DNA of 64,000 nucleotides from Paraspadella gotoi (taxonomy: Eukaryota > Animalia > Chaetognatha), in contig CM119264.1 of the NCBI GenBank assembly GCA_051294375.1, positions 4,739,352 to 4,803,351 on the forward strand, in the 5' to 3' direction. The notes beneath the pieces are model-generated. The model searched no databases, was not told the origin of the DNA, and worked only from the letters and a program-made list of their open reading frames with translations. Of this stretch, positions 1 through 64,000 are shown in pieces. Within the stretch, counting starts at the first letter, position 1, and each line of letters opens with the position of its first letter. The position numbers and the translations under genes were made by a program.

Positions 1-163
1 GCTCCATCTCCGATAAGTCTCATTGTCTCGTATTCACAATCTCAGTTTTATTGACTTCATTTTTTGAGGGCTTTTTTCACGTCTTTCACCTGTGTCCGAT
101 TTATCACTTCAGCGTCTTCTTACCATGCTTTTGGCTTTATCACCTCTTTCAACGCCATCTCAC

Positions 164-329
164 CTTGCTTTATCATCTCCTTCAATTCGTCGTCCGTTGC
201 CTCTTGACCCAAAGATCGCATGACGATCTCCAATTCCTTGGAGGTGATGACGCCGTCGCCATCGCGATCGAAGACGGAGAAGGCTTCGCGGAATTCCTCG
301 AGTCGTTCGTCCGTGACGCCCTTCTCCAT
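164..329 (-). CDS. Calmodulin-like EF-hand protein, first coding exon (gene continues past the left edge)
   Basis: [55 protein letters not shown] is EF-hand 1 ([12 protein letters not shown]) plus the calmodulin-type helix. A GTGAG donor follows 164. The sequence is too diverged to be canonical calmodulin. Confidence 0.85.
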
Positions 330-1258
330 CGTCGCGTCGTTTTCGACTTGTCTTTTGTTTTTATCGCTTTGTTTTCCTTTTTTGATGTTTTTTTTTTCAC
401 CAAACGTTATGTTTTGTTGGCGAATTAATTAAGAAAGAGAATTTTACATTTTAGTTACATGTTTTTTTATATTAATATACGTAGACGTAGAATATTTTTT
501 CAGTAATAACGAGACGCTACTGAGAAGGGAAAGATCGATATTTTTTTTTATCCTGTTATCGTGGGAGAGAAACGAGCGAAAGGGAAAGATGAAAATTCTT
601 CTTAGAATTTGAAAAAAGTTAAAAAAAAAAAAAAACAATAGCAGTGGCGCTTTATACCTCCGATCCCGAGACCGTCTCAAAAGATCGATGCTTAATACGT
701 TACACAAGCTCACGAAAATTCGTCTCAAAATGTTGATCTAAGACTAATCGAAGTATATCGAGCGATGGGTTCGTTAATGTAGTTTATATATCGAATCGGG
801 TTTACGTTTTGACCGATCTTTTCTCGCCATTTACCCCCCCCACTTTTTTTTTCTCATTCACATTCTAGATAAAATGTTGATCGACCCATCAGTAAAGTAT
901 TTTTATTTCAGTCGAGCCCTGGCGTATCCAGATAAGGCCTAAGGAATTAAATTAAAACATTTACGTTTGTTGATATATTTTAACATCGTTTTTTCTTCAG
1001 GAGAAACAGTAATGGAAAATGTATTTCTACGTAAACACTGAAAAATAAATATTCATTTTTAATTTCTTTTCCGATTGAGAGCAGTAGTTTTTAAATAATT
1101 GTTTATTTTTTCATAGCTATCGCTTTACAAACAAAACAGTTCAAACTTGTTTATATGACGCTCACCAAAAGTCTCATTTTTCTCACGAATGTTTATCAAA
1201 AGTCCCATTCTGCTTCTTTCTTTGGTTTTTGTTTTGTTTTGTTTTTTTTTCCCACGGA

Positions 1259-3771
1259 TCAAGGACACAACAACTCGTCGAGAAAGTCAGAAACGATATT
1301 CGCCTTCGGAACAAAGAAATCATACGTAAAAATACACTAACTCTCTTTCCCGTGCCCACGATTGAAACTCACCTTTTTCTTAAGTAAGTGCTTGTACCGA
1401 CCGTCGGCGGCGAGGTAGTCTTCGGGCGCGTCGAGCGCGTAAGTCTTGATCCAATCCCGAAGATCGTCTTAACAAAAATTAATTAATATTTAAGAATTAA
1501 TCGTCACATTATTAATGTCACGCCACCCCTTTTTTGCCCCAAACCGTCGACGCGATTGAAGAGGACGCGGCATCCCCACGACACTAGCGCCATCGGTCGC
1601 GCGGCCGAAAGACGACGCGAGGGGGTGATCACGTGGCGTCTCAGACATCCGGTGACGAGTTGGCGCAGACGCTCGACTTCATCAGGGTCGGCGCAAGGGT
1701 GGTACAGGGCGACGATGCCGCCGTGTTCGAGGCTGTGGATCCATCGCTGGGGAGGAATGTACCTTGCGTTGGACGGGGTGGGGGGAGGTTGTAGATCATA
1801 GGGTGCGGTTGAAATATTTTAGCCGCGTAACTTAGCTCAACTTGCAGACAGACCCTCAGTGACCGCCTCCTCTCACAGGCATGTTTAGACCGGATCCGTC
1901 ACATTTAAGCCAGAACCGGGATACCCAGGGATTGAACCCGGGAGGCACGGTTGTAACAGCCATTGAAACGAGGCTGAGGAAGGACAGCAGTGAGGCAGCT
2001 TTAATTCTTGCTGCCACACCATTTAAGTAAGAAGACAGGGATTTCAACATGAAACCAAAGTGGATTTAATAAAATCTCAATAAAATCCACTTTGGTTTCA
2101 TGTTGATTCCATCTTTTCAGTTTCTTGATCTTCTGCAATGACACAACACAAATTATCTGTCGAAACCGACTCAGTTCAAATTTCAACTATTTAACGGCGA
2201 TCAATGATAATTAATCTTAATTAATTAAATTTTTATTGATCGAAAGTTGTACCCACGTAGGGTTACTTTTATTTTCGCTGACCGGGGTAAGGATAGTTTA
2301 GGGGTGGTTTAGGGTAAGGGGTGGTTAGGGTTAAAAGGGTTTAGAGTTAAGGTAATTAAAANNNNNNNNNNAATTAATCTTAATTAAATTTTTATTGATC
2401 GAAAGTTGTACCCACTTTTATTTTCGCTGACCGGGGTAAGGATAGTTTAGGGGTGGTTTAGGGTAAGGGGTGGTTAGGGTTTAGAGTTAAGGTAATTAAA
2501 AAATATTTTTTGTAATTTTTTTTAAAAAATAAGTATTTTTAAGTATTTTTTCAAAAGCCGCCAAAACCGCAGTCGGCGAAAGTAAAATTTAGCCCGAAAG
2601 TAAATATAAAGCAGATCCAAATGTTTATCAAGAGTCTGTGTCCAACACAATCCCTGTTTTCATAGCTTCGTAAATTCCAAGTCTTATCAGTATCTTCTTA
2701 CTTGTACTCCCCATACACCGGCCAGACAGGTCGGTGCAATCCATGAGTCGGAACGATGCCGTCTGGGTATTTAATATCTTCGTCCATACAAGCGTGAAGA
2801 CCTGCGATGACTTAAGTAAGTAAAGTGTGCAAATTGTATGTTATTGTTAGGAAAATCATACCGCCGATCAGTGTGTCTCTTTTGAATTCACAATCGTACT
2901 CGTGATGAAGAGGAAAGGAGGACCAATCCTTGGCGAGGAAAGATCAATATCAAATATCATTTATCTAAATTCTAATAAAGAAAAATGATTATTGATCAGT
3001 TCGCTAAAACTGCCGTTCAGTTTCAAAAATCACAGGTAAAAACAGGTACACGAAGAAATTCTATTTTAATAATTTTTATTCTCAGGTCACATTTCTGATT
3101 TCTTAAGGCATTTTTGTCCAGCCTATGACTCTCTGAAGCAAAATTCTGAGAGAGCTAACATTTCCTGGGAAAATGTTATGATAGTACTATCACACTTTAA
3201 AGTTAAAGCCTCACTAGATCAGCTTTTTCCAACGGAGAGCACTGCGTATTCCAAATGTAGCCTCCTTCGGCGGTCATGTCTATCGCCCACTTTAAATTGC
3301 CGTCGTCACACCCGACCATGGCACCCATCTGATTCGGAAGTTAAGTATTTGTTACCAATGGCAATTAAGGTCCTTAAATTATTAAAAGTATAATTTTTCA
3401 ATATGCTATTTCATTAGTAAATCTGTTGCTGAGAAACGTGATCAGTTTAACGAACCGGAATTTGCTCTGTGATGATCAATCCAGATGATAGCAGTATAAT
3501 CCTAAAATATGTAACGTTAAATTTAATTTGCTAATAAAAACAGCTTTCAACACAGCTTTTTAAAAAATATTAGTCATTCGTTAAAATATTGTAAAACGTG
3601 CTTTTTTACAAAGCTGTTTAGTTTCGTAAAATTAATTTTAACTGTCAAAAAAGGAACTTATTAATTTCTTTTTTCGTTTCTATATACCTTAATTTTACGA
3701 TTCGCGAGTCTTTGGATCTAACATTTTACTTACCACTTTGTAATCGTTACACTTAAATTGCGATGGGCCAT
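1259..3771 (-). CDS. TP53I13-like / DUF3105-domain secreted protein, 8 exons
   Basis: Phase-consistent exons 3771-3734, 3501-3456, 3328-3215, 2928-2862, 2801-2702, 1762-1545, 1467-1373 and 1303-1259. They give MAHRNLSVTITKWIILLSSGLIITEQIPMGAMVGCDDG...HACMDEDIKYPDGIVPTHGLHRPVWPVYGEYKYIPPQRWIHSLEHGGIVALYHPC...RHVITP...ALVSWGC...APEDYLAADGRYKHLLKKKANIVSDFLDELLCP*. The HRPxWPxYGEY, PQRWxHxLEHG and YHPC motifs match the TP53I13/DUF3105 family as recalled. The ORF track misses this gene. Confidence 0.8.
1820..2020 (-). mobile_element. tRNA-SINE-like / Pol III-promoter element, copy 1
   Basis: Begins TGTGGCAG with a GGCAGC/GCTGCC hairpin and has a B-box-like GGTTCAATCC. It shares GGAGGCG(G)TCACTGAGGGTC with the copy at 38149. 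Confidence 0.5.
2259..2595. mobile_element. MITE-like element with telomere-like (TTAGGG-variant) core, partly duplicated across a 10-N gap
   Basis: Ends are GGGTTACTTTTATTTTCGCTGACC and GTCGGCGAAAGTAAAATTTAGCCC, with internal TTTAGGG/GTTAGGG repeats. The same family occurs at 53817-54209 and 58924-59070. Confidence 0.65.
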
Positions 3772-4346
3772 TTTTGAAACATCAATTTTATTCAGTCATT
3801 TTTTAGGATGATGAACTAACAATCATTAACTAAAATAAAGCAGAATTTTAAAGAAACTTAGATAAGAGAGTCACGGCTATCACGACCAGTCAACTGACGC
3901 TTGGCACTCCCTTAAAGCAGACATACGCCATGTAATCAAAAACTGTGTAGGAACGACAGTATCCATGAGTTCGGTTAAAAAATTTTCAGAGATATTTTTA
4001 GTGAAAATTTCTTTTGATTGGTCTTGATATTTTATTGTAATTTTTTCGGATTCCCAAATTGGGCATTGGATCTCACAACACGCAACCATAGAGGGTAAAT
4101 AAAAGATACAGCCCCGATTTAACAAACTCAAAAAGTTAAAATCGATTCGAATTTTCAAGTCTCGCGTTCACGAAATGTTCTAGCAATATCCTCGAAACGT
4201 CGCCGAAAAATTCGAGGCTAAAAAAGGCGACAAAACGAATCGCAGCTACCGAAAAAATCAACCGGGGACGAAAACCAAAAGTCTCTCGACCGAAAAAATC
4301 AAATACAACCGAAAAAGTTGAATGAATGGAGACTCCATGAAGGAGC

Positions 4347-5315
4347 ATGGAGGGTGTCGTCAAGATCAGCTCGCGCGGAGACAGCGCCGAGAGCGGGAAG
4401 GGCAAACGAGACGGGCGTCGCAAAGGGGGGAAGGATAGCGACACCTACCGGGCCGGATCGAAACATCCGGCGTCGGAGAAAGATGATGACGAGGGTAGAA
4501 AATCGTCGACCGAGAAAATCCGATCGGCGAAGGCGGCAAAATTGCCGGATGGAGGGTCGAAGTTGGGCGGGAAAGTAGAAGCTCCGGAAAACGCACCGAA
4601 AACGAAGCCGGGCGAAGGAAATGAAAAGACGGAAGGCGATCCGCCGGAAAAGGATGAGATAGGGTTGTATTACATCAGCTCCGCCGAAGTGGCCACCTTC
4701 AACACCAACGACGACAATAGAAAAAGCGAAGACGACGGCGAAGGGTGACGACGATGCCTTTGAATGAACGTTGTGCCACTGACTTTACCTTAATCGGGCC
4801 GCCTGACCTCTCAAATCCCCCCACCCCAACATTCTCCCCGAATGGCGTTGAAGAAATGAGAGCGACATGTACGACGCTCCGGAAGTAAAGCCTTACGTCG
4901 TCTCCAACGATTGTCGCGACATCGTCGTCGACGAGAAATCAGACAACGAACTCGAAGACACGGAATCAGATTTGGCGGTAAAATAGGATTTGGACACCTT
5001 TTCTCATTGTGCAAACAAATCTCGAGGAACAATTGATAAGCGAGCGATGAAATTTAGGGATTAGAGGAAGACAAATCAATATACACTTCCAGGATAGGTA
5101 TAGACGAGTTAAAAGCAATTCTATCTATTCTACTTATTTATCACCAGGACGACGACAGCACTTCCCTGGACGAATCAGAGAGCGAGATGGAGTTGGATTT
5201 TGAGGAAGAGATGCACATTCGAAAAATGATGGAGAAGTCGCGGATGGATGAGAGTGACGAATCCGTTAACTCTTTCGTCCAATTTTGGTCGCGTTGTCTT
5301 CGGTGCTTTCAATAA
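4347..5315 (+). CDS. Putative orphan charged/disordered protein, about 3 exons, divergent from the TP53I13-like gene
   Basis: Exons ~4347-4744, ~4854-4977 and 5148-5315 join in phase (MEGVVKISS...DDGEG/NESDMYDAPEV...ESDLA/DDDSTSLDESES...WSRCLRCFQ*). Composition is GC-rich and exon-like. No domain was recognised. Confidence 0.4.
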
Positions 5316-6692
5316 CGGCTCTTCCCCGATAAAATAAAACGACAAACCAGGAATATTTTTGAAAACTTTGATTACGTTTCTATACAAAAACAAGTCGCTG
5401 CGTAATAATATTAATATTTAATTTCTTTATTTTTTTATTACAACTATCCGCATCGTCATAAAAAAGAAAAAAAAAATGTTTAAAAAATTATGAAGCAATT
5501 GTTTGTGCTTCCTGGGCACCTCTATAAATTTTGTGATCACCCACAGTCCGCGTTCTTCTTTCCACTTCGGATTGTTTTAAAGTCAGTAAGTTGGCAATTT
5601 TTTTGAAGAAAAAACTAAACTCGTAAACTCGACCAATTTTTCTGATCGTGCTCGCGCAACTACTCCTGAGAATAACTAAGTTAATAAACCAAGAGGAGTA
5701 TGTTTGTATAATGTGCAAGTTTTATTGAATGTAAAAACTGTATACCTAAAGTTTAAAATGTATAAAATCTACATGGCGTATCAGAATTGAAACATAATTT
5801 TTAGCACATTAAAAAACTATATCGAATTCATATTTAAGCATCGGGATAGTCGTGGACTAGAAATAAAAATTGACATTGAGCTAAAACTGACGTTTTAACT
5901 GTGCAATAAAAAATACGAAACACCTCGCAGATCACAGTAATAAGAAAATGAGAAATCTTTTTGAAACGGTGAGTTCCATAACGAAAGCATATTTATTATT
6001 TAGACAATATGTATTCCCCGATCACAAACGTGACCAGTTATCCCGTTCAATTAATATATTATTTTTGCTAGTATGCAAAAGCATTTGAAAGTCGAATTTT
6101 ACACACAGAAGAAGGTGGCTTAAAAACAGATCTTTTCAAGCTTCCAACACCCGAAAAAGAAAAAAAGAAAAAAAAGAAAAAGAAAAAAAAGAACATCGCC
6201 GGACGTTTTTCGACGAAGCCCACGATGAAGTGAGAACGTATAATGCAAGATATTGATCGACGGAGAATTGAGTAGATGAAGAATGTCAATTTTTGAAAGA
6301 ACGAGCGTAACCATTTTTTTTAAAAATTGTTGTCAACCTTGACAGGTTTTGAAAAGTTAAAAGCAGAAATAATTAACTTATTTTGTCATATAAAGTGGAA
6401 TGGTTTAAGTTAGGAACGACGAGGGAAGATGAGCGAGGAACAAGCGAATGACCCCCCCCCCAAAAAAAAAGTGGCATTCTTCTTCATATTTCTTCTTCAC
6501 GTCGATCAATCGAAGTTTGTATATGAAGTTATCATCCAACATGCTGTGAAACTCACCCGCCCCACCCCACCCAGCAGTTTCGACCCCGCACAGTTCCAAG
6601 GCCAGACACGTACTAAAAAATAAGGAATAGTAAGAAATACTACTGTAGTAGATAGAGTCAGTAAGACTAACAACGACGACGACATCTTCCTT

Positions 6693-9600
6693 TCAAGCGA
6701 TGATCATCGGAGGTTCGTCGTTGAAGGCGAAGGCGTTGATGACGGGCGCCTCGTCGTCCCCGAGCATCGCGTCGTCGTCCTCGTTCTGTCGCCGCGTGAT
6801 GGCGCTGTTCCTCTCGTTGTTTAATTGTTCGTCGGTGACGTCGAGACCCGCCGGTGAGGGGGCGTCTTCTTCGTTGGCGACTGCCTCTCGCGGCGACGTC
6901 AAAAAGGCTTGGAAAGGCTGGTAGTCGGTCTCCTCGGATCCGATCTCGTCTATGGGCTCGTCCACGTCGTCCAAGAGGCCGACCTCGTCGTCTCGCCGGG
7001 AAGACGCACCGTTGCGTCGGAGCCACGAATCCGAGCGCCGATCGTTGTTGTTATTGTTGTGGGCGCGACGGCCGCCGCGGCGGACGTTGACTTCCTCCGC
7101 GGCGCCGCCAACGTCGCCGTTCTCGTTGCTTAGGAACGTAACGCCGCGCCGGTCGTACATTGACTGATGAAGGCGCTCGAGAGAGGCTTCGAGTCGCTTC
7201 TGGCGCCGTCGATACAACAGCACCAGCAGGAGGCAGATGCCGAGGGCGACGGCGATGAGAATTCCGCCGACGATCGCCGCAGGTTTGTTGATGTTGATCG
7301 TACCAGGCGGCGCCATTGGCGGGCGGCCTCTCGGCGCCGTGTAGACGAGGGCGCGGGACTTTTTACCGAAATGGACGCCGTCGGCGGAGCGGACTGAGAC
7401 GCGAAACCAATAACTGTGCTCGGGACGGAAATCCGCGAAGTAAAAGTGGGTCAGGTTGGTGACCTTAATGACCCGGAAATCGGGCACGTGGTCGTTCTCG
7501 TCGGGCGCTTTGTGATCCTTCCAAACGGCATAGAGGGCCTCGTCAGGAGAGACGACGTCGGGCCGCTCCCACTCGAGCAAGATGGCCCGGCCCGCCGAGT
7601 CCACTTTCAAAAGGTTGAAGCCTTTGGGAGACTCCATCGGCGGGAAGCGGACGCGAACGACCTCTGAATATCGCGAGTCGTGGGTGTTGGTCCTAACGGA
7701 GAAATAATAGAGGGCGCCCCGGACGAGATTTTTGTGTAGCAGAAGAGAAGTCTGGACTTTGTCGCTAGGGTAAAGCTGTGGAAAGTAGGACTGGTGACGG
7801 TCGTCCGTGACGTTCACGACGTAGGTGACGTTGCGCATTCCCTCGTTCAAGTCGCAAGGCGCCGTCCAGGAGAACCTGATGCCCTCATCGACGATCTTGA
7901 CGACGGGGCGTTTGGGAGGCGCCGTTAGGTCGGAATGCGTGGTTTCAATCACGCTGGCGTAGGGTCCCTCACCGAGGGGCGCAACAAGCCGAACCTGAGA
8001 AGAAATATCGCTATTCACAAATTTCGAAGAACTCCTGTTATACTCGGCTGTGAAAAATTGATATTAATGTTTAACACTTTCTGAAAACTAAATCTATTGA
8101 CTTTCTTTTCGGTTTACAATAACCATTGTATAGAAATTCGCACCTGAACGATGTAATCCTCGCAGGCTAACAAATCGGGAATGACGAAGGAAGTAGATTT
8201 GGTCGTCGCGCGTTTCCTTCCCGAACCCAATTTGAGTCCCCAAGAGACTTCGTAGACCCAAGGCCGCAGAGTACTGATCGCCATCCAAGTGACGTTGTAG
8301 GTGGTCCCCTTGACTAAGGTGATATTGAGATTTCTCGGCGCTTCCAACGCCTCGCCGCGCGTCTGGATCTCTTTAGAAGCGTCCGGCCCTAAGCCACGCT
8401 CGTTGAAACAGGCGACCATGACGGTGTAGAAAGTCCTGCTGGTGAGTCCCCCGATAACGAACTCGGTTCCGCTCACGTTGGCGGCCTTCATCACCGCGGG
8501 GCCGATGGTGGGCACCCAAGAGACGAGATAGCCAGCAACGGGCTCCTTGGGCTTGGCCCAGGTGACCAAGATGCTCGTTTCGTTGTCGGATCTGAGTTCG
8601 AGATTCGTGGGTGCGGAGAGAACGTTGGAGTCTAGGGTGAACGTGATCTGATCGCAGATCATCCCTAGCACGGTCGTACGGGCGGCCACCCAGATCAAAT
8701 ATTCTTTTCCTTCATCGAGATGGGTCAGATTTACAGAAAGAGACGTCTCCGATCCAGTCACCGCCACCTGGCGTTCGTGGGGGAACTTCTGACCGTTTTT
8801 CCTCTTATAATAAACGACGTAGGCGCTGATGCGGCCATTGGGCTGGCTGGGGCGATTCCACATGACTCGCGCCACCCAGCGATACGCCTCGCTCGAACTT
8901 GCTTTGACGCTGACCGCTCTCAGGTTGAGAGGCGCAGAGGGCGCCGCCGCCGCCGTCTGCACCCGAAGAAACCGAGCCGGGTAACCTAGCACTTTTTTCC
9001 CGCCGATGGTGGGAACGACTGCGATGGACACGATATACAACGTGCCCGGCTTGAGATTATCCAAAGTGGCGCTAGTCTCCGATGAATCTAACAGATTTTT
9101 AAAATCTTTTTCGTTACTCGCTCGATACCGGAGACGGTACTCGACCTTCGTGGCGGCGGTAACTTCGACCGCCGGCCACTTGACGGCGAATCCGTGAGCG
9201 GTGACGCTGTCCGCATGTCCCCTGACACGCCCCGTGCAGTTGGATTCGTCCGTCTGGTCGATGCAGTCGATGACGCCGTCGCAGACTTGCTCGAAACTCA
9301 GGCAAAACTCTTTGTCTTGGCAGCTCCATTCGCAGGGGACGAGGGGCGTGCCCGTCGGGGGATTACCCGTGGCGCAGGACCACTCGTCCGAGGAGTCGCT
9401 GCAGTCGGGGTCTCCGTCGCAAACGTATCTGAGATTGGAAAGGGTAAAAATTATAAAAGCAATATGCTAGAAATTGTGGAAAATTACATTGCCTTTAGTA
9501 ATAAGTAGCAACAATAAAATTATTAAAGAGTAAAATATAAAATAGTATAAAATAGTTTAAATACAATTTTAAGGTCTAAAACAACGCCATTAGCGACATC

Positions 9601-12600
9601 TACAAATACTAAATTTTTGTGAATTAATATTTCCGCAAAAATGGAGGAAAATAAACGGCGGAAAGCGGCCTCACCCCCTAGAATCTAGATACCTTTTGAC
9701 GACGCAACCGAGACTCTCGACGCAAGAGAATTCGTCGGGGGCGCAAGTGTGGGCGACGGATGTGGGACACTCGACCTCGTCTCGTCCGTTGCCGCAATCG
9801 TCTTCGCCGTCGCAGACCCACGACTCGTAGATGCAAGTCTGGGTGTCGTTGGTGCCAGCGCTTTCGCAATCGAACATGTAGCTGGGACAGGCGGAGGACG
9901 TCGTGGTGGGCGGAGACCACGTGGTGGGCCTGGGCGTGGTCCCGTTTAAGACGCAATCCCACTCGTCAGAGTTGTCGCCGCAATCGTTGACGCCGTCGCA
10001 GCGCCAGTTGAAAAGCACGCAGTTTCCGTTGCTGAGGAGAAAGAGGGGAGAGAAAAGTGGAGGAAAAAGAACGTTTTACAGAACAATTTTTAAAAGTTTG
10101 TTTTCAAACGAATTCTATATTTTTTAATCTTTAATTATGTAAGATAAAATATGACTAGTTTCACTGTTATTTCGTTGCGTTTGAAATTAGAATGAAGTGA
10201 AATTGTTTATTTTGTTTACAGACAACGAATTTATTTTCTCCTTGAAAATAAAAACAAATTCGTTGTCTGTAAATAAAATAAACAATTCACTCAATTCTGA
10301 CTAGTTTCACGAATGCGGTTTTTTTTTGGGTTATATATGTTAAAAGAAAAGAATAAAAAAAGTGAAAGAAAGACGAACCCGCAAGAAAACTCAATATTTC
10401 GACACTTGAAGGGCGCCTCAGTGGGAGTAGGAATTGCAGTGGTCGGTTCCAGGGTAGTCATGGTGCAATTCTCCTCGTCACTGGCGTCGGTGCAGTCTGC
10501 GTCTCCGTCGCAGCGCCAAGATTTGAAGATGCAACGCGAGTCGTTGTGGCATTTGAACTGCCATTGGTTGCAGGCCCGCGGTTGGCAGCCTACCTCGTCG
10601 GATCCGTCCAAGCAGTCGCGTTCACCGTCGCAGCGCCAGCGCATTGGGACGCAGGGCCTATTTGATGATTAAAGAAATTAGTTACATTCGTAATCCCTTA
10701 CTCACAATACCCCTTCCCACCCTAGCGAAAATAATTTATGAATATATTTTTTCCAATAATTATAAAAGATTAAAACCTGTTCTCGATATCGACTGGGATC
10801 TTAAAAGCGAAAGAAAACGAAAGCCAACGAGCCATTTGAAATTCAAGTTTACTAGTTTAGATTTAATCGAAAAAGAACTACTACTACGTCGACGGTGTTA
10901 TAATCAAGTTGAAGTATAAAAACCCTCTATTGTTTTCTAAAGTCTAAAATATATTAAAGTTTTACCGCGGGCCGTTTATTAAATATTGCTATCAATGACA
11001 ATGACAGAATTAGAACAATCTTACGGATTATTCCAGATCCCGACTATATAATCAACTTTGTCGGATCGTCGGTCCGCCTCCTTAATCTTGTCGAATGTCG
11101 ATCATTCACTTAAATCATGTCAGAATATCAAATTATGATAAATTATGCGATGTGAAAATCTCAAATCCTAAGCCGACGAAAAAGAAAGAAAAAAATATAC
11201 TGAGAAATTAAGCAAAAAAAATTATATCCGTCCGTCCGTTTGTCCCACCTTAGCATTAAACTCCAATTACTTGTGATAAGAACGAAATTTTGTGTGTGGG
11301 TAGGAAACGTGTGATAGAGCTGGATATAAAGTTGCGAAGGAATCGTGCAAGTGGAAATGAGTTTAAATGGAAAAAACATAGGTCACATTTACTTGAATCT
11401 TTTTAGTAATTTTAACCCATAATTACTCAAATTAATCATAATTGGATGGATACATTGAGATGAAATTTTGTGTGGTAGGATAGTGTGTGATTGAGCAGGA
11501 TATAAAGCTACGATGGAATCGAGGAGTGGAAATTTCAGTTAGGGTCACAAATTTAAAGAATTATCGTGATTAATAATCTGATTAGCTGATTACCGCTTCA
11601 TTATTCGTAGGCAGATCCGACATTGTTTGGTCAAACTTGTTCAAAACAATAACATATGTTTTAGTTTGAATTTCAGTATTCAGCTATTCTTTCAACTTTA
11701 ATTTTCGAGCTTACACGCTTTCAAAGGCCAATATTACGAACCTGCCGTTGCGCGGACATGAAAATTCCGAAGAGGAGCAAGTGGCGTTAGGCTGGACGGA
11801 AGGCGGGATGGTTGTGACGTTATAATAACAGTCGCGCTCGTCGCTGTTGTCGTGACAATCGTCATCGAAGTCACAAACCCAATCTCGATTGATGCAGCGT
11901 TTATTGTGACACCTAAAAACAATAGATTTTGAAAAAAACGTAAATAATAATATCTTTCAATTCATAAAAAAGAAACAACTGCAAGAACAACTCACATGAA
12001 CATCGTTGGCGGGCAAGTCTTATCCTCGCAATACAGTTCGTCGCTCCCATCCGAACAGTCCTCGTCCCCGTCACACCTCCACCTCTCAACGATGCATCTG
12101 CCCGTGTCGTTACACTTGAAGTGGTGGGGTCCGCAGGTGTGCTCCGGGCACCCGACTTCGTCGCTCATGTCCCCGCAGTCGTTATCTCTGTCGCATCTCC
12201 ACGAGAGTGGAATGCAGCGCTTCCTAGAGGCGCAAGCGAACTGGCGCTTAACGTCGCAGGTGTTGTTGGCGAATTTGCAGGTGCCATCGACGAAGGTCTG
12301 TCCTGGCTCGCAGAGGCATTCCTCGCTTCCGTTGGCGAGTCTTCGGCGCTCAAGGCCGTTGGGACAGAGACAAGTGTAGTTGGTCCTCGAGCGAGAAAAC
12401 CAGCGGCCACCGCTCATCGGCATCTCCACACAAAGAGCTTGGCAAGGACGAGAAGAGCAGGTGTTGTTGCCCGATTGGGCCGTCAGGTGCAACACCTTCA
12501 GATCCATGATGCCTCTGAGATGAGAGCGAACGACGCGAGATCGAGTCCCGCTAATCTTGTCTGCGGAAACGACGGACTGTCGCGCCCAGTCGGTCCAATA

Positions 12601-15600
12601 CATCCGGTTCTTGTAAATCCCGATGCTATACGGATGAGGAAGGAAGGCGGTGTCTCTCCTTACGGTTCGAAGGTTCCCGCCGTTCCAATCAGCAGAAAGA
12701 ATAGCGTCGTGATAGGCTTCCGTCCAGAAGATCCTCTTGTCCTTCATGTCAACTGTAAGACCGTTGGGCCACTTAATGATGGAATCGTTGCTCGGAGTGT
12801 TGCGTACGATCATCACGATTCCCGATCCATCCAACGCCGCTCGCTTGATGCTCGAGTTGCGCCAATCGCTCCAGAACATTAAACCGAACTCTGGCACCAG
12901 CGCGATGGAGCGCGGAGAGACGAGCCCTCCCTCTGTGCGATTGAGCAGGGTGCGCCGCATGGAACCGTCCTTGCGGCAGATCTCGATAAGGTCGTTGGTG
13001 GTGTCGACCCAGTAGAGGTTCTGAGAGATCCAGTCGTAAGCCAACCCCTCAACGGTGCCATTGACGCCGATGATGCGCTCTGTCTCTGTGTAGCCGTTAA
13101 GACAGGCGCGATTGATGTCGTGAGTCGAGATGTCGGCCCAGAAGAGGCAGTTATCCGCGTAGTCATAGTCGACGGCGATGGCGTTGTTGAGGTCTTCGAC
13201 GGGCAAGAGCTCGTCGCGTTCCTCGCCGAGGATGTAGCGATGAATTTCGCGACGGATTGTGTAGAGAAGGAACTCTTGCTTGCGCGCAACCGGGCAAGGT
13301 ATTCTCTCAAAGTCAAAGGCGTCATCGTTGCCGACGCAAGTGTCGCCGCTGATTTTACGATAGCCCCTCGACTTTTCGTAGTACGTGCCTGCGGGGCAGA
13401 GGCGTGGCACGGCAGCGGATGGACCGCTTCCGATCCCCTTCCACACGCATACGTCCGACCCGAGCCGGTCGGGGCCGTAGCCCTCGTCGCATTCGAAGTC
13501 AGCCCGGTGACAAGAGCAATTTTCGTGGCGAATGGCGCGGTCAAAGTCGAGCCCGTTGAAACAGCGAGCGTGAGCTTCGCGACGCTTGAAAAACTCTCGG
13601 CTGCCCAGGATGCAGGCGTAGCCGGGTAGATCGTCCGAGGGCGACCACATCTTATAGTCTGCATCGAGGCAGGGGGCGCCGAGGACGTCTCTAAAGTCCA
13701 CTTGCAACACGATCCATCCGTGACGCCGTTTAAGATCGGCCAGGGCGCCGAAAAGAGTAAATACGGTGGACTTTTCCCCCGGCTCCGTCAAGATGCCGTA
13801 AATGATGGCAGTCTCGTTGAGAAATTCGAGCTTGTCCCAAGTTTCGCCCTTGTCCCACGAGTAGAACAGATCTTTCGTGGCCGTGTACTTGGAGACGGCG
13901 ACCATGATGCCTCCGTGGTCGCCGAAGAGGAACGAGTGGGAGCCGTTGAGGACGTTGAACCAAGAAGCGCCGGCCGTCGTGGAGACGAAGAGCGAGGTTT
14001 CCATCTTGAGCGAAGAGCCGACGACTCCATGGGCCATGATGAGGCCAGGCGCCGAGGGTTTGCTCAGGATCGGTGAAGCGCGGTAGCCAGGGTAGAGTCC
14101 AGAGAGGCGCTGGGTTAGGTGAAGAGAGCAGCCGCTGCCGCGACCGCCGCCGCGAGTAGCGCAGTCGAAGACTTTTCCCTGATGGTCGAACTCGGGCGGC
14201 GGTATCTTTCTCCAAAAGCCGCCCTTGTCGAAGGTGATGACGCTGATGGTGTCCTCCAAAGAGATGGACGTCCAATACGAATGAAATGTCCTCGTCCCGT
14301 TGGTGACGTTCGCCCTGACGGAGGCGATGTAGACGCCCTTCAGTCCCGCCACCTTGTGAACGTCGGCGAAAGGATCGCGAGCGAAGGAGGCGAGATAATG
14401 AATCCCGCTCTGCTTTGGGTTGTAGTAGATGACGTTTTCAAGAGAGAGGGAGAAGGAGGAACCGCGAGCTTCCGATATGTAGAGATGGGTCGTGTCTTCG
14501 AAGTGATTGACGCAGAGGAAGATTTGATCTTCGCTCGTGTCCACGAAGAAGTATTCCCGATGGGTCATGCTGAGGAAAACAAACATCTAAATATCCTTGT
14601 TCGATCATTCAAATAATTTTTTTGTTCTTGAGTGCTCCACTCTACCCCCCACACCTTCGGTCAATGAATTCGGCACGACGAAAGGAGGATCGATTGTGGC
14701 TGACGAAGAGATCGAGGTCGGTCTCGTTGTCGGGACGCCGACGCCGTCTGGTGGCCATGAGGTAGGCGCCGCGCACCTCGAAGTCCACCACGTCTTCGAT
14801 AACCTCCTCGATGCGCGACCCGCGGGCGAAGGCGTCGGGGGATCGCAGCACCGCCGACGACGACGACCGCTCTCGCCGCTCTACGTAGAGGGTCAGGGGT
14901 TCGGAGTCCCAGGGGGAAACGCCCCAAAAGAATGCCTTCACGTGATTTTGACACAACAACCACGATTCGCCGAAGTTTCTAGATTTTGGAATAAAAAAAT
15001 TTGGGTTGAAATAAAAAAGTCTAGGAAAACAAGAACAACGACAAAAACGATAAGTGGAACCTCGACACCCAGAGCTTAGAGTCGGATTTGTTGGATTTGT
15101 CCAGACCAACGATGACTTGGTACATCGTAGGATGCAGAGAGAGCTCGTCCGGTCGGAAAGGGACGTGATGCTTGTGCAGAGTCCGCAAGTAATTCCTGAT
15201 AATTCGCGAAATCTTGAAAGTTAAGGCGGCTGAGGAGTGAGCGGATCGGGAAAAAGGGATTACCTGCTCGTGTAGGTAAGGTTGTTCACGATATCTGTGA
15301 ATACGTAATGACTGTTTGAAGCGTGACTAGGGTACATCTTGTTGATCTGCGGGAAATCGAGAAAGCCATTAAGTTTAGGTAACACAAACACAGCGAAGAA
15401 AATAGCCACATACGTTCATAGTCTCTGCCCGGTATTTGAATTCGGTAAAGTTTTTGCCATAATCGTTGGAGACGAACAGTTGAGACTTCGAATTCCTGAT
15501 TGTAAATGAAGATAAATTTTCAAAATTTGAATTTTCTCTTCAGAGAAAGTTTTTATTGTTTACATACAACGATTTTTTTGTTTTTTTGTCGGGAAGAAAC

Positions 15601-16198
15601 TTTCGTGAACATTCATCATTGGACTTTTGACATTTCGGGAAAAAAAAATCGTTTTTTTCAAACAATAAAAACTGTTTTCTCTAAATTTCAAACGAAACGA
15701 AAGCCGAAACTCAATGTCTAAAATCTGAATCAAACCTACAAATTAGACATTAGGCCATGAGGGGAGGAAAATAAAGGACAAGGGATAGAAGCAAAGGAAA
15801 CCGTCACCCTCGCGTTGCGGTCACCTCGACGGCGTGAAGCTCGTGGCCAGAGCGATGATGACATCGCTGCCTTCGCCCGCCCAGTGGACGACCACCCGGT
15901 GCTGCGAGGTGTTGAGAGAGGCGAGGGTGACGCTAGGCAGGTTGGGTCGCGGCGCTGATCGCCGACGACGCTCCGGCCGAACGGAGATCGGTTCCTTCGA
16001 TGAGATTTTCTCTTCGACGCCGCCCAGCGTTAACGTCACGCCGTCATTGACGAATTCCGACGCCGCAAAGTGAAGGGTGGAGGCGGGGTCGCCGAAGCGG
16101 GAAGAGGCGGCGCCGATGGATACGAGGGAAAGAATAAGAAGAGAAGGCGAGATTCGTGTCCATTGGCGGCGAGACAGATTCATTCCGTTCACCGCCAT
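6693..16198 (-). CDS. SORL1: Sortilin-related receptor (SorLA/LR11), 11 exons
   Basis: Exons 16198-15825, 15495-15414, 15346-15264, 15195-15061, 14978-14655, 14569-11996, 11912-11742, 10657-10379, 10031-9693, 9428-8144 and 7994-6693 are all phase-consistent. Domains in order: signal peptide, furin site RRRR/SA, VPS10 domain ([34 protein letters not shown]), YWTD propeller (LFWAD, LYWVD, MFWSD, IFWTE, MYWTD), EGF, 9 LDLa repeats, FN3 repeats, a TM helix, and a tail ending DEPPMIIA. Confidence 0.96.
11020..11627 (+). mobile_element. Helentron-type non-autonomous element (HINE/DINE-1-like) in a SORL1 intron
   Basis: The 5' part resembles 19042-19150 (ACTTTGTCGG..GTCGGTC..ATCTTGTCG) and there is a TCCG microsatellite. 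The 3' end CTGATTAGCTGATTACCGCT...GGCAGATCCGACATTGTT matches 20168-20215. Confidence 0.6.
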
Positions 16199-18414
16199 GG
16201 CGGAATTTAAAAGGAAAAAATAGGGAGGAGAGAAGGAATTTGCTTTTTTTGACGCCGACGAGATTCGTTTTAATTCCGCAGTTTGAGATCGGGTCTCGAC
16301 GGAAGAAAGAGAGACGGTTTTTTTTTATTACCAAATGTCGTTTTTTTTTTATCGTCAAACGAGTCACATGATGGGTCGCCGCCGCCTAGCACGAAAAATG
16401 AAAACACGGACAGTGATTGGTCGAGGCTTAATGGACGAACGAAGGCGATTGGCGGAAAATTTTGGAAGGACCTTACCTTTTCCCCTTATCGAGAAGCAGG
16501 TTCCTACTTTTCCTCGGCGAGTGGCGCGAGAGAGAGAGAGAGAGAGACACGCTGGGACTTATTTTTCTCTTTCGACTCGCACGAAAAGACGCCAGCTTAG
16601 CAGGGAAACTGAAAACATGGATGATGATTGGACGCTGCTCGACGGGCGAGCGATTATGATTGGCGGAGGAGAAATACCCAGGACCTTACCTTCCAAATAA
16701 GAGTGGGTTCTCCCCTCACCATGTCGGCAAAATTGAAGATTGGATTCGGGGCGGATGTCTCGCGACGAAAAAGCGTCGCGTGGTCGGAGGAAAGGGGGCG
16801 TTTTATTCTTTTTCTCTCTTAACATTTCATGTTGTATATGAAATCGATGAGAGTGAAGAGAGAATCGTCAAGAACAAAAGATCTCGGCGGACGAGAAGCG
16901 ACATCAGAATTTATTCGGTCCGAATATCGAACAAAAAACGTGTATTTGGGAAAGGTCAATCCCATGCTTGGCTACAAGAAAAGAATTTCTATTTTATCGG
17001 TGTACATAATGGTAAAAAAAACTTTTCTTAAAGTTAAACGCGGAAAATAAAATGATCGACTTTGTAAACACTCCCTATTTATTTATTATTTATTTATTTA
17101 TTTACTATTTTAAATCAGTATTTAAGAAAAAGAAAAAACCTTTTAAATTTGACATGACGTGAGGATAGTGATCCTTAAGTTTTATAAAGCTTTATCTCAT
17201 AAACGATGACAAAGAAAAATGACGAAACGTTTTGCACATTAAAGCTAGCAGTAAACTAACTAGAATGTCAAGAAAGGTTAGATTCCTCAGTTTTAACAAA
17301 TTTAGTCACTAATTCAGTTACTTCCATAACAAAGAAAAACAACTTTAAGCAAGAATAAGAAAAATAAATTCGATAACAAAATAGGAATGACAGTTTAAAA
17401 CTTTATAACAAAGATTTTTAAATAAGTCAACTTATATAAATTAAGCAAGGCGACAAGATGATAGTGCACCATTTAAAAATCAACCATAACATTAAAAATC
17501 CAATGCTGATTTTGATATGTAAAGACAGGAAACTCATAAAAATTGTGTAAAAAATAGAGCCATGTAAATGATAAGAATAAAAAGGATTAGCAACTGGTAT
17601 CAGCGAACTCAATAAAAAAAAGTCACAAAAAAATTCCTGTAGTTTCAAGGGGATATAGATGTTAGTTTGATTTTCTCGACTACGGACTACAAAAAAATTG
17701 TATTTTCATTAGTTCATTCTTGAAAATTAATGTAGCACATCATGATTGAGCAGCCAATAGCTCGTAATACATAGTATTTCTAAAATTTCTAAAATATCAA
17801 CAATATGCAAAGCATACGAAATCACAGTAGGTTTAGCTAAAGAGGCATAGTGCAAATGATATGCAAACAAATGACAATCATTTGAGGGTCAGTTGTCTAA
17901 CTATTGTTAATGAAAAAAAATTACTGCAGCACCTTAGAAACGAGCACAGATTGCGAGTGACTTTGGCGTTAATAGACAGGTTATACAAGGTACTAGACAA
18001 AATGGGACGGGTTAAAAGAGGAATGATGCCAATTTTCAGTCACTGCTAATAAAAATAAAAAACTGAAATTTTTTCCTTAACTTAATCATTTTTACTTTAG
18101 AAAGAAAAGATAAGGAGTTAAAGTGGCACACCAAAAATTGCATTTCTTCCCTTCAGTTAAATGTTGGTGCATAGTTCAGCAAAAAATTTAAGTCCTAATC
18201 TAGAGGTTCCATATTGAATAAAATCATTAGTTAATTTTAAAATCATATTCCAAACAAATATCAACCGGACGCTAATATAGGTTTATTATATTACATATTC
18301 TACGATATAAATATTATAAAATACATAAAAATCTATTTTTATTAACAATAAAAGTTTAGATCGGATTTTTACAATGATGCTAAAACGTTCTTAAAACAAT
18401 TCCGTTTCCAAATT

Positions 18415-18480
18415 TTAATCAGCAACAACTGCTTCTTCGTATATATCAGGATCTTCGTCGTCGTCATCGTCGATTCCTTC
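18415..18480 (-). CDS. SLC4 distal terminal exon [21 protein letters not shown]
   Basis: TTGCAG acceptor, phase 0 after ...GELDK. The acidic tail with DIYEE resembles the DEYxE end of AE1-3. Confidence 0.75.
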   Translation of the reverse strand, partial: EGIDDDDDEDPDIYEEAVVAD

Positions 18481-21400
18481 CTGCAAAAAAAATCTAAGTT
18501 AAATACTCACAATCATAACGGCAATTGCTTAAGGACACGAAGTATTTGCAAGCATTTGTCGTTTGTTAAATGACTACCCTATTTAAAACTATATTTTCTA
18601 GTCATGGCTGTGGCGGAAGCTACATTTAGGCAAGTAGCAATAGCTTACCAGGATAACGCACCATTCTTCCCGTTCGTTCCGGGTTCAATCCTCTTAGGGA
18701 AGCGAGACGGTAATAGCGTCAACTCTGATGAGCACTGATGAACCGAAGCCCCAAAAGGCTAAAAGCCAACCAGTAAAATGCCCCGCGCCCCACTCCCCGA
18801 GCATTTCAGGGAATCTATACCGTTTTTAAACAGTATGATATAATTCCTTTCTTGCCTTAACATCTCTTTCTTTACTGTATCTTTCTTGCATTTATCATTT
18901 TATGTATTAGGTTTTGCCTAAACTTTCAATATTTTAAAATTCAACACATCCTCTTTTTCTCTCTACAGCGACTAATCATCAGAGTTGCGTAAGTTATCTT
19001 AAAAACCATGGACAGACAGAAATAGAGAATTTTTTTTTTAAGCCGGATCTGCTTAGTGCTTACAGCAGATTTCGGCTCTATAATTCACTTTGTCGGTCTG
19101 TCGGTCGCCACCCATTATCTTGTCGGTAAATTACTTATATCATCTCAGAACATCGAATTATAGAAAATTATACAAAATGTCCTTCCGTCCTTCCCTACTT
19201 AGTGTGGGGACTAGACCTTGCCAGAAAATTGAAAGTTTTTGATCTCGCTTAGTAGTAGGGTAAAAAAAGCTCCTCACTAAGGCGTAGTAAAATTTCTAAA
19301 TTTAACTTTAATTAAAATTCTAAAAGTGAGAACGAACGACATTATACTAATGAACATTTATATAATAAAAAAATTTATAATAAATTTTACAATTTACGCA
19401 GTAGGCCATTTTTATACTAGTACTAAAACCAATAAATGTTAAAATTTCAAAACAATTTTTTTAAAGATTTTTTTGCAGATTTGGATTCTCATAAAAAGTT
19501 GATAAAAATAAATATAACTTTTGAAAAATTCCTTCATTAAGTGGGTTAAAAATTAGAAAAAGCTATATTTTAAGCTGAAAATTAACTTTTTATATATTAA
19601 ATATAGTTTTTTTAATTTTTAACCCACTTAATGAAAGAATTTTTAAAAATGATTTATATTTTCTTTTATCAACTTTTGACGAGGAATTCAAATCTGCAAT
19701 CAAAATTAAGAAAAGCCTATTTTGAAATTTTTCGATTTTATAAGGATAGTACTATATATAAATATAGCCTACTGCGAAAATTAAAAAGCATAAAATTAAT
19801 TTTTTTTACAAATTAATGTTCACTGATGGTATGTTGTTCATAATTAACTTTCAGAATTTTCGTATGTAACTTTCACTACGCCTTACTCCTCACCCATGAC
19901 CATATTTTTTGCAATAATTTTCATTAGAAAAAAAATTCAGGAAACTTGAATTTACAATTAATATAAAAAGAAAAACAGTATAATTTCAAGCTTCATTAAT
20001 TAATTATTGATAAATTAGTAATTAATAAATTAATTATTAATTATATTGTAATTAATTAATTTATTTATCAATTAATTTTGTGATTGAGATTTTTATGATT
20101 TACGAAAAACGATTTTGACGCGATTAAAAAAAATTATTATTAATTATTTAATTTATTATTAAATTATCTGATCAGCTGCTTACCGCTAATGATCGTGGGC
20201 AGATCCGGCATTGTTTGCTCAAACTTTTTTCATTAACTTTGAAAAATGCCTGTCGCCACAACATAAAATTAATCAAAACTAAGCTGATAAATAAGAACAC
20301 AGGTTAGAAAAACAAAAAGTAATTACAACTAAGACCTATTTCAATATGCAGTTAATAAGAACATACTTTCCAAGCCTCAAGAATAAATTGAAAGTTAATT
20401 TGTAATTTAAACTCCCCGTTTTTTAACTAAAAGAAATTATCTCGCTAAAAAAATAATGAAATAATGGGTGCTTACTGCCAGTTAAGATATTTTTGCATGC
20501 ATTGATTTGTGATTTGTTTGTATTTGTCATAAAAGGAATTTCTTGTAAAGTCAGTCGTTATAAGATTTTTTATGTTAACTTAGAAGTAGAGCCAGGTTAT
20601 TTTCAAAATATCAATTATTCAGAGTGTTACAGCTAGACAAATGTGAATCACTGAGAGGGCAAAGCTTGAAATAGATTTTGGGTCAGATTCGTGCTAAAAA
20701 AACGTAATCATGCACATTCAAAACAATTTCAAAAACTTAGTTTTCCATATCTAAACAACATTAAAGTAGATAAAACTTTTTATTTCACTTATTAGGATAA
20801 CCACATCTACAATAAGAATAGATTATATTATTGCTACAATACACAGAGGAAAGGATTTGTAAACGAATTTTTCCTCACTGATGGGTCTCAAGTATTTACA
20901 TTAAAAATTGGTAAAAAAATATATTTAGAATCCATGAGACAATGGTTATCGCCAGGCAAGGCAATCGGGATTCTAAATCAAATAACGTTATATTTCTCAA
21001 AACCTACGTTTTATAAATTCCATGCATAATCCTCGTGTTTTTCTTCTTCATCATCATCTTCTTTATCTATACCCTCCTATACAACAAGAAGCATTGAAAA
21101 GGATGTACCCACAAATATGGTTAGCACAATTATTAGATTTTCGTGTTTACGTATTTCTTGAAAAAGAAGAGCGTTTTTAGTTAAAAAGTAAAATATATAT
21201 TAAATTATTTTGTTAAAGAAACCCATTTGATACTCCGGTACAAAATTATGTTTGGTTCTAAAATTACTTACAAGAATCTTTCATAGTAAATCTTGCTAAA
21301 TCGCATAAAGATCATTCTACATACAAAAAAACCAAACAATTTACCTTGTCTAATTCACCCAGTTCTTTTGGCGTAAATAAATATGGAATTACAAGCTTTC

Positions 21401-24400
21401 TTAAAGGGATAAGCATGATAAGAAAAAACGGAAACCCTGACAAGAAAAAATATAGATTAAAAATGAAATCAAATTTAACTAAGAACATTAAAGAAAAAAT
21501 TTACCTAGTGCAGCAGCTGTTGATTTGACAGCCCATAATACAGCTAAACAAGCGATTTGTATAAAGGTGTAAAGATGCATTTTATATGTTCTAACTTTCC
21601 TCACATATCCAACCTACAGGGAATAAGTAAAATACTATTTTTTATTTAATTTTGTTAAAGTTGATAACATAATACCAAAATTTTTTACTTTTTACCTGAG
21701 GATGATGTTTCAAAGGTCGGAAAAGCAAACCGATTCTAGTTAAAAACTGAATTCCCGCCATCGATGATATTCCTGATCATAAAGTATGTGTAATATAATA
21801 GATGTAGTATTAGTAGTAGATTTTAAAAATAGAAAAAATATTTTTATCAAATTAAACATACCCATGTATAGAAAAACTCCAAAAAGAACCGGGACGGGTA
21901 TTTTTCGCAGGACGGAAGACAAGGCAATCGAAACGCCAACCATTGTATTCACTGAATATTTTAAGTGAAATAATGTATACTCACATTGCTGGTAAAACTA
22001 CATGACATCTGTATTATTGTTACCAAGTAAATTAGTAAGGCGTTGTTCTTTCACTTCTAGTAACTTTGGAGCTTCTCCAGGGGCGTGAGATTTGGACATA
22101 ACAGAGAGAGAAGACGTGTGAGCAACAGAACGTACAGTTGCAGCAGTGTGCCATGGCACCCCCATAATACCACACCCTCCAGCCATTATTCCTAAAATAA
22201 TTTTTTATGAGAATTCTTTGTGAGTCATCGCATCGCAAGATTTAATTAAAGATCACACATGGGAGTACAGTTACAATATTTTTTTTATTTATGACCATTT
22301 AGAGAAAAAGTTTTTATTTTGTTACAAACAACGATTTTTTGTGTTAATAATAGCAGACATGTTTCGGCTCTAATAAAAAGTAAAAACTTTGTTTTCTCTA
22401 AATTCCAAACCGCAACGAAAAGAAAGGATTACACCATTAGACTGATCATCTTCAAGATCATGGACTTGATGACGACCTTGAATCACATTTGAAGACGAAC
22501 GTTTGGGAACCTGTTCTTGATGACTTGAAAAATGATGAGGAGCGGAGTGGTCATTGTCTCTCTCTCTCTTCTTTTTTTGGCTCCTACTCATTAGGCCCTT
22601 AAGATGAACTGTCTAATGGATCGAAATATTGGTCATAAATAAAAAAAAAATTGTACCTGTACATTGTACAATGTGATATTTAATTAAATCTTTATGAGAA
22701 GTTTCAAAAAAACCCTGTAAATCAAAAGGCTAATTTACTTTAAAACGATTACAAGCAAATCATTATTTGATCAGAAAAGTAGTGTCCGATTAAACCATCC
22801 AAATTACCTATGAGCAAAATATCAAGGTGATATCCACTTCCTTTCTTCAGATTTCTTTCTTTTTTGTTGACAATTTGAGAAGCAATAAGTGTTTCAATAA
22901 AAATCAAAATGAAAACTAATAAAGCCGGAATTACAGCCACGAATGGCATCCAAATTGGAATAGTCTTTCCCTGAGATAAAATAATTAAGTTTATTATTAA
23001 AGAAAACATTCTCTTAACATCTAGTCAACCATGCTTACATGAATTCCCAATGGGTTTATGAACCACCCACGTTTCTTAGAATCAGTCGGCTTGATCCCAT
23101 CTGGAACCTCTAATTTCTGGCTCCAAACATCTTTAATTATTAGATCAAATCCAACCACAATGATTATAGCAATAGGAATTCCAAAATCACCCAGAGCTCT
23201 ACGTATCTAAGAAAAATATTGCAAAGGAAATAAATTTTAATGATGTAATAAATTATCTTATTTAAAATAACAAAAGCAAACAAGTACTGGACGAAAAACT
23301 GAAGCTTTCACTGTCACTTTGTTGCAAATCTCCGATCTTCCGTCGATAAAAATAGGTTAATTCAATCGTCAAAAATAGCCATTAATTTACGAGACCTCGC
23401 CTAAGTGACAGATTAATTTTAAGCGGCATCCGTAACACACCTTTGCGAAATAAAAGCATCGAGCCTAAATTTAATCTTGTCCTGTCAAAGAAGAACCGCA
23501 ACTCGACACCGATAAAGATAAAGAGTTTTTTTTTTTAAATTACGTAAATACGGGAGAAGATCTTAAGAATGACGAGAAATGCGTCAAAATTCTCATTTCT
23601 GTGCTTATTTCGTGCTTCAAATAACTGCCCACTACCAAGGAGCGCAAATCCACAGATATAGGATCATTGTTTCCACGAAGAGTGGTCATGCAAACGTCGA
23701 AAAGTAAATCTATTAAATTCTGCAACAAATATGAACACACAAAATGACTGCAGAAAACTCGCAATCTTTCTCAATGACGCCAAAGGAGTATAACAAAAAA
23801 TTCCAATGCTTCAGGTAAAAGAAATTCGATATGTTCATTGATCGGGCTTAGCTATTTCCACTGGTTTTTTTCACGACTTTTCAATAGATGCTCAGACTCA
23901 TCTTGTGGGGCCGTTTGCGTCGGCATTGTGACGGCATTTCTAGGATTCATCTTGGGGGTCATATATTTCTCAATTCGCGCCATCACGACATCTTTACAAA
24001 ATACCGAAGTCGTTCCAACTTACGCAGTTGCGTTCTTGCTTCTTACATCTGGTTAGAAGCTAAATGGAGATCATTAAAAAAAAGAAATCACTTGAATTTG
24101 CTCTCAACCGTCTCTCCCTCTTTCAACTAGGGCTCCTCACAATGTGCCTTTCTCGAACAACTCGTAAACCGCGTATGATTATAGCTTCGATAGCATTTTG
24201 TCTACTAACCGGAGTTATATGTGCCACCGCAGCGGGACTCACTATTTGGAGAATTTTACCGGTCCTAATAATAAATAATTCCTGTCTTTATAGTCAAGCT
24301 AAAAAGGTATTTTTACCAACTTAAGTACAATGGAAACCTAAATAGAAAATTACGATAAAGGGATACGGGGATACTATCTCTACTTAGTACTCGGTCATAT

Positions 24401-27400
24401 TTTTATAACAAAACTAACGCCTCATTTTCTTTTAACTACACCAGAGTTGCCTATGTTACAATTCCAACAATATGGATCCGAGGGCAAACAAATCCGAATT
24501 GAAATCGTCTGACAACTCCTCTCCAGTTTTGTTCTTCAACGCTCCGAGTTGCGACGTGGTGGAACTAAATCTCAAAGAGTTCGTGTACGGTCTAGTCGCC
24601 CTATATATTGGCGGATGTCTCGTCAGCGGATGTAATATCGCCATCTCCATCTCGATGTGGCGACATATTCGCAAGACGAATCTTGCCAGGAGTAAGTCGA
24701 ATATTAATATTTTCCCTTGCTTCCATCCCTCCCTTCCAGACAAAACCCATTGTTTTTTGTTTTGTTTTTTTTTTTTTTTTTTACGCAAGTGGCACTCGGT
24801 CCTTTTCATTACGACGCTCGACGTTTCCGCAATTCACACCACATGGGGTCCCACTCAAGAAACCAAGCGTTTTCCAGGTTCTCAGTTCAAATGTCTTTCT
24901 CGTGTACTTTCTCTATTCTACTTAATAAACGTCAATTCATTTATCTCAGAACAATATACGTCCCGGAACGGGCTTTTGCCAGCGACGAATTGGAGCATTC
25001 CGCAGTCAGAGTGCACCGTTTTAATCTAGGAGCACAATGTGCGCAGAACTGCGATCACCTTTGTGGACAACATCTCCAACGAATGACTCAACAACAAACG
25101 AGAGAAGAAATCAACGGCCACCGACTAAGGCATTCGGAATCGGGGAGAAGATCAATGCGTCCCCCCACTAACGACGTTGTGGTGCCAACCCGGGATGCTG
25201 GCCTAAATCCCAATCAGCCAGGAGACGTGTTTTTTATATCTCTGCCAATGGATCCAAGAGAAGTTCCGCTTCCTCCTTACAATGAATTTTTTAATGGTCA
25301 AATTTGCAATTGTGAAATTCCCGAGGAGCCGATAATTTACAGGTTAGAATAAAAAAAAACGTTTAGAGACAGGGAAATACTTGAAAATAAATTAATAAAA
25401 TCAAAATTTATTTTTATAATTAAAATTAATTTGTATCTTTAACTGATCGAAAGGAAGCTTTAAAAATGTTGTTTCCAGGGATCCCCTACAAATAACAAAC
25501 GACTGTTCGGAATGTCTACAAGCATCCAGATCCCAGAGCAGAAGATGTGCCCTTTTTCGACGAGGGCCTTGGCTGTCGGATTCGCCGACGACTAGGCGTC
25601 GCGAGATCGTGGCGACGACGATTCCTTCGTCTCCGCCTCCACCTTATTCGTCGCCTCAAACCTCGAGGGGAAGCCGCCTTAAAGAAGAAGTCTCGAGAAA
25701 TGAAGAAATTCGCGACGTCCAAGTTGACGTCGTCGAAAATTCATCGCCACCGACGCCAAGGCTTCAAGCGGCAACGAAACCCATTAAACTTTCAGAGAGC
25801 ACGGCAAAAGGAGGTACTAACAACGGTGTAGAAGATTGTCAAATTGACGAACACATCGAAAACGTCGCCGTTTCACCGCGAGACGAAACTCGACGAATTA
25901 AGAGGGAAAAAGGGCAAGCGGGCCAACCCAAGTTTCCATGGCTACTTAAATCTAAATCAAAACAAAAGACAAAGCGACGTAAGGATGACGACTTTACTTC
26001 GCGAAAGTCAACGACGAAAGACGATCAGGAGGAAAAAACAACGAAGAAGAACAGGGAAGAAAATGACCTCGAAATCTTGGCCAGAAAAAAAAAGCCAGGG
26101 AGAAGTCAAACGACGAAATCGACGAACCTTCGTCGCACGGAGACATCGTCCACCGCCGTCTCGAGGAAAACCTCCACAGCCAAAGAGCTGAACAAAATTC
26201 TTAAGGAGAGCAACCGGAGATTAAGGAAGGAAAAGAAGGAAGGGAAAACAGCGAAAAGCCAAGAGGCGGAGATGGGGGAGACGAGATCACGAATCCGTCA
26301 CAGAACCGCCGACGTCTTCAACGACGCCGCATTGGCGGAACGATTCGGCGACGTGGAGAGGAGACGGAACGAGAGGATGGGCGTAACGCCAGTTGACGAG
26401 GAACTGGCGCCGTCAGAACAAAGGAGAAAGAGGAGGGAATCAGCTATCGAGATTCAAAGGAGAAGGAAGAAGAGGATCAGCGAAACCATGATATGAGGAT
26501 GGGATTAGATTGCTGTCTTCGTTTTCTTTCACTTTTATTAATAATTAAATTAATTACAACTTGTCCTTAATTGTAACCATTCACTACAAACTTAAATTTG
26601 TCTATAAAGATTTTGAGCTAAAAAAAAGCATCAGATAATATGTACTATATAGGTGAAAAAAATTCGACCGCGATGAGCCAATCCTTGATCGTAAACGTCT
26701 TTTGCCGCCTCGATAAATTTGAGAGAGAGAGAGAGAGAGAGAGCATTTGTTAGACGAGGCCTCCCCTAGATACTGAGCAGGATGAAGGAGAATCAACGAG
26801 TTCAAAGGTCGACCGTAAAAATAAAATAAAGAATTTCGGAGTCTATTCTTAACATCGATCAAACTAAAATGTAGGTAGTGTGGCCGTATACCACCCTATA
26901 CCGTATACTACCCTATACCGTATACCACATTAGTAGTTAAAAATCCTTCATTATCTTTGAAAACCGCAATTCACTCCAGCACTCCACAACCCTTACTCAC
27001 GCTGCGGCCAAGAAACTGGCTGTTCCTGAACTTCTTGAGATAAGTGGCGATGAAGAAGGTGGCAAAGAGGAGGATGGTGGCGAGGAGGCCGGTGTTCGGG
27101 TCGGCGTGAGGCCTCGCGGAATCAGGTTCGTCGGACGAAATGCTAGAGGAGTTCCAGACGCTGGAATTGATGGCCTCCGCACCCTCCACGTAAACAAGGG
27201 GGTTCTTCTCGAAAATCGTTTTCAGTTTGCTGAGGGGAATGGGTAAAGGAAGGGGGAGTTGGTATGAAGGATTGCGAGGGAAAATCGATGCGACTCAAAA
27301 GCGAGTCACTTACTTGAACACTTCATAGACAAAAATGAGGGAAATGAGGAAAGCGAAGATCTCCTCGGAGAAGCGGGAGAGAAGCGAAGCGAGGGAGGAG

Positions 27401-30400
27401 CCTTCGGCGGCGACGAGCAAGACGGCGATGATGGCGATCCAAATGCCGACCCAAGCGCGGAACACGATGAACTGGATCTGGCGGAGGTCAGGAATGGGGA
27501 GGAGGGAAGGAGGGAGAAAGTAGGGAAAAGTGATTCACGACGGAATCACGAGTTCAAAGCTTACGTCGTTGTTGGTGCAAAACTCGTAAAGAGATTCTTC
27601 GAAAACGAGAAGAGGACCGGTGTAGCCAATGATCAAAAGCGGTTGACCTAATAGAAGAAATTTCAGTTGTGAGGGAATCACAAAAGATTATACATACATT
27701 AGTGAAAATGAATACCAACATGAGTCAACAAAAACTATTAGAATAACCAAACAATTTTTAAAGTTCTACCACTAAGTCTCAACAAGCTATTGACGCATTG
27801 CTATGCCTCTCATCAGGTAAGCTGATCCTCTAAGCTACTTTATATTCTGCGAGGTAATTTTTTTAAATTTAAATTAAAGACGGGCTCCAAAATGTTGCGA
27901 CTTAATCTTTCTGAAACGAATATTTCACGAATGATGAATCGATGATCAAAGGGAATCTAAATCACCTGGCTTCGATTATGAAAAGATTCACAAAGACTGC
28001 ATTTTACGAACACTCCGAACGCGGCTCGGGATAATTATCTCCCGTCGAGAAAAATAGGGGGTTTTCGACCCCTAACGAGAAAAGAACATCTATCAAACGA
28101 GGGGGGAGGGTGTGTGAGGGTTCTCGAAAGGCAGGAATAAAAGTAAAGCTCCTCCCCCCACTGGCGCTCCTCACTTATCCTGGCCTTTTTCTCCGACAAA
28201 CGGATGTATTTTTTTTAAAGGTGAAGCGAATGGGTTTTTTTTTCTCTAGAAAAGGCAAATTTATATTTACAACGCTGTTAAATAATAAAAACAAATCGAA
28301 TATTTTTTCCCTCCAGAGAGAAAGAAAGAGAAACTGATGGGCATCAGCCACTGCTCTCCCCGCTTGACATTAAAAAGCGGCGAGAAAAAAAAAAGTAAAA
28401 ATCTGAACAGAAACACGAATCGATTTCTTCTTTTTTTTTTCATTTCTCAATGACGATAATGGATGCGTAAAGATGGAAAGAAGGAGAGAAATCGGCGTGA
28501 GTCTCGTATGTGAGTCTCACCAAGTCGCTTTTCGGAAGGAGAGACGTGCGCGAGCAAAATGCCGACGACGACCTTGGGAGAAACGACCCAAAACTGACGA
28601 CTTAAATGCGTTTTAGATGATCCGCTCGAGAAGATCCTTTTCTCTCTCACGCATAGTTTTGTGATATGATTCCAATACGATACTCAGTCCTACCGTGACG
28701 ACTATAAAAAATTAATGATATTTGAAACAATAAAAAACTACATCTTATCGTATTTTTTCGACGGGAGCCGAAATAATTTTTTTTAAAAAATTTGTGTTAA
28801 TTTTTTTTCTGAAAAAAGAGGCGATCTAAGAACTCGCGATGCTATGTTATTTTATCTTCGTCTCCTTCATCGGAATGAGCGTTCAAAGGCAATGGAACTA
28901 TCATCACGTTAACGAGTGGGGTGGATCGTGTCAAACGGGAAACCGTCAATCTCCTATAGATTTAGTTTCAAAAAGTAAGACTCCACGCAAAGTTAATTGT
29001 TAAACAGTCCGGGTTTATTTAAAGAAAATTATAGAAAATAATCATTTCTAAAGGAAAAAAAATAAGTAAATTTAAAATATTCAATTTCTATAATTTCCTT
29101 TTTTCATTTTCTTTTATTTAAGAATTTACCTCTTACGAGGCGGTGGAATTCAACGATGCGGCAAGAGAACCGATATCGGGCAGCGATGCCGTCACCCTCA
29201 AAGTCGTGAGTATTATTATTAGGACGGCCTTTGATCAGTTCTCGGTCAACGCTTTTCACTTTTCACGATTTCAGCTCAACGACGGTCACACAATAAAAGT
29301 TCACGGCCCGCTCTTTGATAGAATCGAAGTCAGCGGGGGAGGACTGAAGTCGACGTACCGGGGGAAGCAGCTGCATTTTCATTGGGGCATCGACGACGGA
29401 GAAGGATCAGAACACACGGTGGATGGAAAGGATTTTCCCTTAGAGATGCACCTCGTCACGTACAAGGCCAAATTCAAAAATCTGACCGAAGCCGTCGCAT
29501 CCGGGGAAAAGGACGCGCTCGCCGCTTTCGGAGTCTTGCACCAAGTTAAAGGTGTGACTGCGTCTGTCTGGCTTCGGTTATTGTCCTACTTTTTATTTTT
29601 ATAGTAACAAAATAATCAATGTATAAATTCCCCACTTCCCTTAGATTCTCCACCGACACCAATCGACAAATTGAGATACGCGATCGGCGAGGTGGTTCCC
29701 GCCGTCCACAGGGAGGTCTCTCTCCGATCGGCACCCGGATTCTCAATCAGGGATTTGTTTCCCGATCGGCTGGATCGATTCTTTCGCTACGGCGGAAGCG
29801 TTACCACGCCCTCCTGCGCGGAACTCGTGTCATGGACAGTTTTTCGAGACGTCAAATCGGTGAAATGGGAAGCCGTGAGTCTCTTCAGAAAGGTGAAAGA
29901 CTCAACAAAAGATTTAACGGGTGACCAAACCATGAAATTTTATATTCGCTTCGTAATTCCCTTCATACAGACGAAAGGAGTGCACGGATCGGCGATAGAG
30001 TTCAACAAAAGGCCACTGCAGAAGTTGGGGGACCGGGTCATTTTGACCAATTCTGCGACGGCGATAATTACTACGAATTGGGGGGCGTTTACCGCGATAT
30101 TGTTACTCATCCTTAATCGACTCCAACAGAAGAACTTTGTTATCCTAATCAATTAAGACGGAAATCTCTGCACGCAGCAGGATTGAAAACCTATTCCAGT
30201 TTGAATGAACTAACTGCAAATCAAGTTTACCATATCAAAATTCTTAACTTTTAATTGGAAATATTTTTACGTATTAATTTTAAACTTACCTCGGCACCTT
30301 TGCTGAAAATTTCAGTATTTCTAATAATTGTTTCCTTATGCACTAAATAATGATCTAATTCAATTCAATTAAATATAACTTTTTAACAAACTTTCAATCC

Positions 30401-33400
30401 AAAATTTATAAAGAAAAATGGATAATTTTTATGAGTAGAAAATAACGGACAACTGCATCAAGGCTGAAAAAACTATTGAATAAGTAGGTGCAATGAAAGC
30501 GCGTTCAATAAAGTCAACTTGAAAAAAATGGGAGAGTAGAAAAACAAAGAAAAAACTGACCAGCCAAAAGGGAGAAAATGACGCCGCAGACGCAGGTAGA
30601 AACGAGAGTCTCCGTGACGCCGATCCAGTTGTTGGTCTTGTCCGCCAGGAGTCCGCCGAACGTGATGGCGGGCGAGAGGCAGGCGAAGTATATAAAAAAG
30701 AACGAGGCGAGGCACTAAACGCCAAAGAAAGTATTTTCTATAAATAAACGAAGACGACCAGGAATATGAAAATTAATTAATTATGAATAATTTATAATAA
30801 GTAAATAATAAATAAATAATTAATAATTAATTAATTAATTAATCGCACCTGCATGTTGAGCCCGTCCTTAAAATCGCTTAAGTAGTGTCTGTAGCGGCGT
30901 CTTGCGTCCCGAATGGCCCCGCCGAAGGGTCGCCCCGTCCGTTTGAACGAACCGTCTGGTGGCGGCTTTTTCTCACCGTCTGGAACTGTCGAGTAATTAC
31001 GTAAATGCTTTATTTTCTTTCCTTTGATTTTCAGAATAGCTAAAAGTTCCCCAAGTCTTAGACAACATTCGTTCTTTAACGACTTTCGAGTGTTTATTTA
31101 AGTAGCGGCATAGGTCAACATTGTCTTTGTTTGCCAACAATAAATTCCCTATGAATCCCCACATCCACCCCTTCTTCGTCCCAACCCTACCCAGCAGCTC
31201 CTTCTCCTCGTCCCTCTTCTTCCGCCTCTTGACGGGATTCTCCATGGCGAGTTTGGGGAGGAGTTTGGAGTTCCAGGCGCCAGGCGGGAGCACCACCGAG
31301 TCGTCGAGGAATTCGTTGATGGCCTGGAGGAGGACCTCGCGCTCCTCGGCCTGATAGGCCGACTCGTGGAAGGTGGTGTTCGCCATCAGGGTGGAGATCG
31401 AGCGACCGATCTCGTGGTAGTTGACGATTTCCTGTGCGTTGGGGGGGGGTGTTAATGTATTCAATAGATGAGTCACTCTAAAAAAAAAAAACTCTTTAAT
31501 TTAATTTAATCACCTGATCGTCCGGGCCGAGCAGGATGAAGATGAAGCGAACTGGAAGAGGGACCTCCGTCAAATTTCCAAGATGGCGTCCTTCCGACAA
31601 ACGAACGAACCCCATCGCGGGCTGGTCCAGAAAACTGACCGCGCCTGTATTAGGGAAAGCAATCGTTGAGAAAAAGATGGAACGGAGGAACGACTTAATT
31701 CCTTCCCTCCTTCCTTCCTTCCCGAGTTTTCCTCAACTTACCGACCAAGACGGCGAAAGCTTCCGCACCCTCCGGGATTTTCTTGAGAATCTCCGCTTTG
31801 TGGAGGTCCTTTGTCTCTTCGGGCATTTTGTAGGCGACGTTGTTTCGGTTCAGGTTCGAGGTCACCTGGTGATAAGAGTCATAACACTTAGAGAAACAAA
31901 AAAAAGAAAGAAAAGAAGGAAGAAAGGAAGGAATGAATGAAAGAAAAAAAATGGGAAAAAAAAGAAAGAAAAAAGGGAAAGAAAGAAAAAGAGAGAAAGA
32001 AATAAAAAGAGAAAAAAAAAGAGAAAAAAAGAAAAAGAGAGAAAGAAATAAAAAGAGAAAAAAAAAGAGAAAAAAAGAAAAAGAGAGAAAGAAAGAAAAA
32101 AAGAGAAAAAAAGAAAAGAAAGAAAAAGAGAGAAAGAAAAAGAAAAAAAGAAAAAAAGAGAAAGAAAAAGAAAAAGAAAAAAAGAAAAAGAAAGAAAGAA
32201 AAAAAGAAAAAGAGAGAAAGAAAAAGAAAAAGAGAAAAAAAAGAGAGAAAAAAAGAAAAAGAGAGAAAAAAGAAAAGAGAGAAGAAAGAAAAGAGAGAAA
32301 AAAAAAAGAAGAAAGAAAAAAGAGAGAAAAAAAAGAGAAAAATAAAAAAAGAAAAAAATAAAAAAAAATAATAAAAAATAATAAAATAATAAAAAAAGAG
32401 AGAGAAAAAAAGAAAAAGAGAGAAAGGAAAGAAAAAGAGAGAAAAAAAAGAGAAAAATAAAAAAAGAAAAAAAGAAAAAATAATAATAAAAAAAAATAAA
32501 AAAAAGAAAAAAATAAAAAGAAAGAGAAATTAGAGAGTAGAAAAAAGAAAAGAAAAAAGAAGAAAAAAAAGGAAAAAAAAAGAAAAAAGAAGAGAAAAAA
32601 AAACGGAGAAAAAAAAAGAGCGTTTAAAAAAGTTACAAGAAGAGATACAGTATTTCATTTGGGCTTCTGCGCAGTAAACTCAAGCCCACCAGCCTCTCAC
32701 CTTATCATCGCGAAGATTCTTCTTCTCCAACTCGTCATCGGTCTCCCCGACGGTGAAGACGACCCGCGGGCCTTCCTCCGTCCGAAGATCCCCTCGCGAG
32801 GGAATCCCCACCAAAGAGTTGGAACCCTTGATGCTTCTTCCGTCTTCGATCAAACTTTTTCGATCTTCCTTCGCATCGGCGACGAAGGGCTGAGTCTCCG
32901 AGACTGGAAGAAGCGAACGAAAACGGGCATCGGTTTAACTTTGAAAAGGCAACTATGCAATATGTATTAAGGCGGGCCAGAATTTATTTTTTACAGTATG
33001 AAATATTGTCTGCATTAAAAGTCTTTTGTCCTTTTACAACCAAATTGACTTATGAAGTTAGATTTTGATTAAATTCATTTTCATCATGAATGGAAGCATT
33101 TTAATATTAAAGAATATATAAGAAATGCTTAAAAAGATTTTTAAGAAATTTAAATTTTTAAAAATGTATTCTGATAAAGATAAAAAAGTTAGATAAAGGT
33201 TAGTATTAAAAATGTCAAAAATTTTAATGTTAAAAAGGTTAAAATTTGAAAAACCTTAAAAAATCATCATCATCATCATCATTCAATAAATTTGATAGTT
33301 TTGTTAATTTTTATAAACAAATAATTAAAATTTCAACTTTTCAAGCTCTATCAGAATCCGATAAAAAAAATTAAAAATTATTCAAAAATTTTTTGGACAT

Positions 33401-36400
33401 AATATAGTATTTGGATAATACAAAATAGCTTCCATGCGTCTAACTATAATATAAATTTTATTTTTTTTATTTTTACGATCTCTAATAAACACATTAACAA
33501 TATTTATATATTATATAATATATATGTATACTAAGAAAGGAGGGGGACATTAGAGATTTTACTGAAAAGATTTTAACACCTTAATAGATCGAGACCATAA
33601 GACTAAGCGTATTATTACTAAGAATTCCTAGAGCTATGGTTTTTAACACCTTTCATGTTCAATTCTTCCGTTGCTTTCCCGCTTTCATCATCTTCGTGTC
33701 CTGAAAAAATATTTGATAACGGATTGGGAAAGCCTAGCAATTGCAGCTATCTGACGAATAACATAAAACACTATTTTGAGGGTTAAGAGTAAATGGAGGG
33801 AGAGTTGTAAGAGATAGATTCTTAGAATAATACTAAATGAGATTGAGATTTCATCAATCTCATTTGCATATAGTAGTAAATAATTTTAAGTCCAATTAAC
33901 TTTTGTAGTTTTATTATTAGGCATATTTTTGGATTTTACAATGCTTTTCTATATTGTTTAGTAGTTTAATTGATTCATAGATAATTTTGTGCTAATTTGA
34001 CAGAGTAATTATGTCATTAATAATTGAGAGTTTATGTCTATCCTGGCTGATCTTTTCATAACTCAAATACTTTATTATTTAAAAGTGAAATCAATCCGCT
34101 TGACATTTTTCGTTTTTTACTTTTTCTGGTTTTATGATTTTTACATTTGATCCTTGAACGTTCTTGAACGTTATTTATAGTTTCTTATGAATTAGTTCAT
34201 AACATTTATTAATGATTTTAAACGTTAGTGTCTTTTGTTTTTATTGAATTTCAATATGTAGTTTAGTTTTTACTTTTTTTCCAGTCTTTTAAACGTTAGT
34301 GTCTTTTGTTTTTATTAAATTTCAATACATAGTTTAGTTTTCCAGTCTTTTACACTGTTACTGTTTATGATTATGTTAATACTGTTTTTGATATTAAAAT
34401 AAAATTTAAAAAAAAGGAAGTACTTTCATGTTAAAAAAAAAACTCTCATGTTAGAGTCGCAAATCTCTGAAGTCCTTGCTCAATGTATTAAGTGTTGAAT
34501 ACTTGTAGTAAATAAACAAAAAAATAAACAATAATTATATTTGTATTGAGTTATTTAGCTATAGTAATAAATCTCAGGTAAAATAGAAAGACAACGCGAG
34601 CACTATCACTGAAGATGCAAGTAACAAATAATATATAATCCATAACCTGAGTCCCACTGCTATAGAGTGAAAACAAAAAACGAAAATAAGGCGATCCTTA
34701 CCTGCGCCAGCGGATCGAAACGAGACGTTTGAAAAATTTCGCTGAAATCTGGAGAGGAGCGACTCTCCAGATTGGAGTCCATCGTGCTGATGTTGCCTTG
34801 GGCAATAGAGAAATAGAAAATGTACTCTTCGTCAAAATATAATTCAGCAAACGGGAAAGTTATTAAATATTGTATAAAAACCTTCATAGATTTTAAAAAA
34901 AAGTCACCGAAAAAAATCATTCAAATATACAACTACGTCTACGAATTGGTTTTCATCGTACGTATCCTGAAGCTGTAATCCCATCACTAATGATGGAGAC
35001 TAATTCACTATCTTATAGTTTGTAAATTGTAAAAAGTGTGCGGTCTTTCACACTTACGTATTTAAAAACAACTGTCTATCCTTTTAAAGAAACGCATTTC
35101 CGTCAAAGTATAGTAGTTCATAGGAATTTTGTTCAAATCTAAAATATTTTTACGGTTAGGGACCAAGGCCAATTTTTTACTCGTTCATTTCAATCTTTTG
35201 AATACTTTTAAATTTTCACATTTTGAAAGCTCAAATAGTTCAGGGGAAAACGAAACTGGGTCAAGTAACACTATTAGGCTAAGGGTGGCGCCAAATAGGC
35301 TCTGTTTCAGTGATCGCGTATAATACTGTTTAATGTATATTAAATCTAATAGGAACTAAAATGGAATCAAGCATGCTCGATAAAAAAAGCGTCTAATACA
35401 TGAACTACGAAGCACTAAGTGAATTTTAAAACATACAAAGGAGTTAGCGTTCAAGAAAAGAATAATACTACTGCTGAAACTTGGTGACCAACTCCAAGAA
35501 TAATATATATAAAAAAATATACGCCAAAATTGTGCATTTTATTTTTCGTTCCCAAAGAGTCATGGGCGAAAAAAACACAAAAAAGGGGAAAAAGCTGGTT
35601 ACTAAATAAGAAAAAGGCAAATATTTGAAAAATTATAATTTACTACAAATGGCGCGCGCTCTCTGAATAAACAAATTAATTACCCAGAATGACGAAACCT
35701 CGCAAGTCCTACCGCTATCCTAATCATCCTATCCCTATTCAGAGTCAACTAGGTCGTTAAAATACATAGTAATTTCGCAGTCTAGCCAAAAGATCGCTAG
35801 GCGCCAAAGAGACTCGGATCTTTCATATTAATCGATTTTGTTTGACCCAACGATATTGTACAATCTCTAATACTCTATCTCTCTATCCTAATTTTTTAAT
35901 CGTAACGTCATTAACGTCATCGTTAAAGTGATAAGTTCTACAATACTAAGAGCCAATCAGTCGTGAAGGTGATGATTGATATACAAAATTTTACAAGTGA
36001 ATATGTGTATATCTGTATGTGAATATAATATATATTTTTTTTAAATAAATAGGGATGGATAAAAAATAAAGAAATTTGAAATGGCAATTAAAAAAAAGAG
36101 CAATTTCAGAACCGTTCCCAAATATATTAGCAACAACTTTTTTTTTTCATTCCAAATTAGTTGTTACTACTTTTTGAAATATCATACTTAGTTGCAGAAT
36201 AGTTTCTCAGGCTTTTTCGCCTTAACTCTGAAGGATGGAGCGCAGAACTTATTTTCCTGAGCCTCGGTGCATTATCTTCCGAATGACTAAGGGTGAATAT
36301 CGATTAAGTGTTTAAAAATGGGTTTAAGCGTGAGAAGTAAAAGTGGACAAATAGGTACAGGGTGACTGGTGAGTTGTTTCTTTCAATATCCTACAATCTG

Positions 36401-39400
36401 ACGTGACAAATGTGCGAGACAACAAACTTTCTTAAACGCGAATGTGTGCATGTAGTCCTTGTGAAATATGATTCAGCCCCCTGAAAATATTGCGAGTCAC
36501 AAATATTTGGATAGTAATATTATAGAAGATATAGCGTTTTCAGTTTGCCGCAATCATGCACTATAAATATGTAAACAAAAATTTACTACCTAAATTTGTG
36601 TGAAGCACCAGCTATGTCATCAAGACTTAAAACTGTGTTGTTGTTACTCAAATCCGGTTTTACGCGTTTTGAAAATTGGTCCTATAAAAAACAGGTCAGG
36701 AAAAAAAAACCGTCGCTTAAGCGAAAAAAGGTCGCGATGGACGTTACCGAAATGGACAGCTCAGAAATAGAAAATGATCTACTGGTCCTGTGGCGCGCCT
36801 CCTCGCCAAAGACACCGAGCGGCTTTTGAAAATCTACGGAACGAAATTTACGGAAAAGAAAAAATGTGGGAAATGTGGGAGATGAAACCGTCCACAAAGA
36901 GTAAGCGACAGATGGCGCAAATAATGGCAGCCATACCGTCATCTTTTTTGTTTTTTTCGTTATCAACACCGGTGGAAGCGGAAAACTGAGTCTTTGTGGC
37001 TGAAGGTGAGATTTGCTTTGAAACAAGAGCCGTTCCTGCGCCTAATCAAAGATTTGGAAGTCAACTTGCGATCTATGTAAATATTTAATATGGGCTAAAC
37101 CAAAGACCTTTCTTCGATTTGTTATCGTTATTGTGATGATGATGAAAATGAGGCAAGTGAGGGTGATGATGATGATGTTCCAAATCTTTGTGGCTTTTTT
37201 TGGTTATCAAAGAAAAAAGTAGAAAATTCCCGAGTATAACAAAAAATCGTCAGCATAGAAGTAAGAGAAAAATAAAATTTAATTGCGAAAGGTGTCTTCT
37301 AGATGGAATCGCGCATTTTCTGTTTCGCCAGCATCTCTACACCACAATACCTGTGCTTGAGTAAAAGAGCTTTCAAGACGTCTTCTCTGTTTTTCTCTTT
37401 AATTTGTCCAACTTCGATCATCTGCTCTACGATCGCACCGATGATGTGCGGAAAATCAACTTCTTCCAAATCCAAAATGATGGTTCCTGAGAAATGACGT
37501 ATTCGGAGAGAAAGTAAAAAGGTATCAACGTAACCACCGAACGATAGATCCGGTCCACTTACCGAGTTCCAACCCTCGCCTCAGTTCAAGCAAGCTGTGA
37601 AAAGAGAGAATGGCGACGTGAGGCCGACCCCATCGGTTGGCCCCCTCTTCAATGTCCTCCTCAAACTTGATCCATCGCGCCATTTCTCTCCACTCCATTT
37701 CCTCCCCGGTCTCTCCGACGCGCAACTCTTCCAGTTCAACGAAAACCTGATGAAAAGCGATGATTTTTTATTTTGTTAATATTTGGTATTCCGGGATAAA
37801 TTCTGGGTCTGACCTCATGGGGACTGTGATCGAATTTCTTTTTAACCGGCGAGGACTTGGGCACTTGCAGTTCGTTACTCCCCCGCCTGTGGGCTGAAAA
37901 ACAGACAAAAAAAATCTTAAAAGTAATGATCTCGCCAGAAAATTAATAAAAAATATGAAAAAAAAAACCGATTGATTGATGCGATAACGAATTATTGAAG
38001 TAATAGTAATTGATTGATTGATGTAATAGTAAAGTGTGTCCCAAAGGTATTGTCGGTTATGAAAAGCTTACTGCTCCTATACCAGATCGAAAAACTTTAA
38101 TTTATTATAATGAATATGCGCACAAGTTTGGACCATTTCATAGGATACTGTGGCGGTATATTCACACCGCCTAATGTCCACCATCCTTCAGCCAAATCCA
38201 TTGGCTCAGAGGGGGAACACACCATCCCAGGCGTAGTGTTCCATCCACAGTCCTAACGACTTCCCTCTGCGTTGGCAAAGCGAGACCGTCCTAGGGTAAC
38301 CGCGCCAGTGACTGGAGGCGTCACTGAGGGTCGGAAGCCCCCAAAGCCAACAGTGAGTCATCACAGGCAACCCGGCTGTTGCCATAATACTTAAATTTTA
38401 AAAATTGAACAAAGCAAACTCCTGTAGTTATTACAATTGGTAAAAATTTCTTTTCAGTGATTTCTTTAAATAAATTCTTAAATGATATATTTTTGAATAT
38501 TTATCAACTATTTTTTTTTAAATATTAATTAAATAATGTTTTAAATCTTTTCTTTAGATGCAGGACAGTAAGAAACTACCTCATATTTTTAGCTCCATAG
38601 CTTTTATAATGCAGTAATCATTATTTATAAATTATCTACTTACCTTGTTTAATGTTCATATTACTTTTTTAATTGATTTAATAATAATAATTTATTGAAT
38701 AAATAGCAACCATTTTGTTCTGGCTTAATGATTCCATCGCTCACAACTTCAAATAATAAAATTTAAATATCAAATTAATTAGCATATTTTTATCAATTTA
38801 TATATATTTTTTAAATATTTGTTTATTTTTTTATTAATACACTTATTGTATTTTAAACAAATAGAAATTTAAATAATTTATATCTATTTAAAATATTTTT
38901 TACTTAATTTTTTTAATAATATTTATTTTAAAATAAAAAATATATCTAAAAATTAAAAAAGTGAAAAATGAGGACTCAATTAAATTGAATGTTCTGCAAA
39001 GAAAAATTGATAAAAATTGAATTCGAAATATAGTATCATAAATTGTAAGAACTTATCTTTGACATTGTTATCTCAGAAATAACATTTAATAACACAGTTC
39101 TGCAGTCTGCACAATATGTAAAAGTTAACCGACAGTATTATTAAGACAATAATTGATTTATTTATATAATAGTAATTGATTGATTGATGTAATAGTAATA
39201 ATTAATAGATGTAATAATAATTGATTGATTGATGTAATAGTAATTGATTATTGATGCGATGATAACCAAATGTTGGATGCGATGATAACCAAATGATGGA
39301 TGTGATGATAAGCAAATGATGGATGTGATAAGCAAGATGATGGATGATAGCAAATGACTGGATGTGATGATAAGCAAATGATGGATGTGATGATACAAAT

Positions 39401-40429
39401 GATATGGATGTGCAAGATGAATGGAGCTAGCAATGATGGATGTGATGATAAGCAAATGATGGATGTGATGATAAGCAAAATGATGGAGTGATGATGAAGT
39501 GGATGGAGATAAGCAAATGATGGATGTGATGATAAGCAAATGATGGATGTGAATGATAAGCAAATGATGGATGTGATGATAAGCAAATGATGGATGTGAT
39601 GATAAGCAAATGATGGATGTGATGATAAGCAAATGATGGATGTGATGATAAGCAGAATGATGGATGTGATGATAAGCAAATGATGGATGTGATGATAAGC
39701 AAATGATGATGTGATGATAAGCAAATGATGGATGTGATGATAAGAAGATGGATGAATGATGAGAGAAAGATGATGGATGTGATGATAAGCAAATGATGGA
39801 TGTGATGATAAGCAAATGATGGATGTGATGATAAGCAAATGATGATGTGATGATAAGCAATGATGATGTGATGATAGCATTCATTGACGCGATGATAGTC
39901 ATTCATTGACGCGATGATAGTCATTCATTGACGCGATTGATAGTCATTCATTGACGCGATGATAGTCATTCATTGACGCGATGATAGTCATCATTGACGC
40001 GATGATAGTCATTCATTGACGCGATGATAGTCATTCATTGACGCGATGATAGTCATTCATTGAACGCGATGATAGTCATTCATTGACGCGATGATAGTCA
40101 TTCATTGACGCGATGATAGTCATTCATTGACGCGCATGAATAGTCATTCATTGACGCGATGATAGTCATTCATTGACGCGATGATAGTCATTCATTGACG
40201 CGATGATAGTCATTCATTGACGCGATGATAGTCATTCATTGACGCGATGATAGTCCATTCATTGACGCGATGATAGTCATTCATTGGATCGCGATGATAG
40301 TCATTCATTGACGCGATGATAGTCATTCATTGACTGCGATGATAGTCATTCAATTGATGCCGTATGATAGTCTTCATTGACGCGATGAGTCATTCATTGT
40401 AAATAAAAACAAACAAATGCGTGTATGAC

Positions 40430-40462
<33 letters not shown>

Positions 40463-43400
40463 AAGATAGAGAGAAGCTGGACAGCCGCTGGACTGCCGCT
40501 GCAGAGCGAACTCGTTTTTAGACGAATTAGAAGAAGCTGCAACGGAAAAAAAAGAGAGCGACATATAATTAAAAGAGAGAGAGAGAAACTGGGCAGCCGC
40601 TGCAGAGCTGAACTAGTTTATATATATAAAAATTGTTTTGTAAATAAAACAAACAAATGAGTGTAGGAATATGAAACATAATTTAAAAGACCATAATGAT
40701 AAGAAACCATATCTAAATTTTCAGCTTCTTATGGCTACACACTTGAGCTATTTGCAATGTTAAAACAGCGTGACGACGACAACGGTCAAAAGAAGCAGAA
40801 ACGAATTAACATCTGGCGAGATAAAAACAACTTACGATTACAACCTAATTTAATTTATCCATTTCTAGGTAATCACCTCTGATGCTGGATTCATCGACGG
40901 AGAGTCTTCCGAAGCTTCTGCCCGACTTGGCGCTCTGACCCACGTGAACGATAGACGCCATTCGCGCCCGCGGCGTGATCTTGTGACGACGGAGGCCGTG
41001 AAAATCACCCAAGCGATGAGCTGAACGGGGGGTGTCATGAATGAAGGAGAAAAGCCCGGTTTGAAATCAAGCATAGTTACATGGTGACAATTTTACAAGC
41101 GCCGNNNNNNNNNNNNNNNNNNNNNNNNNNNNNNNNNNNNNNNNNNNNNNNNNNNNNNNNNNNNNNNNNNNNNNNNNNNNNNNNNNNNNNNNNNNNNNNN
41201 NNNNAAAAAATTTGAAATTATTTCGAAACTTGTCCCGATGGTCATTGAATTCACGTTCGTAATTTTTTTTAAATCAATGGATCCGTCTTCCCTTAAAGTA
41301 TTTATTAAGATTTATTAACAATATTAATATCCTCAGAAAGCCCTTAAAAAATGAAGAGAATGATATACTTACGAAAGCTCTAACATAAAAATTAAGCTGC
41401 CCAGCCTTGGTTCAATTAAGAGAGTCAAAAGTTAATTATCTAAAATTTCAAATCTTTTTTTAAAATATATGACCTGATTAAATTATTATAACATAAAATA
41501 TTATTATTTATATAAGTATTATGAAAGAGCCTGAAAAAAGGAAATTTAAGATAGCTAATCACAATTTGATAAAAATTTAATAAAAATAAAAATTTACCCT
41601 CCAGCTATTGATTTTTGGAAAGATGTCTTGTTTTTGAGTATCCTAATTAAATTAAAGCTGGGCCGGTTAAATTTTATACTACAGTATTTGCAAGTATATA
41701 ATTCTCTTTAGATTTGAAAGGGCTTTTGGAAGATAATAATATTAATATTATTTTATATTAAATTTTTTCAGAAAACTTACTGAAAGTAAGAAAAAAAAAT
41801 TGAATCTAAAAAAGTGAGTTAGAAAATGAAACCCGATTTTACAAGCCAACTTTCTCCACTCATTGCCAAGGCATATCTTAACTGATCAATATAAAATTTG
41901 AACACATAAATGACTTTAATATGTTTTACTCAACTAATTTTTAAAATCAATGAAATAACCACTGGTTTGCAAATGACAGCGTATTTCTACCGGCGCTTGT
42001 AAAATTGTCACCATGTATTATCAAATTGTTAGATTTGAAAACGAAAGTTTTTGTTATTTTTACAACGATTTATTAACAATGTCTAGTTAATTGTTTAATG
42101 TATTGCGCGAGGATTATTACTGGACATGTCGTTAACGTCGGCCATGGGCAGCGTCTGCTCCTCCTCCAGCAGAGTCTCCGAGTGACTCGACGTCGCCTTT
42201 CCCGCTTTTTTCCCGTGATGATGATGATGATGACGATGGTTATGTCGGTGACTGATAAAAGAGAAATCACAGACGACATAACTTATGTCATAAGTTGTAA
42301 TTTGTTCGTCGTTTCGCCAGTCGTCGAGTCGACATCAAAATCACATCGTCGACGAGACATAATAAAAGCTTTAACACAGACAACATAGCTTATATCAAAG
42401 TGTAAGAGGCCTAAGGACAAAAAAGACGCTCACCCTTTACTTCCACCGGACTTCAACGTCTTCTTTTTCGAGGGTTTAATCTTAGGCAGATGTTCTTCCA
42501 CCGGTGTCCCTGTATGAACGACCACCGTCGGTATGTCACTAAAATAAGTATAAAGTTTAAAAAATACATGATGAACACTCACTTATTCCATTAAGATTAA
42601 TCTTAGAAATAAGGCCTCATGACTAGTTTTATTTTAATAATTATTAAATTAGGGGGAAACTAACTCTGTAAGGTGGTTAAGAAATTTGAATTAAGCACCT
42701 GCTCAAACGAAAATTTAAACATTTTTTAAAAAAATTGAATAGATAAAAAATTTTAATATTACTCCATACTCCATATATTAATTTTTTAATATTTATTTAT
42801 AAATAGGAAAGGCTAAAAATTTTTTTCGGATTTTTTTATTTTTAAGATCAGATTCAGGTATCTTGCAAAAAGTTGTCTTCACAAAGTATAATTCTTTTTT
42901 CAATATTTTGATCATAAGTGTGTGAAAAATATGAAAAACTATTTATAATCATTATCATAATCATCATCATTTTTCGATTATTATATTACTTTTTCTTAAT
43001 TTTGACCAAGAAAACCTAAATATTTTGAAAGTTGTAGTTAAATTTTTTATTTAACTTTTTATGCTCTATCAGAATCCATCAAAAAAAGTTAAGATTGATT
43101 AAAAATTTTTTTATCATTATATAGTAATATTGTAATTTTAATAGCAACAATAAAAACATTAAAATCGAACTTTTTTAAAAATTCTTTTTTTACCTAAAAG
43201 TAGACTTCAAGACTAAAGTTTTGAACCCCCGCCCCTATTGAATTTAATTTCATAGTAGATTTCTAATTAAATATATACTCCAACTTGGCACTTGTTTTCC
43301 CAAAGGAAAAACTGCAACAAACGGTGTCGGTACTAGTTCAATTGATTTCCGTCAGAAAACAAAAGGACAGTGGTTGACAAGTCATAGAAACTAGGAACGA

Positions 43401-46400
43401 TTTGAACTCAAAATTTAGCAATTAAATCTTAAAAAGTAAGTTTTTTTTTTAAATTCAGAAAACAGATTCAGATTCCTCTTAAATCCGGTCTTAAAATTCA
43501 AAAATTCCTATTTAAAAATTTTAGCCTATTATATACTTATTACAGAGTCGAAACATGTACTACTTATAAAAATATACTTATAAAAAATCGTTGTATTGGC
43601 ACATAAATAAACAATTCTTAATACTTATTACTATATATAAATATAGCTCACTGGGGCCCAGTAATGTAGAAAATTAATAAATAATTAATAAATAAATAAA
43701 TTTATCAAAGTATTGTTAAGGGTTCTTATTTTCATTATTTTCATTTTCATTATCTATATATGCTATATTTTTATTTAAAAAAATATTATTTTTACATCAC
43801 TCTCAGTGTCTAATTATCATTCTATAGCTAGAATTCATTGCATTTCCGCATTAAGATTGATTGGAACCATGAGATTCGGAGGTTTTTCATCCACAATATC
43901 ACTAGATAAAAATTTCAAAAATAGTTTTAATAATAAACTCACTCAGTTTTAATGTCTCGGCTCTCTCCCGATCGCTGTCCCGGACATCCATCTTCATTTT
44001 CCTTTCTAAAGTCGACAGTGACGCCGTCATCCGCATCGTCAGCCGGGACGTCATCGACCGAACCGTCCCCCACCGCGTCTTCCAAGGAAATGTCGGCCTG
44101 TTTTGGTCACAAAATCGATAGCGGCGTATTAGATACAGAAGCTTTGGACGAATACGCCAGATACAAATTTTCAAATATTCTTACTTTGGGGATAATGTTG
44201 CGGAGATGGTCGAGCGAAAGCGCCTCCGAGTAGCTGGCGATTTCCTCCTCCGAAGAAAAACCGCGACTCTGTCGAGCGGACAAAACCGCGCCAGCTGGAA
44301 AATAATGGAGACGAAGTTGATTCACTATCATAAAATTTTAATCCTATTCTAAAGTGATTTTCACGATTCATATTCACCAGCATTGTCGCTCTTTCTTAAA
44401 AGGGCAGATTGCGTATGATCATCTCCGTTATTGGGCGGAGTTTTTAAGGAGGCGTTGCTTTCTTGCGTCATCACTGAAGACGAGGCTGACAGAAAGACGT
44501 CTTCATCCTAAGGACAAAATATTTTAACACAACTACAATTACAAGAAAACTTATCTGAAAAATGGCAAAAATAACAAAAAACGTTCCAACACTTAATGCA
44601 AAAGACGATAACTTGCAAAAAAATATAATATTATTTATTGCTTACTGTGATTTTTGAACGAAAAAAATGCTGGCTATGGTTGCAGTACTGGGATTTTAAA
44701 CGATCGAGCAGCAGTATTTTTTCCACCAGATTAAACTCGAAAAGATTCTTCCAAATGAAAACATTTTTTGGCAAAAAAACAGACTGGATAAGATGAAACC
44801 AAAAAAAGTGGAGTGGTGCGCACTTTTTTAAACGTTCATAGCAATTTTATTGGGAAACAAAAACAAAAATTTCTCATTTTATTTTATTTGCCTTAAGATT
44901 CGCCTTTTGGCTTTTCAAATACTTTTCTATTACCTTTTATTCCACACATCAAAAGATTCGAAAGATATTTTAATTAAAAAAGCGCCATTGAAAAAAATTG
45001 GGTTTTTGATTGCAAAATACACGTCTTAAGCAAATCAAACTTTTCACCACATCTGTGAAATGAGAATGAGAGGGCAGTGTATCTCATTTGCAAAGATGTG
45101 AACTGCGCAGTTATATTGCCTTTCTCAGATGTGCTCTTAAGGGAACTAACTTTTCCCACCGGCCACCGCAACACTTGGACGTTACTTCCCTATTTTTCCC
45201 TTCTGCGCATTTAAAACGAGTATTACATCAAAAAAAGAAAATATTTTTAGAAATATAATAAACAACAACAAAACTGCATAAAAATCCATACCTCATCGAC
45301 GGCAATTCGTCGTCGTTTCCTCGGTAAAAGCCTTTCAATCTCGCGCTCCTCTTCTGAATCTACAACGAAAAATATCTCCGGCCTCTTCTCCATTTTCTTT
45401 CCATTTCCCTTCGCCAGTTCTTTCTTTTCTTTCTCTCGTCGCTTGCTTTTCCGTCTTCCCGCGACGACTTCTTTTTTCACGCTCTCTCGCACACGCCCTA
45501 AATTTCTCCTCCTAGCCTCACTGCTCTCTCTCTCCACTTCCCCGTGCTCTAAATCATTCCTCATAATTTTACTCCTTTTCCACTTTGCCCCCTCGCTATC
45601 TAAATATTTATTACCTACCTCACTGCTATTCCTATTTACTCCCCCGTGCTTAAAATCTTTACTCTCTAATCCGCTACTCTGCCTCCTCACTCCCCCACTC
45701 CATCTATCCGCTCCAACCCTCTCTTTTAACCCGCTCTTAAAACCTTTTCTCCTTGCCCCATCGCTCTTCCTCTTCGCCCCGTCGCTTTCTAAATCTTCCC
45801 TCTCTGCCTCAACGCTTTTCCTCCTCGCTCCCCCGACCTCTAAATCTTCCCACTCTGCCCCACCGCTTTGACTCTTTGCCCCGCCGGGCTCTACTTCTCT
45901 TCCCCCGCACTCTAAATCCTTCGTTTGCTCGCGCGCCAACTCTCTCTGCCCCTCCTCCCCCGCTTCTTCAGTCTTCGTCAGCCTGTCGCCGAGTCAAAAG
46001 CGAATGAAGGGGAAGAGTGACTGGAGAAAATATGCGCGGGAAAGAGATAGAGAACTGAGAGTGGGCAAAGGCAGAAGGGTCGCAATTGCCAACAAGGCAA
46101 TTGATAAGTGAGAACTAAGTAAATTGGGAAAAGATTCTATTAACTTTTAGTAACAAATCCCCCACATTCGCTTTATACTTTTTCATAATAAAAAACCGAT
46201 GGAAGAAAACTTTTCCGTTCTCCAGAATCATTCGTAAAATCTGCGAGGAAAAGTATTTATCGTTTGATTTGAAGGGATATAACTTGAAATAGATGCATTT
46301 TTAATAATTTTTAGATGATTGAACTAATGAATTTTTAGAATTCTTAACGACGATTTAATTAAATTTAAAGAATTTAAAGATTTCTCCCCTTTTCTTAACG

Positions 46401-49400
46401 CCTCGTCGGCAGTTTCACAAACCTCGGGGGTTCCCCGCCACCATCGTTTCTCCTTCCTCGGCTGGCAAGAAACGTCTTCAGCCAACGATGACCCGACTTT
46501 ACCCGGCTGCGGCTCACCCGGCTGCTGCGTCGACCGCGGCCCGGGCGAAGACGACCAAACTTGGCCGGCGCGAGCGGATAAACGTCGGTTTAAAGTCGCC
46601 AATCCTCTTCCTAGTCGTCGGCCCCCACCTGCTCCACCACCTCCCCCTTCTCCTACCCGAATCCCTCTTCTCTCTCCTCCTCCTGCTACTCCTCCTCTCC
46701 GGGGTATCTTTGCCCTCGGCTCGAAATCAGTGGCAAGGAGGGAAGCTCTGTCTCGGTCGCTCTTTCCATTCCGCCCGCTTCTACTGCCGCTTGAGCGGGA
46801 AATGGGTAGAGATGGTGGCAGCGGCGGTGGCGGTGGCGGTGAGGATGAGGAGAATCGAGAGAATTTGATTTGGCGAGGAAGGAATATGGAGCGTCGAGGC
46901 TTCACTGGGGAGGAAATTTAATCCTCGAAATTGTTTCCGCGAGGGAATATATTTTTTTCATTATTTTTTTCTTCAAAAAATTTTCATTCAAGTTCTTTAA
47001 AACAGAGTGATAAGGTTTTCCAGAAAAAAGTTTAACAGAGAAACACAATCGCAAGGTCTCTTCAAGTCTCCACATCTTTTCCCTTTCTCTTTCTCGCTGG
47101 TACTCGATCAATTTAAAACCTGGGTAATCTATTCATCTTTTCCTTTTTTCCTTACTTTAAGGAATACACAATTACACATTCGTACTCTAACCTTTGAAAC
47201 ATGCATTCAATTACAATTAAAGTACGGGTAAGAATCCACTACCAACTGCATAGTGCATAATTCATTAAATTATAGCCGCCAATGATCGAAAAATACCTTC
47301 GTTTCTTCGATAACAAGGCGATTGGGCGTCGAATACAACCACGTCCCTCAAAATCGCCTCGTCAGGGTCGTCGTCGTCGTCATTATCCTCAAATGAGCTC
47401 GTCGGGATAGTCGGAAGCGAGACCGAAGCCTCAGTTCGGGCGGGAGAAGTCGCGGGGGATAAAGGGCGAGAGAATTTGCACTTCGAGGACGACGACGAGA
47501 GTGACGTCAGAGGTGCAGCTAAAATCGGCGAGATGCATCGGACTTTAAACTGACTCTCCCCGACACACGAAGGCGTAGCTCTTCCCCCCTCGTTTATCGA
47601 GTCGCTAGAAAACGATGTCGCCAGAAACGAGGCGCCAGAGGTCCGTCGGGCGAGATGATCACCCAATTCGAGTTCGCTTTTTAAAATGTTCATGGAGTAA
47701 GGGTCTCCAAATAAATTAGACGAGTATGGAGTGGCAACACGCTTGACGCGTCGATTTACTATTGAATCACGGAGAACATTTGCTTTGGTCGAGCGCATGG
47801 TGTCTGCTCGAGTGTTCATATCATAAAACGAACGAGAAGCCGGTTTCACTACCAAAGTTTTTTACGCGTTGATGGAAAACTTAAACAAAGCCGGGAGGTC
47901 ATTGCAAAAACCTGAAATTGTACGGTTTTTTTTTTTGTTTTTTTTTGTTTTTTTTTGTTTTTTTTTTTTGAATGAAACATTAAAAAAGAAAAGTCGAAAC
48001 TGCGTTTTTCTTTTTTAATCGAAGATTCACACGACCGCAATATTACCAAACAACTATGCCCAATTTTTTTTTAAGGCTTTTGGCCCATTACCAGAAATGG
48101 CGAAAAAAAAAGACTGAAGCTCGATCATTTATTGGGAATTCCCAGAAGGATGTATGAAGTAAAAGAGGAAAAGAGTGCAAAAAGAAAGAAATTGCTTACC
48201 ATAGCGATCTCGTCGATGCTAATCAGCGGAGCGGTTGGCGCTTGGGGTTTTTCAAGCGTCATCGCCGCCGCCTTTTGAGACGGGGACGATTCTGAAACCA
48301 AATTAAACCTTTTCTTTTTAAGAAAAGAAAAATCATATCACTTTCGCCTGCACTCTGAACACTTTGAACTTAACTAAGACAAAAATTGAGACGAGGCATT
48401 TGGCTGTAGGGCACTTTACAATTTTATAGATAATATTACATACAATACATATTTACATAGTTTAGTAGGGAATTTCGTAGTATAATTAATTAATAGTTAA
48501 TCTTTCGCACAATATAAATATTTAACCTTCGAAGCTAAAAAAAAAACAAAAACGAAAAACAAGATGGAAACCGGAAAGACCATTCATGCCGGTAAATGAT
48601 AAAAAAGCGATCAGGAACCGGTGAATAGTTAGGAGAGGAAATCAATTCAAGCAACCGAAAATAAAATTAAATCATCTTTGGTTTTGCTTATCGACTTACC
48701 TTTTTTCAAATTTTTTTTGTGCTTGTGATGATGGTGGTGATGATGACCCTGATTGCCGGCCGGATGGCGGAAGTGAAGACGCGAATGTCGGTGCTCTGAA
48801 AGTGAATATGTATAATATTTATGTACATTTCATGAAGGCAAAGAGAAAAAGAGATAGGAGAAAAACAATGTTTTTTAAAAAATTATTTTGTTTTAGGCTA
48901 AAAAATCGATCATCTTCTTGACGCGCTTAAAAAAAGTCGCGAAAAACTCTTATCGATCCATGAGAGAGAGTGAGAGAGAGAGCGCTCTCATTTCGGGATG
49001 TTCAAAAACAATATGCAAAGCAAAATAAGGTGGAGAAAAAGGAATTAATTTAGCAACCCCAAGAGGCCAAGACCCAAAGGGAAGCCTTTCTAACCGTCGA
49101 CGTCGATCTGCCCGTCGTCGTCGAAGGATGGCAACGCGTTGGTGTCGCTGAGTTGACGCCGCGCGGAATACTCCATCGAAGGCGGGGCGTCCTCGGAGCC
49201 GACGGCGCCCACGTTGCGCTCATCGTGCGACATCTGACGCCCGATGCCGGCGCTGCGAAAAAAAAAGGGAGGTAGAGAGATCGGTTGCACTCCTGACGGC
49301 GGCGGAGAGACCAAACCTCGTCTTTCGGCAAAGCTCGGTGACGTTGACGGATTCCAGCGCCGTTTGGAAATCGTCGAGGTCATCGTCGTCCGGGTGGGGA

Positions 49401-51840
49401 CCGCGAGCAAAGTCCGCATGGATACTGTCCAGACTCTCAAGCTTCCGAATTTCGCGTTTCAGGTCCTTCTCCTGAGAGAACCGGAGACAACAATAAATCT
49501 GGATTAGTAGCAGATGAGACACGTTAGTATCATTTTTTTCGTACATTAAATTATTAAATACATAACAATTCTAGAGTTAGAGAATCTAGAACGGTTTACA
49601 TACAGAACTGTATTATAAAATATCCAGTTCTAATTTTACGGTTGTGAGGGACAAGTAGGGATTCCAAGAGAAAAAACATGTCCCGTTATAATCATACGTA
49701 TAATATTTCTTTTCGCTTTTTCTATAACTTTTATTTATATTTCCAAAATTTGTACCCACCGAAACGGCGAAATTCATTTTTTTCAAGTGTTTCGTCGAGT
49801 TTCCTTCCAAAAATTTAAATCGCGAAATAAATTTTACAATTTTCGATCGGATATCTTCATATCGAATTCTTTTGAAGAAAAAAAATTCGTTTGAGATATG
49901 CCCGAGACTTGCGAATTTATTAGAATTATTTGTTTAACTGCTACCAAATCTGTAAGATGCAAATTGATCATTTAACGAGCTTAATAATCTATTATTATTA
50001 AAATAATAGGTATAGTAAATAGCATTAAGCATTAAGTAAATACTCAAAACATAATTATTTTCAATATATACGAATATCATAAAACACCAAAGTTTATTTT
50101 GAATAAGTCGTCTGGATCAGTGTTATCTCTCACTTATGCGTCGTTTAAAACAAATTTTATTCGAATCAGAGATAAAGGTATCTTTTAAAGTGGAATTTCA
50201 AGTGTTTCGACGAGGTTCAACAAGAAATTCTATCAACTCGACATACTACGAAACGTAAATTTGTTTCAATTTAAGAAAATAAATGAAAGAAACAAAGCTA
50301 GCCAAACAGCGCGAAAGACAAAGTCCACAAAGCCTACGAGAATTAAACTAGCTCTCTGGGACAAGCATGGTTCACAGCCAAAGTTATTAATGGCCTCCGT
50401 TGACAAAAAACAACTACACGGCCAACAAAAATATTCATTAAATTGTTTGTTCACGCGGAAGCGGAGGAAAAAGGGGACACAGGGGAAAAACAAGAACGGT
50501 GATTCCAATGTGTTGCTCCGCAGTGACTTTATTTTCACGAATATTTTTCTTCGATCATATGATATCTGTATGCATCAAATTTCGTCTTTTATTTCTTATA
50601 GTTTAAGGATTTCCTGAAGGCGGCGCTAGCAGTCACTTAGATTTAAGGTTTCTTCTGTCTTAACAAATGAGCAACTAACTATAAGCAAATTATATGCATG
50701 TTTAAAGTGGGACAGACCGACGGAGAGACATACCGACAGACCGAAAAGTGACTTATAGAGTTGCTCCGCGAGTACTCGCGGCGTAACTAAAAAAAGAGAT
50801 AGAGATCCAAAGTCTTATCACAACGAGTGGGAGTAATAATAGGGGGAGCCTAACTCAGTAAGGTGGTTAAGATATTTTAATTAAGCACCTGCTCAAATGA
50901 AAATTTAGACATTTTAAAAAAAATCTGAATAGATAAAAAATTTTAATATTACTCCATACTCCATATATTAATTTTTTAATATCTATTTATGAATAGGAAA
51001 GACTAAAACTTTTTTAGGATTTTAAAAGTTATCTCCACAAAATATAATTCTTTTTTCGATATTTTGATCATAAGTGAGTGAAAAATATGAAAAACTATTC
51101 ATCATCATCTTTCAATAATTTTATTACTTTTTCTTAATTTTGACCAAGAAAACAGTGAAGATTGATGAAAAAAAATTTGTATCATTATATAGTAATATAG
51201 CAACAATAAAAGCATTAAAATCAGTAGACTTCAAGACTAAAGTTTTGAACCCCCGCCCCTATTGAATTGAATTTTATAGTAGATTTCTAGTAATAAGCCC
51301 ATTTTCCGAATACGCATATTATGAAACTTGGTTGTACCCATTTCATAGCAAAAAAATTAAATTACCGTAACGATTAACGATTTGGCTTTCTTCGGTTTGA
51401 TGTCCCTCGAATGTCGTTCCGCCTCATCGGAAATATCTAAACGGTTTGTTTTTTTTTCTCGATAAATAGATAGAAAAGTAATTAATTTAATAACCGCGTT
51501 GCCCACCCTCTTTGGCGAAAGAGACCCTGGAGGCGTGGCCTTTGGAGTCGGCGGGAACGAGATCTGAGGGCGAGCAGTCTGCGGTTTCCTCGCTTCTTGT
51601 CCCTCTCGATCCCCATTCTCCGAGTCTGGAGGGCGACGCCCCCGCCGACGCCCCCTCGCGACGAAGTTTCGGCCGAGTCGGACGCTGGTCGTCAGCGCGA
51701 ATCGGCGCTATGGGTTGAGGGACGGCGCCGCCACCCCCAGCGCCCGCCACGCCCTGACGGTTCGAGTCCGGAGCGAGCGTCGACCCCTGAGTGTCGCCGG
51801 GGTGTGTCGCCTCGTCGCCGCAACCGGAAGTGGAAGACAT
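18415..51840 (-). CDS. SLC4 anion exchanger (AE2/band 3-like Cl-/HCO3- exchanger), ~33 exons, two alternative last exons
   Basis: Approximate exons: 51840-51507, 51436-51366, 49471-49317, 49252-49095, 48795-48700, 48291-48199, 44507-44379, 44324-44185, 44097-43943, 42538-42434, 42251-42121, 37893-37814, 37746-37563, 37486-37350, 34796-34702, 33700-33650, 32903-32701, 31886-31742, 31644-31514, 31431-31191, 30985-30849, 30714-30561, 27647-27565, 27477-27314, 27229-27001, 23206-23039, 22970-22808, 22191-22024, 21951-21862, 21772-21696, 21613-21505, 21437-21345, then 21076-21011 or 18480-18415. Motifs: [97 protein letters not shown] (AE1 E681-equivalent), [27 protein letters not shown]. The core is certain; the 5' exon chain is less so. 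Confidence 0.93.
18609..18775 (+). mobile_element. tRNA-SINE-like / Pol III-promoter element, copy 2
   Basis: TGTGGCGG start with a hairpin and B-box CCGGGTTCAATCC. AAGCGAGAC, CACTGA..GAAGCCCC and AAGCCAAC.AGT are shared with copy 3. Confidence 0.5.
19042..20215 (+). mobile_element. Helentron-type non-autonomous element (HINE-like) carrying a nested MITE
   Basis: Sub-terminal inverted repeats GCCGGATCTGC (19042) and GCAGATCCGGC (20199), an ATTGTT end and a CTGTC/GGTC microsatellite. Homologous to 11020-11627. Confidence 0.65.
19278..19885. mobile_element. Fold-back MITE with an 8-bp target-site duplication (hAT-like)
   Basis: Ends TAAGGCGTAGT and ACTACGCCTTA. The element is near-palindromic along its length (for example 19475-19555 vs 19613-19698). 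It is flanked by perfect CTCCTCAC direct repeats at 19270-19277 and 19886-19893. Confidence 0.8.
21011..21076 (-). CDS. SLC4 proximal terminal exon [21 protein letters not shown]
   Basis: TATAG acceptor, phase 0. It starts with the same EGID as the distal exon. Confidence 0.7.
   Translation of the reverse strand, partial: EGIDKEDDDEEEKHEDYAWNL
23774..26496 (+). CDS. Four-TM (MS4A/FAM189-ENTREP-like) membrane protein with PPxY motifs, 7 exons, nested antisense in SLC4 intron 23207-27000
   Basis: Phase-consistent exons 23774-23814, 23888-24051, 24131-24306, 24445-24691, 24790-24877, 24950-25342 and 25479-26496 link several ORF-track fragments. The product has four hydrophobic helices, a Cys loop ([12 protein letters not shown]...[14 protein letters not shown]) before TM4, and a long charged tail with LPPY and PPPPY. 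The family call is from recalled pattern only. Confidence 0.75.
26883..26928. repeat. 17-bp tandem repeat CCGTATAC(C/T)ACCCTATA, about 2.5 copies
   Basis: Directly visible in the sequence. Confidence 0.7.
28839..30156 (+). CDS. Alpha carbonic anhydrase, secreted/GPI-anchored type (CA4-like), 5 exons, nested antisense in SLC4 intron 27648-30560
   Basis: Exons 28839-28974, 29123-29205, 29275-29551, 29645-29892 and 29971-30156. The product has a hydrophobic N-terminus, [18 protein letters not shown] (His64-equivalent), QLHFHWG (Zn His94/96), [13 protein letters not shown] (His119), [17 protein letters not shown] and NKRPLQ. It ends in TNSAT plus a hydrophobic tail. Confidence 0.95.
31890..32620. 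repeat. Polypurine (A/G) low-complexity tract
   Basis: About 730 bp of AAAG/AGAG variants. The K/R/E ORF here is an artefact of this tract. Confidence 0.9.
38050..39135. mobile_element. TA-flanked TIR element (Tc1/mariner-like, non-autonomous) interrupting a satellite array
   Basis: TA|TTGTCGGTTA ... TAACCGACAG|TA. The same TAATTGATTGATTGATGTAATAG repeat units lie on both sides. Confidence 0.5.
38149..38385 (+). mobile_element. tRNA-SINE-like / Pol III-promoter element, copy 3
   Basis: TGTGGCGG with a GGCGGT/ACCGCC hairpin and a GTTCCATCC B-box variant. It shares motifs with both copies 1 and 2. Confidence 0.5.
39160..40400. repeat. Composite 22-23 bp satellite array
   Basis: TAATTGATTGATTGATGTAATAG units, then GATGGATGTGATGATAAGCAAAT (23 bp, ~39290-39875), then TCATTCATTGACGCGATGATAG (22 bp, ~39878-40400). 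Confidence 0.92.
41080..42015. mobile_element. Tc1/mariner-type MITE (long TIRs, TA TSD), copy 1, containing a 100-N gap
   Basis: TA|CATGGTGACAATTTTACAAGCGCCG ... CGGCGCTTGTAAAATTGTCACCATG|TA. It is an inverted homologue of 52067-53024. Confidence 0.85.
42651..43265. mobile_element. Dispersed repeat family (possibly Helitron-like), copy 1
   Basis: Near-identical to 50841-51290 (AGGGGGA..TAACTC.GTAAGGTGGTTAAG ... TTGAACCCCCGCCCCTATTGAAT...GTAGATTTCTA). A weaker fragment lies near 33250-33420. Confidence 0.7.
45292..47819 (-). CDS. Three exon-like ORFs (47819-47297, 46904-~46442, ~45982-45292): alternative SLC4 N-terminus or a same-strand nested gene
   Basis: GC-rich open frames bounded by phase-compatible splice sites. 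The last exon has a degenerate 14-aa repeat and a phase-0 GTATG donor compatible with the 44507 SLC4 exon. No domain was recognised. Confidence 0.4.
50700..50795 (-). mobile_element. Helentron/HINE-like terminus
   Basis: GACA/GACC microsatellite followed by AGTGACTTATAGAGTTGC, a CCGCGAG/CTCGCGG hairpin and AACTAAAAA. Confidence 0.5.
50841..51290. mobile_element. Dispersed repeat family, copy 2 (internally deleted)
   Basis: Colinear with 42651-43265 and ends ...GATTTCTAG|T. Confidence 0.7.
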
Positions 51841-52066
51841 GATCGCGATAGAATGAGGTGTGGCGAGAAATGCATAATCAGCACCCCCGATTGATAAGTT
51901 CTAGAGTTGGGAGTTTCTTCAGAGCAGGAGTCGGGTTTTTACTTTTGTCCTTGAGTTATGTTGAAATAAAAAGTCGGTTACGATAGGACATATGATGTCA
52001 TATTGCGATATTAGATTCAGATTTTTTTGTCCTTTGAAAAGCTGAAAGCCGGCAAAATGCTATTTA

Positions 52067-53024
52067 CATGGTGACAATTTTATAAGCGCCGGTAAAAAAA
52101 CGCTGTCATTTGCAAACCAGTAGTTATTTCATTGATTTTAAAAATCAGTTGAAAAGAAAATATTAAAGTAATTTATATGTTCAAATTTTATATTGATCAG
52201 TATATATGCCTTAACAGTGAGTGGAGAAAGTTGGCTTGTAAAATCGGGTTTCATTTTCCAACTCACTTTTTTTAGATTCAATTTTTTTCTCTTACTTTCA
52301 ATAAGTTTTCTGAAAAAATTTGAAATAAAATAATATTATTATTATTATCTTTTAAAAGCCCTTTCAAATCTAAATAGAATGACGTACTTACAAATGTTAT
52401 AGTATAAAATTTAACCAGCCCAGTTTTAATTTAATTAGGATACTCAAAAATGAAACATCTTTCCAAAAATCAATATCTGGAAAATAAATTTAACATTTTT
52501 ATCAAATTGTGATTGGCTATCTTAAAAATTCTTTTTTCAGGCTCTTTCATGATACTTATATAAACAATAATATTTTAAGTTATAATAATTTAAACAGGTC
52601 ATATATTTAAAAAAAAAGATTTAAAATTTTATATAATTCACTTTTGACTCTCTTAATTGAACCAAGTCTGGGCAGCTCAATTTTTATGTTAGAGCTTTTG
52701 TAAGTATATCATTCTCTTCATTTTTTTAAGGGCTTTCTGAGGATTGTAATATTGTTAATATTTTAATAAATACTTTATTTAAAAAGTACTAAAAGTTGAA
52801 AAAAAAATTTAATTTAAAAACAGGGAGTTGGAAAATGAAACCCGATTTTGCAAGCCAACTTTCTCCACTCATTGTCAAGGCATATCTTAACTGATCAATA
52901 TAAAATTTAAATACATAAATTACTTTAATATTTTTTACTCAACTAATTTTTAAAATCAATGAAATAACCACTGGTTTGCAAATGACAGCGTTTTTTTACC
53001 GACGCTTGTAAAATTGTCACCATG
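52067..53024. mobile_element. Tc1/mariner-type MITE (~200-bp TIRs, TA TSD), copy 2
   Basis: TA|CATGGTGACAATTTT...GCTGTCATTTGCAAACCAGT ... ACTGGTTTGCAAATGACAGCG...AAAATTGTCACCATG|TA. No transposase ORF is present. Confidence 0.9.
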
Positions 53025-53816
53025 TACTGCACAAAATTCCATTTTTAATTCAGCAAAGAGAAATTTGTTTTTGTTACTACAACAATTTTATTTGATAAAA
53101 ACAGACATGTTTCGACTCTCTTTTTCTTTCTCTCTCTCTCATAAATTGTTATCAAATATTTCACAAATGTTAAAAAGCTCTGATGAAGACTCACATTGGA
53201 GTAACAAAAACAAATTTCTCTTCGCTAATCTCATAAACACAACGAAACGAAAGGTTATATTGAATAATATTTTGAATTCACAAAAAACCGCTTATTAACA
53301 AAAAACAATGTTGTTATATGTTGTTAAAGTATGTTATTAAATGCTGTCATATGTTGTTGTATATATTGATTTGCATAAGAAAATTGTGTACAAACAGCTT
53401 GCTTTTATTCTTAACGAGAATGAAAAAAAATAAGTATATCCTGTTAATAGTTCTTGCAGCAGAAAATAAAGATAAATAATATGTCAAAATTTTTTTCTGG
53501 AAAAAGAAAGGAAAGACAACAATTTAATATATCGCAAAGAAAAAGCAATTGTCAAAATGAGAGTGATGTTGATTTTGTAATAAAAGTAGACAAAAGTAGA
53601 TTGTCGAGAATGAAGCAATGTTTAAGTTAAACAACAAGTATATATATTTTTTCCTTCCTGTAGGTTAATTTGGGAAAGATGCCATAAAAAATTTGTCGAA
53701 ATGTCGAAATTATACGTTCACACATTAAAAATAAGTAAAAATAACACACTCCATATCTTTATTTTTTTTTATTTAAAAAAATGTTGAATATTAAAAATTG
53801 TAAGAAAAAAAAATAA

Positions 53817-54209
53817 AATTTTACTTTCGCCGACCGGTATTTTAGCGTTTTTTAAAAAAAATATTTAAAAATATTAAAATTAAAAAAAAAAAATTTTACT
53901 TTCGCCAACCGGGGTCGGGGGATATAGGGTTATGGGTGGTTTAGGGTTATATTAGGGGAGGTTAGGGTTAAGAAAGTTTATGATTAGAGTAATTAAATAA
54001 TATTTTTTATTAATTTTTTTTAAATAAATATTTTTAAAAACCCCAAAATCCTGGTCTGCGAATGTAAAATTTTTACCAAAAAATTTTAAAAATTATTATC
54101 TAATTACCCTAATCCTAAACCCTCTTAACCTTAACCACCCTTAACCCACCTATAAATCACTCTTAACTCTAAACCCCTTAACCCAGGTCGGCGAAAGTAA
54201 AATTAACCC
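53817..54209. mobile_element. Two telomere-motif MITEs, one (53892-54071) nested in reverse orientation inside the other
   Basis: Four AATTTTACTTTCGCC(G/A)AC-type ends (two forward, two reverse). The inner copy has a TTAGGG-rich core and the outer copy a CCCTAA-rich core. Confidence 0.7.
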
Positions 54210-57200
54210 AAAAAAAAACCGCAGTGTGAGGAGTAAAACGAGCAGTTCTAAGAAAAGAAGAGAAACGTGTCCTGGGCGAAAAAATTGCATTATGTAAATG
54301 CGGTTGCCGTCGTGATATCTCATGACTGCTCATATGTCTGGTTTAAGCCAAGACCATAAGGGGGAGCATATTAAAACGATCATCTTTCGAAAACAAAGTA
54401 CAAGAAACTAGTATATATAACTATATAAGGCTAATAAACTGAAAAATTTGTAACCATTCTTTGTGTACTTGTCAATGAAAATAGAATAAAGTACGTAAGT
54501 TTTAAAATTGACCAACTAACTAGCTTTATTTCCTGACTAAGAAACACTGACATCATCCGAAAAGCATAGCCATAGGCTATATAATTTTGAAATACAACGG
54601 AATAGATGGCGGAGTAGCTAACTTGCAAGAAATAAAAGTAAACTCACCAAAAATAAAAGGATGAAATAAATCGAAGGTAACTTGAATACAGTTTAATGAA
54701 TCAAGAGGATTGAGAATAAAGAATTCGGTTAATTTTGTCAATGTCTTGGATATGTTTACATGATTATGAGAAGATGTGTTGACTGTAAAATCACAAATTT
54801 CACAGGGTTCAACTCGAATGACTCCTCCCCCCCCCAAAAGTATCAAAGAGGATATTCCTCTCACCTTGTTTCCCCTTAGGAACGACGCTTGGTAGAAAAC
54901 ATAAAATCAATTCAGAAAATGAATCGAATAATGAGGCGAGATAAATAAAATATGAGTAAAATAAAAACTAACAAAGAATAGCAAGGGGGAGCGAGAGATA
55001 TTGACAAACTTCTTCACAAAACTTCTAAACGTAAATAATTCACCAAACTTCACCGCTTTTTTTTTTTACTTCGAAAGTATCTCACAAATAAACAAAGTTA
55101 AATTATTATTCTTGGGAATGAAAGAGCTTTTAAATTAGGTTGTTATACAAGAATATCACATAGTAAAGCAAAATAAGGCAAACGTTAAACATAGTAACGA
55201 AACAAAAGATTTCTACCCTTCAAAAGTTTATATTTTTTTATCGATAAACGGAGCTGCATTTGAACGAATAGCGTTTTTTATTACATAAGTCGGTCCCCGG
55301 TTTAGTAAGTTGTTAAGTACGCCATCCATCATTTCGGATGCGAATTAAATTTAGAAACAACGTGGGTCAGAGATTCGAAAAAACGAAAACAGATTTCGAC
55401 GACCATATTTAACTTTTTTATCAAATAGCTTTTTTTTTAGCAATTATTAACATTTACTTATCAAACTATAACGGAAATTTTTAAAAAAAATTAACTATAA
55501 AAAACTGACGATCATACCGACGATGTTGACCCAGTCATTTCATAAGTCCTTGACCAAAATGGGATAAAAGCGGTTCTGGGAAGTATTTTTGACGACTTTT
55601 TCGAATTTTGAGGTAGAAGGGGTTATCGCTTTGCTCGGGGATTTTGAAGTCGAGCCGGGGCGGGGCGGTTGGATGGTGACAAAGGGGGATTCGCTTTATC
55701 GAGATGGCGCGGATGCCGAGGGCATTCCTGACGCCAACTCTCTCTGTGGCTTGGGGGACGACGTTTGCTCCTCGGGGAGGGGGGACGATGACGGGGGCAA
55801 TAAAAATGTTGTTGTTGGTGAGAGGGAATCTTGCGGAAAGTCAAAAGAAAAGTCAATTACGGTCGGAAGAAGAAAGGTTTTGAAAAAGACAATAATGTGG
55901 GAAGAAAAGGTAGAAATCAATGATTTGAATAATAAAAAATCGGCAAAGTAATAAAATTTAAATTGTCAAAGGATCATAAAGTACACAAAAATACTTTGCA
56001 CTGTAGACAAAACAGTTTAATAGATGTACAAACTATATAAGGACGATAGAATTTACATTAAGTTTATTTACAACGCATGTAATGTTTAAACTGTTATTCC
56101 TACAATTAATCAACATCTTCAGCACACAATTTTTTTTTAAAGGTTACAGATCCAAAAAACTGGACTATTTAGAATATAAAACGCAAAAAAAATTGCAACG
56201 CTAAAAATACTACGGTAACATTCCAAGTTTTAAGGACTGCATCTTTACTCTGTTTAACAACTGGAATGAGAGGCATTATTTAGCCATAGCTAAAGTTGTG
56301 ACTAGAAAGAATAAAAATGACGTTAGAGATTGTACAAGTTACTGGTGATTTTCAAAAATAAAGGAGGATCGATAGCATCATCAAATCACTGTTGACAGCT
56401 GCATGGTCCAGTGAGACCGCGAAGGACAGTTTGGGAAAACATCGGGAGAAACGTCTACAATTTCTGATGCCGAGCAAAAGCCAGCTGGAGTTCAGAGGTC
56501 ACTGCAAACAAAAAACAATTACATCTTTGAATTGTATTTTTCTTTAAAAAAATTCATGCCTATTATGAGGGGGTAATTTGGCGTAACTTTTTTTTCCAAA
56601 TACGATCGACCGAAAGATAAGAATTAAGAAATGACAGGGACTGACAATAAATTCTGACATAATGAGGGAAACGGAAAAAACTAGTCACGAAATAGAAGAG
56701 GTCATACACTAAAGGTTGAATCAAGGACAAAGCGCTGACGAAATTTAAGAGAGAGAAAAAAAAAAAAAACAAATAGCCGTACCGGCAAACCATTTTCTCG
56801 TCACCAGATTGTTTCTCTCTCTATCTTGGAATCCCGATAGACAATCGCAAAAGTTAAGTCCTTCGTAATAATCGCATATTCTCAACGGGCAATAATCTGA
56901 TCATGTAAAAAAAAAACCTAGAGGTTTGCGATTGTCGTGTAACGCTTCATACGCGAATTTTCTTTTTCTTTCTAGTCAATGGACAAAAAGCGGTTTGATC
57001 CCCAAAGAAAATGGAAGAATACGCGAGGCAAAAATAGCATACATTGAATTCGGTTATAAAAAATAAGTAGGTTTTTCTTCATTCGATGATTATTCTACCT
57101 TCGGGTCCGTAATATTAGAATTAAATAAATAGACTTGGAAAAAATAGAGGGAGGGGGGGATGAAGCGCCGGATTACGCGGCCACAATTAAGTTTTTTTTT

Positions 57201-57256
57201 TCCTTTTTCTGGGGTCTTAACTATTGACGCATTTCCCCCGTTACCCTCTCTCCCTC

Positions 57257-64000
<6,744 letters not shown>

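Follow-up and report, generated by a model that had tools for sequence, protein, structure and literature searches.

At the cholinergic locus, the VAChT and ChAT genes lie on the same strand. [quoted passage not shown] More broadly, nested genes are reported to account for 9.5% of Drosophila genes; these pairs show expression correlation and functional relatedness no higher than random pairs, and the nested genes evolve faster (PMC3814207). In C. elegans, 567 opposite-strand nested pairs are described, and more than half of the opposite nested pairs have at least one cell type in common (PMC12274878). As for carbonic anhydrases (CAs) and SLC4 bicarbonate transporters, the idea that an extracellular CA and its transporter work as a unit is biochemically disputed (PMC3794380), and our literature search returned no published report of a CA nested in an SLC4 intron.

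We examined a 64,000-nt stretch of the Paraspadella gotoi genome (contig CM119264.1), termed the window, which contains such a pair. The host is an AE-type SLC4 gene, mapped in part at 21011..37893 on the minus strand using RNA contigs, Pfam, alignment of an Owenia AE and PDB matches. Twelve of its introns, between 21437 and 31513, are RNA-confirmed, while the last exon (21011-21076) and the exons above 31700 are predicted only. Both the Band_3_cyto and HCO3_cotransp Pfam domains are present. Two of its exons match AE1-3 at 2e-15 to 4e-14 and 6e-16 to 2e-12, as against 5e-10 to 4e-8 and 3e-5 to 5e-4 for NBC/NDCBE. By sequence, the host belongs to the AE subfamily, being nearer AE1-3 than NBC, NDCBE or BTR1, and is a predicted Cl-/HCO3- exchanger. 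The SLC4 tree has supports of 95/94 for bilaterians and 87/91 for protostomes. Separately, in a tree built from a quick search, the window's SorLA groups with a hemichordate sequence (96 SH-aLRT).

The host intron lies at 27648..30560 (minus strand, 2913 nt, phase 1, GT-AG) and interrupts the codon of the Gly that joins FSLLA to QPLLII. It is flanked upstream by the exon that starts the membrane domain (30561..30714, minus strand), which is RNA-joined and has its best PDB matches in AE1, AE3 and AE2, and downstream by the exon beginning QPLLII (27565..27647, minus strand), with RNA joints. An RNA contig from run X1 omits precisely 27648-30560, with boundaries reading CT..AC on the plus strand. 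The Owenia AE, when spliced onto the window DNA, is collinear across this intron and a second one of 3794 nt, and recovers both. A Mytilus isoform (P0125), which is mis-annotated, resumes at GQPL, and the acceptor hint there is uninterpretable. At 2913 nt, the host intron compares with a median of 84 nt among 19 RNA-confirmed introns, and nearly all of it is taken up by the CA and the CA upstream region. The CA transcript falls wholly inside, 250 nt from the intron donor and 1039 nt from the acceptor, and both genes are spliced in RNA contigs, which is the geometry of opposite-strand nesting. An Rfam scan of 17000-32000 gave 0 matches.

The initial annotation had placed a five-exon alpha-CA antisense in this SLC4 intron, and the X1 contigs bear out its coordinates and structure. 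It had also called for RNA joining 30561 to 27647 and for transcription of the CA; one X1 contig splices exactly there, and another, of 1235 nt, is the spliced CA. Runs X2 and X3 yielded 0 contigs at the locus, which counts neither way. RNA support consists of assembled contigs from one bulk run in one study, with contig depths of about 100 for the CA and 180-210 for SLC4, values that do not rank the two in expression.

The CA gene is on the plus strand. Exon 1 (28687..28974) carries a 5' UTR from at least 28687, the ATG at 28839, a signal-like N-terminus, the first Cys and a QSP motif, as seen from the RNA contig and hydropathy. Exon 2 (29123..29205) is defined by RNA joints. RNA and alignments place the equivalents of His64, His94, His96, Glu106, Glu117 and His119, with the changes Asn62 to Asp and Val143 to Ala, in exon 3 (29275..29551), and Thr199, Thr200, the second Cys and Trp209, with Leu198 to Val, in exon 4 (29645..29892). 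Exon 5 (29971..30309), also from the RNA contig, has an N-x-R-P motif, an N-S-A omega-like site, a hydrophobic stretch, the stop at 30154-30156 and a 3' UTR to at least 30309. All four introns (148, 69, 93 and 78 nt) are GT-AG and are spliced out in the 1235-nt contig (28687-30309), and the protein of the nearest homologue, P0036, reproduces all four lengths when spliced onto the window DNA. The CA would have a promoter of its own, in 27648-28686. A bacterial promoter scan, whose model is inapplicable to animal DNA, stayed at shuffle level.

The ORF encodes 309 aa uninterrupted by stops, and Pfam Carb_anhydrase (PF00194) scores 95.5 and 62.4 bits on its two long ORFs, against a cut-off of 27. 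Residues are given in CA II numbering with labels assigned from motifs, and their roles follow, in part, PMC7642793. In alignments to CA VII, CA XIV and 102 homologues, His94/96/119, Glu106, Thr199 and His64 are all kept, and the Cys23/Cys203 pair, of the extracellular disulfide type, aligns with Cys in all 102 homologues; the zinc ligands, catalytic residues and two cysteines first listed from the sequence are all there. The description of this CA as intact holds for the essential residues and needs amending for three rare active-site changes: Val at 198, seen in none of the 102 homologues, Ala at 143, seen in two, and Asp at 62. Three of the five positions of the hydrophobic CO2 pocket (Val121, Val143, Leu198, Val207, Trp209) are identical, and the Ala and Val replacements are both smaller. 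In CA II, larger side chains in this pocket are reported to cause severe activity loss (PMC7642793). The enzyme would hydrate CO2, at a rate that may fall below that of CA II.

In terms of localization, hydropathy agrees with the signal-like N-terminus proposed earlier (11-residue hydropathy 2.5, with a short h-region), and this end weakly matches the N-termini of CA IV and of an alpha-CA from an alga. The product would be secreted, disulfide-stabilised and anchored extracellularly. As to how, the proposed GPI-like tail has an N-S-A site, common to P0036 (46% identity over 270 aa), and a hydrophobic stretch after it. Beyond this stretch follow 13 residues including Arg and Lys, a basic end comparably long in 9 of 79 homologous tails, which also fits a single-pass anchor. 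We consider GPI anchoring outside the cell the likelier prediction, and a single-pass segment possible, at clearly lower probability. A predicted fold of the homologue P0036, as opposed to the window's CA, had a mean pLDDT of 52 and was set aside.

The CA is accompanied by a second antisense predicted gene, overlooked in the initial annotation, in the neighbouring large SLC4 intron. This intron (23207..27000, minus strand, 3794 nt) has an RNA joint and a position common to three comparison loci (L017, L035, L068). The predicted gene (23774..26496, plus strand) has seven exons, all GT-AG, and an intact ORF of 708 aa, which has several hydrophobic segments as well as a tail that is long and charged. 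Its pieces fall in no Pfam family, giving only a weak DUF7859 match (E 0.036), and one of its exons searched against Atlas gave nothing above 0.78. RNA contigs over it have a depth of 2-6, similar to the intronic background of 2.6-5.1 and indicating neither expression nor silence. We assume that it is functionally unrelated to bicarbonate. A 22-nt element lies upstream of each passenger on the plus strand, at 28037..28058 for the CA and, in a repeat comparison, at 23335..23356 for the second gene (20 of 22 positions identical), with a partial inverted copy at about 28753-28768. As for transposons as a source of the insertions, the repeat table showed no conspicuous terminal repeats.

Comparison with the distant taxa sampled gave no second instance. 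A CA was found beside SLC4 in 0 of 80 loci, with the window as positive control, and none of the 80 has an intron at the host-intron codon, while the position of the 3794-nt intron recurs in three. These loci, kept from 189, come from distant taxa and include many cDNAs or intronless genes; an intron was predicted in 35, of which about 17 are credible by our judgement. Likewise, AE and CA are on different contigs, of unequal length, in all ten species with both hits, read by eye in distant taxa and with one or two CAs sampled per species, each of which has more.

We think the locus is probably a lineage-specific, incidental opposite-strand nesting of a CA in an AE-type exchanger gene. The CA would have arrived by a lineage-specific insertion, tolerated rather than needed by both genes, and its retained introns indicate that it moved as DNA and not as a retrocopy. 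Since a further predicted gene, seemingly unrelated, occupies a neighbouring large intron in the same manner, the pairing is likely an insertion accident. The fast-evolving CA sites would also agree with the reported tendency of nested genes to evolve faster. In cells expressing both genes, the CA would supply or remove HCO3- where the exchanger faces the outside, a general action of extracellular CAs that would need neither binding nor nesting. Against incidental nesting stands the chance of finding a CA among two or three passengers, about 0.1-0.4% on assumed counts of 10-20 CAs among 15,000-20,000 genes. Published work moreover describes extracellular-type CAs, the kind found here, as acting together with AE1 and NBCe1 (PMC3794380, PMC7226098), and the cell types shared within more than half of the opposite nested C. 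elegans pairs also count against it (PMC12274878).

A selected acid-base locus, in which the exchanger captured an extracellular CA and shared enhancers or open chromatin bring about co-expression in ion-transporting cells, is in our opinion unlikely, though it ranks next. The two products have a common substrate and matching topology, with an extracellular-type CA and an AE1-like loop: the fourth extracellular loop of the host aligns with AE1 601-655, reported to bind CA IV (PMC7226098). This motif is, however, general to the family, occurring in 39 of 73 full-length SLC4 homologues by a strict pattern, and the direct binding in the metabolon is disputed (PMC3794380). A CA is an improbable passenger a priori, CA and SLC4 transcripts both occur in run X1, a nested C. 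elegans gene is reported able to induce its host (PMC12274878), and a copepod genome is described as clustering ion-transport genes that include CA and SLC4 (PMC11706791). A single locus with shared enhancers is nevertheless weakened by the second antisense passenger in the same gene, by the lack of nesting in the 80 loci and ten species of distant taxa, and by the random-like behaviour of Drosophila pairs. The cholinergic locus, by contrast, is reported as conserved from nematodes to mammals (PMC3053374). With the SLC4 and SorLA trees placing the lineage differently, a calcification role is neither supported nor excluded, and nothing speaks for it.

Less probable still is an interference switch, where convergent transcription would make the CA and the exchanger mutually exclusive and so separate acid-handling cell types. 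The opposite-strand geometry would suit it, Drosophila nested pairs are reported to diverge in expression beyond other pairs, ascribed to transcriptional interference (PMC5174743), and in C. elegans the mean co-expression of nested pairs is below that of neighbours (PMC12274878). Such divergence is the default outcome of nesting, however, and not necessarily a function, and C. elegans ceh-10/polq-1 are described as co-transcribed from the same locus (PMC12274878).

Finally, an artefact, either two SLC4 fragments wrongly assembled on both sides of a nearby CA or a CA pseudogene undergoing decay, could draw on the abrupt GC3 shift within SLC4 (0.54-0.90 above 27001, 0.22-0.47 below 23206), the three rare CA changes and the single RNA run, but is already largely refuted and very improbable: each of the two large introns is spliced out at canonical sites in RNA contigs, the foreign AE is collinear across them, the nested region is free of N-runs, the CA reading frame stays open, with every intron removed and a sequence identical to RNA in the four pieces listed, and the X1 contigs, by splicing the host intron and carrying the CA, exclude misassembly and a silent CA.

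At present, the incidental nesting that we favour leaves a clean, RNA-verified nested pair of suggestive identity in a compact animal genome. If the nesting proved conserved and the genes co-expressed, it would support coupling independently, from the genomic side, and supply a natural enzyme-transporter pair for assays. A truly selected locus would follow the cholinergic one as the second nested enzyme-transporter locus and would argue genetically that CA-SLC4 coupling matters in vivo. A caution is that this meaningful-looking pair lies three exons away from a second passenger without a known link to bicarbonate.

Among known systems, the locus resembles the CA IV/CA IX-AE1/NBCe1 metabolon in combining an extracellular-type alpha-CA with an SLC4 protein of similar fourth extracellular loop (PMC3794380, PMC7226098). 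The metabolon is a protein-level claim of disputed binding, with genomic nesting unmentioned in the parts of these papers drawn on here, whereas our pair is described at the level of genes and RNA. In the copepod Eurytemora carolleeae, CA and SLC4 are also among spatially clustered ion-transport genes; this clustering is at chromosome scale, and the word "nested" is absent from the article's main text (PMC11706791). The CA itself is like invertebrate membrane-associated alpha-CAs (nearest P0036) in its signal-like start, Cys23/Cys203, catalytic core and N-S-A site with hydrophobic tail, and differs in its Val198, Ala143 and Asp62 and its longer, more basic tail end.

As in the cholinergic locus, an enzyme shares a nested locus with a transporter of the same pathway (PMC3053374). 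Here it is the enzyme that is nested, in five exons, antisense and in a mid-gene intron, with conservation not found in 80 loci and ten species. The arrangement is that of the opposite-strand nested genes described in Drosophila and C. elegans (ceh-10/polq-1), with a multi-exon passenger wholly within a host intron, and it shares with human NF1, which holds OMG, EVI2A and EVI2B, more than one passenger per host (PMC3814207, PMC12274878, PMC4394429). Unlike most nested genes, reported as functionally unrelated to their hosts (PMC4394429), the passenger and host described here act on the same substrate.

The SLC4 gene, on the minus strand, is interrupted within a Gly codon, with exon 30561-30714 (-) stopping after FSLLA and exon 27565-27647 (-) restarting at QPLLII. 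The intron between them (27648-30560, -) measures 2913 nt and has GT and AG ends. On its plus strand, five exons join into a 309-aa ORF, the carbonic anhydrase (CA). The RNA basis is one study, where one of three runs (X1) has contigs at the locus. This record was taken as RNA by guess only, a reading supported by contigs that skip GT-AG introns. Within 26500-31750, X1 yields 11 contigs, 10 of which match at 99% or more. The bases 27648-30560 are absent from one contig, which thus holds the SLC4 joint from 30561 to 27647, set as a test beforehand. A single 1235-nt contig spans 28687-30309 with the four CA introns spliced out. Opposite strands follow from the intron ends, CT..AC in SLC4 and GT..AG in the CA. 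The split exchanger and the five-exon CA of the initial annotation are therefore borne out: these are two transcribed genes on opposite strands, both spliced. Within this one study's data, the bridging contig rules out a misassembly and the spliced contig a silent CA.

Further placement of X1 contigs confirms the SLC4 joints as far as 21437, one of them across an intron of 3794 nt (15 joints listed, 19 more beyond the listing). Using a custom spliced aligner for protein-to-DNA intron recovery, the Owenia AE query recovered both large SLC4 introns. The nearest CA homologue (P0036) recovered all four CA intron lengths, while three further CA queries found 3, 1 and 2 of them, respectively.

The host's exons carry the Pfam domains Band_3_cyto and HCO3_cotransp. 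For two host exons, the matches to solved AE1, AE2 and AE3 are far stronger than those to NBCe1, NBCn1, NDCBE or BTR1, so by sequence the host is AE-type, and Cl-/HCO3- exchange is predicted from the family. Its closest full-length relative is the Owenia AE (56% over 723 aa). A tree of 35 AE-like matches, picked by hand to cover a wide range, groups it with bilaterians (95/94) and, weakly, with protostomes (87/91). The neighbouring SorLA (SORL1) gene (6696-16384, -), with an 864-codon open stretch under one unspliced RNA piece, has at most 50% identity to any SorLA-length match and falls beside a hemichordate in a quick tree. Judged from these genes, the source is a bilaterian animal without close annotated relatives. 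None of the findings bears on the calcification role raised in the initial annotation.

Composition varies within this single spliced SLC4 gene (-). GC3 is 0.22-0.47 and CpG o/e 0.67 at 21343-23206, versus 0.54-0.90 and 1.16 at 27001-31866; the rest of the window is CpG-rich. A 700-nt A/G simple repeat (31890-32619) lies within an SLC4 intron, and abutting 23-nt and 22-nt minisatellite arrays (39150-40399) lie just upstream of the mapped exons. The AT-rich stretch 18500-20230, with many slightly different contigs, a summed depth in the thousands and no Rfam match, is probably a transcribed multicopy repeat. Elsewhere, we found an EF-hand (calmodulin-like) gene (123-428, -), a DUF3105 gene (1507-1818, -) and a SAM-domain gene (57700-62600, -), which we take to be liprin-alpha-like.

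As for the CA, it matches the alpha-CA family PF00194. Residues were numbered from motifs and from CA VII and CA XIV alignments. Compared with 102 single-domain homologues, the CA holds the equivalents of His94/96/119, Glu106, Glu117, His64, Thr199, Thr200, Trp209 and Arg246, and those of Cys23/Cys203; the zinc histidines, His64/Glu106/Thr199 and the two cysteines typical of secreted CAs had all been noticed initially. Three residues are unusual: Val for Leu198 (0 of 102 homologues), Ala for Val143 (2 of 102) and Asp for Asn62, outside the four commonest residues there. The RNA has no other letters in the CA region, so these residues are real. Positions 198, 143 and 62 are described as CO2-pocket or water-network residues, where larger side chains bring severe activity loss and several other changes cost few- to 20-fold (PMC7642793). 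The CA is predicted to be active, perhaps slower.

The signal-like N-terminus holds up, being hydrophobic over 11 residues (hydropathy 2.5). The GPI-like tail stands in part: N-S-A directly follows the domain, as in P0036, and a hydrophobic stretch is present (about 285-296), but 13 further residues follow, including Arg and Lys. A hydrophobic tail occurs in 79 of 89 single-domain homologues, and only 9 of the 79 extend as far past it. A GPI anchor is predicted as likelier than a single-pass anchor; under either, the predicted catalytic domain would face outward.

A CA in the same SLC4 intron of other genomes, as the initial annotation envisaged, did not appear in the distant taxa compared. 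Metagenome SLC4 loci were found with the exon preceding the host intron (189 confirmed, best 80 kept). With nine CA queries, none of these 80 has a CA beside SLC4, and the window was recovered as control. An intron at the host codon is absent from every locus (an intron was predicted somewhere in 35 of the 80, about 17 judged credible, and many loci are cDNAs), hence the host intron is likely lineage-specific. The position of the second large intron (23207-27000) recurs in three loci (L017, L035 and L068). In all ten species with AE and CA matches (Owenia, Lineus, Mytilus trossulus, Bradybaena, Biomphalaria, Mya, Physella, Oculina, Ylistrum and Candidula), the two lie on contigs of differing size, judged by eye on assemblies that may differ. 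Both comparisons are weak, given their distant taxa, many cDNA loci and the one or two CAs sampled in each species; they speak against an ancient locus shared across animals, though not against one confined to this phylum. Many metagenome loci hold intronless SLC4-like genes with 32-38% identity, several on 38-130 kb contigs (L010, L012, L014, L018, L019, L024-L026, L032, L036, L045-L048, L058, L064, L065 and others), and these look prokaryotic.

Among the 19 introns confirmed by RNA, the median length is 84 nt. The two length outliers are both in SLC4, separated by three small exons. The second, 23207-27000, contains an intact predicted antisense gene (23774-26496, +), overlooked in the initial annotation, whose seven exons join into an uninterrupted reading frame of 708 aa across six GT-AG introns, so the host likely carries two passengers, one without known bicarbonate link. 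The protein has several hydrophobic segments, a long charged tail and no Pfam family, and may be a CD20/sarcospan-type membrane protein. Contigs over it have a depth of 2-6, similar to intronic background. Two overlapping short ORFs (36575-36989, +; 84 and 72 aa, GC 0.42-0.45, no Pfam match) in an upstream SLC4 intron may represent a third passenger or else a remnant.

The regions upstream of both passengers share a 22-nt element, chosen after the fact, at 23335-23356 (+) and 28037-28058 (+), 20/22 identical. Among 100 simulated pairs the best match did not exceed 18/22, and among 34 real control segments it did not exceed 17/22. With as many as 3 mismatches allowed, the window has no other site beyond these regions; a partial inverted copy lies at about 28753-28768 (-). 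A GC-rich hairpin (28055-28074) follows the copy near the CA.

With 10-20 CAs assumed among 15,000-20,000 genes, the chance of finding a CA among two or three passengers is 0.1-0.4%, which is low for a single genome, though not across a scan of very many windows with many meaningful-looking enzyme-transporter pairs. We hold it reasonably probable that the nesting is incidental: the CA, which has introns, would have been transferred at the DNA level, either entering a lineage-specific intron or arriving along with it, and about 1 kb of upstream sequence would have come too. Drosophila nestings are reported to come mostly from insertion of duplicates, and nested pairs there correlate in expression or function no more than random pairs (PMC3814207, PMC5174743). 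C. elegans opposite nested pairs are described as on average less co-expressed than neighbours, while 52-61% have a cell type in common and a nested gene is able to induce its host (PMC12274878). A selected, co-regulated CA-SLC4 locus seems unlikely. In the exchanger, the fourth extracellular loop corresponds by alignment to AE1 601-655, reported as a CA IV binding site (PMC7226098), but this motif occurs throughout the family (39 of 73 by strict pattern) and direct CA-SLC4 binding is contested (PMC3794380). An interference switch between CA and exchanger is more doubtful still. An artefact is hardly credible with both genes spliced in RNA.

The nesting is real and verified, probably incidental, and apparently previously unreported: among the titles and abstract openings listed and in passages of PMC11706791, with few subscription papers among the sources, none described a CA sitting within an SLC4 gene. 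The cholinergic locus likewise pairs an enzyme with a transporter (PMC3053374); it is defined by conservation and co-regulation, whereas the CA/SLC4 nesting is likened to it by that pairing alone. Lastly, the CA/SLC4 pair belongs to the opposite-strand nested genes, as that class is described in PMC4394429.
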